This document shows, in pieces, positions 1 to 64,000 of a stretch of DNA of 64,000 nt. This stretch comes from Bacilli bacterium (GTDB lineage Bacteria > Bacillota_I > Bacilli_A > RFN20 > CAG-826). The position numbers and the translations under genes are program-made. The stretch covers positions 23,760-87,759 of the forward strand of contig JBAYXD010000001.1 in NCBI GenBank assembly GCA_041673725.1. Direction: 5' to 3'. Within the stretch, counting starts at the first letter, position 1. Each line of letters begins with the position of its first letter. A model generated the notes under the pieces. That model did not search any database. It worked only from the letters and a program-made list of their open reading frames with translations, and was not told where the DNA came from.

Positions 1-37
1 TCGTTAATTTCTTCCATATCTATTATTTTACACTCAA

Positions 38-1609
38 TTATTTTTTAGAAAACATAGAAACAATAAATTGAGCATTTATATATCCACGATAATAATTTAA
101 ACTCAATTGGCCCACTAAATTTACAAATTCATAGTCAAAAATTGTTTTATCGTAATTAAAATAGACTATCGATGAATTAGGATTAATTTTTGTAATTAAG
201 TGTTTACCATCTCTACTCTTTTGAAGGAAATTAGTTTTAACCTCTTTAATTTCAAAATTTGGAGCTTGAAAGCCTTGACCAAAAGGGGATAATTTATCGA
301 TTACATCATAGTTTTCTTTAGTTATTTCTGACAAATTTATATTAATATATTTTTCATTAACTTCGACAAATGGATGTTTGGAAGCGGCTTTTTCGAAACG
401 CTCTTTAAAAACACTATAATCACTTTTATTTAAAGATAATCCACCAGCATTTTCGTGACCACCATAAGTTAAAAGAATATCCTTTAAATCATCTAGAATG
501 ATATTAATATTAAAACCATTCCTGCTTCTTAAACTGCCTTTATAAATGTTTGGATTATTATGTTCTTCAATTAGAACAACAGTTGGTTTATTAAACTCAT
601 CCATAAATCTTGAGGCTAATAGTCCAGTTAACCCTTCTTTTACATCGTTCCCTAAAACAATAATTATCGAATTATTACTATCATCAATTTTTTCGTTATC
701 TTTTATTAAATCAGAAACCATTTGCTTTCTTGATAGATTAACATTATTAATCCAAAGTGAAGTTTTGCTTATAAATTCTGTATCCGAAAAATTAACAAAA
801 TATCGGACTATATCGAATAAATGCGAATCGTTAACGATTCTACCAATGGCGTTTATTTTTGGTGCAACAGTCATCGAAATATCTCTTTCAGTTATTGGAC
901 CATATTCTTTTTTAATTAATAAGCAAATATTCTTATATTTATTCTTATTTAAGGAAGCTATTCCAAGTTTAGCAATTATTCTATTTTTATCGTTTAGAGG
1001 CATTAAATCACTGATTGTTGAAATCATCCCTAGTACCAATAAATATTCATCCGTAAAGCCAAGATATGCCTCACTAAAGAAAAAAGCTAAGCTACCAGCA
1101 GACATATTGATTTTTGAAAAATTACTTATTATAGGATGAAGAATAAATTTAGCATTTGGTAAAACATCTTCTCTAGTATGATGATCCATAATAACAACTT
1201 CCATTCCAAGAGAATTTGCATATTCCACTTCATCAACTAAAGTGATTCCATTATCTACCAAAACTAAAACTCTATAACCAAGATTATAGAAACGATCAAT
1301 ATTATTTTTTGTTAATCCATAACCATCAGTTTCTCTATAAGGAATGTAAAATCCTGGCGTAAAATCATTTGTTTTAAGGGTAAGATAAATGATTGATGTT
1401 GACATAATTCCATCACAATCGTAATCGCCATAAATTAAAATCTTAGCTTTGCTTCTTACTTTTTCTCTTAAATAGTTGGCACAAACTTCGATATTATCGT
1501 ACCCTAAAAAATCAGGTAAATCGTTAATTGATAATTCTTTTGCTAAATCATCATATTCTTTATCTGTTAAGCTATAATAGTCCAATATCTTTGATTTAAA
1601 ATCTTTCAT
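38..1609 (-). CDS. recJ: single-stranded-DNA-specific exonuclease RecJ (DHH/DHHA1 phosphoesterase)
   Basis: DHH motifs IYGDYDCDG and VIMDHHT, DHHA1 motif GGHENAGG near C-terminus; lies next to secDF as in Bacillus. Confidence 0.8.
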   Translation of the reverse strand: MKDFKSKILDYYSLTDKEYDDLAKELSINDLPDFLGYDNIEVCANYLREKVRSKAKILIYGDYDCDGIMSTSIIYLTLKTNDFTPGFYIPYRETDGYGLTKNNIDRFYNLGYRVLVLVDNGITLVDEVEYANSLGMEVVIMDHHTREDVLPNAKFILHPIISNFSKINMSAGSLAFFFSEAYLGFTDEYLLVLGMISTISDLMPLNDKNRIIAKLGIASLNKNKYKNICLLIKKEYGPITERDISMTVAPKINAIGRIVNDSHLFDIVRYFVNFSDTEFISKTSLWINNVNLSRKQMVSDLIKDNEKIDDSNNSIIIVLGNDVKEGLTGLLASRFMDEFNKPTVVLIEEHNNPNIYKGSLRSRNGFNINIILDDLKDILLTYGGHENAGGLSLNKSDYSVFKERFEKAASKHPFVEVNEKYININLSEITKENYDVIDKLSPFGQGFQAPNFEIKEVKTNFLQKSRDGKHLITKINPNSSIVYFNYDKTIFDYEFVNLVGQLSLNYYRGYINAQFIVSMFSKK

Positions 1610-1646
1610 ACAAATCTTAAAAAGACCACTTACGTGGCCTTATAAA

Positions 1647-4388
1647 CTAATCGTTAATTCCAATAAAGGTCGCTTCTTCTGGGCCATCCCCTTTATCAGT
1701 TTTATTTTTCTTGGCAAGTCTCTTATTACGATGTGAAGTATAATTTTCGCTAATTCTACTCCCGATTGATCCAAAGAACGAACTGAATAAATAAGTAATG
1801 TTAACAGTTAATGCTTTATAGAATAAAATCATAAGCAATAAACCAAGAATTACAAACACTACAAAGTAGGTTGTAAATGTTTTAGCAAATAAGAAACTAA
1901 TTAAAATAAAGCTTGATAAAATCGACATAATTATAACGTTTGAATGACTTAAAGAAATAGCATAATTACTATCTTCTTTTAATCCGGCAATATTAGATTT
2001 ATCAAGATGCTTTTCCTTCTTGATAGACTTTTCATAAACAAAGTAATTATCAAGTATTGCAAACCCTAAAATAACAAGTAAGACAACACCTAAAGTAATT
2101 TGACTAGAGAATGTTCCACGAATCAAACTGAATATTCCAGTTGTAATCGTAACAATTGTTCCAACAAAGATTAAGCTTACTAATCCTCGAGAAATACCAA
2201 ATCTAAGTATCATATAAACTCCAATTATTGCGCAACCAATCGCTGCAAATAATAAGCAATAATAATTGATTGTATCATCATTAACATTCGTAACGCCTTT
2301 TAACGCAACATCTTCAAAGTTAGAGACATTATTATAATCAACGATTAAATATTGAAGAGCATCATCAACACTTACATTATCTAACATATGGGAGTCATCG
2401 ACATAAGCGCTAACTTTTGTATTTTCATCTAAAATATTCTTTAATTCAACAATGTAATAAACTTTTTTAAGAGTTTCCTTGTTGTTAGCATAATTCTCTT
2501 TATAAGAATAAGTATAGGTGAGAACATCGTTATATTTAACGTTGGTAGTTGTTCTTGCATCTTTACTTGTATCAAAAGTATATAAATTATTTAAAACCTT
2601 TGTTTCCAAGTCCGAAACGCTTTGAATACGACTATTTTCATTATAATTAAATTGAATATAGATACGTGATGAAGTCACAGTATTTGAACTGGTATTATAA
2701 ATATTTCCATTAATTAATTGGAAACTTGTCATACCAATAATACTAGCAATCAATAGAGCAACAGCTGAAATTCCAAAGTATTTTGTTTTATTTTTACTTG
2801 TAGATTTTTTGAATGAATCAAAGTAAGTTGGTTTTTCATCTTTAGATAAATCTGGAATCTTCTTTCTCTCCACCATTAATAAATTAAGATGGTCAGCAAT
2901 AAATGTTGAATTGCTAAGGAAATAGTATAAACCACGTAAACATAAACCATTGATGACTAAATTAAGTAAGCCACCAAGAATTAATACAGCACCAATTGAA
3001 AGCATAATACTATTAGGAATAAGATAAGCAACTAAACCTAAAAGGATTGTAATAATCGAAAGATCAGCTTGAATACTGATAGTTCGTTTACTAGCTTCTT
3101 GATTTGCTTTACGTAAATTTTTACCTTTATAAAGTTCTTCTTTAACCGCTTTATAGTAGGAACAAGCACTAAATATTGAGACAACTGCTAAGGCAATAAG
3201 TGCAATAACAGTACCAATATTAAACTCGGCACCAAATGAGTTAAAGATTGCTAAAGTGACTAAAAGCATCGCTGGAGTCATGCTAATTGAAGCAAGTGAT
3301 CCTAAGCCATAATTTAATACTAAGAACAATCCAACAACTACAAAGGCTACAAGAGTCGAAATAAGTAAAGATGACATAACAATCGATTGATATGAACCAT
3401 ATGTATTGCCATGATAAATTAAGTTTTCAATAAACGCCGAAACATTGTTGCTAGCAGTATTAATATAATCTTTATTAATTAAGGTAACTTTATAATCAAG
3501 AGCCGAAGCATTGAATTTGCTACATACGATGTTAGCTAATCTATTAGCAAGTGTCGCATCATTATTAGCATCTGTAATAAAGCCAGTATACTTTAATTGA
3601 GTAAAAGTTTTATTTGGGTTTGCACTATCATAATCGTAGAATAAATTTTCTGCTTTAGTAGCATCGATTCTATCGATGTAAGCCTCAGTTTCCTTTGTAT
3701 TAGCACTAGTATTATCTTCAATAATTGTGGACATAGAATAGGTTTCTGAATCCCAATTATTGACAATATAAAGATAGTTTTCATTCTTTGTTTCTTCAGT
3801 CTCGGTATCAGCAAATGGTTTAACTTCGCTATTACTTAAAGAATGAACACTATTAGCTTGTGTATCATCTTTCTTAGTTCCGTTAATATTTTCATATAAC
3901 TTAGTCTTGAAATCCTCAGGTTTAGCAAGAGGCAAAACAATAACTGGTGAGTTATCGGTATAATCAACATAAGCTTTACCAGATGAGATAAAATCGGCAC
4001 TATCAAGTAAAATCTTACCACTATAATCCATGGCTTGAACTCCACCATCAAAATTTAAGAAAGTTGAAACATAGGTATTAATTTCACTCTTATCTTTAAA
4101 GGATAAACGAATTGTATCATTTCCTTCGTTTTCAAGTTCGTAAGTGGAAATGTTAGCTTCATCTAAACGGGTTTTAAAAACATCACTAATAGCTTTGATA
4201 GCGTCGCCATCAGTAATATCTCCTTCATTTTTTGTACCATCATCTTTTAAACTTATTTTGTATACAAAATTTTGACCAGAATCATAATCGGCACTGGCAT
4301 TAATTGACAACACAACTGGAACGAATCCCGTAAACACACTTATCAAAACGCTTACACAAAGTAAGATATATGCTATAAATCGCTTCAC
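1647..4388 (-). CDS. secDF: fused protein-export membrane protein SecDF
   Basis: 913 aa; N-terminal signal-anchor, two large extracytoplasmic domains each followed by a 6-TM hydrophobic cluster (SecD-like then SecF-like); sits between ruvB and recJ as in Bacillus. Confidence 0.55.
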   Translation of the reverse strand: MKRFIAYILLCVSVLISVFTGFVPVVLSINASADYDSGQNFVYKISLKDDGTKNEGDITDGDAIKAISDVFKTRLDEANISTYELENEGNDTIRLSFKDKSEINTYVSTFLNFDGGVQAMDYSGKILLDSADFISSGKAYVDYTDNSPVIVLPLAKPEDFKTKLYENINGTKKDDTQANSVHSLSNSEVKPFADTETEETKNENYLYIVNNWDSETYSMSTIIEDNTSANTKETEAYIDRIDATKAENLFYDYDSANPNKTFTQLKYTGFITDANNDATLANRLANIVCSKFNASALDYKVTLINKDYINTASNNVSAFIENLIYHGNTYGSYQSIVMSSLLISTLVAFVVVGLFLVLNYGLGSLASISMTPAMLLVTLAIFNSFGAEFNIGTVIALIALAVVSIFSACSYYKAVKEELYKGKNLRKANQEASKRTISIQADLSIITILLGLVAYLIPNSIMLSIGAVLILGGLLNLVINGLCLRGLYYFLSNSTFIADHLNLLMVERKKIPDLSKDEKPTYFDSFKKSTSKNKTKYFGISAVALLIASIIGMTSFQLINGNIYNTSSNTVTSSRIYIQFNYNENSRIQSVSDLETKVLNNLYTFDTSKDARTTTNVKYNDVLTYTYSYKENYANNKETLKKVYYIVELKNILDENTKVSAYVDDSHMLDNVSVDDALQYLIVDYNNVSNFEDVALKGVTNVNDDTINYYCLLFAAIGCAIIGVYMILRFGISRGLVSLIFVGTIVTITTGIFSLIRGTFSSQITLGVVLLVILGFAILDNYFVYEKSIKKEKHLDKSNIAGLKEDSNYAISLSHSNVIIMSILSSFILISFLFAKTFTTYFVVFVILGLLLMILFYKALTVNITYLFSSFFGSIGSRISENYTSHRNKRLAKKNKTDKGDGPEEATFIGIND

Positions 4389-4486
4389 AAACTGCCTCCA
4401 TCTCTTATTTATAAATAATTTATAAATAGATATTAACTATACGCATTTAAATATACCTTAAATCGCTATAAAAAACAATCGAATAT

Positions 4487-5452
4487 TTAGTCGTTTTTCT
4501 TGATAATTTTCGTCAATATTTCAACTCCTGTTTTTGTAATTTGTCGACCTTGTTTAGTCCTCTCGATAAAACCACTATTTACTAAATAAGGTTCATTAAT
4601 ATCCCGAATGTTAATTACGTTTTCATTTAAAACGCTTGCTACAGCTTCTAAAGAAACTGGTTTACCACCAAATTTCTTTGATAAACACGATAATATTTGA
4701 ATATCAACTTCACTTAAACCAAACTCGTTTATGTTAAGAAACTTAAAAGCTTCAAGGATATTTTGTTCATCAAATTTCTTGATTCCATAAAAAACCGAAT
4801 AGTCTAAAATTCGTTTCAGAATGTTGTTTGCGACCCTTGGAGTTTTTCGGCTTCTAGCCGCAATTTCTTTGATGGCCGAAACAAGTAAATGAAGATGGAT
4901 TTTTTTAGCATTATTTTGAATAATTTCTTTAAGTTCGTTTGAAGTATAATAATTAAACTTAAAAATAATCCCAAAACGATCTCTTAAAGGAGTCGAAATC
5001 GAACCAGCCATTGTCGTTGCTCCAATTAATGTAAAAGGAGATAAATCAAGCGTTATAGCCTTACTATTCTCTTCACTCTTATAAGTTATATTTATTTTGA
5101 AATCTTCCATTGCACTATATAAAATTTCTTCGACCTCACGGTCTAAATTATGAATTTCATCAATAAACAAAATATCACCTGGGTCAAGCGTCCCTAAAAT
5201 TGATACCATATCCTGAATCTCTTTTATGGCAGATGCACTTACAGTTACAATTTTTGCCTTCATTTCATTCGCAACCACATATGCTAATGACGTTTTCCCT
5301 AGTCCTGGAGGTCCATAAAATAACATATGATCCAATACGGTTTTTCGCTTTTTTGCACTAAATATATAAACTTTTAGTTCTTCGATGATGGTTTTTTGCC
5401 CAAAATAATTCTCTATTAGAGTTGGACGTAAGTAATTATCGTTATTTGGCAT
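4487..5452 (-). CDS. ruvB: Holliday junction branch migration ATPase RuvB
   Basis: Walker A GPPGLGKTSLA, AAA+ architecture, 321 aa; overlaps ruvA by about 10 nt. Confidence 0.9.
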   Translation of the reverse strand: MPNNDNYLRPTLIENYFGQKTIIEELKVYIFSAKKRKTVLDHMLFYGPPGLGKTSLAYVVANEMKAKIVTVSASAIKEIQDMVSILGTLDPGDILFIDEIHNLDREVEEILYSAMEDFKINITYKSEENSKAITLDLSPFTLIGATTMAGSISTPLRDRFGIIFKFNYYTSNELKEIIQNNAKKIHLHLLVSAIKEIAARSRKTPRVANNILKRILDYSVFYGIKKFDEQNILEAFKFLNINEFGLSEVDIQILSCLSKKFGGKPVSLEAVASVLNENVINIRDINEPYLVNSGFIERTKQGRQITKTGVEILTKIIKKND

Positions 5453-5999
5453 AACTATTTATCTCTTTTATAGCTGATTTTAAGGCTTCACTATCATTTA
5501 ATGAATTCGGCAATACATTTAAGGCATGACTAATATCTATAGATTTGTATCCAATTTTCTTTAACGCTTTAAAAACATTCTCATATCTAAAGAAATTATT
5601 GTTATCAAAATCATCTAATTTGTTGAATAACTCTACAATTATTCTATCTGCCCTGCATCCAACGCCTGGAATAACTACTAATTCACTACTATTTTTCGAC
5701 TTAATTAAGTATATTATCTCGTCTACACTTAAATTGTTTAATAACGCCATTGCAGTCTTTGAACCTACTCCATTTACGGTCATAAGCTTGTTAAAAAGCT
5801 TTAATTCTTTGGATGTCAAAAATCCATATAAAAGATATTCTTCCTCTTTTATAACATCTACAACATAAAAAGTGTAATCATCATTCAGATGATAATTTTT
5901 AAGATTTGAAGTAAAAATCTTAAAACCAACATTATTTACGTTTAAATCAACATAATCTTTACCAACTTCAACTACTTTACCAATTAGAAAATCTAGCAT
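5442..5999 (-). CDS. ruvA: Holliday junction DNA helicase RuvA
   Basis: N-terminal MLDFLIGKV OB-fold start, HhH motifs (GVGSKTA, PGVG), about 185 aa; operon with ruvB. Confidence 0.85.
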   Translation of the reverse strand: MLDFLIGKVVEVGKDYVDLNVNNVGFKIFTSNLKNYHLNDDYTFYVVDVIKEEEYLLYGFLTSKELKLFNKLMTVNGVGSKTAMALLNNLSVDEIIYLIKSKNSSELVVIPGVGCRADRIIVELFNKLDDFDNNNFFRYENVFKALKKIGYKSIDISHALNVLPNSLNDSEALKSAIKEINSYAK

Positions 6000-6025
6000 T
6001 TACTAAGTAAAGCATGAATAGAGTT

Positions 6026-7297
6026 TTATTCGTAGAAATCAAAACTAAAATCTTTTAACTTAACTGTATCACCATCTTTTGCACCCATTTGATGTAATTG
6101 TTTATCAACACCAATTTTATTTAGATAAGTTATAAGTCTCATCATTCCTTCATCAGTTGAAATATTTATAATATCATAAGTTCTTTCAACTCTTGTTCCA
6201 CTAATAACAAAGGTATGGTCGTCAGTTTTTGTAATGGTGAATATTGGTTCTTCGCTTGTTGCATCATAAACTTTTTCTTTATCTTTTTCTTCAAAGACAG
6301 GATAAGTTTGAGCAGTTTTTAGTAAGTCATAACAAGCATACAAAACCTTATCAAGACCTTCATCAGTAATACAAGAAATTGGAATAACCTTCTTACCAAC
6401 TTGCTTTTCAAACTTTTTAAGTCTTTCTTCTGCGCCTTCTTCATCCATCTTACTAGCAACAATTACTTGTGGACGATCAATCAAATGCATTCCATAATCT
6501 TTTAACTCATTATTAATTGTGTTATATGCTTCAAAAGGATCACGAATGCCACTCATATCGACCATATGAATTAAAACCTTACATCTTTCAATATGTCGTA
6601 AAAATAGCAATCCAAGCCCTTTTCCTAGATGTGCGCCTTCAATTAATCCTGGCATATCAGCTAGAACAAATGAATTTCCATCTTTTGTTGTAGCAACGCC
6701 TAAATTTGGTACTAATGTCGTAAAATCATAATCGCCAATTTCCGCTTTGCAGTTAGTAACACAACTAATAAAAGTAGATTTACCAACACTTGGATAACCA
6801 ACAATGCCAACATCTGCTAATAATTTTAATTCTAAAATGACACGTTTAGTTTCTCCTGGAAAACCATTTTCGGCAATCTTTGGAGCCTTATTTCGTGAAT
6901 TCTTAAAAGCTTCATTTCCACGACCACCACGACCACCTTTACAAATTAAATAAGTCTTTCCAATCTCATCCATATCACAAATAAATTCGTGGTTTTCTTC
7001 TAAAAAAACAACCGTTCCAATAGGAACATCAATATAAACATCTTCTGCTTTTCGGCCATACATGCTCTTAATATCACCTTTGCAACCATCCATGGCTTCA
7101 AAAGTTTTTGAATGTCTAAAGTTAACAAGAGTTGTCGTTGTTGCTGAGCATCTTAAATAAATACTTCCGCCACGACCGCCATTTCCACCGCTTGGACCGC
7201 CTAATGGTCTATTCTTTTCATGGATAAAAGCAATGGCACCATCGCCACCTTTTCCACTTCTTAATTCGATAATTACTCGATCAACAAATAAATTCAT
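6026..7297 (-). CDS. obg: GTPase Obg
   Basis: Gly-rich Obg fold GGDGAIAF / GGNGGRGG; G-domain GYPSVGKST. Confidence 0.9.
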   Translation of the reverse strand: MNLFVDRVIIELRSGKGGDGAIAFIHEKNRPLGGPSGGNGGRGGSIYLRCSATTTTLVNFRHSKTFEAMDGCKGDIKSMYGRKAEDVYIDVPIGTVVFLEENHEFICDMDEIGKTYLICKGGRGGRGNEAFKNSRNKAPKIAENGFPGETKRVILELKLLADVGIVGYPSVGKSTFISCVTNCKAEIGDYDFTTLVPNLGVATTKDGNSFVLADMPGLIEGAHLGKGLGLLFLRHIERCKVLIHMVDMSGIRDPFEAYNTINNELKDYGMHLIDRPQVIVASKMDEEGAEERLKKFEKQVGKKVIPISCITDEGLDKVLYACYDLLKTAQTYPVFEEKDKEKVYDATSEEPIFTITKTDDHTFVISGTRVERTYDIINISTDEGMMRLITYLNKIGVDKQLHQMGAKDGDTVKLKDFSFDFYE

Positions 7298-7308
7298 AAT
7301 GATTGTTT

Positions 7309-7341
7309 CTTTAAAAGAAAACCACCTTTTTAACAGGTGGC
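7309..7341 (-). terminator. intrinsic terminator/attenuator hairpin between rpmA and obg
   Basis: minus-strand stem CCACCT-(8 nt loop)-AGGTGG followed by TTTTCTTTT. Confidence 0.45.
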
Positions 7342-7346
7342 TTTAC

Positions 7347-7652
7347 TTACTTTTTTAATTCGTAAACGCTGACTCTCTTCTTGTCTTTGCCAACTCTTTC
7401 GAATTTGACATATCCAGCTTTAGTAGCGAATATTGTATCATCACTACCTTTTTTAGTATTAATTCCTGGATGGACACGAGTTCCACGTTGTCTATAAATA
7501 ATTGCACCTGCTTTGCAAACTTGACCATCACCGAGTTTGGAACCTAATCTACGACCAGCACTATCACGGCCGTTCTTAGTACTACCAACACCTTTATGGG
7601 ATGCAAAGAGTTGAATGTTAAGTTCAAATCTGAATTTCATAGTTATACTCAC
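7347..7652 (-). CDS. rpmA: 50S ribosomal protein L27 with cleavable N-terminal extension
   Basis: conserved core [14 protein letters not shown]; N-terminal propeptide ending in LF|ASHKG (the Prp cleavage motif of Firmicutes L27). Confidence 0.9.
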
Positions 7653-7660
7653 CTTTCCTT

Positions 7661-7966
7661 TTATAATTCTTTAATTACAATGTTATTAGAATATTTAGTT
7701 TCAAGGGTTTTCAATTGAGTAATGATTGTTTTAATAACGATATTATCGTCATTATTTGGCTTTTGCACCTTAACAACAACATCACCTGACTCAACATGCA
7801 TTAAGTAATTTTTATCATCTTTGATTGCGTTTAATCCACCAATAACAATTGATGAAACACAAGCACAAACTAAGTCAATTCCATTACTTTTTTTATAATC
7901 AGCATGTCCCAAAACACTAAAATCTATAACATCACCATCAACAACATGATAATTTACTTTAATCAT
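7661..7966 (-). CDS. prp: ribosomal-processing cysteine protease Prp (YsxB/DUF464)
   Basis: about 100 aa between rplU and rpmA; conserved His (LGHADY) and Cys (LVCACVSS) catalytic dyad region. Confidence 0.8.
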
Positions 7967-8274
7967 TATTGATTAATGGCTTCAATAGTTAAGCAAGTAT
8001 AAGGTTGTCTATGACCAATTGTTCTATGGTAATTAGATTTTGATTTATACTTGTATACTTTAATCTTCTTGCTTAAGCCTTGTTTTTCAACTTTGGCAAC
8101 GACTGTAGCACCCTTAATATAAGGATCGCCAGTCTTAATTGACTTATCGCCAACTAATAAAACTTTATCAAAAGTATATTTTGAACCAACTTCTACATCG
8201 AGTTTTTCGACATAAATCTTTTGGCCAACTTCAACTTTGATTTGTTTTCCGCCAGTTAAAATTATTGCGTACAT
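7966..8274 (-). CDS. rplU: 50S ribosomal protein L21
   Basis: N-terminus [18 protein letters not shown], 102 aa. Confidence 0.9.
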
Positions 8275-8460
8275 ATGTGTATTCCTCCTCTTTAAAAAAT
8301 TACTCGCTATTAAGGTGAAAATTGAATTTCTTGGATACCTTTTTTAAGCGGTTGTAGCTAAATAGAGTTACAACGTAAGAATTATACATATATTTAGTAC
8401 GAGTGTCAAACAAGAAAATACTTAAAATAACTAAAAAAACATCGGATTAGGAGTGTAAAA
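8275..8460 (-). promoter_or_regulatory. possible L21 ribosomal-protein leader RNA / 5'UTR of the rplU-prp-rpmA operon
   Basis: 186 nt non-coding leader before rplU with an internal stem (GTTGTA ... TACAAC); Firmicutes commonly carry a structured L21 leader here; no consensus checked. Confidence 0.25.
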
Positions 8461-8462
8461 TG

Positions 8463-8645
8463 CTACTTCCACGTAAATTGCCAACCACCAGGTAATTTAA
8501 TCGTCGAAGATTTACTCATAAAAAGACGATAAACACAAACAGCAGTTATTGCAATAACCATAACAGCCATCACTGCTGCTATAGTAATCGCTTCACCAAC
8601 TCGAATATTATCAAGTTCGCTATCAGTTAAGGCTACTCTATTCAT
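8463..8645 (-). CDS. small hypothetical membrane protein (60 aa, one TM)
   Basis: strong RBS AAAGGAGGAAAAGT before ATG; single hydrophobic helix ITIAAVMAVMVIAITAVCVY. Confidence 0.45.
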   Translation of the reverse strand: MNRVALTDSELDNIRVGEAITIAAVMAVMVIAITAVCVYRLFMSKSSTIKLPGGWQFTWK

Positions 8646-8689
8646 ACTTTTCCTCCTTTCACTAGGTAATGGGAGGGAATTATGAAAAA

Positions 8690-11278
8690 TTATAAATTTT
8701 TTAATTTTTCTTCGATTTCTTTTTTCTGCTCCTTATATTTTTCGTACTTATCTTTTTCTAAATCTAGTTTAGCTTTAGGGGCTTTTGCAATAAAGTTTTT
8801 GTTGCTTAAAAGTGCTTCACTACGCTTAATTTCAGCATTCATTTGCATTAAATCTTTCATTAAATTATCTTTTAGTTCGTCCTTATTTATATTATCTAAA
8901 ATATAAATAGTTAAATTTGATAAAACGATACTTGTTGAGTTTGGAACATCGTTTTTAACAATCTCTAAACTATTAGCAAATGAGAAACGATTAATATAAT
9001 CAAATAATTCTTCAATATTTTTATCGCATTTAATTCTAATATCAACATGTGCATTTGGAGCAAGTTTATTATTAACTTTATAAGTTCTAATCGCATTAAT
9101 TATTGAATTTAATGTTTCGCCTTTTTCTTCACATGATTTAAAAACAAGTTTCTTATCGTATTCTGGATAAGATTCAAGCATAATTGATTCTTTTTTATTT
9201 GGAAGATTTTGGTAAATTTCTTCAGTTATAAATGGCGAGAATGGATAAATCATCATTACGACAGCTTTTAAAACCTTAAGTAACGTGAAATAAACGCCTT
9301 CTTTATAGTATTTTTCGCTATTTAAACTAACTTTTGTCATTTCGATATAGAAAGAACAGAAGTCATCATAAACAAAGTTATATAAAACACTAGAGGCAAT
9401 TCCATACTCATATTTATCCATAGACTTAGTAACTTTTTGAATCGTTTGTTCGAGTTTTGAAAGAATAAATTTATCGACTGTGCCGAGCTTTTTAATATCA
9501 ATCTTAGTTTCGTTATAATCTTCAGGAATATTCATTAATATGTAACGTGCACTATTCCAAATCTTATTTAAATAGTTTTGGCAAGATCTGACCTTTTCTT
9601 CTGAATAACGCATATCTTGTCCTGGAGCTGCAGTTGTTGCTAAGAAATAACGTAAACTATCTACACCATATTTATCAATAACATCGAATGGGTCGATACC
9701 ATTTCCTAATGATTTGGACATCTTGCGACCTTGCGAATCACGGACTAAACCATGAATAACAATGTGCTTGAATGGTGTTTTATTAGTAAAATGCAATCCT
9801 TGGAAGTACATTCTAGCCACCCAAAAGAAAATAATATCGTATCCGGTAGACATACAATCTAAAGGATAATAACGTTCTAAATCCTTAGTTCTTTCAGGCC
9901 AACCCATAGTTCCAAAAGTCCATAAAGCACTTGAAAACCATGTATCTAGTACGTCTTCATCTTGAACCCAATTTCCACTATTATCAGGTATTTTATCGCT
10001 TACTAGTAGTTTATTAGTAGTTTCATTGTAATATACTGGTATTCTATGGCCCCACCATAATTGTCTACTTATACACCAATCATCACAATTAGACATCCAA
10101 CGCTCAAGAACTTTTTCAAATCTCTTAGGATAGAAAATAGCTTTATCAGCGGATTTTTGTTGTTTAAGAACTGCATCAGCTAATGGTTTCATTTTAACAA
10201 ACCATTGCTTAGATAATATTGGTTCAACTACTGCATCACTTCTTTCAGAATGGCCAACTTGGTGAATCATATCTTCAATTTTTACAAGATTGCCATCTTT
10301 TTTAATATTCTCTAAAAGTAATTCTCTACAATCATATCTATCCATACCAGCATATTTGCCAGTGTTTTCAGCCATAGTTCCATCAACATTCATAATAATA
10401 GGATGTGGTAAATTGTATTTTTGTCCAATAATCCAATCGTTTGGATCATGAGCAGGCGTGCATTTCATAGCACCAGTTCCGAACTTAATATCAACATATT
10501 CATCGGCGATAACAGGAAGTTCTTCACCATTTGCTGGGTTTATTACTTTTCTACCAATGCACTTCTTATATCGTTTATCGTTTGGATTAACGCAAATACA
10601 AGAATCGCCAAACATTGTTTCAGGTCTAGTTGTTGCAATTGTTAAGAATTCATCCTTGTTATCTACAAATACATATTTAAAATAATAAAAACTTCCTTTA
10701 TCCTCTTTATATATAACTTCAATATTGCTAAGAGCGGTCTTCATTTTTGGATCCCAATTAACAATTCTTTCGCCTCTATAAATTAATCCTTCATCATAAA
10801 GTTGTTTAAAAACTGTATAAACAACTTTTGAAAAACCTTCATCTAAGGTGAATCTTTCGCGAGAATAATCAAGCATTAAACCGGTTTTAGCCCATTGTTC
10901 ATGAATGATTTTACTATACTCATCCTTCCATGCATATGCTTGTTGCATGAATGCTTCTCTACCTATTTTAAAACGAGAAGTACCCATCTCAGCTAATCTT
11001 TTATCTACCTTAGCTTGTGTAGCAATGCCTGCATGATCGCATCCAGGTAAATATAAAACATCAAAGCCTTTAGCCTTTTTATATCTACAAGTTATATCTT
11101 GAATTGTGGTATCGAGCGTATGGCCAATATGTAGTTTTCCAGTAACATTTGGAGGAGGAATAACCATAGAAAATTTTTCTTTACTAACATCTCCTGCAGT
11201 AAAGTATCCCTTGTTCTTCCAATTCTCATATTTACCTTCTTCAACTTTTTTAAAGTCATAACGTGTTTCTAATGCCAT
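8690..11278 (-). CDS. valS: valine--tRNA ligase
   Basis: HIGH motif (KLHIGH), KMSKS motif, 862 aa, C-terminal coiled coil; Trp codons are TGG. Confidence 0.95.
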   Translation of the reverse strand: MALETRYDFKKVEEGKYENWKNKGYFTAGDVSKEKFSMVIPPPNVTGKLHIGHTLDTTIQDITCRYKKAKGFDVLYLPGCDHAGIATQAKVDKRLAEMGTSRFKIGREAFMQQAYAWKDEYSKIIHEQWAKTGLMLDYSRERFTLDEGFSKVVYTVFKQLYDEGLIYRGERIVNWDPKMKTALSNIEVIYKEDKGSFYYFKYVFVDNKDEFLTIATTRPETMFGDSCICVNPNDKRYKKCIGRKVINPANGEELPVIADEYVDIKFGTGAMKCTPAHDPNDWIIGQKYNLPHPIIMNVDGTMAENTGKYAGMDRYDCRELLLENIKKDGNLVKIEDMIHQVGHSERSDAVVEPILSKQWFVKMKPLADAVLKQQKSADKAIFYPKRFEKVLERWMSNCDDWCISRQLWWGHRIPVYYNETTNKLLVSDKIPDNSGNWVQDEDVLDTWFSSALWTFGTMGWPERTKDLERYYPLDCMSTGYDIIFFWVARMYFQGLHFTNKTPFKHIVIHGLVRDSQGRKMSKSLGNGIDPFDVIDKYGVDSLRYFLATTAAPGQDMRYSEEKVRSCQNYLNKIWNSARYILMNIPEDYNETKIDIKKLGTVDKFILSKLEQTIQKVTKSMDKYEYGIASSVLYNFVYDDFCSFYIEMTKVSLNSEKYYKEGVYFTLLKVLKAVVMMIYPFSPFITEEIYQNLPNKKESIMLESYPEYDKKLVFKSCEEKGETLNSIINAIRTYKVNNKLAPNAHVDIRIKCDKNIEELFDYINRFSFANSLEIVKNDVPNSTSIVLSNLTIYILDNINKDELKDNLMKDLMQMNAEIKRSEALLSNKNFIAKAPKAKLDLEKDKYEKYKEQKKEIEEKLKNL

Positions 11279-11287
11279 AAAACTCTC

Positions 11288-11920
11288 CTATTTCAATTCA
11301 CTATCTATCTTATTTTTAAGACCAATCAAACTTTTCTTATCTTTAATACTAACCATTAAAACCGAATTGTTGGCATCCTGTCCAAACTTTTGAACAAGAT
11401 TTTTTATAATTTGTGCTTTGCCACTTTGATTAAGTTTATCACATTTAGTCATGACAAGAACATAATGATAACCAGTCTCTTTAACATAATTATAAAAATC
11501 CAAATCATCATCGCTAGGTTCATGGCGACTATCAAGCAAGAAAACAATTAATTTCAAATATTTGTTATCAGTGAAATAGTCTTCAATCATTTTTCCATAA
11601 AACTCATAATCAACATCTTTTTTACGACTAAATCCATATCCTGGACAATCTACAAAATAGAATTTATCTTCAACAATATAATAGTTTAAAAGACGAGTAT
11701 GACCAGGTTTATTTGATGTGAAGGCAAGATTTTTTTGATTGACTAAGGAATTTAATAAACTTGATTTTCCAACATTACTTTTTCCAACAAAAATCACTTC
11801 CTGGAGTCTTTTCTCAGGAAGTGATTTAACCCCATCACATGATTTAATAAAAACCGCCTTGCTAAAATAATAATCAGCCATATTATTCTCCGCCAAAGAC
11901 AATTTTATAGGCATCATCAA
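11288..11920 (-). CDS. engB: ribosome biogenesis GTP-binding protein EngB/YsxC
   Basis: G1 motif GKSNVGKSSLLNSL, about 200 aa, downstream of lon as in Bacillus. Confidence 0.85.
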   Translation of the reverse strand: MMMPIKLSLAENNMADYYFSKAVFIKSCDGVKSLPEKRLQEVIFVGKSNVGKSSLLNSLVNQKNLAFTSNKPGHTRLLNYYIVEDKFYFVDCPGYGFSRKKDVDYEFYGKMIEDYFTDNKYLKLIVFLLDSRHEPSDDDLDFYNYVKETGYHYVLVMTKCDKLNQSGKAQIIKNLVQKFGQDANNSVLMVSIKDKKSLIGLKNKIDSELK

Positions 11921-14213
11921 CGCATGTCATATATTCAATCTTCAAATTATCTTGGACTTCTTTTGGAAGTTCACTAACATTATTTTTATTCTTAATTGGA
12001 ACAATTATCATCTTTATTCCACTTCTTAAAGCGGCTAAAGATTTTTCTCTTAAACCACCGATAGGAAGAGCGTTACCTCTTAAAGTAACTTCACCAGTCA
12101 TAGCAATATCACCACTAACAGGTTTATTCTTTAAACTTGAAATAATAGCAATTGTAATTGCAACACCAGCTGATGGACCATCTTTTGGAACAGCACCTTC
12201 TGGTACGTGTACATGAATATCATTCTTATCAAAAATACTAGAATCAATGTCGTATTTCTTGGCATTACTACGAACATAATCAAGTGCAATAGAACATGAT
12301 TCTTTCATAACATCACCTAATTTTCCAGTTAAAACAAGATTGCCTTTTCCTGGGAAGTAAGTGACTTCAATTGGGAGAATATCTCCACCATACTCAGTAT
12401 AAGCAAGACCAGTTACAACACCAACTTGACTGCCTTTTTCTTTCTGAGTACTGTCAAAAATCTCAATACCAAGATATGTTTTTACATCATGAGGTTTAAT
12501 TTCAATAGATGTAAACTTTTTATTGATAATATCAACGCAAACTTTTCGACAAATACTATTAATTAATCTTTCGAGTTCCCGAACACCGGATTCTCTAGTG
12601 TATCTTTCAATCATAAAATCAATAGAACTATCGGTAAACGTAATAACCTCATCAGTTAATCCATTATTCTTAATTGCTTTTTCAACCAAGTGTTCTTTAG
12701 CAATATGTAATTTTTCAATTGCTGTATAACTATTTAATTCGATTAATTCGAGACGATCAAGTAAAGGAGCTGGAATATTTTCAAGATAGTTTGCCGTACA
12801 AATAAAGAGAACATTTGATAAATCAAAAGGTTCTTCAATAAAGTTATCAGTAAATTCTTTATTTTGTTCTGGATCAAGAACTTCAAGTAAAGCACTTGCA
12901 GGATTTCCATGATAAGACTTATCGAGTTTATCGATTTCATCAAGCAAAAATACAGGATTGTTCGTCTTTGCACGTTTTAATCCTTGAATAATTCTTCCTG
13001 GAGCACTACCAACATAAGTTCGTTTAAATCCACGAATTTCAGCCTCATCGCTTATGCCACCTAAACTAGATTTAACAAAGTTTCGTCCAAGCGCACGCGC
13101 TATAGATTTAGCTAAACTTGTTTTACCAGTTCCTGGAGGTCCATAAAAACAAAGGATAGGAGCTTTTAAATTGCCTGTCATTTGTTTAACGGCTAAATAT
13201 TCAAGAATTCTCTTCTTTGGCTTTTCAAGACCATAATGATCTTCATCAAGAATCTTTTCAACATCCTTTAAATTATTATTGTCTTTAGTCTCTTTTGACC
13301 ATGGTAAGCTTAAAAGTAAGTCAATATAAGTACGAATAAGACTAGATTCAAGCGAACCTTGAGGAAGCATTTCATACTTCTTCATTTCATCTTTAACTTT
13401 AGTCTTAATATTATCGGGATAATCACCCTTTTCAACTTTATCAATAATATGGTCAGGATCAGAATCATCATCGCCTTCACCTAACTCTTTCTTAATGGCT
13501 TTAAGTTTTTCTCTTAAGAAATATTCTTTTTGACTCTTTTCGGCTGAATCACGAACTTCATTTTGAATCTTTTGTTCAATTTCAGCGTCTTTAACAAGAG
13601 CCTTACAAATAATAATAAGTTTTAATAAACGGTCATTAGTATCTTTAGCTTCAAGAAGTTCTTCTTTTTGTTCAAGCGAACAATTAACATTCATACTTAA
13701 AAGATATGAAACTTCAGTTGCACTAATACCTTTAGTCAATCTATTAACAACATCTTTTGCATTTGATTCTAAAAGGACTGCTCCTTGGAATTTTTGCAAT
13801 ACATCAAACAAATTTTTAATTATCAGTTCTTCTTCTTTTGGATCTCCACTAACTTCAGGATAGATGATAGCATCGCAAAATATTGTTTCATTGAGTAAAG
13901 AATAATTTGAAATCTTTACACGATCAATAGCAACAAGTTTTGCTTTTAAACCACCCTTTACAGGTCCAACTTGAGAAATCCTACAAACCGTACCGACACT
14001 AAAAAGATCATCTAAGCCGTCAATTTGGTCTTTAGATGGATCTTTTTGTGAAACAATTAAAACATACGAATCATAGGTTGTTTGGGAATTATTTACAGCG
14101 TTGAGTGAAATTTTGCGCTCTATATATATAGTATCTGATTGACCAGGGAATAATATAAATCCTCTAGTAACAAGAACTGGTAGATTAAAAGGAACGTTTT
14201 GTTCAAACTTCAT
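11883..14213 (-). CDS. lon: ATP-dependent protease Lon
   Basis: Walker A GPPGTGKTSLA; protease active-site motif PKDGPSAG; 776 aa. Confidence 0.95.
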   Translation of the reverse strand: MKFEQNVPFNLPVLVTRGFILFPGQSDTIYIERKISLNAVNNSQTTYDSYVLIVSQKDPSKDQIDGLDDLFSVGTVCRISQVGPVKGGLKAKLVAIDRVKISNYSLLNETIFCDAIIYPEVSGDPKEEELIIKNLFDVLQKFQGAVLLESNAKDVVNRLTKGISATEVSYLLSMNVNCSLEQKEELLEAKDTNDRLLKLIIICKALVKDAEIEQKIQNEVRDSAEKSQKEYFLREKLKAIKKELGEGDDDSDPDHIIDKVEKGDYPDNIKTKVKDEMKKYEMLPQGSLESSLIRTYIDLLLSLPWSKETKDNNNLKDVEKILDEDHYGLEKPKKRILEYLAVKQMTGNLKAPILCFYGPPGTGKTSLAKSIARALGRNFVKSSLGGISDEAEIRGFKRTYVGSAPGRIIQGLKRAKTNNPVFLLDEIDKLDKSYHGNPASALLEVLDPEQNKEFTDNFIEEPFDLSNVLFICTANYLENIPAPLLDRLELIELNSYTAIEKLHIAKEHLVEKAIKNNGLTDEVITFTDSSIDFMIERYTRESGVRELERLINSICRKVCVDIINKKFTSIEIKPHDVKTYLGIEIFDSTQKEKGSQVGVVTGLAYTEYGGDILPIEVTYFPGKGNLVLTGKLGDVMKESCSIALDYVRSNAKKYDIDSSIFDKNDIHVHVPEGAVPKDGPSAGVAITIAIISSLKNKPVSGDIAMTGEVTLRGNALPIGGLREKSLAALRSGIKMIIVPIKNKNNVSELPKEVQDNLKIEYMTCVDDAYKIVFGGE

Positions 14214-14238
14214 TCGATAACCTCCTTAGCAACTATAA

Positions 14239-15582
14239 TTACTTAGCTGCTTTTTTATCTTCAGTTTTCTTTGAATCTGCTTTTTTAGCAGCAGGTTTTT
14301 CTTCTTTAGTATTGTTAGCAATAACAAATTTTTCAATCTTGCCTTGAATAAGTTGTTCTCTTAATTTGCTTTCTTGTGGTTTTAAAGCTTTTTCAACTTC
14401 TTCTACTTTCATACCATAAGTCTTAGCAAGGTTAGCATAGTAATCTTGAATTTCATTTGGAGCAACAACTAATTTTTCAACTTCACCAATCTTATTTAAG
14501 ACTAAGAATTGAGTTAATCTAGCTTTAGCTTCTGATTGGAATTGTTCTTCAAGTTGAGCATCATTTAAACCAGTAATCTCTTTATATTGATCAAAACTTA
14601 AACCATTTTGTTGGATTTGATTGACCATATCTTTCTTAACAGCTGCTGTTTCGCTTGCAATAACTTGTGGAGCAACAACAACTTTAGCGTCATCAACAAT
14701 AGCTTTTAAGATATCGTTGAATTGCTTATCTTTAGCTTGAGAAACTTTTTTGTTATTAATGTCATCTTTAACATGCTTTTCAAGAGTCTTAACATCAGTA
14801 ACACCAGGTAAATTTAAACCTTTTGCGAAATCATCGGTAATTTCTGGATATTTCTTAGTTTTAACTTCATGAACCATACAGACAAATTTAGCTTTCTTAC
14901 CAGCTAATTCTTTAACATAGTGTTCAGGGAAGGTAACTTCAACATCAACTTTTGATTCTGGTTTAGCACCGATTAATTGGTCTTCAAAACCAGGAATAAA
15001 TGAATTGCTTCCAAGGACAAGGGAGTAGTTATCACTGCTTCCGCCTTCGAATTCTTTTCCATCAACATAACCTTTGAAATCCATAACAACTGTATCACCC
15101 TTAGCAGCTGGAGCATCAGTTTTAAGGACCCATTCAGCGTTTTGTTCTCTTAAGTGATCAACACCTTCTTTAACATCTTCATCACTAACACTGACTTTTT
15201 CTAGAGGAACATTGATACCTTTATACTTTCCAAGAGTAACTTCTGGGAAGCAAACGATTGTAAAAACAACCTCTAATTCAGTTGGACTAACTTTAGTTGG
15301 TCTAACATCTGGTCTATAGAAAACATTTAATTTATGTTCACTAACAACATCGCTAAACATCTTTGGAAGAACAATGTTCATAGCTTCTTCAAACATTTGT
15401 CCGCCGGAAATTCTTTCTTTAGCAAGATTAAGAGGGGCTTTACCCTTTCTAAAACCTTTAACTTGGACACCTTCTGCTAATTTTGCATATGCTTTATCTT
15501 GAGCATTGGTCCAATCTTTACCACCAATAGAGGCAGTAACTTCATAAACAGCATTTCCCTTATCAATTAATTTTGTAGCCAT
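14239..15582 (-). CDS. tig: trigger factor
   Basis: N-terminal ribosome-binding signature GFRKGKAP, central PPIase domain, 447 aa. Confidence 0.9.
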   Translation of the reverse strand: MATKLIDKGNAVYEVTASIGGKDWTNAQDKAYAKLAEGVQVKGFRKGKAPLNLAKERISGGQMFEEAMNIVLPKMFSDVVSEHKLNVFYRPDVRPTKVSPTELEVVFTIVCFPEVTLGKYKGINVPLEKVSVSDEDVKEGVDHLREQNAEWVLKTDAPAAKGDTVVMDFKGYVDGKEFEGGSSDNYSLVLGSNSFIPGFEDQLIGAKPESKVDVEVTFPEHYVKELAGKKAKFVCMVHEVKTKKYPEITDDFAKGLNLPGVTDVKTLEKHVKDDINNKKVSQAKDKQFNDILKAIVDDAKVVVAPQVIASETAAVKKDMVNQIQQNGLSFDQYKEITGLNDAQLEEQFQSEAKARLTQFLVLNKIGEVEKLVVAPNEIQDYYANLAKTYGMKVEEVEKALKPQESKLREQLIQGKIEKFVIANNTKEEKPAAKKADSKKTEDKKAAK

Positions 15583-15686
15583 ATTTAAAAAACTTCTCCT
15601 TATTCATTTGCGTACGATTAAAATTATATATTAGATTAAAATCTAATACAACAAAAAAGCATGGTAATTTTAAACTTAAAACTCTT

Positions 15687-16622
15687 CTAATATTCGCTTT
15701 CAATTATAGCGACTATATCGGAATATTTATCCATTTTATTTTTAGTAATATTTAGTTCTTTATAATAGTTATCATCATTTAAACTTACGCTATACATTTT
15801 ACAAGCTGATTTTATTAAGGCGCCAATGAAACTATCGAGATCATTTTCTTCGATTTCATCAGGTAAACAATAAATAAAAGCTGGTCTAGCGATAACTGAA
15901 ACATAGTTAAATATGCTTATATTTTTTTCAGTCATACTCATCTCTTTTAACTTAGAGCTTAGAAGCTTTTCAAATGAAGAAACATATGTGTAATAATCTC
16001 CGGGAATTATCGAGTAATATCGATTATTTTTCTTAAATGTTATCCTCTTATTTACTTTCGCATACATGGCATATTCAAGCAATAAAGAATAACTAGAATC
16101 AAAAGACATGTTTGTTTCGAGATAATTAACAACAACATCCTTGCAGGAAACACCTTGAGACTCTAATTCAAAAAGTTTTTTGATAGCATAAAGCTTTTCT
16201 TCTTTCACACCACTACTCAGCATTTCTTTAATATTATTTATGCTTGCGTCCTTATTTGGGTCAGATTGTTCAAAGTATTCTTTAAGTTGTTTTAAGTACT
16301 CGTCCATGCCATTTAAGTATTCTTCAGTTTTTTGATTAACATAAGGTAAACTCTTGAAATGCTCCTTTTCTTTTTCTAAATCATCGTATCTTTTAAAATA
16401 AATCAACAAAAAGAAAAGAGCTTTACTACTACTAATTAAATCCCATTTTTCTACTTTTTCTCTACTTTTGTAGTATTCATTTAATGCTTCCTCGTATTTA
16501 TAGGTAGCTTCCAAACTCAAAATATTAAAAAGAAGATCTTCGGCATCATTTACATCAATTTGTTCGGCTAAAATGCTTTCATATAAGCCTTTTTCAAAAA
16601 GTTCTTTTATTTTTTTACTCAT
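15687..16622 (-). CDS. hypothetical cytoplasmic protein (about 311 aa), no recognisable family
   Basis: long ORF with likely start at MSKKIKELF (the longer track ORF would overlap uvrC by about 30 nt); no TM or signal peptide; no motif recognised. Confidence 0.45.
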   Translation of the reverse strand: MSKKIKELFEKGLYESILAEQIDVNDAEDLLFNILSLEATYKYEEALNEYYKSREKVEKWDLISSSKALFFLLIYFKRYDDLEKEKEHFKSLPYVNQKTEEYLNGMDEYLKQLKEYFEQSDPNKDASINNIKEMLSSGVKEEKLYAIKKLFELESQGVSCKDVVVNYLETNMSFDSSYSLLLEYAMYAKVNKRITFKKNNRYYSIIPGDYYTYVSSFEKLLSSKLKEMSMTEKNISIFNYVSVIARPAFIYCLPDEIEENDLDSFIGALIKSACKMYSVSLNDDNYYKELNITKNKMDKYSDIVAIIESEY

Positions 16623-16623
16623 C

Positions 16624-18381
16624 TTATAAACCTCGTATTTTATTATATAGTTCAATCGCTACTTTTGCAGGAATAATTTGCTTTAATTCAGCAATTGAAG
16701 CATTTTTTAAATCATTTATTGTTGGATAGGCTTTATTTAAAAGTTCACATCTTTTTAATCCTAAACCATCGATTCCATCGTAAACACTCTTATACATCGA
16801 TTTATTTCTTTGGTTTCTATGGGAACTGATTGCGAATCTATGAACCTCGTCTTGCATCCTTGTTAACATAAAGAATAAAGGCTTATTGTCATCCAAATTT
16901 ATCACTTCACCATTTGAATTCATAAGAGAATTTGTTCGATGCTTGTCACTTTTTACCAATCCTGCAAGGTTAATTTTAAGCGATAGTTTATCTAGCACTT
17001 CTTTTACTACATTTATTTGTTCTAAACCACCATCAAGCAATATAAGATCAGGATAATCTTGACCTTCTTCTTTCAATCTTGAGTACCTTCTAAAAATTAC
17101 TTCACGCATGCTTGATAAGTCATCTTTTTTGTTTTGTGATTCAATGTTGAATTTTCGATACATCTTTTTGTTAGGTTCACCGTTAATGAAACAAACCATT
17201 GCTCCTATAGCGTTTGTTCCTTGAAGATGAGAATTATCAAATAACTCGATTCTAAATGGAGTCTTGATTTTAAGCAAATTGCCTAAAGATTCAAGAATTT
17301 CTAACTTATCATCCTCTAATCTTGCGCTCATAAAATGCTCATCTAATCCTTCTTTTGCATTAATTTGAGCAATTGAAATTAGATCATATAATTTCCCTTT
17401 TGTTGGATTTAATACATTAGTATCGATGGCTCCATCTAACAATTCTTTTACTTCACTATTTCCAACAACAACTTCTTTAGGAAGAGAATTATATTGATAA
17501 TATTGAAATATCATGTCGCTAACAAAATCATCAATTTCTCCGATTAATTCATAGACATAACTTCTTTTTGAAATCAATATACCTTTTCGAACAATTAAAA
17601 TAGCAAGACAAAGATAGCCTTCACGAATATTATAGGCAAAAACATCGGCATTATCGTTATTTAATAGTTCTACATCTTGTTTATCATTGATATGATTTAA
17701 ACTATCAAGAATCTTCTTATATTCTTCTGCATTTTCATAATCTAGGTTGTCACTATAAGTTTTTATTCTTGCCTTAACATCATTAACTAGACTTTTATTA
17801 TCGCCTTTTAAAAATTTACGAATATTCTCGATAATTTCATCGTATTGTTCTTTCTTAATCTTGTTAATGCATGGAGCTAAACATTGACCCATATGATAAT
17901 ACAAACAAGCTTCATTAGGAACGTTTCTACACTTTCTTAATGGGTAAAACTTATTTAAAATATTTATCATTTCATAAGCATTTGTAGATTCAGGAAAAGG
18001 TCCAAAGTATTCACATCTTTTATCATTTACATTTCTAGCAATTGATATATATGGATCCTTAACTTTATGAATAGCTATATATGGATAATGCTTATCATCT
18101 TTAAGCAAAATATTATATCTAGGAAGATGCTTTTGAATTAGATTCATTTCCAAAATAAATGCTTCTTTTTCTGTGTTTGTAATAATTATTTCAAAATGGT
18201 CAACATGAAAAACCATTGCTGCAGTCTTGCCAGTATGAGGCCTTGTAAAATATTGAGTTACCCTATTTTTTAGGTTTTTAGCTTTGCCAATATAAATGAT
18301 TTTATCATCGATGTCATGCATTAAATAACATCCTGGTTTATTAGGAAGTAAATTTATTTCATTTTGTAATCTTTCGTTCAT
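16624..18381 (-). CDS. uvrC: excinuclease ABC subunit C
   Basis: GIY-YIG N-terminus (CYLMHDIDDKIIYIGKAKNLKNRV), C-terminal HhH, 585 aa. Confidence 0.9.
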   Translation of the reverse strand: MNERLQNEINLLPNKPGCYLMHDIDDKIIYIGKAKNLKNRVTQYFTRPHTGKTAAMVFHVDHFEIIITNTEKEAFILEMNLIQKHLPRYNILLKDDKHYPYIAIHKVKDPYISIARNVNDKRCEYFGPFPESTNAYEMINILNKFYPLRKCRNVPNEACLYYHMGQCLAPCINKIKKEQYDEIIENIRKFLKGDNKSLVNDVKARIKTYSDNLDYENAEEYKKILDSLNHINDKQDVELLNNDNADVFAYNIREGYLCLAILIVRKGILISKRSYVYELIGEIDDFVSDMIFQYYQYNSLPKEVVVGNSEVKELLDGAIDTNVLNPTKGKLYDLISIAQINAKEGLDEHFMSARLEDDKLEILESLGNLLKIKTPFRIELFDNSHLQGTNAIGAMVCFINGEPNKKMYRKFNIESQNKKDDLSSMREVIFRRYSRLKEEGQDYPDLILLDGGLEQINVVKEVLDKLSLKINLAGLVKSDKHRTNSLMNSNGEVINLDDNKPLFFMLTRMQDEVHRFAISSHRNQRNKSMYKSVYDGIDGLGLKRCELLNKAYPTINDLKNASIAELKQIIPAKVAIELYNKIRGL

Positions 18382-20672
18382 TTTAAAGTAACAATCGTTG
18401 CTCCTGTGCCACCTTCTACATCGTCTCCAAGTTTAAACGAATCAACATATTTTAAAGTTTTTAAATGTTCATGAATCGCATTTCGAAGTTGTCCACTACC
18501 ATAACCATGAATAATTTTAACAACATGTAAACCACGACTATAACAATCACTAAGATATTTGTCTAATGTGCTTAATCCTTCATCTATATGATATCCAACT
18601 AAATTTAAAGAAGAACTAAGACTTTTTTTACCAAAAATCATTCTATCAACATCAATTTGAGGTTGTTTATAAGTTGATGGTGCCGCTATTTTTTCACATT
18701 TATCGATATCTGTTTTTAAGGAAAAACCATCATGAGTAACAATAGTAACTTTTTTCCCATCAAGACGTGTTACCTTTCCTTGAACATCCAAACTCTTGAT
18801 ATCAACATAATCATTAAGTTCAATTTTCTCAATCTTTTTATTTGTGATTGATAAATTGTTAATCCTATCGATATATTCCTGACTATTCTTTTTATTCGAA
18901 GCCTTAAATTCATCAACAATATCATCGATTTCATCAATTTTTGAATCCATATAATCATCAAAATCAGATATTTTCTTATCCTTTAGTTTTGCTTCTCGAT
19001 CATCTAAAGTTTTTTGTTTCTTGCTTAAATCAGCAGAGAGAGAATTTAGTTCTTTTCTTTTATCCTCAAGTTGAATATTCTTTTCATGAATTGTTCTTTC
19101 TTTATCTTCTAATAATTGAAGTTTTCTATCGTCATTATCGATATAATTTTGATTATATATAGCTTGAGCCCTATCAACAATTGAATCATTTAAGCCATAT
19201 TTTTTTGCAATAGCAAAACCATAACTCTTACCGCTTACATCATAAATAATTCTAAAGGTTGGTTCGATATTCTTCTCATCAAAAATAAACGACGCACTCA
19301 AAACATTTTTGTTAGTTAGGCCAAATTGTTTAAGTAAAGTATAATGCGAAGTTATCATTGTTAAGCATTTTCTATTAAGTAAAAATTCAACAACAGCCAT
19401 GCTAAGTGCTTCTCCTTCTTTTGGATCTGTTCCATTACCTAATTCGTCTATAACTACTAAATCTTTACTAGATATATACTTTAATAATACTGAAAGAATC
19501 GAAATATGAGCACTAAATGTTGAAAGGTTATTTTCAATTGATTGACTATCACCAATATCAACATAGATTTTCCTAAAGAATCCAATACCGCTATTTTGAG
19601 CTGCGGATATTGGAAGACCAAGCTTAGTCATATATGCTAAAATAGAAACTGTTTTTAATGCGATTGTTTTTCCACCAGCATTAGGACCACTAATTAACAT
19701 TAATGTTTTATCATTACCAAAAGAAAAATCATTAGCAACTACAGTCTTTTGGTCTAATAATGGATGTCTTGCCATGTATAATCGTATTTCTTGTTTATCT
19801 AATAAAATAGGCACTACACCATCAATTTCTGCACAATAATGAGCTTTAGATGATAAGAAATCTAAATAACCAATAACTTGATCATTAAGTTCAAGCATTC
19901 CTTCATCTCTAACTACTAAATCTGTTAATTCTTTTAATATTCTAGTTACTTCTTCTTTTTCTTGAATCTCTAAGACATGTTTTGAATTTTCTAAATTAAC
20001 AATTTCAAGTGGTTCAATAAATGTAGTTTGTCCACTATCACTAATATCTAAAACTAAGCCATCAACGCTACTTTTTAAAGAAGAGTTGATTGGTAAAACA
20101 AAAACACCATCACGCATAACAAAGTTATCGCCAGATAAATAATCTTTATAAGTAATTAAAAGCTTTGTAATAGAACTCTTGATTTCTCTCTCGCTACGAA
20201 ATAAATTCTTTCTAATAGAGTTTAATTTAGGAGAAGCATTATCAGACACAGTATTATCAACAGTAATAACATTATTTATTTTTTGGTAAAGCGGTTCATC
20301 AAATTTAAGTTTAATGAATTCTTTTGATAATAATAAAGGTGGTTCCGTTAATTTTTGATAAAATTTTATTATTTCTTTTGAAGATAAAAGAACCTCTTTT
20401 ATATCATTTAGCTTCTTTTCATCAAAAACATCACCTTTTTTGGCTTTTTTGATCTCTTCTTCAATATTAATATGATTATTAATTGGTAAATCGTTATATT
20501 TATTAGTTATGTCTATCATCTCAGACAATTTGTTGAGTTCAAGCTTACATTCATCAGCGGTTTCAAAAACATCAAGATTATCTAATATAGATAAGCCTTT
20601 TGGAGTCTTAATATATCTTTTAATATGTTCAATAACCTTGTCAATTTCAAGGATTTGTCGTACTGAATTCAT
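18378..20672 (-). CDS. mutS2: endonuclease MutS2 (MutS domain plus C-terminal Smr)
   Basis: Walker A GPNAGGKT; C-terminal Smr domain LNLVGYHIDEGLSTL...HGYGSGQLR; 764 aa. Confidence 0.9.
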   Translation of the reverse strand: MNSVRQILEIDKVIEHIKRYIKTPKGLSILDNLDVFETADECKLELNKLSEMIDITNKYNDLPINNHINIEEEIKKAKKGDVFDEKKLNDIKEVLLSSKEIIKFYQKLTEPPLLLSKEFIKLKFDEPLYQKINNVITVDNTVSDNASPKLNSIRKNLFRSEREIKSSITKLLITYKDYLSGDNFVMRDGVFVLPINSSLKSSVDGLVLDISDSGQTTFIEPLEIVNLENSKHVLEIQEKEEVTRILKELTDLVVRDEGMLELNDQVIGYLDFLSSKAHYCAEIDGVVPILLDKQEIRLYMARHPLLDQKTVVANDFSFGNDKTLMLISGPNAGGKTIALKTVSILAYMTKLGLPISAAQNSGIGFFRKIYVDIGDSQSIENNLSTFSAHISILSVLLKYISSKDLVVIDELGNGTDPKEGEALSMAVVEFLLNRKCLTMITSHYTLLKQFGLTNKNVLSASFIFDEKNIEPTFRIIYDVSGKSYGFAIAKKYGLNDSIVDRAQAIYNQNYIDNDDRKLQLLEDKERTIHEKNIQLEDKRKELNSLSADLSKKQKTLDDREAKLKDKKISDFDDYMDSKIDEIDDIVDEFKASNKKNSQEYIDRINNLSITNKKIEKIELNDYVDIKSLDVQGKVTRLDGKKVTIVTHDGFSLKTDIDKCEKIAAPSTYKQPQIDVDRMIFGKKSLSSSLNLVGYHIDEGLSTLDKYLSDCYSRGLHVVKIIHGYGSGQLRNAIHEHLKTLKYVDSFKLGDDVEGGTGATIVTLK

Positions 20673-20719
20673 AAATCTTATATTAGCATAAATAGGGGTT
20701 TAATGGTATAATTTCAATA

Positions 20720-21640
20720 ATGATAACAATAAAAGTTGATGAGACTACTCTCAAAGAAATCGAGAATGATTTCAAGGATAAAATAGTCCAAAGAAATATT
20801 GGATATATTTTATTTGTAATTAAAACCGAAACCAATATTATTACAGCTTTCTATAATAAAAAAGGTGTTGCTTTTAAAGTGACAATTCAAGGAGATAAAG
20901 CTCTTGAATTAGCTGAAAAATATTCTAAAGGCGCATTATTAATTCCAAAGAAAGAGAAGATTGTTAAAGAATCTCCTTACTATATTGATGTTGATCAACA
21001 AATTGGTAGCGATGAAGTTGGAACTGGGGATTTCTTAGGCCCTATCGTTGTTTGTGCTGCTTATTGCGACCATGAAACTATGAAATTAATTGATGAGTAT
21101 GGGATTAAAGATAGCAAAAAATTTAATGACCAACAAATTATGAAAGTTGTTCCACTACTTTTAAAGAAAGTTTTTTACGAATATAAAATATTAAGCAACG
21201 ACCGCTATAATAGTGCTGTCAAAAATGGTTTTAACATGGTCAAAATTAAATGCATTTTACATAATCACGTCTTATCTAAATTGCATTCAAGATTCCCTTA
21301 TGTCAGAAATGTTTATATTGATCAATTCACTCCTAAAGAAAATTATTTTGAATACCTTAAAGATGTCCCACATATTGAAGATGGTCTTGTATTTCGTGAA
21401 AAAGGTGAGAGTTATTTCCCAAGTGTGGCTTTAGGAAGTTGCATTGCACGTTACTATTTCTTAGAAGAAATGGCTTTTGAATCTAAAAAATTAGGAATGA
21501 AAATTCCTTTTGGAGCTGGTGCTCAAGTTAATGAGTTTAGCAAAGTATATATTGAGAAGTATGGTCTTGAAGCTTTTTCAAAGATTTGCAAACAAAACTT
21601 TAAAAATTATCAAGAATTAACCGAATTAAAATTACTTTAG
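20720..21640 (+). CDS. rnhC: ribonuclease HIII
   Basis: catalytic motif GSDEVGTGDFLGPIVV, N-terminal extra domain, 306 aa; near mutS2 and pheST as in Bacillus. Confidence 0.85.
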   Translation: MITIKVDETTLKEIENDFKDKIVQRNIGYILFVIKTETNIITAFYNKKGVAFKVTIQGDKALELAEKYSKGALLIPKKEKIVKESPYYIDVDQQIGSDEVGTGDFLGPIVVCAAYCDHETMKLIDEYGIKDSKKFNDQQIMKVVPLLLKKVFYEYKILSNDRYNSAVKNGFNMVKIKCILHNHVLSKLHSRFPYVRNVYIDQFTPKENYFEYLKDVPHIEDGLVFREKGESYFPSVALGSCIARYYFLEEMAFESKKLGMKIPFGAGAQVNEFSKVYIEKYGLEAFSKICKQNFKNYQELTELKLL

Positions 21641-22540
21641 TTTGTTCAATACATCAGTAAAATATTGAGGAAGAGGCGAGGTAAAACTCATCTCTTTTTT
21701 TGTTGTTGGATGAATAAAAGATAAACGATAAGCATGCAGTAATTGACCATTATTGTAGATTCCACAATTATTCTTACCATATAAAGGATCACCAATTACT
21801 GGATGATGAATAAATTCCATATGAACTCTTATTTGGTGAGTTCTTCCAGTTTCAAGTCGGCAATCAAGTAAAGTGTATTTCTCATAACGTTTTACAACTG
21901 TAAAATGAGTAACGGATGGTTTACCATTTATTGGGTCCACTGCCATCTTTTTACGATTTTCTTTGCTACGACAGATGGGTCCAATAATCTTCCCGTCATC
22001 TTCTTCAATTCTACCAAGAACTAATGCGTAATACTCACGATGCATCGTATGATCTTTAAGTTGTTTAGCAATAAAAGCATGAGCAAAATTGTTTTTACAA
22101 ACCAAAAGAAGACCACTTGTGTCTTTATCAATTCGATGAACAATGCCAACTCTCTCTAAGCCATTTAAATTAGAAAGCTCCTTATGCTCATAAACAAGAG
22201 CATTAACAAGCGTATCGTCATGATGTCCATCTCCAGGATGAACAACTAATCCTTTTGGTTTATTAATAACGATTATATCGTCATCTTCGTATAAAATATC
22301 TAATTTAAAATTATATGGTTTAATAGTTTCATCAAGTTTTTCTTCAACAAAATCAACGGATATCTTGTCGTTTGGTTTAATCTTATATGAAGGAGAAATT
22401 ACTTTATCGTTTACTAAAACTTTTTCTTCTTTAATCAAGTTACTAAAATGAGCTCTTGAATATTTTGATTCCTTAAGAGTTAGATATTTATCGATTCGTA
22501 ATGAACTTTCTTCAGCACTAACAACATAGTTTTTAATCAT
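21632..22540 (-). CDS. rluD: 23S rRNA pseudouridine synthase, RluA family (RluD-like)
   Basis: N-terminal S4 domain, catalytic motif HRIDKDTSGLLLV; downstream of lspA. Confidence 0.85.
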   Translation of the reverse strand: MIKNYVVSAEESSLRIDKYLTLKESKYSRAHFSNLIKEEKVLVNDKVISPSYKIKPNDKISVDFVEEKLDETIKPYNFKLDILYEDDDIIVINKPKGLVVHPGDGHHDDTLVNALVYEHKELSNLNGLERVGIVHRIDKDTSGLLLVCKNNFAHAFIAKQLKDHTMHREYYALVLGRIEEDDGKIIGPICRSKENRKKMAVDPINGKPSVTHFTVVKRYEKYTLLDCRLETGRTHQIRVHMEFIHHPVIGDPLYGKNNCGIYNNGQLLHAYRLSFIHPTTKKEMSFTSPLPQYFTDVLNKLK

Positions 22541-23169
22541 TACTTTTCATCCTTTTTAGGTGATTTTTTCTTTAAATCATCTCTAATCATCTCGACCACT
22601 TCATAAACAATTAATAAAAATATTCCAACACAAAGGCAACTATCGGCAAAATTAAATATTCCAAAGTTTGGAATTATTGGCGTAATATCAATAAAATCAA
22701 TAACACCTTTAGCATAAATTGTTGGTAAATTTGTCATGAATGAAAATGTTCGATCTATTAAATTACCAACATCACCAGCTAAAATAACCATCATAATAGC
22801 CTTTAAAAACTTTGTTAAAGTCTTTTGCTTTTTAATAAAATAGACAATGATAAAAATTGCAACTGCATAACTTGCAAAACAAAGCAAGATTCTTGCAACC
22901 ATGTTATCTCCACCAGCACCAAAGGCAGCACCAGTATTAAATGTTAAAGTTAATTGAAATAACCATTCAAAACCAGAAACTTTAACAGTTGTTTGATAAG
23001 GAAGATTGTAATAAGCCGCAACTTTAGTAAGAACATCAATCACAAAAAGAATGACTGCAAGCCAAATAAAAGATTCAAAGCATTGTTTTAAAATGCTCTT
23101 TTTTGGTTCTGTTTCTTTGTTCTCTTCTGGTTTTTTTACTTCTTGAGGGCTTGTTGGCATCTGTGACAT
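22540..23169 (-). CDS. lspA: lipoprotein signal peptidase II
   Basis: conserved NTGAAFG and FNFAD boxes, 4 TM; about 40 aa N-terminal extension. Confidence 0.8.
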   Translation of the reverse strand: MSQMPTSPQEVKKPEENKETEPKKSILKQCFESFIWLAVILFVIDVLTKVAAYYNLPYQTTVKVSGFEWLFQLTLTFNTGAAFGAGGDNMVARILLCFASYAVAIFIIVYFIKKQKTLTKFLKAIMMVILAGDVGNLIDRTFSFMTNLPTIYAKGVIDFIDITPIIPNFGIFNFADSCLCVGIFLLIVYEVVEMIRDDLKKKSPKKDEK

Positions 23170-25901
23170 ACATGTGCTCCTTCTACTTCATTTATATCTT
23201 TTTCATCAAAATAATTCCAGCATCTATCGCATTTCACACCTTTATGATGTAAAACTTGAATAATTGCAAGCTCGCCTTTATAACCAGATCTTTGTTTTAA
23301 GTTGAAATGTACTTCACTAACAATAAGAATTTCAGCTAAAGCTTTTTCGGAAACGTGATTTAAAAAATACATTCTTACACTATCCTTCTTAAAATGAATA
23401 TCAACAACTGCTTCTTGAGAAGAATGAATATCATTTGTATTACGTCTTTCTTCAATTGCTTTTAAAGCTTCATCTCTTAAGGCAAGAACGTTCATGCTAT
23501 ATTCAGCTAATAAAGCGTGATCAATTTCTTCAACATAAGCTGGATAATCATATAATTGAACATTATCTTTTGTTCTTAATGGATAATTCTTATTAACTTC
23601 ATCCATAGTGAAAGGTAGGATTGGATTCAATAATCGCATCAAAGTATAGACGACGGATGCAAAAACTGTTTGGATTTGTCTTCGACGTAAACTGTGCTTT
23701 TCATCGCAATATAGTGAATCTTTAGTAATATCTAAGTAGAATGAAGATAAATCATCACTAACAAATTTGAATAAATCATTCATAGCATTAATAAAATCAA
23801 ACTGATTGAAATTATTAATAAAACTATTAGAAACTTGATGTAATCTTTGGATGATAAATTGATCAGTAACCGTTAATTTGTCATATTCAACAATATCTTC
23901 TTCTTTAAATACATCATCTACACTGCCATTAGTTAAATTTGAAAGCATGAACTTGAAAGTATTACGAATTTTACGATAACCTTCGATGTTTTGCTTTACT
24001 AGATTTTCACTTAAACGAACATCTTGTTGATAATCAGTTGTCGCAACCCATAATCTTAAAATATCTGCGCCATAAACATTAGCAATCTTAATTGGATCAA
24101 TTCCATTTCCTAAAGATTTGGACATTTTTTCCCAATTTTCATCTAAAACATAGCCATGGGAGACGACATTTTTATATGGAGCAATACCTTTACAAGCAAC
24201 CGAAATAATAAGCGAACTATTAAACCATCCACGATATTGATCGCTACCTTCAAGATATAAATCACAAGGATAATCAAGATTTCTCTCTAATAAAACGCCT
24301 TCAAAACTTGAACCACTATCAAACCAAACATCCATAATATCTTTTTCTTTTCTAAAGATACCATTTGGTGAATGTTCATTTTTATAACCATCTGGAAGAA
24401 GTTCACGTTCAGTTTTTAAATACCAAGCATTACTACCTTCTTCTCTAAATACTTTTTCAATCTTATCGAAAACTGCTTTATCAATAATTGGTGTTCCATC
24501 TTCACAATATATAATAGGAAGAGGTACTCCCCATACTCTTTGACGACTAATGCACCAATCATTACGATCAATAATCATATTTCTCATTCTTTGGCGTCCC
24601 CAATCAGGTGTCCAATTAACGCTATCAATCGCTTGTAATAAATCTTTACGAATTGGTTCAATGGAGCAGAACCATTGAGGAGTTGCTCTAAAAATAACTG
24701 GTTTATGAGTTCGCCAATCATGAGGATAACTATGGATTAAATCCTCTTCTTTTAATAAGCAATTATTTTCTTTAAGAATATCTAAAACAACTTTATTTGC
24801 ATCTTCATAGAATAATCCAGCTAAACGTGGACCACAATCTTCAGTAAGTTTTCCATGTTCATCAACTGGGCAATATGGTTTAATTCCATATTTTAAACAA
24901 GCATTATAGTCATCTTCACCATGGCCTGGAGCAATATGAACTACACCAGTACCATCGGTATTTGTGACATAATCAGCATTAATAACTACACTATCACGAT
25001 CATAGAATGGATGCTTACAAACAACGCCTTCAAGTTCTTTTCCAGTAAATTCTTTAATTAATTTACATTCAGTAAATCCAAGTTTCTCACTTAGTTTATC
25101 TTTTAATTCGCTTAAGAAAATAAATTTTCCTAAATTTGTTTCAAATAAACCATATAAAAACTTAGGATGGGTACAAATTGCTAAGTTAGCAGGTAAAGTC
25201 CAAGGGGTAGTTGTCCAGATTACAAATTTTGCATCATTTGGAACAACGTTTTTCCCATCTCTAACACTAAAAGCAACATAAACCGTAAAAGCTTTTACAT
25301 CATGATATTCAATTTCAGCTTCTGCTAAAGCAGATTCGCTCGATGGTGACCAATAAACTGGTTTTAATCCTTTATAGATTAATCCCTTAAGAGCCATCGT
25401 TGCAAAACAATGAATCTCATTTGCTTCATATTCTTTTTGAAGAGTTAAATATGGATGATCATAATCACCTAAAATACCAAGTCTACGGATAGATTCTTTT
25501 TGTCTTTCAACTTGTTTTAAAGCATATTCTTCGCACTTTTGTCTAAATTCAGGAATTGGAGTTGTCTTTCGATTTACACCATTTTTTGTTACTTGGTTTT
25601 CAATTGGTAGACCATGGGTATCCCAACCAAAAACAAAAGGAGTTCGATATCCTGACATATTTTTATAGCGAACAACAAAATCTTTTAATACTCTATTAAG
25701 CATATGTCCACAATGCATCGCACCATTAGCATATGGAGGTCCATCATGAAGAAGATAATCACCTAAATTTCGATCTTCTTGCATATGATTATAAATATCA
25801 GCATTTTTCCAATCTTCGACAAGTTTTGGTTCTTTTTGATTCAAATTACCTCGCATCTCGAAATTGCTTTTTCCCATTAATAAACTTTCTTTTAGTTCCA
25901 T
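23136..25901 (-). CDS. ileS: isoleucine--tRNA ligase
   Basis: HMGH class-I motif, KMSKS, C-terminal Zn-finger CxxC...CxxC, 921 aa. Confidence 0.95.
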   Translation of the reverse strand: MELKESLLMGKSNFEMRGNLNQKEPKLVEDWKNADIYNHMQEDRNLGDYLLHDGPPYANGAMHCGHMLNRVLKDFVVRYKNMSGYRTPFVFGWDTHGLPIENQVTKNGVNRKTTPIPEFRQKCEEYALKQVERQKESIRRLGILGDYDHPYLTLQKEYEANEIHCFATMALKGLIYKGLKPVYWSPSSESALAEAEIEYHDVKAFTVYVAFSVRDGKNVVPNDAKFVIWTTTPWTLPANLAICTHPKFLYGLFETNLGKFIFLSELKDKLSEKLGFTECKLIKEFTGKELEGVVCKHPFYDRDSVVINADYVTNTDGTGVVHIAPGHGEDDYNACLKYGIKPYCPVDEHGKLTEDCGPRLAGLFYEDANKVVLDILKENNCLLKEEDLIHSYPHDWRTHKPVIFRATPQWFCSIEPIRKDLLQAIDSVNWTPDWGRQRMRNMIIDRNDWCISRQRVWGVPLPIIYCEDGTPIIDKAVFDKIEKVFREEGSNAWYLKTERELLPDGYKNEHSPNGIFRKEKDIMDVWFDSGSSFEGVLLERNLDYPCDLYLEGSDQYRGWFNSSLIISVACKGIAPYKNVVSHGYVLDENWEKMSKSLGNGIDPIKIANVYGADILRLWVATTDYQQDVRLSENLVKQNIEGYRKIRNTFKFMLSNLTNGSVDDVFKEEDIVEYDKLTVTDQFIIQRLHQVSNSFINNFNQFDFINAMNDLFKFVSDDLSSFYLDITKDSLYCDEKHSLRRRQIQTVFASVVYTLMRLLNPILPFTMDEVNKNYPLRTKDNVQLYDYPAYVEEIDHALLAEYSMNVLALRDEALKAIEERRNTNDIHSSQEAVVDIHFKKDSVRMYFLNHVSEKALAEILIVSEVHFNLKQRSGYKGELAIIQVLHHKGVKCDRCWNYFDEKDINEVEGAHVCHRCQQALKK

Positions 25902-25914
25902 AAATATCTCCTTA

Positions 25915-26140
25915 AATATAAAAAGTCCTTAGAAATTAATCTAAGGACGTTAATAACGCGGTACCACCTTAGTTATATGAATAAAATTCATATCACTTTC
26001 ATCTTCCAAAATTAATCTTTTTCAAAGTGATTTTTTGTTTATTTTATTAAGATTTTTCACCAAATCAATCTTTCTCTAAAATAACAATAAACAAAACGTG
26101 TCTTTTACTTACAACATATAATATTAAATCTTTAAAACTT
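25915..26140 (-). promoter_or_regulatory. T-box riboswitch leader (presumed Ile specifier) with intrinsic terminator, upstream of ileS
   Basis: minus-strand T-box sequence AGGTGGTACCGCG (plus coords 25953-25969) directly 5' of terminator hairpin GTCCTTAGA-loop-TCTAAGGAC followed by TTTTT. Confidence 0.7.
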
Positions 26141-26146
26141 AATCAA

Positions 26147-27334
26147 TTATTTTCCATTAAGGAAGTTTGGAATAATGTCTTCCATTGCATCTTCGGTACT
26201 AGGTTCTTCAACTGTAGCATTTGGATCAACTTCGCCTTCAGTTTCTTCGTTAGTTTCAAGAGCATTTTCAGCATCAGTTCCATCTTTTTCATCATTAAGC
26301 AATGGAGTGTTATCAATATTCTTATCAGCTTCTTTACGTAATAATGTTGAAGAATCAAGTTTTTCAGTACGACTGAAATCAATATCAGTATCAAAGTCAC
26401 CAGCAATAATCGAAACCATGATTTGGTCGGTTAATTGATCATTAATAGCAACACCAAACTTAAGATCTATACGACCACCAGATTGTTCAACGATATGTTC
26501 AACACAATCTTGGCATTCATACAAACTAACTTGAGGACCACAAGTAATGTGGCAAATAGCTTTTCTTGCACCTTTAATTGATTGTTCAATTAATGGAGAA
26601 TTTAAAGCACTTAAAGCAGCATCTTCACTACGGTTTTCGCCTTCACCAGTACCAAAACCAATAAGAGCGATTCCACTATCTTTTAATGTATTACGAACAT
26701 CAGCAAAATCAAGATTAATAATAGCTGGAGTAAGAATTAAATCAGTAACAGTTTGGACTGATTGAGCCAAAACTTTATCAGATTCACTAAATGCTTGACC
26801 AACAGGTAAATTACCAGCATCCATCAATAATTTATCATTAGAAACAACGATTAATGCATCACAATTTGCTTTTAAGTTATTTAAACCTTCGACACTTAAT
26901 GCAAGTTTTTTTGTTCCTTCAAAAGTAAATGGACGAGTAACAATTCCTATTGTTAATGCGCCAGCATCTTTTGCGGCTTTAGCAATAATAGGAGCAGCAC
27001 CTGTACCAGTTCCACCACCCATACCAGCAGCAATAAAGACCATATTGCAACCTTCAACTATTTGTTTAATATCTTCAATAGATGCTTCAGCAGCTTTTGC
27101 ACCAACACTTGGATCACCGCCAGCACCTAAACCATTTGTTAACTCTTCACCAAGAATTAATCTATTAGGAGCTTTGCTTAAAGATAAGGCTTGCTTATCA
27201 GTATTAGCAACATAAAACGAAACATTAGTAATGTTATCATCAATCATTCTGTTAACAGCATTGTTACCAGCGCCACCAACACCAATTACGGCAATCTTAG
27301 CTACTGGTTCAAAATTATCTAAATCTTCATTCAT
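26147..27334 (-). CDS. ftsZ: cell division GTPase FtsZ
   Basis: tubulin signature GVGGAGNNAV; GGGTGTG motif; acidic disordered C-terminus. Confidence 0.95.
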   Translation of the reverse strand: MNEDLDNFEPVAKIAVIGVGGAGNNAVNRMIDDNITNVSFYVANTDKQALSLSKAPNRLILGEELTNGLGAGGDPSVGAKAAEASIEDIKQIVEGCNMVFIAAGMGGGTGTGAAPIIAKAAKDAGALTIGIVTRPFTFEGTKKLALSVEGLNNLKANCDALIVVSNDKLLMDAGNLPVGQAFSESDKVLAQSVQTVTDLILTPAIINLDFADVRNTLKDSGIALIGFGTGEGENRSEDAALSALNSPLIEQSIKGARKAICHITCGPQVSLYECQDCVEHIVEQSGGRIDLKFGVAINDQLTDQIMVSIIAGDFDTDIDFSRTEKLDSSTLLRKEADKNIDNTPLLNDEKDGTDAENALETNEETEGEVDPNATVEEPSTEDAMEDIIPNFLNGK

Positions 27335-27347
27335 GCTCTAAAGCCTC

Positions 27348-28586
27348 CTATAACTCATCCTTAGTTTCACTATAATCATCTTTTTTATCATCTTCACGTT
27401 TAATCTCTTTAATTCTTCCTTTAATATCATCCTCAAGAGTTCCTCTATAAGATGAAGAAAGCAAGATAGCACCAGCACAATTAACAAAACAAGTATCTTG
27501 AATTCCAATATTTGGTAATATTGGGAAATTGCATGAATAATTGTTTAGGAATTTAATCAAATAATTCTTAAAACCATTGATCTTAAAGTTTTCACCAATA
27601 AAAACAAGATTTAAATTATTCATAATATCTTTATATTCAGACATTAATTTTGTTAAACATTCATTGAATTTAGTTAGATAATCTTGGAAATACTTCACAA
27701 CTATTGCATTTAAGTCATCAAGATAAAAACTGACTGGTTTGTTATTAATTGTACTTGTAACAATTGCTGGATTTAAAATTGATTTTCGACCATCATAACC
27801 ATAAATATTAACAAGTTCTTCTGCATCCGCATGTAATAAATTGAAACTACCTGCGACAGCATCAACTAGATCATCAAAACCGAATGAAAAGAAACTTGAT
27901 GCATAAACAACATTATTACCAACAAATGATAAACTGGTAGATTTTCTACCACTATCAACTAAAACATAAGTATTTAATGTGTATTTATAAGCTTTAAATA
28001 ATTGAGATGCACCGATTGGAGCAATAACATTTCTTCTAATTTTTACTCCAGCATTTTCAACAGCATCCATAATATCTTGAACTTGGTTAGTTTCAAGAGA
28101 ATAAATATTTGCATCAACTAAAAGTTGACTACTTGTTTCACCTAATGGTGGTTCAGTAAAAACCTTGTCACCATCGATAGAAAAGTAATTTGGAATAATA
28201 TCAATAATCGAATTATTTTGATTTGGAATCTTCTCTTTCTTAAGCATCATGATATCGTTTGTAATATCAATTTTATCTACTTTACTAGATGTCGAAATAA
28301 CTGTCGTTGATTTTTGACTATTATAGACTTCAAGTCCATAAGGAGGCAAAACTAAAGCTACTTCGTTAACGTTAATCTTCACATTATGCTTTTTATCTTC
28401 GATAGTAAGCATGTTTTTAATATCATTAGTTAAACTACTTCCATCTAAAACTTCTCCATCTTTTAGCGCAACAGAAAGAGGCCTAATGATACTATTTGTG
28501 ATATTTACCTTGTCATCTTGAACATTTCCAATGACCAAAGTAATCGTTTTGCTTCTTATTTCTAGCGCTGCAATATCTTTTTCCAT
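27348..28586 (-). CDS. ftsA: divergent FtsA-like actin-family cell division protein
   Basis: 412 aa directly upstream of ftsZ in the dcw cluster; actin/ASKHA-like glycine motifs only weakly recognisable. Confidence 0.5.
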   Translation of the reverse strand: MEKDIAALEIRSKTITLVIGNVQDDKVNITNSIIRPLSVALKDGEVLDGSSLTNDIKNMLTIEDKKHNVKINVNEVALVLPPYGLEVYNSQKSTTVISTSSKVDKIDITNDIMMLKKEKIPNQNNSIIDIIPNYFSIDGDKVFTEPPLGETSSQLLVDANIYSLETNQVQDIMDAVENAGVKIRRNVIAPIGASQLFKAYKYTLNTYVLVDSGRKSTSLSFVGNNVVYASSFFSFGFDDLVDAVAGSFNLLHADAEELVNIYGYDGRKSILNPAIVTSTINNKPVSFYLDDLNAIVVKYFQDYLTKFNECLTKLMSEYKDIMNNLNLVFIGENFKINGFKNYLIKFLNNYSCNFPILPNIGIQDTCFVNCAGAILLSSSYRGTLEDDIKGRIKEIKREDDKKDDYSETKDEL

Positions 28587-28699
28587 AACTATTAATAATT
28601 ATATTATTAAGTAGATTTATTTACAATCACAAAAAGTTAATTTTTAGTAGCAAATATTAGTTGTTTTATAGTATTAATTTAGTAGTAAATAAGTAAACA

Positions 28700-28732
28700 A
28701 AAAGACGGATCCATAAATCCGTCTTAAAAAGG
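28700..28732 (-). terminator. intrinsic terminator after the rsmH/small-ORF unit
   Basis: minus-strand stem AAGACGGAT-(ttatgg)-ATCCGTCTT followed by TTTTTG. Confidence 0.55.
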
Positions 28733-28782
28733 AAGATATATCAATGCGTCATAAAATACGCAGAAATATTAAATTTTTTGAA

Positions 28783-28986
28783 CTAAAAGTGTAAATAATC
28801 AATGTTAGTTACTGTTTTGCTTTCTTCTGCTTTCGCGATTTCACTTGATTTAACCATATTTAAACCAAAGCTTAATGGTAAAGCGATTAAAACTGAAGAG
28901 GCAACAACAATAGAAGCACCAACACAAATCTTCTTCATCATATAATAACCAGCTTTGTGATGATTTCTAACTAATTTGTCTTTCAT
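28783..28986 (-). CDS. small single-TM protein in the FtsL position of the dcw cluster
   Basis: 67 aa; one hydrophobic helix (ICVGASIVVASSVLIALPLSF) then polar tail; immediately downstream of rsmH where ftsL normally lies. Confidence 0.35.
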   Translation of the reverse strand: MKDKLVRNHHKAGYYMMKKICVGASIVVASSVLIALPLSFGLNMVKSSEIAKAEESKTVTNIDYLHF

Positions 28987-29000
28987 ATAATTAACTCTCC

Positions 29001-29945
29001 TTATTTAATTCTTTCTAGAATTCTTAATTTTGCGCTTTTAGCACGATGATTTTCGTCTAATTCTTCTTGTCCAGCTATTATTACTTTTTTATTTATCTCC
29101 TTATAATCAGGAGTTTTCATGTCTTTTGGATCAAGATAATCGTTTAAGCGATTTCCTTCAATTACTGAGTACTTTCGGAATAAACCTTTTACTATCTTAT
29201 CTTCCAAGGACTGAAATGTAATAACACAGACCCTTCCACCAACTTTTAGCGATTTAATCACATCCTCTAGAGATTTACTTAATACATTAAGTTCGTCATT
29301 TACTTCAATTCTTAATGCCTGGAAAATCTGCTTTGCAGGATGACCCACTACTTCAAGTTCTTTTTTAGGTTTTGAGGATTTGATTATTTCAACTAATTCA
29401 CTTGTAGTTTTAATAGGTTCAATTTCCCTACGCTTAACAATGTTTTTAGCAACTTGGTAAGAATATCGATCCTCACCATATTCCTTAAATACTCTATTAA
29501 GCTCTACCAATGAGTAAGTATTTACAATCACCTCTGCTGTTAAAGAACGAGTGGTATCCATTCGCATATCGAGTGGTCCATCAAATCTATAGGAGAAGCC
29601 TCGATAATCTTCATCGAACATTGGGGAACTAACCCCTAAATCGAATAAGGCTCCATCTATCAAATTAATATTCATCCCATCTAACACTTCTCTTATATTT
29701 ACAAAATTTGTTTTCACTATTTTGAAGTTAGAACCAATTTTGCTCAACTTCTCTTGACTATACTTAATCGCTTCATCGTCTTGATCTAAACCTATTAGTA
29801 AGCCATCTTTATTTAGTCTTTTTAGTATTTCACTACTATGTCCAGCTCTACCAAGGGTTAAATCAACATAAGTACCATCTTTTTTAATATCTAATCCTTC
29901 AATCACTTCTTTAAGTAATACTGGCTTGTGTTCGTTACTTTTCAT
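29001..29945 (-). CDS. rsmH: 16S rRNA (cytosine1402-N4)-methyltransferase RsmH/MraW
   Basis: N-terminus HKPVLLKEV, SAM-binding region DLTLGRAGHS, 314 aa; overlaps mraZ. Confidence 0.9.
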   Translation of the reverse strand: MKSNEHKPVLLKEVIEGLDIKKDGTYVDLTLGRAGHSSEILKRLNKDGLLIGLDQDDEAIKYSQEKLSKIGSNFKIVKTNFVNIREVLDGMNINLIDGALFDLGVSSPMFDEDYRGFSYRFDGPLDMRMDTTRSLTAEVIVNTYSLVELNRVFKEYGEDRYSYQVAKNIVKRREIEPIKTTSELVEIIKSSKPKKELEVVGHPAKQIFQALRIEVNDELNVLSKSLEDVIKSLKVGGRVCVITFQSLEDKIVKGLFRKYSVIEGNRLNDYLDPKDMKTPDYKEINKKVIIAGQEELDENHRAKSAKLRILERIK

Positions 29946-30387
29946 CTTTTAATAGATCTTCAGCATCTTTCTCGAAATCTTTTTCATGTTCGTCACGATA
30001 TTTATCCCAAGATTCGCTGTCCCAAACTTCGAAATGATCTAATAGACCGATAATTTTAACTGCTTTGCCAATACAATACTTTTGAAGCGTCTTTATTGGA
30101 AGTTGAATTCTTCCTGATTTATCAATTGTTAATTCCACAACTGTTTCTAGAAGAACCCTGAGATGAAGTCTTGCCTTCTCTTTCTCAAATTGAAGTGTTT
30201 GGAGTTTGTTAAGTGCGTTATTGAAATCCGATTCTTTATAGATTGAGATGCAGCCATCATAACCTTTCATAAGATAAAGTTTATCCCCAATTTCATTTCT
30301 GAACTTGCTTGGGATAACTAGACGGCCTTTATCATCTATAGAATAATCGTAGCTTCCAAGGAACATATTATTCACACTTCCTCCCAC
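29935..30387 (-). CDS. mraZ: transcriptional regulator MraZ
   Basis: two MraZ/SpoVT-AbrB repeats; N-terminus FLGSYDYSIDDKGRLVIPSKFR. Confidence 0.9.
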   Translation of the reverse strand: MGGSVNNMFLGSYDYSIDDKGRLVIPSKFRNEIGDKLYLMKGYDGCISIYKESDFNNALNKLQTLQFEKEKARLHLRVLLETVVELTIDKSGRIQLPIKTLQKYCIGKAVKIIGLLDHFEVWDSESWDKYRDEHEKDFEKDAEDLLKDEK

Positions 30388-30388
30388 T

Positions 30389-30416
30389 TTCTTCCACCTA
30401 CAACTATATTTTAACT
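30389..30416 (-). promoter_or_regulatory. candidate MraZ operator: three GTGNNAG direct repeats at 10-bp phasing in the mraZ 5'UTR
   Basis: minus strand reads GGTGGAAGAAAGTGGGAGGAAGTGTGAATAAT then ATG; resembles the phased TGGGN repeats bound by MraZ. Confidence 0.3.
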
Positions 30417-30585
30417 AAAAAAAACATTTCTTGCAAGTGTTATTTGCAAAAAATGTAATTTAATTTTTGTTCGACTACATCGACTATATTTTAACAATTT
30501 CTATACTTTTATTTCAAGTGTTTTGTTTACCCATAAAAAGAGATTCAAAACTAGATTAAAACAACTCTCCCACTACTTAAACAAC

Positions 30586-31080
30586 CTATTTATCACCAAA
30601 ATCAATATCTTTTAATGAATCAAAAACGTTTCCAGTCTGTTCATTTTCTTTTTCTCTTCGAAGATCTTCCTCAGTAATAACACGATAATTATCACCAGAA
30701 GGTAATTCTTCACCATTCTTATGAATATTAATTGGAATAGAGGTTAAAATTAATGAATAAATAAAATCATCAAAATTGATTTCATCATCGACTAAAATTA
30801 TCTCATCACAGGCTTGATCTTTCTTATTTGTAAAACAAATAGTATCGTTAATACGAATATCTTGATCAAAAGGAATGTTTGTATAACTTGAAACAACCTT
30901 GCAATTAAGTTTTAACTTAATATTGGCAACTATTGTGTTATGAGCTTTGTCAAAAGAGATTGTTCCACTAGTTCTATTGATTTTCTTTAATACCTTACTA
31001 TTTTCATCAAAATAATGATCAAGAGTAGAGTTATAATCAATGACTTCTTTATCGATTATGTCGTTAAAAAACATTTTCAT
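30586..31080 (-). CDS. YceD/YlbN-like DUF177 protein (large-subunit rRNA accumulation protein)
   Basis: about 164 aa, internal Cys pair (ICFTNKKDQAC), C-terminal tail VITEEDLRREKENEQTGNVFDSLKDI resembling the YlbN C-terminus (VMTEENQ...PRLAALEKL). Confidence 0.5.
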   Translation of the reverse strand: MKMFFNDIIDKEVIDYNSTLDHYFDENSKVLKKINRTSGTISFDKAHNTIVANIKLKLNCKVVSSYTNIPFDQDIRINDTICFTNKKDQACDEIILVDDEINFDDFIYSLILTSIPINIHKNGEELPSGDNYRVITEEDLRREKENEQTGNVFDSLKDIDFGDK

Positions 31081-31082
31081 AA

Positions 31083-33470
31083 TTAAGCCCTGATCGAACC
31101 TTTAAATTTAGTCGATATTAGCTCACGAATCTTACTATCAACTTCACTAATCTCTTTATCATTTAATGTATGGTCTTTTCCATCAAACATAACTCTTAAA
31201 GCAATTGAAACCTTGTTTGGTTCAAGCTTTTCACCTTCATAGATATCGAAAATATGTATTTCACTAATTAAAGAAGATAATTTTTTGATGTCATTTTTAA
31301 TATCGCTAAATTTAACATCGTCATTAATAACAAAAGCATAATCACGAGAAACTGATGGGAACTTATTAAAATCATTAAAATGATTGTTGCCAGTTTTGCA
31401 ACCAAACAACAAAGATAGATTCATTTCAAGAAGAATTGTTTCTTCTTTCTTTAAGTCATATTTAGATTTAAGAGTTGGATAAATATCTCCCATAACAGCG
31501 AGAGTTTTTCCATCTAATGTTACTTTAACTGAACGATTTGGATGTAACTCTTTAGAATCTAATAATCGGTCATATCTAATTCGACTTGGTTGAATATTAA
31601 ATAATTCAAGAATTCCCTCTAAATAACCTTTCATATCATAAAAAGTATATGGGGTTTCTCCGAGTTCATCTTGAGTAAACTTTTTACCAAATAAACAAAT
31701 TGATAAATGGTAACTATTCTCTTTCTTATCATTAATTTGCGAGATTTCAAAAAGACCAAAATTCTTGTTTTGATGATTAAAATTATATTGAACAGTCCTT
31801 AAAAGACTACTTAATAAATTAGTTCTAATATATTTATGATCTTCAGTTAAAGGATTAATAATCTCGTAACCATCATTCTTGTTTACAAGATTAAATGAGT
31901 CTTTATCTTCTTTATTTATAAGAGTATAAGTAACAATTCTATCAAGACCACTACTAAGCAAATAATCACTAATGCATTTAGATTTATTACTAAATTCACT
32001 TCTAGTTCCAACAGTAGTTTCCATTAATGGTAATGTCGATTCAATCTTACTAAAACCATTATATCGAATAACTTCTTCTGATAAATCAGCTTTGCCTTCA
32101 ATATCAATTCTCGAAGATGGAATAACAGCAATAAAACCGTTATCATCGACATTTTTTGTAACAATATAAAGTTTATTTAACGTATTTATAATGTCTTTAT
32201 TGGTAAATGATGTGCCAAGACGATTATTAATATAGCTAAAGGTACATGGAATCTCTTTATCTTTATAATTCAAAACATTATAGGAATTAGTTTTACTAAC
32301 TTCAAGATATTTTGCTAATTCACTCATAAAGTGAGTAACAAGTTCCATAACTTCATTAGTTTGATTAGGATTAATACCTTTAACAAATCTTTGTGAACTA
32401 TCACTAGAAATGCCGAGTCTTATGCATGTTTTTCTAATTTGTGGTCCATAAAAGTTAGCTGATTCGACAATAATATTCTTACTGTCTTTTGTGACTTCAC
32501 AACATTTGCAAGTCATAATACCAGCAATACACATAACTTTGTTATCGCTAGTAATTACAATATCGCCTTTTTTAATCGAATAAGTCTTATCATCCATGGC
32601 AACAACGTCCCCTTCAAAATCATCACGAACTATAAGTTCCTTTTTAGGAAGTTTGTCAGCATCATACATATTAATTGGTTGGCCACTAAGAAGCATTACA
32701 TAGTTACCAATATCCACTATATTATCAATAGAACGGATGCCTTCGTTACGTAAAATACTTTGTAATGATTTTGGTGAATCTTGAGTCTTAACATCACCAA
32801 AAAAGCGAATAGAAAATACTTTACATTTCTCAGTTAGACTATTAACAATATACTTATTATCTACTAATTTATTACTAATATATGATGGAATAGTAACTTT
32901 CCTATCAAAAAGAGAACCAATCTCTTTTGCAACGTTATATAAAGAATAAGCATCGCTTCGATTAGCTAATAAAGATAAATCTAGAATTACATCATCAAGT
33001 CCAAGATACTTTAAAACGTTTGTTTCACCAACAGGAGCATCTTCAGGTAGCTCTTCAATTCCTTCAATTTGTTCTTTGCGTAAATCTTTTGGATCAACAC
33101 CAATTTCATTAAGTGCGCAAAGCATTCCACAACTATCAATGCCACGAATAGTGGATTTTTTAATTTCTTTATCAGGAAGTTTTGCTCCATCTTTAGCAAC
33201 AATAACTTTTAAATCTAATCTACAATTAGGTGCACCGCAAACAATTTGTAAAACCTCGCTACCAATATCGACTTGATTTACATGTAAATGATCACTTTCT
33301 GGATGCTTATCGCATTTTATAATATGACCAATTACTAAATTTGTTGCAGTAGAAAGATGTTTTATAGTTTCTACTTCTATTCCTGCTGATGTTAATTTAT
33401 CTGCAATTTCTTCAGGAGTAATCCCCTTTAAATCAACATATTTACTTATTTCATTAATTGATACTAACAT
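31083..33470 (-). CDS. pheT: phenylalanine--tRNA ligase beta subunit
   Basis: 795 aa; N-terminal tRNA-binding domain, B3/B4, B5 and class-II-like catalytic fold; follows pheS. Confidence 0.95.
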   Translation of the reverse strand: MLVSINEISKYVDLKGITPEEIADKLTSAGIEVETIKHLSTATNLVIGHIIKCDKHPESDHLHVNQVDIGSEVLQIVCGAPNCRLDLKVIVAKDGAKLPDKEIKKSTIRGIDSCGMLCALNEIGVDPKDLRKEQIEGIEELPEDAPVGETNVLKYLGLDDVILDLSLLANRSDAYSLYNVAKEIGSLFDRKVTIPSYISNKLVDNKYIVNSLTEKCKVFSIRFFGDVKTQDSPKSLQSILRNEGIRSIDNIVDIGNYVMLLSGQPINMYDADKLPKKELIVRDDFEGDVVAMDDKTYSIKKGDIVITSDNKVMCIAGIMTCKCCEVTKDSKNIIVESANFYGPQIRKTCIRLGISSDSSQRFVKGINPNQTNEVMELVTHFMSELAKYLEVSKTNSYNVLNYKDKEIPCTFSYINNRLGTSFTNKDIINTLNKLYIVTKNVDDNGFIAVIPSSRIDIEGKADLSEEVIRYNGFSKIESTLPLMETTVGTRSEFSNKSKCISDYLLSSGLDRIVTYTLINKEDKDSFNLVNKNDGYEIINPLTEDHKYIRTNLLSSLLRTVQYNFNHQNKNFGLFEISQINDKKENSYHLSICLFGKKFTQDELGETPYTFYDMKGYLEGILELFNIQPSRIRYDRLLDSKELHPNRSVKVTLDGKTLAVMGDIYPTLKSKYDLKKEETILLEMNLSLLFGCKTGNNHFNDFNKFPSVSRDYAFVINDDVKFSDIKNDIKKLSSLISEIHIFDIYEGEKLEPNKVSIALRVMFDGKDHTLNDKEISEVDSKIRELISTKFKGSIRA

Positions 33471-33473
33471 AGA

Positions 33474-34517
33474 TTAATCCTCTACTTTCTTGTTGAATTG
33501 ATTAATGAAACGAATATCGTTTGAATAAATTCGACGAATATCATCAATACCATAACGAAGCATTGCAACACGATCAATTCCAACACCAAAAGCAAAACCA
33601 CTATATACTTCTGGATCATAACCAGACATTTTTAAAACATTTGGATGAACCATTCCAGCTCCAAGAATTTCTATCCAACCACTACCTTTGCAAGTTGGAC
33701 ATCCTTTTCCATGACATTTAAAGCAACTGATATCAACCTCAACAGATGGTTCAGTAAATGGAAAATAAGAAGATCTAAAGCGAACTTTTGAATCTTTTGA
33801 AAACATTTCTTTTGCAAATAATTCAAGTGTTCCTTTTAAATTAGCTAAATTAATATTCTTATCAATAACTAAACCTTCAACTTGAGCAAATTGATGACTA
33901 TGTGTCATATCATCGTCATCTCGACGATAACATTTGCCAGGGCAAATAACCTTGATTGGTTTACCTTTAGCAAGGCGCATAATCTGTGGTTGCATCGAAC
34001 TTGTTTGGGTTCGAAGTAATAAATTATCATTAATATAGAAAGAATCTTGCATATCTCTAGCAGGATGATCACGAGGAATATTAACTAATTCAAAGTTATA
34101 TTCATCAGTAACAACTTCTGGTCCTTCATGAACTTCATAACCCATACCAATAAAAATATCTTCAATTTCACCTAAAACTTTATAGAAAGGATTGTTCTTC
34201 CCTTCAATATGATTTATTCCAGGTAAAGTTATATCAATAGATTCATTTGCTAAAGCCTTTTCAAGTTCGATAGACTTAGCTTTTTCAAGTTTATCATTAA
34301 GTGCATTTTCAACAGTCATACGTGCATTATTAACGATTTGACCATAACTTTTCTTCTCTTCTATAGATAATTCTTTCATCTTAAGCATTAACGATGAAAT
34401 ACTACCTTTTTTAGATAGATATTTGTTACGACACTCATTAATTTCATCAAGGGTATTAGCTTTATTAATATCAGCTAAAGCCTCTTTTACCAATGATTCA
34501 ACAGCATTTTCTTCCAT
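33474..34517 (-). CDS. pheS: phenylalanine--tRNA ligase alpha subunit
   Basis: class-II motifs (FRSSYFPFTEPS, GAGMVHP), 347 aa; RBS AGGAG. Confidence 0.95.
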   Translation of the reverse strand: MEENAVESLVKEALADINKANTLDEINECRNKYLSKKGSISSLMLKMKELSIEEKKSYGQIVNNARMTVENALNDKLEKAKSIELEKALANESIDITLPGINHIEGKNNPFYKVLGEIEDIFIGMGYEVHEGPEVVTDEYNFELVNIPRDHPARDMQDSFYINDNLLLRTQTSSMQPQIMRLAKGKPIKVICPGKCYRRDDDDMTHSHQFAQVEGLVIDKNINLANLKGTLELFAKEMFSKDSKVRFRSSYFPFTEPSVEVDISCFKCHGKGCPTCKGSGWIEILGAGMVHPNVLKMSGYDPEVYSGFAFGVGIDRVAMLRYGIDDIRRIYSNDIRFINQFNKKVED

Positions 34518-34532
34518 AAAAACTCCTTAGAA

Positions 34533-34793
34533 CTAACCTTTTAAACCATCCGATTGTCTTTGCATATTTTCAACAACAACATCACTAATATCACCAATAG
34601 ATTGGGCATATTCAAGAATTTGCCATGGCTCATTAGTATGGAAATGAATCTTAATTAAAGTGTCATCTCCGACAGCAATTAAGCAATCACCCTTAAAATG
34701 TTCAGTAATATACTTATTTATTTCATCCTCATTTAAACCAGTCCCATTAATTAACAATTGCGTATCAAACTTAAATTCTAATTTTTCTGACAT
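34533..34793 (-). CDS. small protein resembling the central segment of DAK2-fusion protein YloV
   Basis: 86 aa from MSEKLEF; GDCLIAVGDDTLIKIHFHTNEPWQILEYAQSIGDISDVVVENMQRQ closely matches the YloV region GDSL-VVgdddlvkVHvHTndPgkvle-a--lGeL--ikieNMreQ; RBS AAAGGAGAAAC; sits between T-box and pheS. Confidence 0.45.
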   Translation of the reverse strand: MSEKLEFKFDTQLLINGTGLNEDEINKYITEHFKGDCLIAVGDDTLIKIHFHTNEPWQILEYAQSIGDISDVVVENMQRQSDGLKG

Positions 34794-34799
34794 ATTTGT

Positions 34800-35075
34800 T
34801 TCTCCTTTAGAAATAAAAAAAGAACTAGTTAGGAGCGAATTTCTCCGCGGTACCATCCTAATTCTTAATTAAACTTAATTAAACTATTTAACGCATAGAA
34901 TGCGGGTTCATCAAACCTGCTCAGAGGTGAATTTCATAGGTCTAATCGAAATGTTTCCACTATCCATTTCTCACTAGAAATTAGTAACTCTATTACTACT
35001 CCTCATCAACGCATTAATATAATATCATTTTATTAATTTTTCTTCACTACTTTTTGAAGGCAAAAAATACTGAAT
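34800..35075 (-). promoter_or_regulatory. T-box riboswitch leader (presumed Phe specifier) controlling the small ORF and pheST
   Basis: minus-strand T-box sequence AGGATGGTACCGCGG (plus coords 34845-34859), then a short stem and T7 run just before the RBS. Confidence 0.6.
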
Positions 35076-35090
35076 AGGGAATATTCATTT

Positions 35091-35654
35091 TTAATTGTAA
35101 TTAGTAAAGAATCTTTCGGCTTCATCTACAAACTCTTCAAAATTAAAGTCTTTATTTTGTAGGCCTTTATGCACAATTGCTCCATCAGTTAATAAAAGAA
35201 TCAACCACGATAAGAATTTTGCATCTTCAGGTTTACATTCAGTTTTAATTCTTTCGTAGATAGATTTGTTAAAAAGATTGTATTTCTCAATCATTTTTGT
35301 CTTTAAAACTTCATTCCCATTCGTGCACTCAGCAAGTAAATTGATTCGCATAGATGGATAACTAGTTCCTTTTAAGAGAACAAACTTAACAATACGATGA
35401 AGAGAAGTATCCTTATCTTTATTATCTATCCAAGTGATTAAATCATTATATAATTCATCGATTCTCCTCGAAAAGATGTCATAAACAATATCACTCTTAT
35501 TTTGATAATAGTAATAAATTGTACCACTGCTTATTTTGCAACTCTTCGCTACATCTCTTAAAGAGATATCAGAAAAATTTTTATTTACTAATAATTTTTC
35601 AGTTTCCTTAAGAATTAATTCTTTGATGTTTTCGCTATTTCTTTTTCTTGCCAT
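35091..35654 (-). CDS. TetR/AcrR family transcriptional regulator
   Basis: N-terminal HTH LRDVAKSCKISSGTIYYYYQNKSDIV, 187 aa, divergent from the flavoenzyme cluster. Confidence 0.8.
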   Translation of the reverse strand: MARKRNSENIKELILKETEKLLVNKNFSDISLRDVAKSCKISSGTIYYYYQNKSDIVYDIFSRRIDELYNDLITWIDNKDKDTSLHRIVKFVLLKGTSYPSMRINLLAECTNGNEVLKTKMIEKYNLFNKSIYERIKTECKPEDAKFLSWLILLLTDGAIVHKGLQNKDFNFEEFVDEAERFFTNYN

Positions 35655-35715
35655 AAAAATGTCCTCTAAAATCCATTGTTTTTAATTTATGAATATTATA
35701 TACTAATTTTATTAA

Positions 35716-35731
35716 ATCGGTCAATCGACCG
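35716..35731. promoter_or_regulatory. candidate TetR operator palindrome in the divergent intergenic region
   Basis: TCGGTC-AATC-GACCGA perfect 6-bp inverted repeat, GC-rich island in an AT-rich spacer, about 25 nt upstream of the RBS of the plus-strand cluster. Confidence 0.45.
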
Positions 35732-35753
35732 ACATAAGTTTGGAAGGTTACAT

Positions 35754-37463
35754 ATGAAAATCAAAAAATTAGAAAAAAAGTTTAAGAAACTCTATCCTTC
35801 AATTAATGTTGAAGAAAAAGATGGTTGTGTCCATTTAACCGGTACTCTCGATAATTGGGATGATATCGTTAATGCTGGTTATTTATCTGTTGATAAAAAG
35901 CGTTATATTGGTGTTCTTAACGATATAAAGTTAAAAGATTTCGTTGAACCAACCATGAGAATTCCAAAAGTAGTCGATAAATCACTTGAGGGATTAAAAG
36001 TTGATTGTCTTGTAATTGGAGGCGGAATATCTGGCACTTCAATCCTCAGAGAACTCATGCGTTATAACGTTTCGGCTTTATTAGTTGAAAAAGAATCTGA
36101 TTTAGCTATGCAAGCAAGTGGACGAAACGATGGAGAAGTTCATCCAGGTGTCGACTTAAATAAAGGTAGCAAAAAACAATACTATGTTGTTAGATCAAAC
36201 CCAGATTTTGGAAAGATTTGTGATGAACTGGGCGTTGATTTTTTTCGTAGAGGTCAATATGCTTGTTTTGATAAACCTCTAAGTCCAATATTAAAATTAT
36301 TTGCTAAATTCCGTACAAAAAATGGATGCCCTACTGAAGTTGCTAGTAAAAAAGAAATTGAAGAAAAAGAGAAATTCTTTAATAAAAATGTAAAATGCGC
36401 AGTTTCTAATCCTCAATCAGGAGTTGTTTCGCCATATGAATTAACCATTGCTTTTGCAGAAAACGCAGTTGCAAATGGAGCAAAAGTTTCGTTAGATACT
36501 GCAGTTTTAGGAATAAATGTTGAAAATAACCGAATAATTTCAGTGGTTACAAATAGAGGAATAATCTATCCAAAAGTTGTTATCAATGCTGCCGGATGTT
36601 TTTCAGATAAAATAGCCGAAATGGCTCATGATAGATTTTTCACTATTCATCCACGTTGTGGAACTGACTATATATTAGATAATAAGGTCAGCAATCAAAT
36701 TAACCATATTTCTTCTATTATGGGTAAAACAAATAATAAGAAAAAACATTCTAAAGGTGGAGGAATTGTTAAAACTATTGATAATAATATTTTAATTGGT
36801 CCTAATGCTCACGAAACACCATATCGTGAAGATTTTTCTGTTACTTCTTGTTCGTTAGATGAAATACTACATAAACAAGAAAGACTTCTTCCAACATTAA
36901 ATAAAAAAGATATCATCGCATATTTTAGCGGTACAAGAGCTGCAACATATGAAGAAGATTTTTATATTAGCAAAGGATTAAGAACAAAAAATATTGTTCA
37001 TTGCGCTGGAATACAATCTCCTGGGTTAACCACTGCACCACTCGTTGCTAAAGATATTAGCAAGATGGCAATTGAGGAATTAAAAGAAATTCAAAATGTT
37101 GATATTAATCCTAAATTCAATCCTATTCGCAAAAAAGATCCTGTTTTAAGAAAACTAAGTAACGAAGAAAGAACTGAATTAATCAAAAAGAATCCAAGCT
37201 ATGGACGTATTGTCTGTCGTTGCGAACAAATTAGTGAAGGTGAAATTGTTGATTGTTTAAACCGTAACATAAAAGTTCCAACAATAAATGGAATTAAAAG
37301 ACGTGTACGACCTGGGATGGGTCGATGCCAAGGAGGATTTTGTATGCCATTGGTCGCAAAAATTATTGCTGATCATGAACATATAAATATTTATGATGTT
37401 AAGGGAAAACAAATGGATAATCCAGTAACTTTCAAATCTACGAAAGGAGAAAACCATGAATAA
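35754..37463 (+). CDS. FAD-dependent oxidoreductase, GlpA/LhgO-like, with C-terminal BFD-like [2Fe-2S] domain
   Basis: start refined to ATG at 35754 (RBS GGAAGG); dinucleotide fold VIGGGISGTS...LLVEKESD; C-terminal CRCEQISEGEIVDCL...GMGRCQGGFC BFD motif. Confidence 0.75.
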   Translation: MKIKKLEKKFKKLYPSINVEEKDGCVHLTGTLDNWDDIVNAGYLSVDKKRYIGVLNDIKLKDFVEPTMRIPKVVDKSLEGLKVDCLVIGGGISGTSILRELMRYNVSALLVEKESDLAMQASGRNDGEVHPGVDLNKGSKKQYYVVRSNPDFGKICDELGVDFFRRGQYACFDKPLSPILKLFAKFRTKNGCPTEVASKKEIEEKEKFFNKNVKCAVSNPQSGVVSPYELTIAFAENAVANGAKVSLDTAVLGINVENNRIISVVTNRGIIYPKVVINAAGCFSDKIAEMAHDRFFTIHPRCGTDYILDNKVSNQINHISSIMGKTNNKKKHSKGGGIVKTIDNNILIGPNAHETPYREDFSVTSCSLDEILHKQERLLPTLNKKDIIAYFSGTRAATYEEDFYISKGLRTKNIVHCAGIQSPGLTTAPLVAKDISKMAIEELKEIQNVDINPKFNPIRKKDPVLRKLSNEERTELIKKNPSYGRIVCRCEQISEGEIVDCLNRNIKVPTINGIKRRVRPGMGRCQGGFCMPLVAKIIADHEHINIYDVKGKQMDNPVTFKSTKGENHE

Positions 37464-38700
37464 GTACGATACAATCGTAATTGGTGGCGGACCAGCAGGT
37501 CTTGCTGCTGCAATCAGTGCCCATAATAATGGTGCTAATGTATTTTTAATTGAACGTGAAGCTAGACTTGGAGGTATTTTAAAACAATGTATCCATGATG
37601 GCTTTGGTTTACTCTATTTTAATGAAAAACTTTCTGGTCCTGAATATGCTCAAAATTTTATTGACAAGTTTAATGATTTAAAAATCGAATCCACTACTAA
37701 CAGTTTTGTTACTAAAATTATTAAAAAAGATAATCTATTTTATATCGATTATGTTTCCGAAAAAGGTATGCAAACCGTTATTTCGAAAACACTTATTTTA
37801 TCGACAGGATGTCGAGAAAGAACTTCTAAACAAGTGTTTATCAACGGAACAAGACCATATGGAGTATTTTCTGCTGGTACTGCTCAATATTTTACAAATA
37901 TATTAGGGGTTCTACCTGCTAAGAAATGTGTAATTTTAGGAAGTGGCGATATTGGTTTAATTATGGCTCGAAGATTAACTCTCGAAGGCGTGAAAGTTTT
38001 GGGAGTATATGAAATTCTTCCATCCCCATCAGGTTTAACCCGAAATATTCATCAATGTTTACTCGATTATAATATTCCACTACATCTATCCCATACTGTA
38101 ACGAGATTATTTGGTGAAAATCGTTTAGAAGCTGTTGAAATATCCAAAGTTGATGAAAAACTTCAACCAATTAAAGGTACGGAAGAGAAAATTGAATGTG
38201 ATGCCTTGATTCTTTCTGTAGGTTTACTTCCTGAAAACGAATTAGCTGAATCACTTGGTGTTCCACTTGATCCAAGAACTAGAGGACCAATTGTAAATGA
38301 AGATTATATGACAATGGTCGATGGAGTCTTTACTTGTGGAAACGCAATGCAAGTAAATGATTTAGTGGATTATGTCTCATTCACTGCTGAAAAAGCAGGT
38401 ATGAGTGCTGCAAAATACGCAATTCAAAATAGAAGTTATAATGAAGTAAGTGCTTCGAAAGATTTTGGTTATGTTTTGCCTCAAAGATTATCTAAAGAAA
38501 TTAAAGAAGAAAATGTCGACTTTTACTTCCGTTCAAAAAAGATTGAAGAAAAAGTTCAAGTACAATTGATCTCTAATGACAAAGTTGTATTTTCAAAAAC
38601 TTATATGCATCTAAAACCACCAGAAATGGAAAAGATTACTATTAAATCTAGTGATTTAAATGTTGATGGTAATCTTGAACTTATTATGAAAAGAGGTTAA
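37456..38700 (+). CDS. FAD/NAD(P)-binding pyridine nucleotide-disulfide oxidoreductase (NADH-oxidase-like partner subunit)
   Basis: IVIGGGPAGLAAA FAD fold, second Rossmann motif ILGSGDIGLIMA, 414 aa; start overlaps the upstream gene stop. Confidence 0.75.
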   Translation: MNKYDTIVIGGGPAGLAAAISAHNNGANVFLIEREARLGGILKQCIHDGFGLLYFNEKLSGPEYAQNFIDKFNDLKIESTTNSFVTKIIKKDNLFYIDYVSEKGMQTVISKTLILSTGCRERTSKQVFINGTRPYGVFSAGTAQYFTNILGVLPAKKCVILGSGDIGLIMARRLTLEGVKVLGVYEILPSPSGLTRNIHQCLLDYNIPLHLSHTVTRLFGENRLEAVEISKVDEKLQPIKGTEEKIECDALILSVGLLPENELAESLGVPLDPRTRGPIVNEDYMTMVDGVFTCGNAMQVNDLVDYVSFTAEKAGMSAAKYAIQNRSYNEVSASKDFGYVLPQRLSKEIKEENVDFYFRSKKIEEKVQVQLISNDKVVFSKTYMHLKPPEMEKITIKSSDLNVDGNLELIMKRG

Positions 38701-38702
38701 TT

Positions 38703-39071
38703 ATGAAAGAATTATCATGTATTGTATGTCCAAATAGTTGCTCTCTTAAAGTTGAATTGGTTGATGGAAAATATGTTGTTACTGGTAATAAATGTAAACG
38801 TGGAGAAAACTTTGCAATTAACGAAATGACTCGACCAATGCGAACTATTTCTTCTACTGTTCGTACAACATTTAGTGATGCACCAGTCGTTCCAGTTAGG
38901 GTATCTAGTGAAATTCCTAAAGATAAAATATTTGATGTTATGAAAGAAATTAATAAAGTAGTCCTTAATAAAAGAGTAAAAAGAGGCTATAAAGTAATTA
39001 GTAATTGTCTAGATTTAAATATTGATGTTATCGTCACTAGTAATGTATTAGTTGATAAAAAAGGAGAATAA
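38703..39071 (+). CDS. DUF1667 Cys-rich small subunit of the GlpA-like complex
   Basis: 122 aa; N-terminal CIVCPNSCSL...GNKCKRGENF Cys cluster typical of DUF1667; co-located with the two flavoproteins. Confidence 0.6.
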   Translation: MKELSCIVCPNSCSLKVELVDGKYVVTGNKCKRGENFAINEMTRPMRTISSTVRTTFSDAPVVPVRVSSEIPKDKIFDVMKEINKVVLNKRVKRGYKVISNCLDLNIDVIVTSNVLVDKKGE

Positions 39072-39072
39072 G

Positions 39073-40614
39073 ATGCCAAATACTGAACCGTTAGTTTTCT
39101 CGTTTGACTTTGGTACCCAAAGCGTCCGAGCAATGCTTGTTGATAAGGATGGAAAAATTGTCTCTTTAGTTAGAGAAAAATATAATCCCCCTTATTATTC
39201 AAAAAAGATAGGCTATGCTGAGCAATCATTTGATACCTACTATAAATATGCTTGCATTGCCGCAAAATCTTTAAAAGAAAAGAATAAGAAATTATTTGAT
39301 CAAATAATTTGCGTTACCATCACCACTATTCGTGATACCTTCACTTGTAGTGATGAAAAAGGTAAACCAATTAGAGATTTTATTTTATGGTTAGATCAAA
39401 GAAGAGCAACTCATCATGAAAAGATGCCACTTTATAAGAGGATATTATTTAAAGCAGTAAGTATGGATTATGCTCTTGAAAGACAAAGAGAAATTTGTCG
39501 TCCAGCCTGGATTAAAGAAAATGAACCTGATATTTGGGAAAATACAAAAAAATTTAGTAATATTAGTGCAATTTTAAATGCTAAGTTAACCGGAAATTAT
39601 GTCGATTGTAACGCCTCTTGTATTGGTCACGTTCCATTTAATTATAAAACTAGAAATTGGATGAAAGAAAATGAACTTACTTATCCTTTATTTGAATTAG
39701 AACCAGATAAATTTATTAAAATTGTCACTCCAACTTCCCAAATTGGAAAAATAACTAAAGAAGCAGGCAACGAAACCGGATTAAAAGAAGGTTTACCTGT
39801 AATTGCTAGCGGTTCGGATAAAGGTTGCGAAACTATTGGCTCCGGCGTTATGAATAATTATTCAGCAGCTTTATCGATGGGAACAAGTGCAACTATTCAA
39901 TTTGCTACAAGAAAATATGTCGAACCAGCCAAGTTTTTACCCGCTTATCCATCTCCTAATCCAGATTTTTATAATCCTGAATTACAAGTTATGCGAGCAG
40001 GATGGATGTTTAGTTGGTTTATTGAAAACTTTGGTTTTGAAGACAAATTAATTGCGGAAAAGGAAGGTGTTTCACCTGAACACGTAATTAATCGTCAACT
40101 AGATAAAGTTCCATTAGGTTCTGGAGGATTATTACTACTTCCATACTGGAATGCACCACTAAAACAACCTGAAGCTCGAGGAACTATCTTAGGTTTTATG
40201 CCAGATCACAATAAATACTATATCTATCGAGCAATTATTGAAGGTGTCGTCTTTACTTTATATCAAGGATTCCAAACCTTAGAAAAAAATTCAAAACATC
40301 ATACTAGATATCTAGTAATCTCTGGAGGAAGTTCAGTAAGCGAAACAATTTGTCAAATCGTTGCTGATATCTTCAATCTTCCAGTTAAAAGGTCTAGAGA
40401 AAGTGAAGCTTGTGGTTTAGGTTCAGCAATGTGTGGATTTGTTGGGATGGGAGTTTATAAGTCATTTGATGAAGCGGCTAAAAATATGGTCCACTACTCA
40501 AAGACTTACGAACCAATAAAAGAAAATCATCTTGAATACGAAGAGATATATCGTAAAAAATTTGTAAAACTATATCCAAGTATTCGTGGTGTATATCGTA
40601 ACTATATTAAATAG
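39073..40614 (+). CDS. FGGY-family carbohydrate/polyol kinase (not canonical GlpK)
   Basis: start refined to ATG at 39073 (RBS AAAGGAG); phosphate-1 motif FDFGTQSVRA; FGGY N- and C-domains (SGGSSVSE); lacks the GlpK DQGTTSSR signature. Confidence 0.7.
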   Translation: MPNTEPLVFSFDFGTQSVRAMLVDKDGKIVSLVREKYNPPYYSKKIGYAEQSFDTYYKYACIAAKSLKEKNKKLFDQIICVTITTIRDTFTCSDEKGKPIRDFILWLDQRRATHHEKMPLYKRILFKAVSMDYALERQREICRPAWIKENEPDIWENTKKFSNISAILNAKLTGNYVDCNASCIGHVPFNYKTRNWMKENELTYPLFELEPDKFIKIVTPTSQIGKITKEAGNETGLKEGLPVIASGSDKGCETIGSGVMNNYSAALSMGTSATIQFATRKYVEPAKFLPAYPSPNPDFYNPELQVMRAGWMFSWFIENFGFEDKLIAEKEGVSPEHVINRQLDKVPLGSGGLLLLPYWNAPLKQPEARGTILGFMPDHNKYYIYRAIIEGVVFTLYQGFQTLEKNSKHHTRYLVISGGSSVSETICQIVADIFNLPVKRSRESEACGLGSAMCGFVGMGVYKSFDEAAKNMVHYSKTYEPIKENHLEYEEIYRKKFVKLYPSIRGVYRNYIK

Positions 40615-40631
40615 AAAAGGAAACAAAAAAA

Positions 40632-42365
40632 ATGAGCAAAAAGAAACAAGGTTTTTTACCAAAATGGGTTACTGAGGAAGCTTCTCCTAGATCTTATAGA
40701 TCTATTTCTCGATGGGGAGATCCAAAATTTGTAAAGTATCCAAAACCAGCTTTATATGAATTTATGAAGCAAACTTTTAAGATGACAGATGAAGATTTTA
40801 ACCATTACCATAACGATACTGGTTTTGAAGATGTTAATATTAAAATCCCAACCAAAATGGCTGAAAAAGACATCAAAGCTTTAAGCAAGATTGTTGGTAA
40901 TAAGAATGCATCTTTAGATGAATATGATAGATTATCCGTTATGTATGGCAAGACTTTATATGATGTCATGCGAATCCGTGAACACAAGTTTGATAGTGTC
41001 CCTGATTTAGTCTTATATCCAGAAACAACCGAACAAATCGAGAAAATAGTTGCTTATTGCACTACTAATAAAATACCACTTTATGTTTATGGAGGTGGTT
41101 CTAGTGTTACGCGAGGTGTTGAACCTGTTAAAGGTGGTGTATCTTTAGATATGCGTCGTAACTTTAATAAAGTATTAGGTTTTAATGAAATTGATCAAAC
41201 TATAACTGTTCAAGCTGGTATGAGTGGACCAGATTTAGAGCACCACTTAAATAATGCAATTAAAGAATTTAATGCAAAACGTGCTTTTACTTGTGGTCAC
41301 TTTCCACAATCCTTTGAATATTCTTCAGTTGGTGGTTGGGTTGTAACTCGTGGTGCTGGTCAAAATAGTACTTATTATGGTGTTATTGCAGATATTGTAT
41401 TATCACAAAAATATGCGACTCCAATCGGAACAATTAAGACTTCCCACTACCCAAGAGAATCGACTGGACCAAACCTCAATCAAATCATGATGGGTTCAGA
41501 AGGCACCTTTGGTGTTTTAACTGAAGTTACCCTTAAAGTGTTTAGATATATGCCAGAAAATCGTAAAAGATATTCATATATGTTTAAGACTTGGGAAGAT
41601 GCTATGAATGCCGCAAGAGAAATCATGCAAAGTGAAGATGGTTATCCATCAGCCTTTAGAGTTAGTGATGCAGAAGAAACTGATATGATGCTTAAACTAT
41701 ACAACGTTGATGAATCTCCACTTCGTCTATTCTTAAAAGGCTTTGAACCAATGAAACGAAGTTTAATGCTTGGTTTCACTGAAGGTGATACTGGTTATTC
41801 TAAAAATATTCGTAAAACTATTGCTCGTGTTGCAAGAAAATATCATGCTCGTTCATTAACTGGTATTGTTTGTAAGAGTTGGGAACATGGTAGATTCACT
41901 GATCCATATTTACGTGATACACTCTTAGATTTTGGTATTGCTACTGATACCTTAGAGTGCACTGTTAATTGGTCAAATATGGCAAAAGTTCATGAAGAAG
42001 TTCGTAAAATTTGTCATGCTAGACCAAATACTGTTGTTACAACTCACTTATCACATGCTTATCCACAAGGTGCAAACCTTTACTTTATCTTTATTACTCA
42101 TAGTGAAACTAGTGATGACTTCAAAAAATATCACTCCACTATTCTTGATGCAATTCAAAAAAGTGGCGCTGCAATCTCACATCACCATGGTATCGGTAAG
42201 ATGTTTGCTCCATGGCTTGAAGGCTATATAGGTAGAAAAGAATATGGTGTCTATCATGCGTTAAAAGACTACTTCGATAAAGATTATCTCATGAATCCAG
42301 GCGGAACAATTGGTCTTGATTTAAAAGAAAAAGACAAAAAGTTCTTAAATAAAGACGTTAAATAA
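40632..42365 (+). CDS. FAD-linked oxidase of the alkyldihydroxyacetonephosphate synthase (AGPS)-like subfamily
   Basis: 577 aa; pre-FAD N-terminal extension with RWGDPKF; PCMH FAD domain VYGGGSSVTRGVEP; strong blocks shared with animal AGPS (FEYSSVGGWVVTRGAG, STGPNLNQIMMGSEGTFGV, SHHHGIGK...NPG). Confidence 0.7.
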   Translation: MSKKKQGFLPKWVTEEASPRSYRSISRWGDPKFVKYPKPALYEFMKQTFKMTDEDFNHYHNDTGFEDVNIKIPTKMAEKDIKALSKIVGNKNASLDEYDRLSVMYGKTLYDVMRIREHKFDSVPDLVLYPETTEQIEKIVAYCTTNKIPLYVYGGGSSVTRGVEPVKGGVSLDMRRNFNKVLGFNEIDQTITVQAGMSGPDLEHHLNNAIKEFNAKRAFTCGHFPQSFEYSSVGGWVVTRGAGQNSTYYGVIADIVLSQKYATPIGTIKTSHYPRESTGPNLNQIMMGSEGTFGVLTEVTLKVFRYMPENRKRYSYMFKTWEDAMNAAREIMQSEDGYPSAFRVSDAEETDMMLKLYNVDESPLRLFLKGFEPMKRSLMLGFTEGDTGYSKNIRKTIARVARKYHARSLTGIVCKSWEHGRFTDPYLRDTLLDFGIATDTLECTVNWSNMAKVHEEVRKICHARPNTVVTTHLSHAYPQGANLYFIFITHSETSDDFKKYHSTILDAIQKSGAAISHHHGIGKMFAPWLEGYIGRKEYGVYHALKDYFDKDYLMNPGGTIGLDLKEKDKKFLNKDVK

Positions 42366-42397
42366 AAAATAAAGCTCCTTAATTGGAGCTTTTTAAA
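42366..42397. terminator. bidirectional intrinsic terminator between AGPS-like gene and TrmH gene
   Basis: AAAAAATAA-AAGCTCC-ttaatt-GGAGCTT-TTTT; convergent gene ends. Confidence 0.6.
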
Positions 42398-42414
42398 TTT
42401 TTTGAATTAATAAT

Positions 42415-43161
42415 TTACTTATTTAGATGCGCTTTATATAAAATAATTGAGGCTGCTACGCCAACATTTAAGGAATCAATGTTACTCATTTCAATAAAGA
42501 CCTTATAATCGGCAAGGTCAATTATTTCTTTTTTAATTCCTTGACCTTCGTTACCAAAAACAAAAACATATTTTTCATTAGTATCGAACTTAAAGTCATC
42601 TAGTTTGATAGCGTCTTTTGAAAGAATAGAAACCACAATTTTATAGCCTTGGGTCTTTAGTTTTTTAAGTTTATCAATATCACTGTTTTCAATATTTAGA
42701 TTAAAAATTGCACCTTGAGAAGCTTGAATAGCTTTATCGTTATATTTATTTACTGAATCGTTACTAATTAAAATATCAAAATTAGAAAAAGCAAGAGCTG
42801 AACGTAATATTGTACCAAGATTCCCTGGATCTTGAATATTATCAAGATAAATAAGATTATTTGATAACTTAATGGAATCATTAATATAATTACAAACAGC
42901 TATTACATCAGGGGCAGACTTGCTAGTACTGATTTTTTCAATAATGTCTTTAGTTACTATATATTGATCAATATTTTCATCAACGTTATTTATGTGTTTT
43001 GTCGTTATAATATAGCAAATATTATTGGCTTTAATTGCCATTTCGAATAAATGCTCACCTTCAATTACAAACTTCTTTTCTTCTTGTGATTTTTTGTTAT
43101 TTCTAAGTGAAATTGTTTTTTGAACAATTTGGTTTTTTCTACTAGTTATATACTTAATCAT
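42415..43161 (-). CDS. TrmH/SpoU-family RNA 2'-O-methyltransferase (RlmB/YsgA-like)
   Basis: SPOUT motifs NIQDPGNLGTILRSA and VFGNEGQGI, 248 aa. Confidence 0.8.
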   Translation of the reverse strand: MIKYITSRKNQIVQKTISLRNNKKSQEEKKFVIEGEHLFEMAIKANNICYIITTKHINNVDENIDQYIVTKDIIEKISTSKSAPDVIAVCNYINDSIKLSNNLIYLDNIQDPGNLGTILRSALAFSNFDILISNDSVNKYNDKAIQASQGAIFNLNIENSDIDKLKKLKTQGYKIVVSILSKDAIKLDDFKFDTNEKYVFVFGNEGQGIKKEIIDLADYKVFIEMSNIDSLNVGVAASIILYKAHLNK

Positions 43162-43163
43162 TA

Positions 43164-43802
43164 CTATTTATTAACTCCTTTATAGTTTCCTAATCTCAAT
43201 GCCTTATGTAAACTATCATAATCACTACAATATTTATAAACAAAATTATAGAAGTTTTTTGAATGGTCATAATAGAAACAATGAGCTAATTCATGAACAA
43301 TTATCGCATCAATTATATCTTTTGAAAAATGAATTAGATATGAATTGATTGTAATATGATGAGTTCTTTTACTATTGCTTCCATATCGAGTTGAAACATA
43401 CTTCGTTGAAACATTGTAAGGTTTATCAACATTCATAAGTTTTTCATAATATCTAATTCTTGCTTCAATATAAGTTAAAAAATATTTATTGATATCTTTA
43501 TAAAATGTCTTTGAACTAAAAAGAACAAAATGCCCATCAATTGAAATAAATCCATCTTTAATTTCTTGTTTTTCACCATATATCCAACAATAAGTGTCAG
43601 AAAAAGGTTTTTCTATTACTTTAGTAGGTCTAGATTTATGTTTAGAAAGTACATTTTCAAGATAACTATTTGTAACTAGATATGGGCATCTAATCGTATA
43701 TTTTCCATCTTTTACTACCCACCTAATTGATCTTATATTCTTATATTCAATTGAAGCTTCGTGAATTTCACCATTAATATTTAGCGTAGTCTCTTTTTTC
43801 AT
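43164..43802 (-). CDS. YgjP-like DUF45 zinc metallohydrolase (WLM/SprT-like HExxH)
   Basis: N-terminal YKNIRSIRWVVKDGKYTIRCP pattern and IVHELAHCFYYDHSKNFYNFV zinc-binding motif. Confidence 0.55.
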   Translation of the reverse strand: MKKETTLNINGEIHEASIEYKNIRSIRWVVKDGKYTIRCPYLVTNSYLENVLSKHKSRPTKVIEKPFSDTYCWIYGEKQEIKDGFISIDGHFVLFSSKTFYKDINKYFLTYIEARIRYYEKLMNVDKPYNVSTKYVSTRYGSNSKRTHHITINSYLIHFSKDIIDAIIVHELAHCFYYDHSKNFYNFVYKYCSDYDSLHKALRLGNYKGVNK

Positions 43803-43857
43803 ATAGAAATATTATAAAGAAATACATATAATATTTAAAGCAATGAAAGGGAATTAA

Positions 43858-44934
43858 ATGGAAACTATTATTGTAAGTGCTTGTTTATTAGGCGATAAAT
43901 GCCGTTATGATGGCAAAGATAACTATAACGATAACGTTAAGTTTTTAAAAGAACACTTTAATATTGTTCCTATTTGTCCTGAAGTTTTTGGTGGAATGTC
44001 TACTCCACGTGTTCCAAGTGAACAACGTGAAGGTTCTGTTGTTGATAAGAATGGAAAAGATGTTACTAAGTATTTTGAAAAAGGTCGAGATGATGTATTA
44101 AATATTGTTAAATATCTCCATATAAGAAAAGCTGTTTTAACTGAAAACTCCCCTTCTTGTGGAATTCATAAGGTCTATAATGGTCGTTTTAATAATACTT
44201 TAATTGATGGTAATGGTATCACCACTAAAGCTCTTTTAGAGTTAGGTGTTGCTTGTTATAGCATCGATGAAGTTGAAAAATTAATTGATAAGACTCAAAA
44301 ACAACTTTACGAAATTAAAGAACAAGAAATTCTTGAACACGAAAGAATCAATAAAGAAAAAGCAGCTAAGAATGCGGAGTATTCCACTATTGATAACAAA
44401 GCTTATCAAGAAAAGAGACGTGCTGAACGTAGCAATTATTCAAAAGATGGTGATTATAGTTCAAATAGAAGAGAAGGATATTCAAGAGGATATTCATCTC
44501 GTTCTAGAGATGATAATTATAGTAATCGTAATAGCGAACCAAGAAGCGGCTATTCAAGAGGTTATTCTTCTCGTTCTAGAGATGATAACTATAGTAATCG
44601 TGGAGATTCACGAGGCAATTATTCAAGAAGTTCTACTCGTGATGGCGATAGACCATATTCTTCACGCCCATATAAAAAGAGTTACTCAAATAATTATTCT
44701 AGAGATTCTAATTCTCGTGATGATAGTCGTTCCTATTCTTCTAGAACTCCTAGAAGATCCTATGATAATAATTATTCAAGAGATTCTAATAGTCGCGATA
44801 GTAGCCGTTCATATTCTTCTAGATCTACTGGAAGAAGCTATTCAAAAGGTTATTCATCAAATTCAAGAAGTTCATATAATACACGTAATAAATCAAGCTA
44901 TTCAAAACCAAAAGACAATGATGAAGGTAAATAA
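43858..44934 (+). CDS. DUF523 (TudS-like thiouracil/thiouridine desulfidase, [4Fe-4S]) domain fused to a long Arg/Ser/Tyr-rich repetitive low-complexity tail
   Basis: residues 1-140: IIVSACLLGDKCRYDG, CPEVFGGMSTPRVPSE, ENSPSCGIHKVYNGRFNNTLIDGNGITTKAL match the DUF523/TudS Cys triad signature; residues about 190-358 made of GYSRGYSSRSRDDNYSNR and NNYSRDSNSRDDSRSYSSR type repeats. Confidence 0.75.
   Translation: METIIVSACLLGDKCRYDGKDNYNDNVKFLKEHFNIVPICPEVFGGMSTPRVPSEQREGSVVDKNGKDVTKYFEKGRDDVLNIVKYLHIRKAVLTENSPSCGIHKVYNGRFNNTLIDGNGITTKALLELGVACYSIDEVEKLIDKTQKQLYEIKEQEILEHERINKEKAAKNAEYSTIDNKAYQEKRRAERSNYSKDGDYSSNRREGYSRGYSSRSRDDNYSNRNSEPRSGYSRGYSSRSRDDNYSNRGDSRGNYSRSSTRDGDRPYSSRPYKKSYSNNYSRDSNSRDDSRSYSSRTPRRSYDNNYSRDSNSRDSSRSYSSRSTGRSYSKGYSSNSRSSYNTRNKSSYSKPKDNDEGK
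44476..44841 (+). repeat. in-frame imperfect tandem repeats inside the RS-tail coding region
   Basis: two 72-nt units (44476-44547, 44548-44619) and two roughly 75-78-nt units (44689-44766, 44767-44841) encoding the RS/Y-rich peptide repeats. Confidence 0.7.
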
Positions 44935-45458
44935 TGACTAAAACGAGATTCATAATCATTAAAATCTCTTTAACTGGTTTAATGATTGCGCTTATTTATG
45001 TTTGCACAGCTTTTTTAAGCATTCCTTTTGCGAACGGTGCTGGTTATTTTAATTTTAGTGATTGTTTAATTCTTTTTACGAGTATTTATATTGGACCTGT
45101 TGAAGGAATTTTAAGCGCGATTATTAGTTGTGCTTTAGCGGATTTACAAGCTGGTGCAGCCCAATTTATTCCATTTACTATCGTTGCTAAAGGACTCGAA
45201 GCAATCGTTGCTTTCTTAATCTATAAACCACTTAAAAATCATAATATTTTAAAATATATCTCAGTTGTTATTGCTCCACTATTTATGGTCGCAACTTACT
45301 TTTTAGCTTATATTTTATTATTTGATATTAGTTATACTTTTAATTCAATATTTGATTTAATTCAAGGACTTGTTGGTTCAATCCTTGCAATTACACTACT
45401 TAAACTATTTTCAAGAATTCCGCTTGAAAACTTAATCCATAATAAAAAAGAAGATTGA
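44934..45458 (+). CDS. ECF-transporter S-component-like small membrane protein (FolT/ECF_trnsprt-like)
   Basis: 174 aa, 5-6 TM; motif FSDCLILFTSIYIGPVEGILSAI resembles the FolT-type FSDVPALLAALLFGPVAGI; start overlaps the upstream stop (TAATG). Confidence 0.55.
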   Translation: MTKTRFIIIKISLTGLMIALIYVCTAFLSIPFANGAGYFNFSDCLILFTSIYIGPVEGILSAIISCALADLQAGAAQFIPFTIVAKGLEAIVAFLIYKPLKNHNILKYISVVIAPLFMVATYFLAYILLFDISYTFNSIFDLIQGLVGSILAITLLKLFSRIPLENLIHNKKED

Positions 45459-45482
45459 ACTCAACATTCAATCTTCTTTTAT
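45440..45482. terminator. bidirectional terminator between the ECF-S gene and glgP
   Basis: perfect 10-bp stem GAAGATTGAA-ctcaaca-TTCAATCTTC flanked by A-run and T-run; overlaps the ECF-S stop codon. Confidence 0.6.
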
Positions 45483-45485
45483 TAT

Positions 45486-47933
45486 TTATAATTTTGAACC
45501 TTTAATTTGTTCATCAAGTTTTACTTGATCAATTTTAGTTAAGTGCCAAATATCTTTGTTATAGCCTTCAATTGTTCGATCACTTGAGAAATATCCAGAC
45601 TCAGCAATATTTACTAAACAACTTCTTTGCCAAGCTTTTGGATCTTCATAATACTTTTCAATCTTCTTGCATTCATCAATATATGCAGGTAAATCCTTAA
45701 AAATTAAGTATTCATCATTATGATTCATAAGTTCATTAAAGATTCCTTTGAAACGATCTGGAATATCTTCACACCATGGGCCATTAAATAAACTATCAAG
45801 AACCCAACGTAACTTATTGTTATTGTTATATTCATCCCAAGCATTATAAGTTCCATCGGCAGTAATCTTTTCAATATCTTTAACTTTTAAACCAAAGATA
45901 AAGGCATTATCTTTACCTACTTTATCTAAAATTTCAACATTAGCTCCATCAAGAGTTCCAAGTGTTAAAGCCCCATTCATCATAAACTTCATATTGCTAG
46001 TACCACTTGCTTCTTTTCCAGCAGTTGAAATTTGTTCACTAATATCGGCCGCAGGGATAATCTTCTCAGCAATAGACACACCATAATTTGTCATAAAGAC
46101 AACTTTAATATATTTATTTACTTCAGGATCATTATTAACTACTTTTGCTACAGCGTTAATTAATTCAATAATCTCTTTAGCAAATACATAACTTGGAGCA
46201 GCTTTAGCACCAAAAATGTAGGTATGAGGATACATTTTAAAACTCTTGTTAGTTTTAATTTCGTGATATAGCATCATAATCTTAAATACATTCATAAGTT
46301 GACGTTTATAAGCATGTAATCGCTTAATTTGAACATCAAATATAGAATTTTCATCGACTACTACACCATAATTATCATTAATATATTTAGCAAGTTTAAT
46401 CTTGTTATGCTTTTTAATTTCAGCTAATTCTTTAAGGGTTCCTTCGTCATCTTTAAATTTTAATAAATCTTTTAAACCCTCTTCAGGATTAGTAATCCAA
46501 TTTTCACCAATCTTATCAGTGATTAACTTAGATAATTCTGGGTTAGCATACATTAACCAACGACGATGAGTTACACCATTTGTTTCGTTATGGAACTTTT
46601 CAGGGAAATATTTATAGAATTCTTTAAAAGTAATTTTCTCTAAGATATCAGTATGAATTGCGGCAACACCATTAATACTAAAAGCACAATAAATAGCTAA
46701 GTTAGTCATTCTAACAAAACCATCTTTAATGATGAGCATATTGTCTTTTTCATCGCTCTTGACGTTATTTTTAGACATCCAAATAAGCATTCTACGTTGA
46801 ATTTCTTCAATAATCATATAACAACGTGGAACAAGTCTTTGAATATATTGAACTGGCCATTTTTCTAAAGCTTCAGGCATAATTGTATGATTTGTATAAG
46901 CAAAACAATGGGTTACTTGATTCCAAGCATCATCCCATCCATATCCATATTCATCCATAAGTAATCTCATCATTTCAGGAATCGCTAAAATTGGATGAGT
47001 ATCATTTAATTGGAAAACAGTTTTATTTGAAAAATCATCAAGACTACCATGTCTTCTAACAAATCCACGCATTAATGATTGTAATCCAGCACTAACAAAG
47101 AAATATTGTTGACGTAGTCTTAATAATTTACCATGTTCAGTTGAATCATCTGGATATAAACCATGACATAATTCTTTTAAAGTTGTTAGATAATCTTCAA
47201 AAGTAACATCACTTGGTAAATCTGATTCACTAGGTTGAGCACTCCATAAACGTAAAGAGTTAGCTAAATTATTATGATAACCAACAACCGAAACATCATA
47301 TGGCATAGCTAATACTTTAGTCGCACCAACGGTACGAATTCCATAACCACCATCAGGTTTAAGATAAGTTTCAGCGTTTCCATAGAAACTAACTTCAACA
47401 GCATGTTTTGGTTTTCTTACTTCCCAAACATAACCATTAGTTAACCATTGATCTGGTAATTCAACTTGTTTTTCATCAACAATCTTTTGTTTAAAGAATC
47501 CGTATTCATAACGAATACAATTGCCGTGTCCAACATAACCTAAACTTGCAATTGAATCCATAAAACATGCTGCTAATCGACCTAATCCACCATTTCCAAG
47601 TCCAGCATCAGACTCGACATCTTCAAGTTCGCCAATATCAGTACCAAGTTCACTTAATCCATCTCGGCAAATATCATAAATACCAAGATTCATTAAATTA
47701 CTAGTCATCAATCGACCAATTAAAAATTCCATTGAGAAATAAATTAATTGCTTTTCATCATTTTTTAAGACATATTCACGAGTATTACGCCAATCAGTAC
47801 CGGCATAATCACGAATCATTTCACCTAAAATATCATACTTTTCTAAAATATGAGCTTCAGATGGAAATTTTCCATACTTTTCAGTTAAACGTTCTGTAAA
47901 TTCCTTTTTAAACTCTTCTTTATTAGTAAACAT
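45486..47933 (-). CDS. glgP: glycogen/maltodextrin phosphorylase
   Basis: 815 aa; PLP-lysine region EASGTSNMKFMMNGALTLGTLDGANVEI. Confidence 0.9.
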   Translation of the reverse strand: MFTNKEEFKKEFTERLTEKYGKFPSEAHILEKYDILGEMIRDYAGTDWRNTREYVLKNDEKQLIYFSMEFLIGRLMTSNLMNLGIYDICRDGLSELGTDIGELEDVESDAGLGNGGLGRLAACFMDSIASLGYVGHGNCIRYEYGFFKQKIVDEKQVELPDQWLTNGYVWEVRKPKHAVEVSFYGNAETYLKPDGGYGIRTVGATKVLAMPYDVSVVGYHNNLANSLRLWSAQPSESDLPSDVTFEDYLTTLKELCHGLYPDDSTEHGKLLRLRQQYFFVSAGLQSLMRGFVRRHGSLDDFSNKTVFQLNDTHPILAIPEMMRLLMDEYGYGWDDAWNQVTHCFAYTNHTIMPEALEKWPVQYIQRLVPRCYMIIEEIQRRMLIWMSKNNVKSDEKDNMLIIKDGFVRMTNLAIYCAFSINGVAAIHTDILEKITFKEFYKYFPEKFHNETNGVTHRRWLMYANPELSKLITDKIGENWITNPEEGLKDLLKFKDDEGTLKELAEIKKHNKIKLAKYINDNYGVVVDENSIFDVQIKRLHAYKRQLMNVFKIMMLYHEIKTNKSFKMYPHTYIFGAKAAPSYVFAKEIIELINAVAKVVNNDPEVNKYIKVVFMTNYGVSIAEKIIPAADISEQISTAGKEASGTSNMKFMMNGALTLGTLDGANVEILDKVGKDNAFIFGLKVKDIEKITADGTYNAWDEYNNNNKLRWVLDSLFNGPWCEDIPDRFKGIFNELMNHNDEYLIFKDLPAYIDECKKIEKYYEDPKAWQRSCLVNIAESGYFSSDRTIEGYNKDIWHLTKIDQVKLDEQIKGSKL

Positions 47934-47964
47934 AAAATTTCCCTTTCCTTCGCCTAAATATCAA

Positions 47965-49926
47965 CTATTTTTTAGCTGCTGCATTTACGGGACTAACCAC
48001 TTTAGTGTCTTCGGCAGGTTGTCCATTCTTATGCGCATATTTGAAAATCATTGCGGCATATCCACCCATTTTGACACAAATCTTATGAGGCTTTTCTTCT
48101 GGACCATAATAATAAGACATTAATGGAAGACCATTATAGTTATTAGTTCCACCATAAACATCTTTATCGCTATTAAAGATTTCTTCGTAAGTACCTTCAC
48201 GAGTCAAACCAATATCATAAGATTCATAATAATTTGGAGTCATATTAAAGATAAATACAAGATGACTATCGCCAACTCTTCTTTCAAAAGCAAATACACT
48301 ATCATTCGCATTGTTGACCATCAACCAATTAAAGTGAACTGGATTATATTCTTCAGTGTGCATTGCTGGCTCATGGGCATAAATTAAGTTTAAATCACGA
48401 ATGAGACGTGAAACACTATCGTGTTTTGGGAATCTCTTTAATTCCCATGGTAATGATTTTGTTTCGTTCCATTCATCAAAACTAGCAAGTTCGTTGCCCA
48501 TAAAACTTAACTTCTTTCCTGGGTGAGCATATTGATAGGTATAAAGATTACGAATAAGAGCAAACTTTGTATCATAATCACCATACATTTTATTAATAAT
48601 TGTTCCTTTACCATGAACGACTTCATCGTGGCTTAAAGGCAACAAGAAGTTTTCACTATAAAAGTACATCATTGAGAAAGTAATTTTATTATGTTCCCAC
48701 TTCTTATAAACTGGGTCTTTAGCGTAATACTTTAAAGTATCGTTCATCCACCCTAGATCCCATTTATAATCAAATCCTAAACCACCATATTCAAGAGCAC
48801 GAGTAGTTCCATTATAATCAGTACTATCTTCAGCTATCATCATAACACTTGGGTGTTTATAATGAATTTTGCCATTCAATCTACGAATAAACTCGGTACC
48901 ACCCGTATTTTCACCTCTTTGTTTATTTCCTTCCCAATAAATAATATTACTAACTGCATCAACACGAATACCATCCATATGAAAGTATTCAAGAAAATAA
49001 TTCATTGCAGACATTAAGAAGCTTCTAACTGGATCTTTTCCAAGATCAAATTGGAGTGAACCCCATGGTGAATACATGTGTTCATTGCCATATTCATATT
49101 GGCAACTTCCATCAAAATGATTTAATGCCCAACTATCAACAGCAAAATGCACAGGTGCGAAATCCAAAATTACACCAATTCCAGCTTGATGCATTCGGTC
49201 CACAAAGGACATGAGTTGCATTGGGTTTCCATAAGTTGAATCAACACTAAAGAAACCAGTGGCTTGATAGCCCCAACTACCTTCAAATGGATATTGAGTA
49301 ATAGGCATTATTTCAATATGGGTATATCCAAGTCCTTTTAGATAAGGAATTAAGTAATCAGCAATTTCTTCATACGATAAGAAACGTCCATCAACTTTAC
49401 CTTTCCAACTTCCCAAATGCATTTCATAAATAGACATTGGTTCATCAAAATTTCTACTTCTGCTATTTAAGAATGGGCGATCATGCCATATAAATCCTTC
49501 GATATTAAATAGTCTTGAGCAACTTCCTGGTCGATATTCACTAAAGAATGCAAATGGATCGGCTTTATCAACGTATTCTCCATTACAATTTTTAAAATGA
49601 TATTTATAGAAAGCGTAATTATGTAAGTTTGGTATAAATATTTCAAATACACCGCAATCATCAATCTTTTTCATCTTACTAGTTTTTGGATCCCAATTAT
49701 TAAAATCACCAATAACTGAAACATCACTAGCAAGAGGCGCATATAGTCTAAAGACTACTCCATCAACAAGTCTCATACTTGTTGCTTTTTTCGTTTTTGT
49801 TGGATCTTTTTTAAGTGGTATGTCAATTATAACTTCGACCTTTTGCTTAACAAAATGTGCACCAAAATACGAATAAGCTTCAATTGTTTGTCCAGACAAA
49901 TAATCAGCTAAAATTCCGTATGCCAT
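47965..49926 (-). CDS. glgB: 1,4-alpha-glucan branching enzyme (GH13_9)
   Basis: 653 aa; N-terminal CBM48-like region, GH13 catalytic regions (GIGVILDFAPVH, MDGIRVDAVSNIIY). Confidence 0.9.
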   Translation of the reverse strand: MAYGILADYLSGQTIEAYSYFGAHFVKQKVEVIIDIPLKKDPTKTKKATSMRLVDGVVFRLYAPLASDVSVIGDFNNWDPKTSKMKKIDDCGVFEIFIPNLHNYAFYKYHFKNCNGEYVDKADPFAFFSEYRPGSCSRLFNIEGFIWHDRPFLNSRSRNFDEPMSIYEMHLGSWKGKVDGRFLSYEEIADYLIPYLKGLGYTHIEIMPITQYPFEGSWGYQATGFFSVDSTYGNPMQLMSFVDRMHQAGIGVILDFAPVHFAVDSWALNHFDGSCQYEYGNEHMYSPWGSLQFDLGKDPVRSFLMSAMNYFLEYFHMDGIRVDAVSNIIYWEGNKQRGENTGGTEFIRRLNGKIHYKHPSVMMIAEDSTDYNGTTRALEYGGLGFDYKWDLGWMNDTLKYYAKDPVYKKWEHNKITFSMMYFYSENFLLPLSHDEVVHGKGTIINKMYGDYDTKFALIRNLYTYQYAHPGKKLSFMGNELASFDEWNETKSLPWELKRFPKHDSVSRLIRDLNLIYAHEPAMHTEEYNPVHFNWLMVNNANDSVFAFERRVGDSHLVFIFNMTPNYYESYDIGLTREGTYEEIFNSDKDVYGGTNNYNGLPLMSYYYGPEEKPHKICVKMGGYAAMIFKYAHKNGQPAEDTKVVSPVNAAAKK

Positions 49927-50029
49927 ATTTGCTCCTTCATCTACCTATTATTTTACTAGATATATTAGTAATTTTACATATAGAAAACGTGTTTTTTTCA
50001 CTTTGCAAAAATACTTACAGAAAATTTAC

Positions 50030-50071
50030 ATAAAGAAAAAGACTAGAACAATTTATTATCGTTCTAGTCTT
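50030..50071 (-). terminator. intrinsic terminator after the PHP gene
   Basis: minus-strand stem AGACTAGAAC-loop-GTTCTAGTCT followed by TTTTTCTTT; overlaps the PHP stop codon. Confidence 0.5.
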
Positions 50072-50876
50072 TACAATTCATATTAATCATTTTCAAATCT
50101 TCAACAAGATTAAGGTTATGAACCTTGATAAATTCATAGGCAAAATCTAATTTATTATCAATTAAGTCTTGTGGGCGGTGGGCGTCTATCCCTATAACAC
50201 ATTTTACATGGTATTGACTCGCTATTTCCCAGAAATAATGATTTGGGTATGGATTAGTTCCTTTAAGTTGTGAATGAAGGTTTGCATAACCAAATCCACC
50301 AAGATTTAATTCAAGAGGAATATCATACTTTATGCTAGCTTCGCAAATATCTTTACACACTTCTTCTATTTCAGGAGTAATCTTAGTGACATCAGTCATA
50401 AATATATCAGGATGACAAACATATAAAAATAATCCAGTTTCCATCCCTTTAATTAAATCATCTTTATATTGTCTAATTCCATCGATATCATCAAGTCCAT
50501 TATAATAGTAAACTGGTTTGCCTTTCGCATCATAAACTAAATGTTGGCCAAGAATTAAATAATCAAACCCTTTTTCTTGAAGTAAAAATCGATAAAAACC
50601 ATAAAAATTTTCTTGATATTCAATTTCAAAGCCTAATTTAATATCAATCTTTCTACGATATTTCTTCCTTAAACTTAGAACACTATTAATATAATTATCA
50701 AGTTCACTATAATTTCCTCGCATATGTTCATGAACAATATTAGGAAAAAAAGCATGATCACTAAAACCTAAAGTTTTAAATCCTGCTTTTATAGCGCATT
50801 TGACGTATTCTTCATCAGTGCCAGTTGCATGTCCGCAACGATAAGTATGTGTATGCATATTGTAATTAATTCTCAC
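50064..50876 (-). CDS. PHP-domain metal-dependent phosphoesterase (HisJ-type histidinol-phosphatase family)
   Basis: N-terminal HTHTYRCGHATGTDEEYV...GFSDHA PHP motifs, 270 aa. Confidence 0.75.
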   Translation of the reverse strand: MRINYNMHTHTYRCGHATGTDEEYVKCAIKAGFKTLGFSDHAFFPNIVHEHMRGNYSELDNYINSVLSLRKKYRRKIDIKLGFEIEYQENFYGFYRFLLQEKGFDYLILGQHLVYDAKGKPVYYYNGLDDIDGIRQYKDDLIKGMETGLFLYVCHPDIFMTDVTKITPEIEEVCKDICEASIKYDIPLELNLGGFGYANLHSQLKGTNPYPNHYFWEIASQYHVKCVIGIDAHRPQDLIDNKLDFAYEFIKVHNLNLVEDLKMINMNCKD

Positions 50877-50939
50877 CCCTAAATAATATCACAACTACTA
50901 TTATCTTTTAAAATAAATACTAGAAAATTACTAATAAAA

Positions 50940-50963
50940 AACATCAACCGAAGTTGATGTTAT
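50940..50963 (-). terminator. terminator hairpin after the small ORF
   Basis: minus-strand CATCAAC-ttcg-GTTGATG followed by TTTTT. Confidence 0.45.
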
Positions 50964-50969
50964 CATCAA

Positions 50970-51125
50970 TTAGTCTTGTTGATCTTTGTTATCGTTGTAA
51001 ATCTTGAACAAACAAGCATTTGGGGTAAATTGTCCAATATATGGTGTTCCAACATTGCCGATACATACTAGTTCGTAATCTTGATTTTCATCATAACTTT
51101 CATTTTCATAATCTTCTACAAACAT
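50970..51125 (-). CDS. small hypothetical protein (51 aa)
   Basis: RBS AAGGAGG 9 nt before ATG (MFVEDYENESYDEN...); acidic N-terminus; followed by a terminator. Confidence 0.35.
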   Translation of the reverse strand: MFVEDYENESYDENQDYELVCIGNVGTPYIGQFTPNACLFKIYNDNKDQQD

Positions 51126-51206
51126 ATTCAATTTCCTCCTTGCATTTTCAATTTTAGGAGAAAAAAAATTAAAAACAAGAATATTGTCGACCACATCGAA
51201 TGAATA

Positions 51207-51220
51207 TAAGCGCTTTCAGT
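51207..51220. promoter_or_regulatory. possible cre-like element (one mismatch to consensus) upstream of the small ORF
   Basis: TATAAGCGCTTTCA, reverse complement TGAAAGCGCTTATA versus consensus TGWAANCGNTNWCA. Confidence 0.25.
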
Positions 51221-51305
51221 AACCGCTTACAATTAAAAATGTTAGGAATACAGCCTATTTAAATTACAAGAATTCAGAAATTATGAAAGTGTTTTCAAAA
51301 AAAAC

Positions 51306-52022
51306 TTAATTTCCACTATAAACATATTGAGCATTAAAAGTAGTTGAAATCTTGTATCCAGAATTTGTAAGCGATTTGACTTCCATATTTGAAGAAACAA
51401 GCATTCCGTATGTATCTACAACAAAAATATTATTAATAATATAATCTTTTTTAGTTAAATCATTTTCAAGATTATATGTTAATAACGTTTTATCATTATT
51501 TAATGAAAAATTATTATAATAATCTGTAGCATTAATGATTAGATTATCTCCGTAATACTTACCATACATATGGTATCCACTTTGATTTTCGGTATAAAAA
51601 TAGCTTCTAATATTCTCTTTAATACTATCTTTCATTGTTAGCGGATCTTTTATTTCACCATTTTCTTTAATGATTGATGACAAATTATTATTTTCATCAC
51701 AAGAATCTTCTTCAAAATAAGTTTTTAAGTTGTTTTCAATATAATTCCCAACATATGTCGCATTTTTTTTATAATAAAGAGAATTGGAATTCCATGAAAA
51801 GGAAATTTCATATTCGCTTGAACCTAATATTTCTTCACCATCATAATCCACTTGTTTAAAATAACAAGACCCGGATTGAGTCGATTTTTCAGTTTTCTCA
51901 TACTCAAAAGAATCGATAAAATCTTTTATATCGCCTTCAGGCATTGAAGAACTTCCACAACTAACCAAAAGCAAAGATGACAACACTATTAACAATTTTT
52001 TATATAATTTCTTTTTAATCAT
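51306..52022 (-). CDS. hypothetical lipoprotein
   Basis: start refined to MIKKKLYKKLLIVLSSLLLVSCGSS (lipobox LVSC); Asn/Tyr-rich mature part, no family recognised. Confidence 0.5.
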   Translation of the reverse strand: MIKKKLYKKLLIVLSSLLLVSCGSSSMPEGDIKDFIDSFEYEKTEKSTQSGSCYFKQVDYDGEEILGSSEYEISFSWNSNSLYYKKNATYVGNYIENNLKTYFEEDSCDENNNLSSIIKENGEIKDPLTMKDSIKENIRSYFYTENQSGYHMYGKYYGDNLIINATDYYNNFSLNNDKTLLTYNLENDLTKKDYIINNIFVVDTYGMLVSSNMEVKSLTNSGYKISTTFNAQYVYSGN

Positions 52023-52023
52023 C

Positions 52024-52590
52024 TTACAAATTATACTCATAAACACAGTTGCCGTAAATACATTCATTATCTGCAGAATTATAGGCATTTATAGTTGAAA
52101 AATTCTCGCTAAGTAAATAACCATTTTTGTCATAATCAATAGAAGCATTCCACTTTGCGCTCATTTCCATCCCAAAACGATTAATAATCAATCTTTTGTT
52201 GCAAGAAAACACTTTAAAAGATAAACCATCATCTTGCTGATAAATATAAACATTATAAATAGACGTTTGAGATAGAAATCTATTCTTTATTGCAAGGTAA
52301 GAATCTTCCCAATTAGCTGAATTAATATGAGTTGGCAGCGATAAATAAAATGATTTGTTAGTGTCGACATAATCAATATTCTCTTCACTTACATCATAAG
52401 ATCCAATATTTTTTGCAAGAAAATTCATTTTTCCTTTGCGACTATAGGTTTTATAATCTAAATCAACAAAATTATTAACGATAGTTAAAGCTTCATTTTC
52501 ATTTATATCATCACCATTTGAATTAGCAGAACATGAAAATATCAAAGGTATAGTCATCAATAACAAAATATTTTTAAAATACTTTTTCAT
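52024..52590 (-). CDS. hypothetical lipoprotein
   Basis: signal peptide plus lipobox IFSC (MKKYFKNILLLMTIPLIFSCSANS), 188 aa. Confidence 0.55.
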   Translation of the reverse strand: MKKYFKNILLLMTIPLIFSCSANSNGDDINENEALTIVNNFVDLDYKTYSRKGKMNFLAKNIGSYDVSEENIDYVDTNKSFYLSLPTHINSANWEDSYLAIKNRFLSQTSIYNVYIYQQDDGLSFKVFSCNKRLIINRFGMEMSAKWNASIDYDKNGYLLSENFSTINAYNSADNECIYGNCVYEYNL

Positions 52591-52598
52591 AAATCCTC

Positions 52599-55136
52599 CT
52601 AATAAATTCTTAATCCAATTCCCTTTTCAGTAATTTGAATTCTAGTAATATCAAACTTTAAATTAATCTTCTCCCCTACTTTAAGTTTTTCTTTTAAAAT
52701 ACAATAAATTTGTTTTGGTTCACCATCAAAATTAATCTTACAATTATAGTAAATCTTTCCGTTAACAATTTGGCTGCCTTCAACAACTGCATCGAAGCCA
52801 TCTTTATCAATTCTATAAGCATTATGAGGTATTTCTAATAAATAAGTTTTACTAAATACTTTTGTTCCAAGACTTTGAACCATTTTATTTGAAATAATTT
52901 CAGTTGATTCAACGTATTTCTTACCGAATTTAAAGAAGAATAATTGATCTTGTTTTAAAATATCATTATTTTCTTCAACACTTAATTCTTTATCTTTATG
53001 TTTGAACTCGCTGCTCAAATATGATGCATAATTTTCATCAACTTTAAACTTCTTCTTCATCTTAACTAATTCAGCTTTAAGTGCTGCGTTTTCACGCTTA
53101 TAATAACCATTAGTACTATTTACATTAGTTTCATAAACAATTGATTCTTCGTTTATACGTCGTGTAAGTTCGTTATTTCTTTCTTTTGGTAAATTGTCTT
53201 TATAATTTTTATGTTCTTCTCTTCTCTTGCGTCCTTCCTCTTTATCTGTATTAATCTCAACAAATTTCTTATAAGACGCTTTCTCTTCTTCTTTTAAATT
53301 ATCATAAAGAACATTTACTTCATTCTTAATAGAAACAAGTTTCTCTTTGTGAGCTTTATTGAAAGTATTAATTTTAGTTTTTTGTTCAACTTTATTGCAG
53401 GTTATTGCTTTTTCAACTTTGTCTTTTTCTAACAAATAGGCTTTATCATCTTTTTCTTTTAGTTCAACATTATTTATTTTTTGTGCATCTAAAATCTTCT
53501 TTTCATATTCTTTTTTGAGAACAGATTTTTTAGATTCATATTCTTTTTTTGTATCTAAAATTCTGTTTTCAATAATTTCTTTATAACCACTTAAATCATT
53601 CTTAGCAGTAAAATAATTGATAAATGAACCGTTAATACTATCGAATTCTGGCATAGGTTGAATCAAAGATTCTTTCTCATTTTTAACAAGAATTTGTGTG
53701 TAGTCAAAATCAAATTTAACTGTTGAGCCAATCTTATAGTCTTTGTTGGCTATGCTAAAAAGTAGTCTATTCCCAACTTTAATATAAACGAGTTTTTTAT
53801 TTCCAATTGTTTCAAAATTGATAATTTTACCATCAAAAGGACCATCATCAAGAATAATTGAGTTTGAATTAATAAACAACTCACCTTCACCATCTTTAGC
53901 TTTAATTGATAATGGAAGTTTAATTTTTAAGTCGCCAATAACGATGCTTTGTTTTTCAACTTTGCAATTCAAGACATTAATTTCAGGAAGTCTTGGCATC
54001 ACAGACTCTTCTGTTGATTTATCAAAAATATGACATTTTTTCAGATTTAAAACAGCTTTTACAATTTGTCCTGGTTTGAAATCATAAGTTGATGTCCCCT
54101 TAACAATTACTCTTGTAGATGTTTCGCCAAAACCATCACCATTAAGATCTGTATCAGCATAGATTAGAGTTTCGTTGCCAAGTTCTTCAAAATGAGATAT
54201 TTTTACATCAATTGCAGACTTATCATTTTTAGTTTTTTCTGGGTCAACTGTAATATCCTCACATCTTAAACCAACATAAACAAGGTGCTTATTATCTAAA
54301 TAAATAGGTTGAAGTTTTAATAAATCATCATGAGGAACTTCAATTTTTGCATTACTATATTTAAAATTAAAACTAATTAAATCTTTTGCACTTGAAAGTG
54401 TTGCTTCAAAAAAGTTCATTTGTGGAGTTCCAATAAACCCTGCAACGAATTTGTTATTAGGATAATCATAAAGATTTTTTGGAGTATCTATTTGTTGAAT
54501 ACGTCCACTCTTCATAACAACAACACGAGTTCCAAGGGTCATTGCTTCAACTTGATCGTGAGTAACATAAACAAATGTAGTTTTTAATTCTTCATGCAAC
54601 TTTGCAATTTCACTTCTCATTTGAGCACGTAATTTTGCATCCAAATTGCTCAATGGTTCATCTAAAAGCATAACTTTTGGATTTCTTAAAATAGCACGTC
54701 CTAAGGCGACTCTTTGACGTTGACCACCACTCATTGCTTTTGGTTTTCTATCCAAATAATCGTTTAAACCTAAAATATTTGATGCCCATAAAACTTTCTG
54801 ATGAATAATATCGTTTGGTACATGACGTAATTGAAGGCCAAAAGCCATATTTTCATAAACTGTCATATGTGGGTACAATGCATAGTTTTGGAAAACCATT
54901 GCGATATCTCTATCTTTTGGTTCAACATCATTTACAATTTTTCCATCAATATACAATTCACCAGCACTTATATCTTCAAGTCCAGCAATCATTCTTAAAG
55001 TTGTGGACTTTCCACATCCAGATGGACCCACAAGAACAATGAACTCCTTATCTTCAATGTTCATTGTAAAATCGCTTACTGCTTTTGTCCCATTTGGATA
55101 AACCTTATAAATGTGTTCTAATCTTAAATCTGCCAT
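52599..55136 (-). CDS. MalK/MsmK-type sugar ABC transporter ATPase with about 470 aa C-terminal extension
   Basis: Walker A GPSGCGKST, Q-loop, signature MSGGQRQRVALGRA, Walker B VMLLDEPLSNLD, H-loop; then a TOBE-like region, a second beta-rich region, about 160 aa Lys/Glu-rich probable coiled coil, and a terminal beta-rich domain. Confidence 0.8.
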   Translation of the reverse strand: MADLRLEHIYKVYPNGTKAVSDFTMNIEDKEFIVLVGPSGCGKSTTLRMIAGLEDISAGELYIDGKIVNDVEPKDRDIAMVFQNYALYPHMTVYENMAFGLQLRHVPNDIIHQKVLWASNILGLNDYLDRKPKAMSGGQRQRVALGRAILRNPKVMLLDEPLSNLDAKLRAQMRSEIAKLHEELKTTFVYVTHDQVEAMTLGTRVVVMKSGRIQQIDTPKNLYDYPNNKFVAGFIGTPQMNFFEATLSSAKDLISFNFKYSNAKIEVPHDDLLKLQPIYLDNKHLVYVGLRCEDITVDPEKTKNDKSAIDVKISHFEELGNETLIYADTDLNGDGFGETSTRVIVKGTSTYDFKPGQIVKAVLNLKKCHIFDKSTEESVMPRLPEINVLNCKVEKQSIVIGDLKIKLPLSIKAKDGEGELFINSNSIILDDGPFDGKIINFETIGNKKLVYIKVGNRLLFSIANKDYKIGSTVKFDFDYTQILVKNEKESLIQPMPEFDSINGSFINYFTAKNDLSGYKEIIENRILDTKKEYESKKSVLKKEYEKKILDAQKINNVELKEKDDKAYLLEKDKVEKAITCNKVEQKTKINTFNKAHKEKLVSIKNEVNVLYDNLKEEEKASYKKFVEINTDKEEGRKRREEHKNYKDNLPKERNNELTRRINEESIVYETNVNSTNGYYKRENAALKAELVKMKKKFKVDENYASYLSSEFKHKDKELSVEENNDILKQDQLFFFKFGKKYVESTEIISNKMVQSLGTKVFSKTYLLEIPHNAYRIDKDGFDAVVEGSQIVNGKIYYNCKINFDGEPKQIYCILKEKLKVGEKINLKFDITRIQITEKGIGLRIY

Positions 55137-55148
55137 ACTTTTGTCCTC

Positions 55149-56747
55149 CTATTTAATTAAAGCTATTCCATGTGGCGGAATATTAATATTGTTATTCTTA
55201 AGTCTTCCAACATAACTATTACTTTTATCAATAACTAATTCATTAATCACTTCACTAAAACCATAATCCTCTATATTTACTTCTAAATTCTCTTTTTCAT
55301 TATAATTGATTATAAATCCGATTGTTGAATCATCATAACTTTTCTTAAAAACAAGTTTTTTCAGGTCTGAATCAGCATCCACTAGTTCTGGTATTCCCCT
55401 ACTAATTGCCGGATATTTATTTCTTAAATAATTTGCTCTTTTATAATAATTTAAAATGCTATCCTCATTATTGATTTGCTCATCAACTGTCCCAAATACA
55501 TACTTAGCAACAGTAGTTCCAACTGGATTTTTACATAAAGTATTCGAATTCCAATTCATGGCAATTCTAACATTTTGATCACAAGCATTATCACCTTTAT
55601 TTGTTCCTACCATTCCAATCTCATCACCATAATATGTAAAAGCTGAACCATTGAGCATTGATAATAAACCGAATAAAAACTTTGTATTATCATCCGATGA
55701 TTCTAAAGCAATTCTAGGTGTATCATGATTGCATAAAAATGGAGCAGGAATATACTTTTCAGTAATTAAATAGTTGCTTTCTAGTCCTCTATAATATGTT
55801 TTTAACCATCCACCTTCCATATTTAAACTATTAACAATAAACCCAGTCGAACCATACGATTCAAAGTTAAAGAAACTATCCAATTCACTTTTATAGTAAT
55901 CACTAATAACTGAATAACTATCCCAACATTCGCCAATAACATAAATGTTCTTGTTCAGCGTTCTGCAATACTTAATTAAATCATTTAAGAAAGAAATATT
56001 CTTGCTATCGCTGTTTATAAAATAATACTTAACTGCATCTAATCTAAAACCATCAATTCCCATATCAACATAATATTTAATTATTTTTTTAAATTCGTTT
56101 TGAACATATATTGAATTACAATTAAATTCTGGCATATCGCTAGAAAAGTTACCTTCGTAATAGAAATTTTCATTAGGAACTTGATATGTTTTGATGTTTT
56201 TTTGTGGTTCTAAATAAAAATTATAAAAATCTTTAAATTCATCCTCTTCAGTAGTCAAAGTGATACCTTTAAGATATTTAGAATAAGCTTTTGTTGCTTT
56301 TATAAAATATTCGTTTGTAATTGAACTATGATTTAAAACCAAATCTAGAATTAATCTAATGTTTCGTTTATGGCATTCCTTAATTAAATTCTTTAAATCA
56401 TCAATCGTTCCATAACTAGAATCAATTTCATAATAATTAGCAACATCATATTTATGATATGATGGCGAAGAATTGATAGGCATTAACCAAATGCCTGTAT
56501 ATCCAAGTGATTGAATATAGTCTAATTTAGAAGCTACACCATTAAGGTCACCAATTTTATCATCATTAGAATCACAATAAGATCCAACATAAATTTCATA
56601 ATAATTACGATAATTATCATCAATAATTGTTGGTTGATCTTCATTATATTTAATCTTGTAGCCTAAAATAGAATCGTAACTTTCGCCACAACCAATTAGA
56701 GTACTAGATAATAACATTGTTGAAATTAAACCGAAGATTTTGTTCAT
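55149..56747 (-). CDS. GH13-family alpha-amylase/alpha-glucosidase lipoprotein
   Basis: lipobox LIGC; GH13 regions LVLNHSS, GIDGFRLDAVKYY, GECWD, FLCNHDTPR. Confidence 0.8.
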   Translation of the reverse strand: MNKIFGLISTMLLSSTLIGCGESYDSILGYKIKYNEDQPTIIDDNYRNYYEIYVGSYCDSNDDKIGDLNGVASKLDYIQSLGYTGIWLMPINSSPSYHKYDVANYYEIDSSYGTIDDLKNLIKECHKRNIRLILDLVLNHSSITNEYFIKATKAYSKYLKGITLTTEEDEFKDFYNFYLEPQKNIKTYQVPNENFYYEGNFSSDMPEFNCNSIYVQNEFKKIIKYYVDMGIDGFRLDAVKYYFINSDSKNISFLNDLIKYCRTLNKNIYVIGECWDSYSVISDYYKSELDSFFNFESYGSTGFIVNSLNMEGGWLKTYYRGLESNYLITEKYIPAPFLCNHDTPRIALESSDDNTKFLFGLLSMLNGSAFTYYGDEIGMVGTNKGDNACDQNVRIAMNWNSNTLCKNPVGTTVAKYVFGTVDEQINNEDSILNYYKRANYLRNKYPAISRGIPELVDADSDLKKLVFKKSYDDSTIGFIINYNEKENLEVNIEDYGFSEVINELVIDKSNSYVGRLKNNNINIPPHGIALIK

Positions 56748-56749
56748 AA

Positions 56750-57616
56750 TTATCCTTTTACAGCACCACCAGTAACACCTTCAACATAATATCTTTGCAA
56801 CCAGAAGAATAAAGCCATGATTGGAATCGAGACGAAGACACCACCAGCACAAAATTGTGGAAAATAAACAACACCATTTTCTTTAGTCAACATTTGTTGT
56901 AAGCCAACAGCAACATTGAATAATTCAGCGTGTCCTTGTGCAAGATAGCTAGCAAGCATATAATCACCCCAAGGTGCAGTAAATGCCATTAATATTGTAT
57001 AAACAATAATTGGTTTAGAAAGTGGCATAATTACTCGCCAAAAAATTGTATTCTTATTTGCGCCATCAATCATTGCGGCTTCATCAAGTGATCTAGAAAT
57101 CGTATCAAAAAAACCTTTAGCAATATAATAACCCATTGCACTACCGCCAATATAAACAAGAACTAATCCAAATATATTCCCACTCAATCCAAGAAATTGA
57201 AGAATATAATATGTAACAATCATTCCTAAGAAACCAGGGAACATTGCAATAACTAAAATAATTTTCATGTATCCTTTTCTTGATTTAAATCTTAAACGAG
57301 AGAAAGAATAAGCAGTCATTAAAGTTAATACAGTTTGTAAAACTGAAGTAATTAAAGCAATTACTAAAGTATTTAAAAACCATCTCCAAAATGGGTAAAC
57401 AGTATCCGTAAACAATTTAATATAATTATCAAAAGTAAATTGCTTTGGAATTAAATAAGCCGTAACATACTCTGTGGCAAATGATTGTAAAATCAAATAC
57501 ACGAAAGGTAATACCCAAACAATAGAAAGAACAATTAATACAATATAAATAAGCGTTTTAGAAGAAGCTTCTCTAATCTTTCTTCCATGAAAACTAAATG
57601 CATTTTTATCTAACAT
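56750..57616 (-). CDS. malG: maltodextrin ABC transporter permease (MalG-like)
   Basis: 6 TM, EAA loop DEAAMIDGANKNTIFWRVIMPLSKP. Confidence 0.85.
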   Translation of the reverse strand: MLDKNAFSFHGRKIREASSKTLIYIVLIVLSIVWVLPFVYLILQSFATEYVTAYLIPKQFTFDNYIKLFTDTVYPFWRWFLNTLVIALITSVLQTVLTLMTAYSFSRLRFKSRKGYMKIILVIAMFPGFLGMIVTYYILQFLGLSGNIFGLVLVYIGGSAMGYYIAKGFFDTISRSLDEAAMIDGANKNTIFWRVIMPLSKPIIVYTILMAFTAPWGDYMLASYLAQGHAELFNVAVGLQQMLTKENGVVYFPQFCAGGVFVSIPIMALFFWLQRYYVEGVTGGAVKG

Positions 57617-59154
57617 TATTGGAAATCCTCCTCGTTTTTAACAGAATTGCTTCGACCATAAAATACAAGAGAAATAAGAGAGACAATTACAAATACACAA
57701 ATACCAATTACCGAAGCAACACCATAATCTTTAAATACTTCACCCATAGCTATTTTATATAACCAAGTAATAAGCAAATCAGTTTGCCCAGCTCCAAAAA
57801 CATTAGTAGAAATCATAATTCCATTAACACTTGTAAAGACTGGTCCACCACCAGACAATAAATAAATAACATTGAAATTATTAATATTACCGACAAATTG
57901 AGAAATTAAATATGGACCAGTAACAAATAACATATAAGGTAAAGTAATCTTAACATACATTTTAAATGGACTAGCGCCATCAATTTTTGCAGATTCATAT
58001 AAATCAGCAGGAATATTCATTAAAAGACCTGTACAAATAAGCATTGTATAAGGAATACCTATCCACATGTTAACAACAATAATTGTAACTTTAGCAATCA
58101 TTCCATCTTCAAGGAATTTAATGTTTTCAGTAATCCAACCCAATTGTTGCAACAAAGCATTCATTGCTCCTAAATTTGTATTAAGCACTTTAGAAAGTAA
58201 TAGCAAAGAAACAAATTGTGGGACAGCAATTGTAGTAATTAAAACGGTACGCCATAATTTTTTTAACTTTATGCCTTTTCTATTAATTAACAACGCAATA
58301 ATCATTCCAAGAAAATAATTAGTAAATGTAGCAAAGAAAGCCCAAACCAATGTCCATAACAATATTTGTAAGAAAACTCCAACAAATTGATTACCGCCTT
58401 CACCACTTAAACCCAATAATCTTGAAAAGTTAGACATTCCAACCCAATCGAACAATTCTTTTGGATTCATATAATTAGAATTATAATCAGTAAAGCCAAC
58501 TAAAACCATGAAGATAAGAGGAATTATAGTAAACAACACTAAACCTGAAGTAGGCAAAGCAAGTAAGACTTTATGATAGTTTTTCCCTGTTAAATCATTA
58601 ATCGTTGAAGAATCAGTAATAACATGTCCAATAAGTCTATACTCTTGTAAACTTAAAGCTTCTTTTATTTGGGTATACCATAAATAAATAAAAACCAATA
58701 TTAATAGAATTGTGATAACTGAAAATAATAAGATATTGAAGCTATCATCCATATAAACATACCCAGTAAAAGGTTCAACATCAATATCATATTGAACCGA
58801 AGCAATATTGCCAAATGTAGGTAATTTTATTAGATTTGGAATACCAGTAATGATCAAATAAGTAATAAAACAAACCTCAAAAATGAGATTAAAAAAACCT
58901 CTAATATATTGATGATTTGTGATTTGACCAAAACCCATAACAACATAACTAATTCTAGTTTTCCAATCGCCATTTACAAAACTATTAACAAGTGTAACAA
59001 AAGGATTAGATATTTTTTTAAATAGATTTCGTGTTTTTGATGGTATTTTCCTAAAGAAATGGTAAATACCTAACGGAATCGCCATAAAAAAAGATCCAAT
59101 TTTATAAAGTATTTTCTTAGATGCAGATAAAGACATATATTCAATTGTTGTCAT
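57616..59154 (-). CDS. malF: maltodextrin ABC transporter permease (MalF-like, extended N-terminus)
   Basis: 512 aa, 8 TM, EAA loop YESAKIDGASPFKMYVKITLPYM. Confidence 0.85.
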   Translation of the reverse strand: MTTIEYMSLSASKKILYKIGSFFMAIPLGIYHFFRKIPSKTRNLFKKISNPFVTLVNSFVNGDWKTRISYVVMGFGQITNHQYIRGFFNLIFEVCFITYLIITGIPNLIKLPTFGNIASVQYDIDVEPFTGYVYMDDSFNILLFSVITILLILVFIYLWYTQIKEALSLQEYRLIGHVITDSSTINDLTGKNYHKVLLALPTSGLVLFTIIPLIFMVLVGFTDYNSNYMNPKELFDWVGMSNFSRLLGLSGEGGNQFVGVFLQILLWTLVWAFFATFTNYFLGMIIALLINRKGIKLKKLWRTVLITTIAVPQFVSLLLLSKVLNTNLGAMNALLQQLGWITENIKFLEDGMIAKVTIIVVNMWIGIPYTMLICTGLLMNIPADLYESAKIDGASPFKMYVKITLPYMLFVTGPYLISQFVGNINNFNVIYLLSGGGPVFTSVNGIMISTNVFGAGQTDLLITWLYKIAMGEVFKDYGVASVIGICVFVIVSLISLVFYGRSNSVKNEEDFQ

Positions 59155-59225
59155 ACTTTAACTCCTTTTTAAAACCACAAATTTGCATAGGACCAAAAGG
59201 CCCTATGCAAAAATTAGAATTTCAA

Positions 59226-60494
59226 CTATTTGCTTGCTTTAATATTATCATTAAGAGTCTTACAAGCATCACTTAAATTATCTAAAGTAACAGTTCCATC
59301 AATCATTCCATTGATTAATGTAGCTGGAGCAGTCCAGAAATTACCTGGAACTGAAGTTTGTGCGTGAGCAAAACTACCTTGTTCACTTAAAACCTTAACG
59401 TTAGCATTACTTGTAACAGCTTCAGAAGCGGTAGCAGTCTTATTGCATGGTGCAGTTTCATAAGCATAGAAACGCTTTAATTGGCACTTTTCGCCGGATA
59501 AGAACATAGCTAACTTATGAGCAGCTGTTAATCTATCATTATCATCACTTGAGACTTGTGGATTAACACCAAATAATTTACCACCAAGGAATGCTCCTAA
59601 GTGTTTTGTTTCACCATCAACAGTGACATTTGGCATAACAGCGCAACCATAATTATCTTTTAAAGCAGTCTTATAATTACTAATATCCCAAGTTCCTGCC
59701 ATACAAGCAATTAAATTATTGGATTCTGATGGAGCTTCCATATCTTTAACCCATGCTTTATCAGTAACAATACTATAAATAGCTTTAGCAGCTTTGATAC
59801 CTTTTTCTGAATCAAAATCAGCATCAACCTTTGAAACTTGACCTTGATCATCAAAAGTCATTGAATAATCAGCACCAAAAGTAAACATTGCGGCAGCACC
59901 CCAGAAACCTTCTGGTAAATTGTAACCAACTTTTTTGCCTAATGTATTAGCTTTGGCTAATAATTTTTCAATAGAAGAAACATCATCTTCAGTTAAAACA
60001 GACTTATCATATTGAAGGTAATAAGTATTATCACCAGTATATGGATAAGCAATAAGTTTTTCATTAAAAGTTGCAGCAGATACACCAAATGAGTTATTTG
60101 CTGTAGTAACAAAGGACTTATAATCACCCTTAAGTTCTGCTAAAGCACCTTTTGAATATAAACCTGAAACTTTATCAGAAGCGAATTCATAAACATCTGG
60201 TCCAGTCTTCCAATCAGTAACTTCTGAATCTACCTTATCTGGTCCATGTTCAACATAAGTAATATTATAAGTATTAATATCACCATTAGCTTTCATTTCA
60301 GTTTTGAAATCATCAAATAATGATTCATTGAAATACTTGTTAGTACCAGTTCCTGAATAAACAAGGTTAATTGTTTTTGCTACTGGTTCATCTGGTTCAT
60401 CAGGTGTATCAGGAGTTGTTTCTCCACATCCAGCCAAAGCAAGACTACATAAACTTAATAACGCGAGACTCACAAATCTTAAATTTTTTTTCAT
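59226..60494 (-). CDS. malE: maltose/maltodextrin-binding lipoprotein (SBP family 1)
   Basis: lipobox LAGC, Pro/Asp/Glu-rich linker, about 420 aa solute-binding fold. Confidence 0.8.
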   Translation of the reverse strand: MKKNLRFVSLALLSLCSLALAGCGETTPDTPDEPDEPVAKTINLVYSGTGTNKYFNESLFDDFKTEMKANGDINTYNITYVEHGPDKVDSEVTDWKTGPDVYEFASDKVSGLYSKGALAELKGDYKSFVTTANNSFGVSAATFNEKLIAYPYTGDNTYYLQYDKSVLTEDDVSSIEKLLAKANTLGKKVGYNLPEGFWGAAAMFTFGADYSMTFDDQGQVSKVDADFDSEKGIKAAKAIYSIVTDKAWVKDMEAPSESNNLIACMAGTWDISNYKTALKDNYGCAVMPNVTVDGETKHLGAFLGGKLFGVNPQVSSDDNDRLTAAHKLAMFLSGEKCQLKRFYAYETAPCNKTATASEAVTSNANVKVLSEQGSFAHAQTSVPGNFWTAPATLINGMIDGTVTLDNLSDACKTLNDNIKASK

Positions 60495-60562
60495 AATATT
60501 TTAAAAATACCTCCTTATTTAAGATGTATATTCATACGCACCTACGGCGCATTAATACCGAA

Positions 60563-62068
60563 CTAATCACGTCCAGACATTTTGGTTTTGATATTTAACC
60601 AATCAGTGATTTTTTTATTAAAAAATCCCTGCTTACATCTCCAACTCCAATTGTTAGTACTTAAGGTTGAAGGAAAATTCATGCGTCCCTCTTTTCCAAT
60701 TCCTAGTAAGTCTTGCATTGGACAAATTGCACATCGCGTCTTACTCATCATATTTAATTCACAAATCTTTAAGGTTAATTCTTTATTTGTAGCATCTTTG
60801 CTTGGAAGATTAATCTTGAAGAAATCACATTCATTATCTAAATCTTTTAGGAATACTATTCGGTCTTTACTATTTAACTCATCGATATATTGAGTTGTTG
60901 TTTGACTATCATGTGTTCCAGTATAGGAGAAGAAATTCTCAGTATAATTCGATGGTTTCCAGATATTTTTTGGATCTCCATCAAATCCTTGAGTAACAAT
61001 CTTCATTCCAGGATACTTAACAACATCCATCATCTTATAGAAGTCATCATCCATCATTCCTAAATCTTCAGCAACAATTGGTAGATTAAGTTTATCCATG
61101 AACATCGAAGCACCTGGACCTTTAATCCACTTTCCATTTCTTGCAGTCTTATCGCCAAATGGAATTGAATAATATCCACTAAATCCTCTAAAGTGATCAA
61201 TTCGAATTAAGTCATAAAGTTTTAAATTATAATTAATTCGTTCATTCCACCACTTATAGTCATCTTCTTTCATATAATCATAATTATATAAAGGATTGCC
61301 CCATAATTGACCATCAACACTGAAACAATCTGGTGGACATCCAGCAACACGAGTTGGAAGATGATTCTTATCTAATTGAAAGAGTTCAGAATCTTTCCAA
61401 ACTTCGACACTGTCGTAAGCTAAGTATATTGGCATATCACCCATAATTTTTACATCATGTTTATGCGCATAGTCTTTTAAATTATTGTATTGTTTTAAGA
61501 AAATATATTGCGTCCATTCATAGAATTCGACTAAATCACCATATTTTTCTTTAATCTCTTTATCAATCTTAGATGAATAATTACGATATTCATTTTCCCA
61601 AGTATTCCAAGGTTTATAAGTATGTAATTCTTTTAGAGTCATAAAGATTGCGAAGTCTTCATACTCATGTTTATTTAAGAATTCATTGTAGGAATCATCG
61701 TTACGATTGAATCTATTAAAGGCTTTCTTAAGTACGTTATATCGGTTATGGAAGAGAATTTCATAATTAACACGTCCCTCATCTCCGCCCCACTCAATCG
61801 AATCACATTCATCTTTTGTTAATAATCCATCTTCAATCAAGAATTCTAAATCTATAAAATAAGGATTAAGAGCTTTACTTGATGGAGATTGATATGGAGA
61901 ATCTCCATAACTTGTTAGAGTTAATGGGAGTATTTGCCAAACATGTAAATGACTTTGGTTTAAAAAATCGATGAAGTTATAAGCTTCGCGACCAAGCGTT
62001 CCAATACCATATTTGGATGGCAAAGAAGAAATGTGTAACAAAATACCAGCTTCTCTTTTTTCTCTCAT
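60563..62068 (-). CDS. malQ: 4-alpha-glucanotransferase (amylomaltase, GH77)
   Basis: N-terminal GILLHISSLPSKYGIGTLG; catalytic regions IRIDHFRGF and IVAEDLGMM; 501 aa. Confidence 0.9.
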   Translation of the reverse strand: MREKREAGILLHISSLPSKYGIGTLGREAYNFIDFLNQSHLHVWQILPLTLTSYGDSPYQSPSSKALNPYFIDLEFLIEDGLLTKDECDSIEWGGDEGRVNYEILFHNRYNVLKKAFNRFNRNDDSYNEFLNKHEYEDFAIFMTLKELHTYKPWNTWENEYRNYSSKIDKEIKEKYGDLVEFYEWTQYIFLKQYNNLKDYAHKHDVKIMGDMPIYLAYDSVEVWKDSELFQLDKNHLPTRVAGCPPDCFSVDGQLWGNPLYNYDYMKEDDYKWWNERINYNLKLYDLIRIDHFRGFSGYYSIPFGDKTARNGKWIKGPGASMFMDKLNLPIVAEDLGMMDDDFYKMMDVVKYPGMKIVTQGFDGDPKNIWKPSNYTENFFSYTGTHDSQTTTQYIDELNSKDRIVFLKDLDNECDFFKINLPSKDATNKELTLKICELNMMSKTRCAICPMQDLLGIGKEGRMNFPSTLSTNNWSWRCKQGFFNKKITDWLNIKTKMSGRD

Positions 62069-62087
62069 AAAAATACTCTTTCTCTAC

Positions 62088-62101
62088 CTGTAAGCGCTTT
62101 C
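62088..62101. promoter_or_regulatory. catabolite-responsive element (cre, CcpA site) at the malQ-malEFG operon start
   Basis: TGTAAGCGCTTTCA matches consensus TGWAANCGNTNWCA at all positions; 20-33 nt upstream of the malQ ATG. Confidence 0.5.
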
Positions 62102-62467
62102 ATTATATAAAAGGGAAAATCAATAATCAATACAAAATCATATATGTTTTTTTACAAAACTATTTTAAAACGATATAATCAATCTTTTTTAAAAATAAAT
62201 ATTTTTTTATTAATAAATATTATAGTTTTAACGCAAAGTCATAATTTATATTGATATTATCATTAATTTTAATTATTGATATTTGATTTAATATTATTTC
62301 GTTGGTTATCATTATATTTTAAATATTTGTAAATATTTTTAAAAAAATGTCTAGTTTTTTAACAAAAAATTAAATATTTTGCTTTTTAGATAGCGTTTTT
62401 AAATATTTAATATATATTATGTTTGGAAGCAATATTTTGCATCCTATATATAAAGAGGTATCAATAT

Positions 62468-63781
62468 ATGAACAACAATTTAAAAACTTATACTATTTAT
62501 CAGGTTTATGTAAGAAACTTTACTAAAGAAGGAACCTTAAAAGCTTTAATCAATAAGTTAGGATATATAAAAGATTTAGGAGCAAAAATAATCCAACTTT
62601 TACCAATTAATGAAATCGGTATGGACGGAAGAAAAGGCACTCTTGGTTCCCCTTATGCTATTAAGGATTATTATAAAATAAATCATGAATTAGGAACATT
62701 AGATGACTTCAAAGAACTAATTAAGAAAGCTCATGAAATGGATCTTCTAATCATGATGGATGTTGTTTTTAATCATACATCAAGAGATTGTATTTTAATT
62801 AAAGAACATCCTGAATTCTATTATCGAGATAAAGATGGAAATCTAGCAAATAGATTTGGTGATTGGTCGGATGTTTATGATTTAAACTATACTAATAATC
62901 TACCATTATTCGACTATGTAACTAAAATATTAGAGTATTACACCAATTTAGGTGTTGATGGCTATCGTTTTGATGTTGCAAGTTTATTACCAAATGATTT
63001 CTATAAATATGCCATTCCAAAAATAAGAAAAATCAACAAGGATTTAATCTTATTAGGAGAAGCAATTGAACCAGGTTTCGCCACTTCTATTCGTCAAAAT
63101 TGTGGCAATGCTGATAGCGATTCTGAGCTTTATGAGGATGGCTTTGATTTATTATATCGTTACTCAAATTATGGTTTTTTACGAGAATATCTTCACACAC
63201 ATCAAACCAGTTACTTAGAACTTTATAAGGTTGGTATTTATCTAGAGAATGTTACCCTCCCTACTACTGCCTTAAAAATTGGAACAATAGAAAATCACGA
63301 TTGTGAGCGTATTTGTTCTTACACAAATTACGATCCATTAAGAATGAACATCATTGCTTATAGTTTCTTCCTTAAAGGTACTGGATTCGTATATTGTGGC
63401 CAAGAATCAAAAGAATATAAATTACCAAGTTTATTTGAAAAAGACCTTATTTCTACAAAGGTATTTGATACAAATTACTATAATTTCATTAAAAAACTCA
63501 TTGAACTTAAATCTAATAAAGAAAATTTAGATCTTATTCAAACTAATGTTTTAAAAATCATTGGGAAAGCTATTGGTTTAATTAACATTTATAAAAATCA
63601 TGAACCAATCATAGGTTTATTCAATTTTGATGTGAATCCAATTGTTATTAAACTTAAAGATTTAAAAGATGGAGCTTATTTAAATATTATAAATAACGAA
63701 AGAGTCGTTATTCATAATAACTCAATCAAAGTAAACGGACCTTTATATCTTAAGAAACTAAACGATGATATTTCTCGTTAA
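62468..63781 (+). CDS. cytoplasmic GH13-family alpha-glucan hydrolase (alpha-amylase-like, about 437 aa)
   Basis: start refined to ATG at 62468 (RBS AAAGAGG); GH13 regions DVVFNHTS, GVDGYRFDVASLL, LLGEAIEP, ENHDCER; no signal peptide. Confidence 0.75.
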   Translation: MNNNLKTYTIYQVYVRNFTKEGTLKALINKLGYIKDLGAKIIQLLPINEIGMDGRKGTLGSPYAIKDYYKINHELGTLDDFKELIKKAHEMDLLIMMDVVFNHTSRDCILIKEHPEFYYRDKDGNLANRFGDWSDVYDLNYTNNLPLFDYVTKILEYYTNLGVDGYRFDVASLLPNDFYKYAIPKIRKINKDLILLGEAIEPGFATSIRQNCGNADSDSELYEDGFDLLYRYSNYGFLREYLHTHQTSYLELYKVGIYLENVTLPTTALKIGTIENHDCERICSYTNYDPLRMNIIAYSFFLKGTGFVYCGQESKEYKLPSLFEKDLISTKVFDTNYYNFIKKLIELKSNKENLDLIQTNVLKIIGKAIGLINIYKNHEPIIGLFNFDVNPIVIKLKDLKDGAYLNIINNERVVIHNNSIKVNGPLYLKKLNDDISR

Positions 63782-64000
63782 GATTCTTAAACTTATTAAT
63801 TGTATATTTATCGTCTAATTCGCAACTGGTGATTCGATAGCACCAGTTGTTTTTTATTACTGTTCCTGGAGCATTCATTCGTGAACCCTTGTCTTGCATC
63901 AAAATATCTTGCATAGGAATAATAATGCAACCAGCATTAGATTTATATAGTATTTCAATAAGAGTATTAAATAAGTTTTTAATCGTCACTTTATCTTTAT
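63750..64000 (-). CDS. second 4-alpha-glucanotransferase paralog, C-terminal part only (gene continues past the window end)
   Basis: C-terminus CIIIPMQDILMQDKGSRMNAPGTVIKNNWCYR parallels the malQ C-terminus CAICPMQDLLGIGKEGRMNFPSTLSTNNWSWRC; frame is open to the window edge. Confidence 0.7.
   Translation of the reverse strand, partial: KDKVTIKNLFNTLIEILYKSNAGCIIIPMQDILMQDKGSRMNAPGTVIKNNWCYRITSCELDDKYTINKFKNLNEKYHRLVS

Follow-up and report, generated by a model that had tools for sequence, protein, structure and literature searches.

Organization of the locus

Positions 35091-42365 of the window, the 64-kb stretch of DNA that was analysed as a whole, contain a perfect TCGGTC-N4-GACCGA palindrome between a divergent TetR gene and five packed plus-strand genes, which end in a terminator hairpin. 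The individual features are:

35091..35654, minus strand: gene for a TetR-family repressor of 187 aa, transcribed away from the operon (TetR_N, E=1.9e-9)
35676..35704, plus strand: candidate operon promoter, TTGTTT-17-TATACT, weak (3/6 + 5/6), predicted by reading the sequence directly
35695..35724, minus strand: promoter-like site for tetR, TTGACC-18-TATAAT, 11/12 consensus matches, the best promoter-like site of the region
35717..35732, no strand: candidate TetR operator TCGGTC-N4-GACCGA, palindrome TCGGTCaatcGACCGA
35754..37463, plus strand: GlpA-like FAD dehydrogenase, 569 aa (DAO, E=1e-53; Fer2_BFD [2Fe-2S] tail, E=1e-9)
37456..38700, plus strand: Pyr_redox_2 ('NOX'-type) FAD subunit, 414 aa (Pyr_redox_2, E=8e-30)
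38703..39071, plus strand: DUF1667 Cys-rich subunit, 122 aa (E=2.6e-27; Cys6/9/13/31)
39073..40614, plus strand: FGGY-family kinase, 513 aa, subfamily unassigned (FGGY_N and FGGY_C, E about 1e-30 and 4e-28)
40632..42365, plus strand: AGPS-superfamily flavoenzyme, 577 aa (FAD_binding_4 and FAD-oxidase_C)
42371..42392, no strand: bidirectional terminator-like hairpin, 8-bp stem, T-run on both strands, 6 nt past the AGPS-like stop codon

Gene calls and domain searches confirmed all six genes in the window, and the domain searches agreed with the identities given in an earlier sequence-only reading (TetR, GlpA-like protein with BFD tail, Pyr_redox_2, DUF1667, FGGY kinase and AGPS-like FAD oxidase). 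On the plus strand the order is GlpA-like DAO and BFD dehydrogenase, Pyr_redox_2 subunit, DUF1667 protein, FGGY kinase and AGPS-like flavoenzyme. Two start codons had to be revised: the first operon gene begins at ATG 35754 rather than TTG 35676 (RBS GGAAGG; an identical 569-aa protein is on record), and the kinase begins at ATG 39073, yielding 513 aa in agreement with the gene calls. The same reading had described a tightly packed operon with overlapping stops and starts. The packing was confirmed, but true overlap is found only at the GlpA-like/Pyr_redox_2 junction (8 nt); the other three junctions have gaps of 2, 1 and 17 nt, each with an RBS. Scanning the operon interior for plus-strand terminators revealed none, and the hairpin lies directly 3' of the last gene, which bears out the view of the genes as a single operon. 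The operon is self-contained and very probably repressed by TetR.

The TetR protein reached the cut-off of no NCBIfam equivalog model. Its orthologues are divergent and upstream in 24 of 68 testable loci, and 22 of these 24 have the palindrome ahead of the first operon gene (≤2 mismatches; 7 perfect), compared to 45 of 1540 control windows (2.9%) in the same comparison. The family consensus is AGTCGGTC-N4-GACCGACT, and the palindrome is unique in the 64-kb window when up to 2 mismatches are allowed. Its left arm overlaps the -35 hexamer of the tetR promoter. The candidate operator is thus phylogenetically footprinted, as well as promoter-overlapping. Its coordinates, first given as 35716-35731, had to be shifted one base to the right. 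The candidate operon promoter scored below the threshold of the consensus scan; relative to it, the operator would lie at approximately +6 to +21.

A distinct subfamily of three-subunit dehydrogenase

The first three operon genes had been likened to the archaeal/clostridial three-subunit glycerol-3-phosphate (G3P) dehydrogenase, and they share the G3PDH, NOX and DUF1667 architecture known for GlpTk-type enzymes (Koga 2019), including an example from R. albus. The three-gene order is that of GPDH/NOX/MOX from Thermococcus kodakarensis, which has homologues in C. perfringens and T. maritima; the Pyr_redox_2 protein stands at the NOX position and the DUF1667 protein is the 'MOX' counterpart. The best NCBIfam match of the GlpA-like protein was type 2 G3P oxidase, at 196 bits versus a cut-off of 460. 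Like the GlpTk-type enzymes, it keeps the catalytic His (H51 of MpGlpO = H130) and the phosphate-binding Arg (R320 = R395). However, canonical GlpTk-type enzymes are only ~35% identical to it, lack its BON-like N-terminal domain and its 5-residue loop insertion, and have ...GKGILV in the active-site loop where the cluster protein has ...KGGG, and SKANSxxVH where it has SGRNDGEVH. The remodelled loop sits on the C1 side of the substrate pocket. In further contrast to the GlpTk type, the cluster dehydrogenase is always linked to an AGPS-like gene. Together, these sequence features argue that it is a distinct subfamily rather than a canonical G3PDH.

The extra N-terminal domain (residues 1-60 / about 84 aa) was modelled with AF2 at a pLDDT of 88.6 and has an alpha-beta-beta-alpha-beta order. 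Its top Foldseek matches were the BON domains of OsmY, DolP and CdsD (E-values 7e-3 to 0.09), and Pfam BON matches below cut-off were found in 8 of 32 orthologues. These data point weakly to a BON-like domain.

The last gene encodes an AGPS-like flavoenzyme

A GlcD/D-lactate dehydrogenase identity for the last gene was rejected. The protein matched Dictyostelium AGPS (PDB 2uuu) with E=1.6e-72 over residues 31-557, AGPS-specific N-terminal domain included, compared to about 1e-18 for D-lactate dehydrogenase or glycolate oxidase, and the original AGPS-like assignment was retained. In a Foldseek search the top 37 matches were all AGPS, though the model used was poor (pLDDT 63.5). R343, Y477 and H517-519, the counterparts of Arg419, Tyr578 and His615-617 in guinea-pig AGPS, are invariant in 20 orthologues; a GlcD-annotated outgroup protein has E/F/GEH at these positions. 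The enzyme therefore shares with AGPS (EC 2.5.1.26; eukaryotes, Myxococcus) the FAD_binding_4 and FAD-oxidase_C fold, the N-terminal domain and the Arg419/Tyr578/HHH-loop equivalents, but in the genome it is accompanied by dehydrogenase and kinase genes instead of those for an acyltransferase and a reductase. The Arg/Tyr/HHH residues are common to the entire AGPS-like superclade, E. coli YgcU among them, and so fall short of proving non-redox exchange; the enzyme may instead act as a true dehydrogenase. A small NJ tree placed the AGPS-like proteins of the cluster apart from bona fide AGPS, including AGPS of Dictyostelium and of the Streptomyces LPLAT/SDR-linked type, with low support at the base (34-56%). 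The tree suggests that the cluster protein belongs to its own clade and is not a plain AGPS orthologue.

The kinase is not GlpK

All NCBIfam models scored below cut-off against the kinase. XylB (229 versus 380 bits), LsrK and gluconokinase were the best, and GlpK reached 121 bits versus a cut-off of 590, so profile classification upholds the earlier statement that this is not a plain glycerol kinase. The protein keeps the glycerol-binding Arg83, Trp103 and Asp245 of GlpK, together with an acidic residue at position 84, and the R-D pair at positions 83-84 (GlpK numbering) is invariant in 12 orthologues. Thr takes the place of the pocket-closing Phe270, and Tyr135 is not retained. One point against the glyceryl ether substrate proposed below is that known FGGY kinases use soluble sugars and polyols rather than lipids.

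The cluster is co-inherited across many anaerobes

The AGPS-like gene was found in at least 595 species-representative genomes, and we surveyed the neighbourhoods of the 80 best loci among them. The GlpA-like, Pyr_redox_2 and DUF1667 genes lie directly upstream of the AGPS-like gene in all 80 where the contig reaches, with Pyr_redox_2 always 3' of the GlpA-like gene, and gene order is kept across the 80 species. The AGPS-like protein is the best conserved of the cluster (66-72% identity across the 80 species). The kinase gene is present in 64 of the 80 loci, before or after the AGPS-like gene, and the anticipated co-occurrence of DUF1667, AGPS-like oxidase and FGGY kinase is thus a recurrent one. 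The kinase gene is missing from the other 16, which have no substitute kinase nearby, so a four-gene core without it exists; the kinase step is therefore either dispensable or the substrate is already phosphorylated. Flanking genes are not conserved among the 80 loci, and no recurrent transporter was found. Carriers are anaerobes, mostly gut Clostridia, plus Treponema, Erysipelotrichaceae and others. These results show that the genes of the cluster are inherited together, as one block, in many anaerobes. They strongly support a core in which a three-subunit FAD dehydrogenase, a specialised form of the G3P-dehydrogenase type, is joined by an AGPS-superfamily flavoenzyme, with a non-GlpK FGGY kinase as usual companion.

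A possible route for glyceryl ethers

Hundreds of oxygen-avoiding gut bacteria carry this repressor-controlled operon, which combines an unusual kinase with a dehydrogenase of the G3P type and a protein related to the ether-lipid enzyme of animals. Textbook glp loci (glpFK with glpD, glpO or glpABC) likewise pair a kinase with an FAD dehydrogenase on a glycerol-phosphate skeleton, but the operon lacks GlpK, GlpF, GlpP and GlpR and has TetR and the additional AGPS-like enzyme. It was rightly described as not a textbook glp operon, and its gene content supports the suggested oxidation route for a phosphorylated polyol or glycerol derivative. To that reading we add the wide spread and high conservation of the cluster, the dehydrogenase subfamily, the separate AGPS-like clade and an actinobacterial analogue. 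Full-text literature searches found no paper on the operon and no published pathway.

We tentatively propose that the operon acts on a glycerol-phosphate skeleton through a kinase step, oxidation at C2 and AGPS-type exchange or cleavage at C1, mainly for O2-free ether-bond cleavage or remodelling. In this way the operon may serve to form or cleave glycerol ether bonds in the absence of oxygen, and the most likely substrate would be a glyceryl ether, such as 1-O-alkylglycerol. We infer this substrate class from the retained G3P-oxidase His and Arg, the remodelled C1-side loop and BON-like domain, and the Arg/acid/Trp pocket of the kinase with its Phe270-to-Thr change. The FGGY kinase would phosphorylate the free primary hydroxyl of a C1-substituted glycerol, and the BON-tagged GlpA-like/NOX/DUF1667 complex would oxidise C2 of the 1-substituted glycerol-3-phosphate to give 1-substituted dihydroxyacetone phosphate (DHAP). 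Enolisation by the AGPS-like enzyme, followed by a flavin-N5 adduct at C1, would then allow the C1 substituent to be replaced or removed, releasing a free alcohol and DHAP (or a close derivative) that could enter glycolysis. To our knowledge, beta-elimination is not open to an alkoxy group that is alpha to a ketone, and the established means of exchanging it is AGPS chemistry. When AGPS lacks a fatty alcohol, water serves as the nucleophile.

Two sets of related clusters bear on this proposal. In Tsukamurella and Kitasatospora, a GlpD-type G3PDH, TetR, an AGPS-like protein and a diacylglycerol-kinase (DAGK)-family protein are encoded in one divergent cluster, presumably equivalent to M. tuberculosis Rv2249c-Rv2252. 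The four functions match those of the operon and the AGPS-like proteins share RWGDP, GHFPQS and HHH motifs, but the kinase is non-homologous, the dehydrogenase is single-subunit rather than three-subunit, identity between the AGPS-like proteins is only 30%, and the TetRs resemble each other weakly. The comparison suggests independent convergence, and the use of a lipid-kinase family points to a lipid-like glycerol substrate. No described function for this cluster was found in the literature. On plasmids of Sphingopyxis macrogoltabida (a PEG degrader) and Xanthobacter dioxanivorans, AGPS-like genes of the same superclade (29% identity, E=2e-61, R/Y/HHH kept) adjoin GST, GMC oxidoreductase and acid-CoA ligase genes. 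We take the Sphingopyxis protein beside GST to be the ether-cleaving PEG-carboxylate dehydrogenase. The presumed substrates are alpha-alkoxy carbonyl compounds, as in the operon, but these hosts are aerobic proteobacteria with different partner genes and acid substrates without phosphate.

Alternative pathways

We considered the possibility that the cluster instead serves ether-lipid biosynthesis, supplying a DHAP-type substrate (acyl-DHAP from lyso-phosphatidate, or DHAP from glycerol via G3P) for an AGPS-like enzyme that runs forward and swaps acyl for fatty alcohol to form anaerobic 1-O-alkyl lipids. The AGPS-like protein strongly resembles AGPS over its full length, N-terminal domain and catalytic residues included, AGPS chemistry does not require O2, and Myxococcus AGPS is implicated in ether-lipid synthesis. 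The dehydrogenase could be held at the membrane by its BON-like domain, and the kinase-less core fits an already phosphorylated substrate. However, neither the cluster nor its surroundings encode an acyltransferase, a fatty-acyl reductase or an alkyl-DHAP reductase, whereas a Streptomyces AGPS grouped with its Dictyostelium counterpart (bootstrap 93) adjoins an SDR and a lysophospholipid acyltransferase; the cluster's clade falls outside that group. The local TetR repressor, patchy distribution and variable flanks resemble an accessory or catabolic unit, and clostridial tracer work, which concerns plasmalogens only, excluded DHAP as plasmalogen precursor (review PMC9702350). A biosynthetic role therefore seems unlikely.

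Catabolism of a soluble polyol is a yet more doubtful explanation. Here the kinase would act on a C3-C5 polyol, the GlpA-like complex would oxidise the polyol phosphate and the AGPS-like protein would be a second dehydrogenase on the keto-phosphate. EryA/EryB provide a precedent, as Brucella EryB oxidises a polyol phosphate, and the substrate range and best-scoring models of FGGY kinases fit. In Shinella and E. coli, YgcU-type AGPS-like genes are also paired with FGGY kinases, with ETF-type genes and sugar transporters (ABC or MFS) alongside; in E. coli, YgcU lies near the kinase YgcE and electron-transfer proteins (ETF-like YgcQR/YgcNO). But YgcU and YgcE are only 28% and 25% identical to the operon proteins, YgcU lacks the N-terminal domain, and the ygc cluster has transporters and ETF partners instead of NOX/DUF1667; we found no described function for YgcU in the literature. 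No transporter, isomerase or aldolase is linked in the 80 loci, the kinase is missing in 16, and the actinobacterial analogue uses a lipid-kinase family.

Ordinary glycerol/G3P oxidation by a divergent glycerol or dihydroxyacetone kinase and a plain G3P dehydrogenase, beside an unrelated FAD-linked 2-hydroxy-acid dehydrogenase (for D-lactate from the methylglyoxal bypass, for example), would accord with the catalytic His and phosphate-binding Arg, the partly kept GlpK glycerol pocket and the JGI label of the dehydrogenase orthologues (glycerol-3-phosphate dehydrogenase), but is highly improbable given a kinase far under the GlpK cut-offs, no linked glpF, a dehydrogenase ~35% identical to the canonical GlpTk type with subfamily-specific features, and a last gene that matches AGPS better than D-LDH or GlcD by 50 orders of magnitude, has R/Y/HHH rather than the E/F/GEH of the GlcD-annotated outgroup, and is the best-conserved member of the cluster, strictly linked to the dehydrogenase genes.

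Results

Organization of the operon and its candidate operator

The operon is widespread; it is built on the known architecture of the three-subunit glycerol-3-phosphate (G3P) dehydrogenases (GlpTk-type) and has an AGPS-superfamily enzyme at its center. Its features in the window are as follows.

35091-35654, minus strand: TetR-family gene with N-terminal HTH, divergent from the five-gene operon
35754 (ATG) to 37463, plus strand: DAO+BFD flavoprotein (GlpA-like)
37456-38700, plus strand: Pyr_redox_2 flavoprotein
38703-39071, plus strand: DUF1667 protein with four N-terminal cysteines
39073 (ATG) to 40614, plus strand: FGGY kinase
40632-42365, plus strand: FAD_binding_4/FAD-oxidase_C protein (AGPS-like)
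42371-42392: bidirectional terminator-like hairpin, directly past the AGPS-like stop codon

The TetR gene lies divergent from the operon, as the sequence-only reading had claimed. The close packing described there also held, but the overlapping stops and starts came down to a single 8-nt overlap, followed by gaps of 2, 1 and 17 nt, with a Shine-Dalgarno sequence at each junction. No terminator-like site was found on the plus strand within the five-gene block. TTG codons at 35676 and 39052 were considered as starts of the GlpA-like and kinase genes and dropped in favor of the ATG codons listed.

The host is an uncultured low-GC MAG, and the window outside the operon consists mostly of minus-strand housekeeping genes. 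No paralogues of the six genes were found elsewhere in the window, and the genes flanking the operon differ in every other species compared. GC skew turns positive (+0.10 to +0.13) over the operon (window positions 36000-42000) amid the minus-strand genes, and GC content is 0.32-0.34 compared to about 0.29-0.31 around it. The skew flip and the slight GC rise can be explained by coding-strand bias or by acquisition of the block.

The operator candidate AGTCGGTCnnnnGACCGACT proposed from the sequence alone is present as the palindrome TCGGTCaatcGACCGA, although at 35717-35732, one base to the right of the position first given, and it is the single such site across the 64-kb window. The best promoter-like sequence of the region, TTGACC-18-TATAAT on the minus strand, would serve tetR, and its -35 hexamer overlaps the palindrome. 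By direct reading of the sequence, a weaker plus-strand TTGTTT-17-TATACT lies shortly 5' of the palindrome. Twenty-four of the compared loci have a divergent TetR gene within 900 bp, and the palindrome occurs upstream with at most two mismatches in 22 of these (7 perfect); only 45 of 1540 control windows taken from these loci matched as well. Its usual form among the loci is extended, AGTCGGTC-N4-GACCGACT. The conserved palindrome in the tetR-operon intergenic region is a phylogenetic footprint of a candidate TetR operator. Many loci (e.g. L030-L035) have neither TetR nor palindrome, and therefore regulation of the cluster is not uniform. In three loci (L073, L079 and L080), a GntR-like regulator of about 240 residues is encoded just beyond the TetR gene.

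The AGPS-like protein belongs to a distinct clade of the AGPS superfamily

AGPS (EC 2.5.1.26) is known for forming ether bonds in animals, protists and myxobacteria: it turns acyl-DHAP and a fatty alcohol into alkyl-DHAP and has a hydrophobic tunnel to accommodate the chain. The last protein of the operon has a PCMH-type FAD-binding domain (PF01565, E=8e-31) and an FAD-oxidase C-terminal cap (PF02913, E=7e-32), and residues 31-557 match Dictyostelium AGPS with E=1.6e-72 (guinea-pig AGPS, 9e-57). Because this alignment begins at residue 42 of the Dictyostelium chain, the AGPS-specific N-terminal domain is present, and it is highly conserved among orthologues. E. coli YgcU, in contrast, aligns only from about query residue 123. 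The first 37 structural matches of the protein were all AGPS, although the model itself was poor (pLDDT 63.5).

The catalytic roles of Arg419, Tyr578 and the His615-617 loop are known from AGPS structures. These guinea-pig residues correspond to R343, Y477 and H517-519, which are invariant in 20 orthologues. The same R/Y/HHH set was found in every other AGPS-like clade tested, whereas a GlcD-annotated outgroup protein has E/F/GEH. In this comparison of sequences, R/Y/HHH is a mark of the AGPS-like superclade as a whole rather than of EC 2.5.1.26 in particular. Assignment of the gene to GlcD or D-lactate dehydrogenase was rejected, with matches to D-lactate dehydrogenase and glycolate oxidase of about 1e-18 and the outgroup residues set against those of AGPS; the original call of an AGPS-like enzyme was borne out.

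A neighbor-joining tree of 15 sequences resolved the superclade into bona fide AGPS with a Streptomyces gene, an actinobacterial group, a PEG/dioxane-plasmid group, a YgcU-like group and the window clade. Dictyostelium AGPS paired with the Streptomyces protein (bootstrap 93), whose gene is flanked by SDR and lysophospholipid acyltransferase genes. The window clade stood apart from all the other groups, in a weakly supported placement. We file the window protein as an AGPS-superfamily member with AGPS-type catalytic equipment, and not as an established EC 2.5.1.26 enzyme. It may be a true dehydrogenase that passes electrons to the NOX/DUF1667 module.

The dehydrogenase is a probable subfamily of the GlpTk type

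The adjacent DAO+BFD, Pyr_redox_2 ('NOX') and DUF1667 ('MOX') genes reproduce the GlpTk-type order, in agreement with the earlier view that they resemble the three-subunit G3P dehydrogenase. Literature citing Koga et al. (2019) describes reconstitution of G3P dehydrogenase, NOX and DUF1667/'MOX' from Thermococcus kodakarensis and places the three-gene set in C. perfringens and T. maritima as well. We found a canonical copy on a Ruminococcus albus plasmid. The catalytic His (H51) and phosphate-binding Arg (R320) of MpGlpO, the Mycoplasma pneumoniae G3P oxidase, correspond to H130 and R395 of the GlpA-like protein and are invariant in the alignment of GlpA-like proteins. Retention of both residues points to a 2-hydroxy phosphate ester of the G3P type as the likely substrate.

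AGPS-linked GlpA-like orthologues share 52-57% identity along their whole length, whereas canonical GlpTk members align only from residue 81-84 on, with about 35% identity. Where canonical enzymes read SKANSxxVH, the AGPS-linked subfamily reads SGRNDGEVH. Unlike them, it also carries five inserted residues with ...KGGG in the loop matching MpGlpO F250-H256, a loop found on the C1 side of G3P when bound, and about 84 additional residues that form an N-terminal domain. This extra domain and the altered active-site loop speak for a subfamily of its own rather than a canonical enzyme. The domain model (pLDDT 88.6) has the alpha-beta-beta-alpha-beta order of BON domains, and its top structural matches were the BON proteins OsmY, DolP (a phospholipid binder) and CdsD (E 7e-3 to 0.09). 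Pfam BON was the sole recurring family, found in 8 of 32 orthologues, all under cut-off (18 bits vs 27). A BON-like, possibly membrane-directed domain is a lead, not a result.

The kinase is not a plain GlpK

Both FGGY domains are present in the kinase. The profile classification suggested earlier was run and upheld the view that the protein lacks GlpK identity: it scored 121 bits against TIGR01311 (GlpK; cut-off 590), 97.5 against NF000756 (cut-off 498) and 229 against XylB (cut-off 380). None of the curated models reached its cut-off, and we rejected a plain GlpK because both GlpK scores fall far under theirs. The best solved relatives are gluconate kinase and LsrK.

The glycerol pocket of E. 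coli GlpK is formed by R83, E84, W103, Y135, D245 and F270. Alignment with E. coli GlpK, XylB and YgcE and 12 orthologues showed that Arg83, Trp103 and the catalytic Asp245 are kept and that Glu84 is replaced by Asp, the R-D pair being invariant in the orthologues; XylB has M-H at these two positions. Phe270 is replaced by Thr and Tyr135 by Gln, the latter where the alignment is uncertain, and both changes recur in the 12 orthologues. We infer only that the pattern would fit a glycerol-like diol head group in a pocket more open than that of GlpK. We know of no FGGY kinase that uses lipids.

Gene content is conserved across gut bacteria

Close relatives of the AGPS-like protein number in the thousands, and a species-level scan with one genome per species yielded at least 595 loci with the gene. 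We analyzed the neighborhoods of the best 80 of these after re-annotation with the six window proteins. Their AGPS-like proteins are 66-72% identical and, by record title, derive from Clostridia (Acutalibacteraceae, Oscillospiraceae, Lachnospiraceae and Ruminococcaceae), Treponema, Erysipelotrichaceae and others, mostly from animal or human gut. Cultured carriers include Extibacter muris DSM 28560, Faecalicatena contorta, Diplocloster modestus and Clostridium cadaveris. Loci L054, L055, L066 and L079, with this typically clostridial operon, belong to bins labeled Escherichia coli, Hallerella, Alloprevotella or Bacteroidaceae; they are probably mis-binned or mislabeled contigs, and title-based taxon counts need care.

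Among the best 80 loci, the AGPS-like gene is among the best conserved of the cluster, and the GlpA-like, Pyr_redox_2 and DUF1667 genes lie directly upstream of it in all uncut loci. The neighborhood check proposed at the outset thus revealed the anticipated co-occurrence with DUF1667, with exceptions that lack a separate DUF1667 ORF, and with an FGGY kinase in 64 of 80 loci. The exceptions (L015, L027, L045, L066 and L072) have a Pyr_redox_2 ORF of about 465-490 residues instead of 414; the two genes may be fused there, or DUF1667 may have diverged. In about 50 loci the kinase gene separates DUF1667 from the AGPS-like gene, in 14 it comes right after the latter, and it is absent from 16, where no substitute kinase was found near the AGPS-like gene. 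Clustering of the flanks of the 80 loci revealed no recurrent gene, and no linked transporter or further enzyme.

The same four functions in Actinobacteria, and other settings of AGPS-like genes

Tsukamurella and Kitasatospora carry an AGPS-like gene, then a diacylglycerol-kinase-family gene and, divergent from these, TetR and GlpD-type G3P dehydrogenase genes, an arrangement that we take to be that of M. tuberculosis Rv2249c-Rv2252. The kinase and dehydrogenase families differ from those of the window, yet the same four functions stand together. This co-linkage is the strongest available argument that the kinase, G3PDH-type oxidation and AGPS-type chemistry would form one pathway. The lipid-kinase family points towards a lipid-like glycerol derivative. 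The TetR proteins of Firmicutes and of the actinobacterial cluster shared only generic HTH similarity, so their orthology cannot be argued.

AGPS-like genes on plasmids of PEG and dioxane degraders adjoin GST, GMC oxidoreductase, aldehyde dehydrogenase and acid-CoA ligase genes. The Sphingopyxis gene beside GST is presumably the ether-cleaving PEG-carboxylate dehydrogenase, whose substrate, R-O-CH2-COO-, is an alpha-alkoxy carbonyl compound like alkyl-DHAP. On a Rhodococcus plasmid (L092) and a Sphingopyxis plasmid (L093), AGPS-like genes neighbor 'sterol desaturase family' genes. This fatty-acid hydroxylase superfamily includes alkylglycerol monooxygenase, and the neighbors are a hint that may tie the superclade to ether metabolism. 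The E. coli K-12 ygc cluster (L084, 2892657-2903374) contains AGPS-like YgcU, with HHH and Tyr kept, and FGGY kinase YgcE, together with ETF-like YgcQR and FixCX-like YgcNO. Two transporters, an SDR and a GlpP-like antiterminator are also encoded there, and in function the cluster may be distantly related to the operon.

Discussion

A full-text literature search found no published description of, or pathway for, the operon. The gene content, its conservation, the operator footprint, the conserved residues and the differences between subfamilies are shown by the analysis; the reactions that follow are our inference, preferred but uncertain. The FGGY kinase would phosphorylate a glycerol bearing a C1 substituent. 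The three-subunit flavoenzyme would then oxidize C2 of the C1-substituted glycerol phosphate to an alpha-substituted ketone phosphate. Finally, the AGPS-like enzyme would form a flavin-N5 adduct at C1 and expel the substituent. To our knowledge, an alkoxy group alpha to a carbonyl is exchanged in no other way than by oxidation beside the bond and then substitution, and the same logic is found in the LigD/LigEF route for lignin beta-aryl ethers. A more specific version, which we consider possible though rather improbable, is oxygen-independent cleavage of glyceryl alkyl ethers. Its substrates would be 1-O-alkylglycerols or the corresponding lysolipids, derived from ether lipids of the diet, the host or microbes; FAD-dependent oxidation would yield alkyl-DHAP, and the AGPS-like enzyme, acting in 'reverse', would remove the alkoxy group to leave DHAP and a fatty alcohol. 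In the abstracts of three papers (PMC3617469, PMC7911779, PMC9192799), the only enzyme described as cleaving the glyceryl ether bond is alkylglycerol monooxygenase, which needs O2 and tetrahydrobiopterin.

Ether-lipid biosynthesis is a serious alternative, and nothing in the sequence fixes the direction of the reactions. A catabolic, ether-cleaving direction fits a repressor encoded at the locus, the layout of kinase plus dehydrogenase, a distribution that is mobile and patchy, and the absence of acyltransferase and reductase genes. YgcU/YgcE-type clusters suggest instead a soluble polyol-phosphate route, but the transporter and downstream enzymes expected of such a route are missing; the absence of a linked transporter is in line with a substrate that permeates or resides in the membrane. 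The model scores and the strict gene coupling contradict an ordinary glycerol plus lactate locus, in keeping with the initial view that this is not a textbook glp operon. A weakness of the ether-cleavage proposal is that 20% of the best 80 loci lack the kinase.

Were the operon to cleave or make glycerol ethers, a missing anaerobic step would be supplied in the ether-lipid turnover of guts and sediments, and a function would be suggested for the similar actinobacterial cluster. Even without a role in ether metabolism, the operon marks a large unannotated enzyme set, in which a distinct AGPS-superfamily clade is coupled to a specialized dehydrogenase in hundreds of strictly anaerobic gut species.

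Other observations in the window

A T-box leader (RF00230, 106 bits) at 34828-35018 on the minus strand precedes pheS/pheT. A stand-alone 86-residue ORF (34533-34793, minus strand) separates the leader from pheS and matches only the middle domain of the fatty-acid kinase subunit FakA (PF21645, E=2.8e-19), and thus a lone FakA-M domain sits inside the T-box-controlled pheST unit. At 43858-44934 on the plus strand, a gene joins a 2-thiouracil desulfurase domain (PF04463, residues 4-135) to a tail of about 200 residues that is rich in Ser, Arg, Asp and Tyr, with a 78-bp tandem repeat at 44689-44835. A related contig (L082) has a different gene of 183 residues at this position, and therefore the region varies between strains.

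Follow-up and report, generated by a model that had tools for sequence, protein, structure and literature searches.

The window, that is, the whole stretch of 64,000 nucleotides analysed here, has a GC content of 0.29-0.32, in keeping with the low GC of the original prediction, and a ValRS comparison places it closest, among named relatives, to uncultured Bacilli (76%) and Candidatus Onthovivens (67%). The gene under study, whose product resembles alkyldihydroxyacetonephosphate synthase (AGPS), is the last of a five-gene operon probably controlled by a TetR-type regulator and comprising, in order, a GlpA-like dehydrogenase, an NAD(P)/FAD reductase, a DUF1667 protein, an FGGY kinase and the AGPS-like enzyme; these neighbours bear out the glycerol-phosphate-type cluster in which the gene had been predicted to lie. 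Other than these, only housekeeping, DNA-repair and glycogen/maltodextrin genes are found in the window. Since the five genes of the operon contain no in-frame TGA, their Trp codons are TGG in 15 of 15 cases and table-11 ORFs tile the window, the genetic code is standard. The features of the locus are as follows.

35091..35654, minus strand: TetR-family regulator, 187 aa, transcribed divergently and presumably repressing the operon (Pfam TetR_N, 1.9e-9)
35677..35737, plus strand: predicted intergenic control region, with a promoter-like site and an inverted repeat
35754..37463, plus strand: GlpA-like FAD G3P dehydrogenase/oxidase homologue, 569 aa (Pfam DAO, 1e-53; Fer2_BFD, 1e-9)
37456..38700, plus strand: NAD(P)/FAD oxidoreductase of the pyridine-nucleotide-disulphide type, 414 aa, predicted electron-transfer partner of the GlpA-like protein (Pfam Pyr_redox_2, 8e-30)
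38703..39071, plus strand: DUF1667 protein, 122 aa, predicted third subunit of a GlpA-type complex (Pfam DUF1667, 2.6e-27)
39073..40614, plus strand: FGGY-family kinase, 513 aa, no specificity assigned (Pfam FGGY_N and FGGY_C)
40632..42365, plus strand: AGPS-like FAD flavoenzyme of the 'Gln-type' subfamily, 577 aa (Pfam, PDB matches, AlphaFold model, residues and clade)
Residues 1-120 of the AGPS-like protein: AGPS-type N-terminal domain, with an RWGD motif at 27-30 and a helix at 39-49
Residues 124-270 of the AGPS-like protein: FAD_binding_4 (Pfam)
Residues 308-557 of the AGPS-like protein: FAD-oxidase_C (Pfam)
Key residues of the AGPS-like protein: Q226, R343, R428, Y484 and H517-H519
42371..42392, both strands: bidirectional hairpin terminator AAAGCTCC-TTAATT-GGAGCTTT (terminator-like site predicted on both strands)

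Upstream of the operon, a candidate promoter (TTGTTT, 17 nt, TATACT) was read by eye at 35677-35705 and is followed at 35712-35737 by an inverted repeat, TTAAATCGGTC / GACCGACATAA, with the core TCGGTC-N4-GACCGA at 35717-35732, which may serve as the TetR operator. Overlapping the same region on the minus strand is a site that strongly resembles a promoter (35724-35695, 11/12 matches) and would serve the TetR gene. Among NCBIfam models the regulator comes closest to FadR, the fatty-acid regulator of the Bacillus type, yet stays far under the cut-off, and a TetR gene occupies the equivalent place in L001 and 11 related loci. At the other end, the hairpin terminates both the operon and a convergent rRNA-methylase gene.

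The start of the GlpA-like gene was set at the ATG at 35754 rather than at the TTG at 35676, given a GGAAGG ribosome-binding site and a resulting length of 569 aa as in L001. Its product ends in a BFD-like [2Fe-2S] domain and is extended at the N-terminus by about 85 aa; its best NCBIfam models, type 2 G3P oxidase and GlpA, both fall under cut-off, and its best PDB match is Mycoplasma GlpO (4x9m, 2e-21). A weak BON-domain match in the extension (E 0.005) lies under cut-off and is given no weight here. The Pyr_redox-type oxidoreductase gene is co-located in 35 related loci, and the DUF1667 gene is conserved 3' of the reductase gene in related loci. The FGGY kinase starts at the ATG at 39073, which follows an AAAGGAG site and lies 1 nt beyond the stop of the DUF1667 gene; its length is then 513 aa, as in L001. 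It remains under every NCBIfam cut-off, its best PDB matches are gluconate kinase and LsrK (about 1e-31) ahead of glycerol kinases (about 1e-18), and it scores 178 bits against E. coli YgcE versus 44 bits against GlpK. Its assignment as a glycerol kinase was rejected, the identity to GlpK being only 21-27%; furthermore, L013 and L019 have next to the cluster a true GlpK, which shares 63-67% identity with that of E. coli, so that the operon kinase is an additional kinase.

The AGPS-like ORF runs from an ATG start, preceded by the ribosome-binding site AAAGGAAA, to a TAA stop, and contains every sequence block that had been quoted as shared with AGPS, namely SISRWGDP, FEYSSVGGWVVTRGAG, STGPNLNQIMMGSEGTFGV, ISHHHGIGK and LMNPG. 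Pfam recognizes FAD_binding_4 (PF01565, 8e-31) and FAD-oxidase_C (PF02913, 7e-32) in its product. In a sequence search of the PDB, the top match was Dictyostelium AGPS (2uuu, E 1.6e-72, residues 31-557) and guinea-pig AGPS (4bby) was matched at 9e-57; the next family, D-lactate dehydrogenase, reached 2e-18 over the FAD domain only, so that the similarity to AGPS far exceeds that of a generic fold, as the original prediction had held. The AlphaFold model (pLDDT 92, pTM 0.90) retrieved all 37 AGPS chains ahead of any other structure (TM 0.70-0.85 over about 545-580 columns), with D-LDH next. The N-terminal extension preceding the FAD domain, whose RWG-type motif had also been predicted, aligns with canonical AGPS N-termini over residues 20-120, the (K/R)WG(D) motif matching WWGWGD of canonical AGPS such that RWGD stands opposite GWGD, and helix 39-49 occupies the position of the AGPS gating helix; in the alignment, neither GlcD nor YgcU of E. 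coli has this extension. Together, the sequence and model comparisons confirmed that, among PCMH flavoenzymes, the protein truly belongs to the AGPS branch. Membership of the GlcD/D-LDH/D-2HGDH branch was rejected, as NCBIfam, the PDB scores and the tree all argue against it: the GlcD, GlcE and YdiJ models all score far under cut-off (139 bits against 568 for GlcD and 57 against 1350 for YdiJ), and GlcD is set off from all AGPS-like sequences by a long branch in the tree. The C-terminal motif reads SHHHGIG in the window protein as against SGEHGIG in E. coli GlcD.

Mutagenesis has shown that AGPS catalysis requires R352, R447 and Y508 of the Dictyostelium enzyme, and guinea-pig counterparts of the catalytic residues are R419, Y578 and the HHH loop at 615-617. 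The proposed check of the catalytic Tyr, His and Arg residues found all of them kept in the window protein, as R343, R428, Y484 and H517-519. The same residues are, however, common to the AGPS-like superfamily, which comprises 836 clusters at 50% identity and includes E. coli YgcU, and are retained in 128/128 sampled AGPS-like sequences, YgcU among them; they therefore do not single out ether-lipid synthases. As a discriminator of AGPS, the catalytic-residue test gave no separation and was dropped, and clade-specific positions were examined instead. One of these is the position of guinea-pig Asp303 in the GHxPDS loop, which reportedly lines the active site and which is Gln in the window protein (Q226, loop GHFPQSFEY). 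Asp is found here in 15/15 canonical-clade sequences, whereas Gln is found in 16/16 sequences of the window clade and in 83/95 other AGPS-like sequences, i.e. in 99 of the 111 non-canonical representatives in a sample of 129 sequences from about 836 clusters. Other changes specific to the window clade map to guinea-pig positions 321, 508 and 527.

A tree of 129 sequences, M. xanthus MXAN_1676 not among them, was built by NJ with 100 bootstraps. In it, the window clade (18 representatives) is supported by 90% of bootstraps, and Dictyostelium and guinea-pig AGPS fall outside it; the deeper backbone of this tree is unresolved. On phylogeny, the original prediction was thus right in placing the protein outside the GlcD, D-LDH and D-2HGDH branch and within that of AGPS, with the AGPS residues present, but the protein falls in a clade separate from the two eukaryotic enzymes. 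These sequence comparisons argue that the protein and true AGPS are not orthologues and that it belongs to a separate, paralogous bacterial branch, here named Gln-type after Q226 in the GHFPQS loop. Because true AGPS invariably has Asp at the position of Q226, the chemistry of the window enzyme may differ. The Gln-type branch makes up the majority of the sampled AGPS-like superfamily and is conserved in anaerobes of the gut and of sediments, in soil bacteria and in E. coli. Members of the family are numerous and have been annotated before: the window protein has more than 5,600 homologues, including many in Clostridia, Treponema and others that are about 70% identical to it, and such homologues already carry the JGI annotation 'alkyldihydroxyacetonephosphate synthase'. 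Literature searches found no characterised member of the Gln-type branch, no functional data on ygcU/ygcE or on Rv2251/Rv2249c/Rv3107c, and nothing relevant for AGPS in combination with Clostridium and glycerol.

The gene neighbourhood of the Gln-type gene shows a very strong linkage to G3P-dehydrogenase-type flavoproteins, a gene for which is present in 46/55 well-flanked loci and likewise at L088, L097 and L098. The linked dehydrogenases are of two non-orthologous types, GlpA-like/Pyr_redox/DUF1667 in Firmicutes and spirochaetes and GlpD (DAO + DAO_C) in Chloroflexota, Desulfobacterota and others, and fusions between AGPS-like and GlpD proteins form four separate 50%-identity clusters. An FGGY kinase gene, which in the window lies directly 5' of the AGPS-like gene, is found in 31/55 well-flanked loci. 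In other Gln-type clades, with only 36-40% identity to the window protein, a DAGK_cat/YegS-type lipid kinase is adjacent in 18/70 metagenome loci, none of which has an FGGY kinase; this displacement of FGGY by a DAGK-type kinase points to a glycerol-headed, possibly lipidic substrate. Lipid-related neighbours occur in a minority of loci only, and include DegV and FakA right beside the AGPS-like gene in L015, DegV in L038, Fe-ADH in L014, Fe-ADH, SCP2 and aldehyde:ferredoxin oxidoreductase in L098, and an AMP-dependent ligase adjoining the dehydrogenase gene in L030 and L037. Regulators at related loci are of the TetR type or the FadR-like GntR/FCD type. No conserved transporter was found at the related loci, and no sugar or polyol transporter, isomerase or aldolase is conserved among 160 loci; glyoxalase-family and metallo-beta-lactamase-fold neighbours were seen in L087, L096 and L090, and the gene contexts of the NUDIX fusion P0127, P0130 and P0226 gave no functional clue. 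Beside Asp-type bacterial genes, a PlsC acyltransferase and an SDR were found in 3/3 cases and a FAR in one of the three, whereas no PlsC/DHAP acyltransferase, SDR, fatty-acyl reductase or alkyl-DHAP reductase gene was found in the window or in 80 window-clade loci.

The location of a separate branch beside a G3P dehydrogenase and a kinase makes remodelling or breakdown probable rather than ether synthesis of the animal type. It is tentatively proposed, as a plausible account of these sequence data, that the Gln-type enzyme in its kinase and dehydrogenase operon may remodel or break down C1-substituted glycerol phosphates instead of forming ether bonds de novo. A glycerol substituted at 1-O, whether it carries an alkyl, alkenyl or acyl group or is some smaller analogue, would receive a phosphate from the kinase on its free primary hydroxyl, and the G3P-dehydrogenase-type flavoprotein would oxidise C2 to give a 1-O-substituted dihydroxyacetone phosphate. 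In the AGPS-like enzyme, the Tyr base, the two Arg residues and the His-His-His loop would enolise the ketone and C1 would become bound to flavin N5, after which the C1 substituent would be expelled and replaced by water, a fatty acid or an alcohol. The net effect would be an oxygen-independent exchange or removal of the C1 group on the glycerol backbone, and the divergent TetR would repress the operon through the candidate operator. Substrates, reaction direction and a chemistry without net redox change are inferred from context, whereas family membership, fold, residue conservation, a separate clade and gene linkage were observed directly. Of the ether-lipid or acyl/alkyl-DHAP role originally predicted, the link to acyl-/alkyl-DHAP-type chemistry is retained as what seems the best reading, while an animal-type pathway that builds ether lipids de novo appears unlikely in view of the clade, Q226 and the gene partners.

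The proposed exchange or removal of a C1 group has to be weighed against a redox function on soluble compounds, in which the operon would encode dehydrogenases for a small phosphorylated polyol or ketose or for DHAP, the FGGY kinase making the phosphate ester, the flavoproteins oxidising it successively, electrons leaving through Pyr_redox, DUF1667 and the [2Fe-2S] domain, and the AGPS-type residues only binding and enolising a DHAP-like ketone. This is a real possibility, if a somewhat doubtful one. FGGY kinases use soluble sugars and polyols, and the window kinase is nearest to the gluconate kinase, LsrK and XylB types; we know of no lipid substrate of any FGGY kinase. In the 2011 survey of the FGGY family, every kinase covered acts on a soluble sugar or polyol, and YgcE-like kinases are not treated in that paper. 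Kinases linked to AGPS-like genes are nearer to YgcE than to GlpK, and the E. coli ygc cluster joins YgcU to YgcE, ETF, ETF-QO, an SDR and two MFS transporters, a context that suggests a soluble substrate and a redox role for a protein 28% identical to that of the window and thus speaks against the mechanism proposed above. The departure from true AGPS at Q226 and the glyoxalase-family and metallo-beta-lactamase-fold neighbours fit a soluble substrate as well. It is, however, at odds with the lack of any conserved sugar or polyol transporter, isomerase or aldolase in the 160 loci, with the substitution of a lipid-kinase family for the kinase in other clades and with the AGPS-specific N-terminal gating domain, which is kept in the window protein and missing from YgcU, and it leaves the fatty-acid kinase, DegV and ADH neighbours unexplained.

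That the enzyme is a true alkyl-DHAP synthase (EC 2.5.1.26), forming the ether bond de novo for membrane ether lipids or plasmalogen precursors, is improbable. In its favour, AGPS tops both the PDB and the fold comparisons, no catalytic residue is missing, the N-terminal domain is retained, the adjoining G3P dehydrogenase would supply DHAP, and the carriers are anaerobes of the Clostridia, Treponema, Desulfobacterota and Anaerolineae, groups that contain ether lipids. Against this stand the separate clade, Gln in place of Asp303 and the missing acyltransferase, FAR and reductase partners, and classical labelling work in Clostridium reportedly argued against a DHAP route to plasmalogens. Moreover, the sole validated bacterial AGPS is the Myxococcus enzyme, M. 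xanthus being the one bacterium in which genetics supports such a function. Still further from likely is an accessory subunit of a G3P dehydrogenase complex that is non-catalytic or purely electron-transferring: the tight operon and the fusions to G3P dehydrogenases would accord with it, but the residues of AGPS catalysis are strictly conserved across 836 clusters, which implies selection for catalysis at the flavin, and canonical GlpA/Pyr_redox/DUF1667 glycerol operons, as far as we know, work without an AGPS-like protein.

The three roles of the conserved module correspond one by one to the animal ether-lipid steps taken in reverse, which bears on ether-lipid turnover without oxygen. A bolder form of the proposal, in which kinase, G3P-dehydrogenase-type flavoprotein and Gln-type enzyme constitute a widespread bacterial pathway for the oxygen-free cleavage of glyceryl ether lipids, is rather unlikely as matters stand; 1-O-alkyl(enyl)glycerol would be converted to alkyl-G3P and alkyl-DHAP, and the AGPS reaction would then run in reverse, with the fatty alcohol as the leaving group and a fatty acid or water coming in. 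According to reviews, AGMO is the sole enzyme known to break alkylglycerols (PMC7911779, PMC9192799). Were ether cleavage true, it would be the first route besides this oxygen- and tetrahydrobiopterin-dependent animal enzyme and would, in addition, assign a role to YgcU-like proteins of E. coli and Rv2251-like proteins of mycobacteria. There is also a consequence for metagenome surveys of ether-lipid potential, in which homologues of Myxococcus Agps are counted, e.g. at E below 1e-30 and identity of at least 30%. Window-type and canonical-type proteins match each other at E of about 1e-71 and 33-34% identity, and on these values the window type would probably pass such cut-offs. Despite similarity at that level, the Gln-type differs from the canonical type in clade, in a canonical-invariant residue and in gene partners, and the Asp/Gln position together with gene context offers a simple way to tell the two apart.

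Compared with known systems, the window protein shares with eukaryotic AGPS/ADPS (2uuu, 4bby) the N-terminal WG-motif and gating-helix domain, the PCMH FAD domain and the cap domain, as well as equivalents of R352/R419, R447, Y508/Y578 and the HHH loop, at TM 0.78-0.85 and 26-35% identity; it differs in clade, in having Gln for the invariant Asp303, and in being encoded beside a G3P dehydrogenase and an FGGY kinase instead of acyltransferase, FAR and reductase partners. Bacterial AGPS of the canonical type (the Myxococcus xanthus MXAN_1676 operon, the Asp-type P0197, P0164 and P0221, and the fusion P0156) has the superfamily and the catalytic residues in common with the window protein. Unlike the window gene, the Asp-type metagenomic genes keep Asp303 and are flanked by PlsC acyltransferase and SDR genes, a FAR-like NAD_binding_4 protein being encoded at the Asp-type locus L095 and P0156 being fused to an acyltransferase. 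A 2026 study linked the eukaryotic ether-lipid pathway genes to those of Myxococcus by horizontal transfer from myxobacteria. The FAD-linked oxidoreductase YgcU of E. coli (b4463) resembles the window protein in its Gln-type GHSPQS loop, its HHH motif, its catalytic Tyr and Arg and its pairing with the FGGY kinase YgcE, whereas it is only 28% identical, is devoid of the N-terminal domain and lies in a cluster that encodes ETF (YgcQR), ETF-QO (YgcNO), an SDR, two MFS sugar-type transporters and a GlpP-like antiterminator, with no G3P dehydrogenase. The GlpD/AGPS-like/DAGK clusters (L098 and about 20 metagenome loci) likewise combine a kinase, a G3P-dehydrogenase-type flavoprotein and a Gln-type enzyme, but with DAGK_cat/YegS in place of FGGY, GlpD in place of GlpA-like/Pyr_redox/DUF1667, and 36-40% identity; the Rv2249c (glpD1), Rv2251 and Rv2252 region of Mycobacterium tuberculosis presumably has the same arrangement. 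Finally, the clusters of GlpA-like protein, NAD(P)H oxidoreductase and DUF1667 in Clostridia, Thermotogae and Thermococcales match the first three genes of the window operon, to which the window set adds a non-GlpK FGGY kinase and the AGPS-like gene, together with an extra N-terminal segment of about 85 aa on the GlpA-like protein.

The open reading frame at 40632-42365 on the + strand runs from ATG to TAA, is preceded by a ribosome-binding site and encodes a 577-aa protein in which every sequence block quoted in the original prediction was found, as were both Pfam domains of the FAD-linked oxidase (PCMH/VAO) family. The likeness to alkyl-DHAP synthase (AGPS, also ADPS) goes well beyond the fold, as had been claimed: in a search of all PDB sequences the top match was Dictyostelium AGPS (E 1.6e-72, residues 31-557), guinea-pig AGPS scored 9e-57, and the next family, D-lactate dehydrogenase (D-LDH), reached only 2e-18, over the FAD domain alone. 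With 67 sequences as input, AlphaFold gave a confident model (pLDDT 92, pTM 0.90), whose best 37 structural matches were all AGPS chains (TM 0.70-0.85), followed by D-LDH. Together, these comparisons show that the protein is a member of the AGPS family. GlcD, GlcE and YdiJ were rejected as identities, their model scores being far under the curated cut-offs.

According to a review of the Dictyostelium AGPS structure, catalysis needs R352, R447 and Y508, and a further domain at the N-terminus, whose helix acts as a gate-keeper, is 'found only in ADPS'. In HMMER alignments, these residues correspond to R343, R428 and Y484 of the window protein, and guinea-pig R419, T568, Y578 and H615-617 to R343, S474, Y484 and H517-519, showing that the machinery that enolises a DHAP-type ketone beside flavin N5 is retained. 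Residues 1-120 can be aligned to canonical AGPS N-termini, with RWGD opposite (W)GWGD and a helix at the position of the gating helix, a domain missing in E. coli GlcD and YgcU. The catalytic residues by which the protein was to be checked are thus present but lack the power to single out ether-lipid synthases, since the R/S/Y/Y/HHH signature is kept in every AGPS-like sequence of our tree, E. coli YgcU included.

In this neighbour-joining tree (129 sequences with E. coli GlcD as root, 100 bootstraps), a long branch parts GlcD from all AGPS-like sequences, the window protein among them, which agrees with the predicted placement outside GlcD. The tree resolves a window clade of 18 representatives (90% bootstrap), with Dictyostelium and guinea-pig AGPS outside it, and not the deeper backbone. 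Among positions constant within, and different between, the canonical and window clades, the cleanest was guinea-pig Asp303 in the GHxPDS loop, which is Asp in 15/15 canonical sequences, Gln in 16/16 of the window clade (Q226 in the window protein) and Gln in 83 of the 95 remaining AGPS-like sequences. These 83 include YgcU and three of the four AGPS-like-GlpD fusions, the fourth fusion having Glu. We refer to the two kinds as Asp-type and Gln-type. The window protein is shown to be paralogous, rather than orthologous, to ether-lipid AGPS. Elsewhere in the tree, five AGPS-like proteins of 860-990 aa (P0179, P0216, P0237, P0264, P0265) form their own clade, and the three scanned against Pfam (P0179, P0216, P0265) have two FAD_binding_4 stretches in a tandem-duplicated architecture. 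In the sister group of the window clade (P0127, P0136; L087:1185-3266), a NUDIX hydrolase is fused N-terminally to a Gln-type AGPS-like protein, with a divergent Glyoxalase_4 gene upstream at the one locus viewed.

An 'AGPS homologue in a Firmicute' is in itself nothing new, for members of this sequence family are plentiful and carry annotations already. More than 5,600 homologues at E <= 1e-10 came out of a word-index search. The best 120 (69-91% identity) belong to Clostridia, Lachnospiraceae, Mogibacterium, Clostridium cadaveris and Treponema, and are named 'FAD-binding oxidoreductase' by NCBI and 'alkyldihydroxyacetonephosphate synthase' by JGI. An exhaustive search of 50%-identity representatives gave 836 clusters at E <= 1e-30, and a scan of GTDB species, with a single genome for each, gave 80 loci at 46-72% identity. 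Judged by record titles, nearly all of these loci belong to lineages and habitats that we take to be anaerobic (Clostridia, Spirochaetota, Anaerolineae, Dehalococcoidia, Desulfobacterota, Holophagae and Brevinematales).

The window gene is the last of five tightly packed genes in one direction, and the GlpA-like dehydrogenase and partners in this operon bear out the predicted glycerol-phosphate-type cluster.

Features of the window
8292-8363, -: L21 ribosomal-protein leader, 39.5 bits, just over the gathering score
31083-33470 and 33474-34517, -: ORFs of 795 and 347 aa downstream of the T-box leader, putative pheT and pheS by size only
34828-35018, -: T-box leader, 106 bits
Divergent from the operon: TetR gene
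Between TetR gene and operon: inverted repeat, 11-nt arms, core TCGGTC-N4-GACCGA
Gene 1, start re-set to ATG 35754: GlpA-like DAO flavoprotein with BFD [2Fe-2S] domain
Gene 2: Pyr_redox_2 reductase
Gene 3: DUF1667 protein
Gene 4, start re-set to ATG 39073: FGGY kinase
Gene 5, 40632-42365, +: AGPS-like flavoenzyme
3' of the AGPS-like stop: bidirectional hairpin terminator
43858-45458, +: 358-aa protein, then directly a riboflavin-type-family ECF-transporter S component
45486-59154, -: glycogen/maltodextrin block (glycogen phosphorylase, branching-enzyme-like protein, alpha-amylase, ABC permease)

The TetR gene and five-gene block (35091-42392) are 74-91% identical in a related locus, L001 (GCA_964416025.1), with wholly different flanks, and AGPS-like proteins about 70% identical to that of the window occur in Clostridia, Treponema and one Bacteroidaceae MAG; these sequence patterns suggest that the module moves horizontally. 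The FAD-binding GxGxxG motif of the GlpA-like protein is preceded by a conserved N-terminal segment of about 85 aa (35754-36010; also L014:6610-8331, the cluster c1 representative), which is common to Firmicute-type loci and has only a sub-threshold BON-domain match (E 0.005). Low GC was confirmed (0.29-0.32), and the genetic code is standard. The ValRS of the window has an identical counterpart among JGI metagenome proteins; of named relatives, 'Bacilli bacterium' (76%) and Candidatus Onthovivens (67%) come closest. No gene in the window speaks for or against a cell wall. A 107-aa ORF (34533-34856) overlapping the T-box 3' end is probably no gene; three ORFs of about 101 aa downstream of the L21 leader (7347-8274) are probably rplU, ysxB and rpmA; and a 913-aa ORF with a GTG start (1647-4388, -) had no Pfam domain at E <= 1e-5. 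The MalK-like ABC ATPase of the glycogen block is unusually long (844 aa), and the N-terminal 135 residues of the 358-aa protein match 2-thiouracil desulfurase (PF04463).

Asp-type and Gln-type genes differ sharply in their partners, a split worth noting in itself. Three Asp-type bacterial genes were looked up, and each has a PlsC-type acyltransferase and an SDR as neighbours, with a FAR-like NAD_binding_4 protein at one locus and PKS-like genes at one; a fourth Asp-type protein is an acyltransferase fusion. This is the expected ether-lipid biosynthesis set, and it agrees with the putative acyltransferase and FAR functions assigned in the literature to the two Myxococcus ether-lipid operons. 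None of these PlsC-type, SDR or FAR partners occurs at the 80 window-clade loci, and the whole window holds no GlpK, acyltransferase, FAR, SDR or DAGK homologue elsewhere. Flanking DNA was sufficient at 55 window-clade loci: a DAO-family G3P-dehydrogenase-type gene is present at 46 of them, an FGGY kinase at 31 and Pyr_redox (and DUF1667) genes at 27. Two non-orthologous kinds of dehydrogenase occur, a GlpA-like one accompanied by BFD, reductase and DUF1667 (Firmicutes, some spirochaetes) and a GlpD-type one with DAO and DAO_C (Chloroflexota, Desulfobacterota, others), and AGPS-like-GlpD single-protein fusions form four independent clusters, two from Calditrichota and Fidelibacterota genomes. 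Regulators are TetR-type at 11 loci and GntR/FCD-FadR_C-type at 18. As gene linkage, functional coupling of the window protein to a G3P-dehydrogenase-type enzyme and a kinase is shown. Both contigs carrying fusion P0162 have a 228-aa metallo-beta-lactamase-fold (Lactamase_B/ODP) gene immediately upstream (L090:6300-6986, L091:2932-3618), and at three Deltaproteobacteria/Syntrophaceae-type loci (L082, L084, L076; cluster c28) the gene of a DUF362 protein (about 435-464 aa) is found between the AGPS-like and FGGY genes or beside them.

Other Gln-type clades repeat the pattern, with the orders GlpD, AGPS-like, FGGY; AGPS-like, GlpD, with a glycerophosphodiesterase nearby; and AGPS-like, GlpD, DAGK_cat/YegS_C lipid kinase, the last followed by an Fe-alcohol dehydrogenase, an SCP2 lipid-carrier-like protein and an aldehyde:ferredoxin oxidoreductase. 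What is conserved is thus a set of three roles, filled by a kinase, a G3P-dehydrogenase-type flavoprotein and a Gln-type AGPS-like enzyme. The DAGK_cat/YegS_C clade served as seed for a metagenome scan, which yielded 80 loci; in 70 of these an AGPS-like ORF could be called, and within 3.5 kb of it lay a DAGK-type kinase in 18/70 and a GlpD-type gene in 20/70, FGGY in none, and 13 of the 25 loci with at least 3 kb on both sides had the kinase, the GlpD-type gene or both. The kinase role is thus filled by two unrelated families, one annotated as lipid-acting. FGGY-type operon kinases are always closer to E. coli YgcE than to GlpK, and a true GlpK (63-67% identical to that of E. coli) adjoins the cluster in L013 and L019. 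At window-clade loci without FGGY, the AGPS-like gene is sometimes followed directly by DegV with FakA (L015), DegV (L038) or Fe-ADH (L014); DegV and FakA constitute a fatty-acid kinase system, and within these loci DegV is confined to that position. In L030 and L037, the gene before that of the dehydrogenase encodes an AMP-dependent ligase.

Acting together, the kinase and dehydrogenase would turn a glycerol derivative in which a primary OH and the 2-OH are free into a C1-substituted DHAP, exactly the compound class on which AGPS acts, and the AGPS-like enzyme might then swap or strip the C1 substituent. A fatty acid or fatty alcohol fits as the partner, given that a lipid kinase takes the kinase role in other clades, that fatty-acid-kinase, ligase and alcohol-dehydrogenase genes occur as neighbours, that the regulators are of the fatty-acid type and that no transporter recurs at window-clade loci. 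De novo ether-lipid synthesis, with which the kept catalytic residues are compatible and for which the Asp-type partner set would be expected, is improbable. The observation behind the original prediction stands, its interpretation being supported in part; the conserved, uncharacterised three-enzyme module holding the window gene is what merits attention.

Two known systems offer parallels. YgcU of E. coli K-12, for which a literature search found no functional study, is like the window protein a Gln-type homologue (28% identity), but is without the N-terminal domain; its cluster comprises the FGGY kinase YgcE, ETF and ETF-QO homologues, a GlpP-like antiterminator, an SDR and two MFS transporters, a context that by analogy would better fit a soluble substrate and a redox role. 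This is the main support for a dehydrogenase acting on a soluble substrate, which we consider somewhat unlikely for the window protein. Ether-to-ester exchange or oxygen-free ether cleavage is our tentative preference: the three-enzyme module is a mirror image of the animal alkylglycerol kinase, alkyl-DHAP reductase and AGPS steps, an analogy that suggests one or other of these reactions.

Follow-up and report, generated by a model that had tools for sequence, protein, structure and literature searches.

The DNA analysed here, called the window below (the whole stretch of 64,000 nucleotides), comes from an uncultured gut bacterium with a small genome, which belongs to the class of Bacillus and is Candidatus Onthovivens / CAG-826-like. 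Two consecutive genes on the plus strand were found at the locus as the first-pass annotation had given them. The first (43858-44934) codes for a desulfidase of 358 amino acids and the second (44934-45458) for the S component of an ECF transporter, a protein of 174 amino acids with six helices that belongs to the RibU/HmpT-like family PF07155 (E = 4.4e-22). Stop and start codon overlap by one base in the sequence TAATG, and the S-component gene is probably translationally coupled to the desulfidase gene. Upstream of the desulfidase gene, a promoter-like site (TAGAAA-17-TATAAT, 43804-43832, plus strand) agrees with the consensus at 10 of 12 positions, which is a consensus match only, such sites being no commoner in the region than in shuffled sequence. 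A hairpin resembling a bidirectional intrinsic terminator (45446-45480), with 14-15 pairs in its stem and a T-run after it on each strand, closes the two genes as well as the convergent glgP gene; it is the sole terminator hairpin and is located after the second gene. With the TAATG overlap, the promoter-like site and the single terminator, the proposal that the desulfidase gene shares an operon with an ECF S component was borne out: the two genes form a two-gene operon and are co-transcribed.

A scan of the window with Rfam at the gathering threshold revealed no riboswitch or leader upstream of the operon; the only matches in the window were a T-box (34828-35018) and an L21 leader (8292-8363). 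Since these elements are located elsewhere and only 55 bp separate the desulfidase gene from the divergently oriented gene before it, a riboswitch or leader at the operon was rejected. This divergent gene (43164-43802, minus strand) codes for a YgjP-like metallohydrolase with a HELAH motif (PF01863, E = 1.4e-24). It adjoins the desulfidase gene in most loci of our comparison set, which was drawn from the uncultured gut Bacilli (Candidatus Onthovivens / CAG-826-like) and comprised 84 related species, and is a conserved neighbour across the lineage. A gene encoding a SpoU-family RNA 2'-O-methyltransferase (42415-43161, minus strand; PF00588, E = 3e-34) is likewise a conserved neighbour by synteny and is given as context only.

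The desulfidase domain, the helix and the tail

Residues 1-140 (43858-44277, plus strand) were assigned to a TudS/DUF523 [4Fe-4S] desulfidase domain by PF04463, by the TudS entries of the PDB and by Foldseek. Residues 4-135 matched PF04463 (2-thiour_desulf/DUF523) with E = 2e-40 and 138.5 bits (cutoff 34.7) over profile positions 1-138 of 141, and the crystallised TudS (6z92) was matched in the PDB search with E = 1.9e-26. The AF2 model, which had a pLDDT above 90 in this domain, was placed by Foldseek on 6Z92/6Z96 with a target TM of 0.86-0.90 and an rmsd of 1.5-1.7 A at 41% identity. C9, C40 and C101 align with the cluster ligands C10, C43 and C104 of TudS_A, and E42, S98 and S100 with its catalytic residues E45, S101 and S103 (numbering according to PMC10611767). 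C9, C40, C101, E42 and S98 were invariant in 37 relatives; S100 is replaced by Ala in some relatives. The DUF523/TudS identity and the three cysteines noticed in the first-pass annotation were thus confirmed, and the gene product belongs, as judged from its sequence, to the TudS-type desulfidases and has kept its active site intact. PF04463 was the sole Pfam match in the 358-residue protein; the Pfam search did not find DUF1722 (PF08349) in it, and the NCBIfam model NF045597 (CD3072-family TudS-related desulfidase) scored 15.9 bits, far below its cutoff of 130. Among relatives, fusions to NUDIX, HAD and kinase domains were seen; like the YgjP-like neighbour, they point to a nucleotide context and speak for the function favoured below.

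The C-terminal region had been described as a tail of about 200 amino acids, but only part of it is a tail: residues 147-194 (44296-44439, plus strand) are predicted to be a long, KE-rich single alpha-helix linker (AF2/DSSP, pLDDT 64-91), and the 163 residues from 196 to 358 (44443-44931, plus strand) make up the disordered low-complexity tail, as seen from the composition and a pLDDT of about 40. The helix carries the motif NAEYSTIDNK, which is conserved in the clade and reads N(A/T)EYSK(I/L)(D/N)NK in close relatives. The tail is disordered and, in agreement with the first description, has neither a TM segment nor a signal peptide. It contains ten amino-acid types only (among them 30% S, 18% R, 12% Y, 10% D, 10% N and 7% G), is devoid of A, C, F, H, I, L, M, Q, V and W and has a net charge of +17. 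Fifteen [GSN]Y[GS] motifs and 28 RS/SR dipeptides were counted; since runs of RS dipeptides are missing and the tail is rich in Tyr, it is not a classical RS domain, to which it had been likened. Repeats are present at the DNA level with periods of 72 and 78 nt: a direct repeat in two copies (R[E/S]GYSRGYSSRSRDDNYSNR, family D4; 44469-44601, plus strand; 89% identity, dN/dS 0.15) and a tandem repeat, also in two copies (NNYSRDSNSRD[D/S]SRSYSSR..., family D3; 44689-44844, plus strand; 79-84% identity, dN/dS 0.68). No second ORF with such a low-complexity segment was found in the window.

A frameshift, a misassembly or a wrong reading frame could in principle have produced the tail; in that case the true product would be encoded by an I/L/V-rich ORF of 218 amino acids (44285-44941), which the tail DNA contains in the +1 frame. 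This reading is hardly credible. The +1 frame is open because the codons of the tail have no T at position 2 and, hence, give no stops there; the +2 frame over the tail DNA is full of stops. The 358-residue protein was found in three independent assemblies, identical but for P298S, and relatives with 52-73% domain identity bear S/R/Y-rich tails in frame. Across the repeat copies dN/dS amounted to 0.40 in the annotated frame (0.15-0.68, depending on the repeat) versus 1.41 in the +1 frame. A frameshift or assembly artefact, which the first-pass annotation had itself considered, was therefore dismissed, and the tail is genuine.

On the domain tree, tail presence required 6 state changes compared to about 25 with shuffled states, which means that the tail has been retained across a large clade even as its sequence was replaced entirely. 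Tail-like segments were found in 40 of 113 DUF523 ORFs versus 1 of ~3,400 other ORFs of the same loci, which comprise ~1.3 Mb of related DNA and are biased to the desulfidase neighbourhood. Since the window has no other such segment either, a proteome-wide habit of low complexity was rejected. A homology search with the tail alone gave zero matches and missed even the query protein. Local phmmer recovered the query protein by its tail with 276 bits, and with default HMMER filters only the near-identical P0001 was retrieved, even among relatives known to be tailed. The null result is thus explained by a collection of candidates that is weak on low-complexity queries and is not evidence of absence elsewhere.

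The S component and the spread of both traits

The product of the second gene matched PF07155 with 79.3 bits (cutoff 26.7) and PF12822 with 31.3 bits (cutoff 30.7). Its AF2 model has six helices (pLDDT 87, pTM 0.84), and the best 27 fold matches in the PDB were all ECF S components, led by RibU and 4HZU_S with a TM of 0.72-0.79. In the PDB profile search, 4HZU_S (HmpT/PdxU2) was found with 1.5e-10, RibU with 4e-4 and FolT with 0.05. The gene product had been called a FolT-like small membrane protein: the assignment as an ECF S component stands, but the likeness to FolT was rejected, since the FolT model TIGR04518 (NCBIfam) gave 18.6 bits against a cutoff of 60 (E = 1e-3), the FolT fold reached a TM of only 0.52-0.67, below RibU and HmpT (0.73-0.79), and profile and fold searches of the PDB both favour RibU/HmpT. 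The scores for all S-component models of NCBIfam were below their cutoffs. Genes encoding EcfA, EcfA' or EcfT do not adjoin the S-component gene. The nearest characterised relative, 4HZU_S, binds pyridoxamine and no pyrimidine nucleobase (PMC4860826).

In all S-component orthologues with at least 39% identity and adequate upstream DNA, a DUF523 gene was located directly upstream, except for one group of higher GC content, in which the S component stands alone at the same site. The subfamily is restricted to the lineage and lies almost exclusively right behind DUF523. More distant homologues (30-35% identity) adjoin EcfA/EcfT, YggS-like Ala_racemase_N, purine and formyl-transferase genes; a transfer of substrate from these homologues was rejected, since their neighbourhoods are too mixed and the homologues too distant.

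Across the 84 species, 35% of the desulfidase orthologues have tails of at least 60 residues, 49 species (58%) have a tail-less orthologue at the same syntenic position, and the S-component gene lies directly downstream in 42%. It follows 10 of 29 tailed versus 19 of 49 tail-less orthologues. Tail and S-component gene are statistically independent, i.e. they were gained and lost independently, and each is missing from more than half of the orthologues. A dedicated importer, as had been suggested, finds no support in this distribution. The state with an adjacent S-component gene changed at least 12 times on the domain tree, the start-stop overlap with this gene is kept in many species, and a single locus that was inherited vertically and lost repeatedly can account for the adjacency of DUF523 and S component. 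The tails cannot be aligned between species; they have lengths of about 60 to 300 residues, and their repeat units vary from species to species. Most tails of at least 60 residues have a net charge of +8 to +31, and all have 6-15% Tyr plus Phe, arranged periodically. A few have a net charge of only -2 to +5, being close to neutral or rich in His, so that a simple model of positive charge misses part of the family, and several others are Lys/Phe-rich (KKPFGKK, KSFSKNKNSKFTKNKF). Within the lineage, this one enzyme commonly bears such tails.

Possible function and alternative explanations

The explanation we favour, tentatively and at a little below an even chance, is by analogy that of a salvage and detoxification enzyme for thio-uridine nucleotides or thiouracil whose tail binds RNA or other polyanions, making it loosely analogous to RudS. 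The TudS-family [4Fe-4S] desulfidase would convert thiolated uracil compounds to their oxo forms, and by analogy with characterised TudS proteins, of which the preferred substrate is 4-thio-UMP (PMC10611767), its likely substrates would be 4-thio-UMP or 4-thiouracil. The three cysteines would hold the cluster, the free iron would bind the thiocarbonyl sulfur, and the conserved residues E42, S98 and S100 may assist hydrolysis. The core job would be the salvage and detoxification of thio-pyrimidines that arise from tRNA turnover or are present in the gut, and since 49 of the 84 species are tail-less at the same locus, this core function should not need the tail. To this core the clade has appended a rigid helix (~48 residues) and a disordered tail that evolves fast, is basic and is punctuated by Tyr; we take the tail to be a non-specific binder of RNA or polyanions, possibly prone to form condensates. 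Such a tail would keep the enzyme near RNA, ribosomes or those sites of RNA decay that release 4-thio-UMP and may give it some access to s4U in RNA. An RNA-directed desulfidase is plausible because of the precedent of RudS, in which an added RNA-binding domain turns TudS into an enzyme that removes s4U from tRNA; TudS on its own leaves the s4U of tRNA untouched (PMC11417400). The RibU/HmpT-like S component probably imports a small heterocycle; a pyrimidine or thio-pyrimidine as cargo would be a guess from the operon alone.

A closer analogy to RudS, corresponding to the RNA-directed desulfidase of the first-pass annotation, in which the basic, Tyr-rich tail replaces DUF1722 as a tRNA-binding module and s4U or s2U is removed directly from intact tRNA or other RNA, is rather unlikely. 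The tail combines R, S, G and Y with a net charge of +17, a basic composition typical of RNA-binding disordered regions, and the neighbours concern RNA or tRNA (SpoU methylase, pheST), but the SpoU-pheST linkage is generic synteny in Bacillota and counts against this idea. RudS demonstrates that an RNA-binding addition can retarget TudS (PMC11417400); here, however, DUF1722 is missing, the catalytic domain is far nearer to stand-alone TudS than to RudS-type proteins, a non-specific disordered tail has no obvious way to place U8 of a tRNA in the active site, and 58% of the orthologues at the same locus do without a tail. A bolder version, which we regard as improbable, would make helix and tail an RNA-binding, possibly condensate-forming module that retargets TudS onto RNA and would let the S component import thiolated pyrimidines from the gut.

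The protein may, on the other hand, be an ordinary TudS with a neutral or tolerated tail that arose by slippage in an AT-rich, reduced genome, the S component being an unrelated vitamin importer, for example of a B6 vitamer, and helix and tail being at most a solubility or spacer element. We consider this unlikely. The repeats are recent DNA duplications, the tails are unalignable across species and vary in length from about 60 to 300 residues, and tail and S component are each missing in most orthologues and independent of each other; the pyridoxamine-binding 4HZU_S is the best characterised relative of the S component, and the YggS-like Ala_racemase_N genes beside distant homologues point in the same direction. 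Neutral sequence at 30% GC, however, is expected to abound in I, L, F, K and N, whereas ten amino-acid types are absent over 163 residues. Furthermore, the repeat copies differ mostly synonymously (dN/dS 0.15-0.68), the tailed state was held through a large clade (6 versus about 25 changes) in a constant compositional style, and within the ~1.3 Mb of related DNA, tails of this type belong to a single protein family. The retention, in many species, of an overlap between desulfidase stop and S-component start argues against an unrelated importer. Very improbable, finally, is a membrane tether of the MARCKS type, by which the tail would bind anionic lipids, keeping the desulfidase next to the ECF transporter and ready to process imported substrate on entry. 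The operon is shared with a membrane protein, and the Lys/Phe-rich tails of relatives resemble basic-aromatic membrane-binding segments, but an S component is missing downstream of 19 of the 29 tailed orthologues, and the query tail combines Tyr and Arg with much Asp, Ser and Asn and has no Phe, Leu or Trp, making it a poor fit for lipid insertion.

The combination of a desulfidase, a helix with a disordered tail and an operon with an S component is previously undescribed; the roles put forward for it (substrate, tail function and transporter cargo) are inferred from sequence. Should the tail do nothing and the transporter serve a vitamin, the locus would simply hold an ordinary TudS gene. Since 4-thiouracil is toxic to bacteria without TudS and the TudS of C. 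difficile not only detoxifies 4-thiouracil but makes it usable by the cell (PMC12210855), the operon could mark a route for uptake and detoxification of thio-pyrimidines, which would concern small-genome gut bacteria. According to the work on RudS, the attachment to the TudS core sets whether free nucleotides or tRNA are acted upon (PMC11417400). Throughout a whole clade, uncultured gut and rumen Bacilli have joined an appendage of quite another kind to this core: a tail that changes rapidly in sequence at constant composition and looks like eukaryotic RNA-binding or phase-separating sequences. If the tail binds RNA, RNA-directed desulfuration would have been reached by a second, convergent path, and the tailed and tail-less orthologues, which share one locus, would offer a clean natural setting in which to study what disordered tails do in bacteria. 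If retargeting is true, the protein would represent a second, convergent class of tRNA/RNA s4U or s2U erasers that arose independently of DUF1722, and if the S component imports thiolated pyrimidines, it would be the first ECF transporter for a thio-nucleobase.

Comparison with known systems

No enzymes besides TudS and RudS are known to take sulfur out of thio-uridines. The architecture of domain, helix and tail is absent from the TudS and RudS papers and from those papers of the searchable literature that mention DUF523, in line with the statement of the first-pass annotation that it did not recognise it as described, and the searchable literature does not link DUF523/TudS to ECF transporters or disordered tails.

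The S component shares PF07155 and the six-helix fold with RibU and HmpT/PdxU2 (PDB 3P5N, 5KBW, 4HZU; PMC4860826), but is only about 21-23% identical to them. Like group-II S components, it is encoded without adjacent EcfAA'T genes, as expected. The tail resembles eukaryotic RS domains and FUS-like [G/S]Y[G/S] domains in being rich in Arg, Ser and Tyr and in its predicted disorder. Tyr-plus-Arg "sticker" compositions are linked to RNA binding and phase separation. Unlike in eukaryotic RS domains, the RS and SR dipeptides lie dispersed between Tyr, Asp, Asn and Gly residues, and an RRM or other RNA-binding domain is missing; the tail is bacterial and rich in Asp and Asn, and its likeness to RS and FUS sequences is one of composition, with no demonstrable homology.

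Like RudS (TudS-DUF1722), the protein combines a TudS domain with a C-terminal module that can putatively bind RNA, but this module is an unstructured low-complexity tail where RudS has the folded DUF1722. RudS genes are found in light-response operons and have no ECF S-component neighbours. The catalytic domains are also distant from each other: forms fused to DUF1722 were matched with E-values of about 1e-4 to 1e-5 only (best 3e-5), whereas stand-alone TudS was much nearer (E = 1.9e-26). From the stand-alone systems used for comparison (PDB 6Z92-6Z96, the Aeromonas-like TudS_A, P. putida PP_5158 and C. difficile TudS), which are monomers of about 150-170 amino acids without appendage, the protein differs by about 215 extra residues and by the co-transcription of its gene with that of an ECF S component. 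It shares with them the catalytic domain, the three Cys ligands, the Glu and Ser residues and, likely, a role in the salvage and detoxification of thio-pyrimidines.

The desulfidase/S-component locus and its catalytic domain

The window has a GC content of about 30%, and its gene content, as revealed by ORF listing, Pfam and Rfam searches, is ordinary chromosomal housekeeping: recJ, ruvAB, obg, valS, lon, tig, uvrC, mutS2, rnhC, ileS, ftsZ, rsmH/mraZ, pheST with a T-box leader, a glycerol cluster, glgP/glgB and a maltodextrin ABC system. On the plus strand, a 358-aa desulfidase ORF (43858..44934) is followed by a 174-aa S-component ORF (44934..45458, plus strand), the two having one base in common in TAATG. 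A promoter-like site (43804-43832) lies in the 55-bp intergenic region 5' of the desulfidase gene and the sole terminator-like hairpin (45446-45480) lies 3' of the S-component gene; therefore, the pair looks like a two-gene operon. Divergent from the desulfidase gene, a YgjP-like metallohydrolase (PF01863, HELAH motif) is encoded at 43164-43802 on the minus strand. This divergent pairing with DUF523 was found in most of 84 related species (loci L004-L089), and beyond the YgjP-like gene follow a SpoU-family methyltransferase and, in the relatives, pheST. Whereas pheST-SpoU-YgjP are contiguous in the relatives, they are interrupted in the window by what looks like a lineage-specific insertion (35091-42365), which separates the T-box leader of pheS from the SpoU and YgjP-like genes and comprises a TetR regulator and the glycerol-catabolism cluster (FAD oxidoreductases, DUF1667, FGGY kinase, FAD-linked oxidase). 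Elsewhere in the window, a MalK-like ABC ATPase (52599-55136, minus strand) has 845 aa, about twice the normal size, compared to 438-485 aa in relatives; its ABC_tran and OB_MalK domains are followed by a long KE-rich helical stretch and a C-terminal part without Pfam match. Five ORFs of 188-913 aa had no Pfam match at E<=1e-5 (1647-4388, 15687-16655, 27348-28586, 51306-52088 and 52024-52590, all on the minus strand), one of which, with 412 aa, adjoins ftsZ at the position expected for ftsA.

Residues 4-135 of the desulfidase matched Pfam PF04463 (2-thiouracil desulfurase, DUF523) with E=2e-40, well over the gathering score, and the sole solved relative of the N-terminal domain is TudS (6z92 and related entries, E=1.9e-26). 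The AlphaFold model of residues 1-140 (pLDDT >90) superimposed on the TudS crystal structures with a target-normalised TM of 0.86-0.90, an rmsd of 1.5-1.7 A and 41% identity. In TudS, the cluster is ligated by C10, C43 and C104, and E45, S101 and S103 are catalytic (PMC10611767); their counterparts in the HMMER alignment are C9, C40, C101, E42, S98 and S100, and no variation was observed at C9, C40, C101, E42 and S98 in 37 homologues. These findings bear out the assignment as a TudS/DUF523 enzyme made in the first-pass annotation and show that the TudS catalytic domain is intact. In sequence searches, stand-alone TudS was a far closer match to it than forms fused to DUF1722.

A helix and a disordered tail behind the domain

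The C-terminal half consists of two parts. Residues 147-194 are predicted to form a single unbroken, Lys/Glu-rich helix (pLDDT 64-91), followed from about residue 197 to 358 by predicted disorder (pLDDT ~40). The 163-residue tail is built from ten kinds of amino acid (S 49, R 29, Y 20, D 17, N 17, G 11, K 8, P 5, T 4, E 3), has a net charge of +17 and carries a Tyr every 4-13 residues, 15 [GSN]Y[GS] motifs and 28 RS/SR dipeptides. Its coding DNA includes two duplicated stretches, with periods of 72 nt (89% identity) and 78 nt (79-84%). The linker helix harbours a motif, N(A/T)EYSK(I/L)(D/N)NK (44359-44388, aa 168-177), which is also present in the relatives P0002-P0016 and is kept across the query's clade, including ~200-aa forms that have no long tail, and which might serve in docking.

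That such a tail might be a frameshift or assembly artefact had been considered in the first-pass annotation, but it proved genuine. Contigs of three independent samples encode the same protein with P298S as the sole difference; one of them has five more differences, all synonymous and all within the domain. Relatives with 52-73% identical catalytic domains (for example P0003, P0005, P0006, P0008 and P0010) have in-frame Ser/Arg/Tyr/Asn/Gly-type tails of 90-210 residues. Codon differences between the duplicated units are mostly synonymous, with dN/dS values of 0.15 and 0.68 for the two repeat pairs (0.40 combined; the sample is small, the direction clear), compared to 1.41 for the same DNA in the +1 frame; the +2 frame is interrupted by many stops. 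A 218-aa, I/L/V-rich ORF in the +1 frame (44285-44941, plus strand) was thus rejected as a by-product: a stop there would require T as the second base of a main-frame codon, and since the tail uses no such codons the +1 frame stays open. Together, these data show that the tail is translated and maintained.

The family alignment was scanned against one genome per species (GTDB), which returned 80 loci from gut, rumen and digester samples. Except for a few labels resembling binning errors, all derive from uncultured Bacilli MAGs labelled Candidatus Onthovivens (within Bacilli in the NCBI taxonomy), Coprobacillus sp. CAG:826, 'Mollicutes', Erysipelotrichaceae or Bacilli; relative-bearing contigs of 1.0-1.2 Mb suggest very small genomes. 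Among 84 non-redundant loci, 29 encode at least 60 residues beyond the domain, 6 encode 20-59 and 49 none. The repeat units are wholly different (RKPYGD, HSSYGH, KKDGF(K/R), KKPFG, SSYSRG), sharing a style in which aliphatics are nearly absent, Tyr+Phe make up 6-15% at even spacing and the net charge is mostly +8 to +31, a few His-rich tails being near neutral. In a neighbour-joining tree built from the catalytic domains of 85 loci the tailed state required only 6 changes, compared to ~25 with shuffled states, indicating that a large clade has kept the tail while the tail sequence itself was replaced; the query falls in a separate, smaller tailed clade. This persistence despite sequence turnover argues for selection on tail composition, not sequence. 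Basic-aromatic low-complexity segments were found in 40 of 113 DUF523 ORFs but in 1 of ~3,400 others (~1.3 Mb from these loci); in the sampled regions, such tails are no general proteome habit.

The ECF S component and its linkage to DUF523

The 174-aa protein matched PF07155 (ECF riboflavin-type S component) with E=4.4e-22 and missed all cutoffs of the NCBIfam S-component models. A profile of 20 homologues ranked the 4HZU S subunit first (E=1.5e-10), followed by RibU (4e-4); the former was originally named HmpT and later shown to bind pyridoxamine (PMC4860826). The AlphaFold model has six helices (pLDDT 87), and its best 27 PDB fold matches are S components without exception, with RibU and 4HZU_S at the top (TM 0.72-0.79). 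Therefore, the protein is an ECF S component of the RibU/HmpT-like type. The FolT-like label proposed earlier did not hold, FolT scoring E=1e-3 in NCBIfam, 0.05 in the profile search and TM 0.52-0.67 as a fold match.

The S-component gene is directly downstream in 35 of the 84 loci, and this state requires at least 12 changes on the domain tree. Metagenomic orthologues with at least 39% identity and enough upstream DNA all directly follow a DUF523 gene, and in many cases the stop and start codons overlap. The exception is a group of higher GC content (L115, L121, L122, L123 and L128), in which the S-component gene fills the equivalent syntenic position between pheST-SpoU-YgjP and glgP but no DUF523 gene accompanies it. 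Within one lineage the linkage is strong, and it can also be explained if one ancestral locus was inherited and one or the other gene was then lost several times. Distant homologues (30-35% identity) reside in unrelated contexts, EcfA/EcfT and YggS-like genes among them; in L117-L169, EcfA/EcfT genes often adjoin and Ala_racemase_N (YggS-like, PLP-homeostasis) is a neighbour in 8 cases. These Ala_racemase_N neighbours fit a B6-type substrate for the distant branch.

Proposed function and known systems

We infer the function of the tailed desulfidase/S-component pair wholly from these comparisons. The preferred substrate of stand-alone TudS, which salvages thiouracils, is 4-thio-UMP (PMC10611767), and in C. 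difficile TudS detoxifies 4-thiouracil and makes it usable by the cell (PMC12210855). Our best explanation, held with slightly less than even confidence, is that the enzyme core would salvage and detoxify thio-pyrimidine nucleotides or bases, that the tail would bind RNA or polyanions non-specifically and thereby concentrate the enzyme where thio-nucleotides arise, and that the S component would take up a small heterocycle. TudS fused to DUF1722 is the tRNA s4U eraser RudS, and stand-alone TudS leaves tRNA untouched (PMC11417400); a true RudS-like tRNA eraser is unlikely here. A small-molecule core function, with the tail modulating rather than defining it, is favoured by the nearness to stand-alone TudS over DUF1722 forms, by the 58% of species whose orthologue at this locus has no tail and by the fusion partners of related DUF523 domains (NUDIX, HAD-phosphatase and nucleotide-kinase-like domains). 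Tail and S component occur independently, the latter accompanying 10 of 29 tailed and 19 of 49 tail-less orthologues; a neutral tail next to an unrelated vitamin importer, to be set against the apparent selection on composition, is somewhat unlikely. A role of the tail as membrane tether appears quite improbable, and an artefact, after recurrence in three samples, is scarcely conceivable.

The fusions in P0046-P0102 comprise HAD phosphatase, NUDIX and kinase-like domains (AAA_28, shikimate-kinase-like, thymidylate kinase) as well as methyltransferase, pseudouridine synthase and formyltransferase, the majority of which handle nucleotides or RNA. E. coli YgjP is annotated as UTP pyrophosphatase in UniProt. 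The same annotation is tabulated in PMC12783615 and, together with the nucleotide-handling fusion partners, hints at a nucleotide-level pathway thio-UTP -> thio-UMP -> UMP, which we regard as a lead, not a result.

Of the TudS family, 58.9% have been classed as single-domain proteins and 40.1% as DUF1722 fusions (PMC11417400), and tailed proteins of the query type would count as 'single-domain TudS' in domain databases. The TudS and RudS papers (PMC10611767, PMC11417400) make no mention of disordered tails, and neither the tailed architecture nor the S-component operon appeared in the searched literature on DUF523 and on thiouracil desulfuration and ECF transporters. Enzyme and transporter class both belong to known types; the appendage, its retention across the lineage and the S-component partner are not described in that literature.
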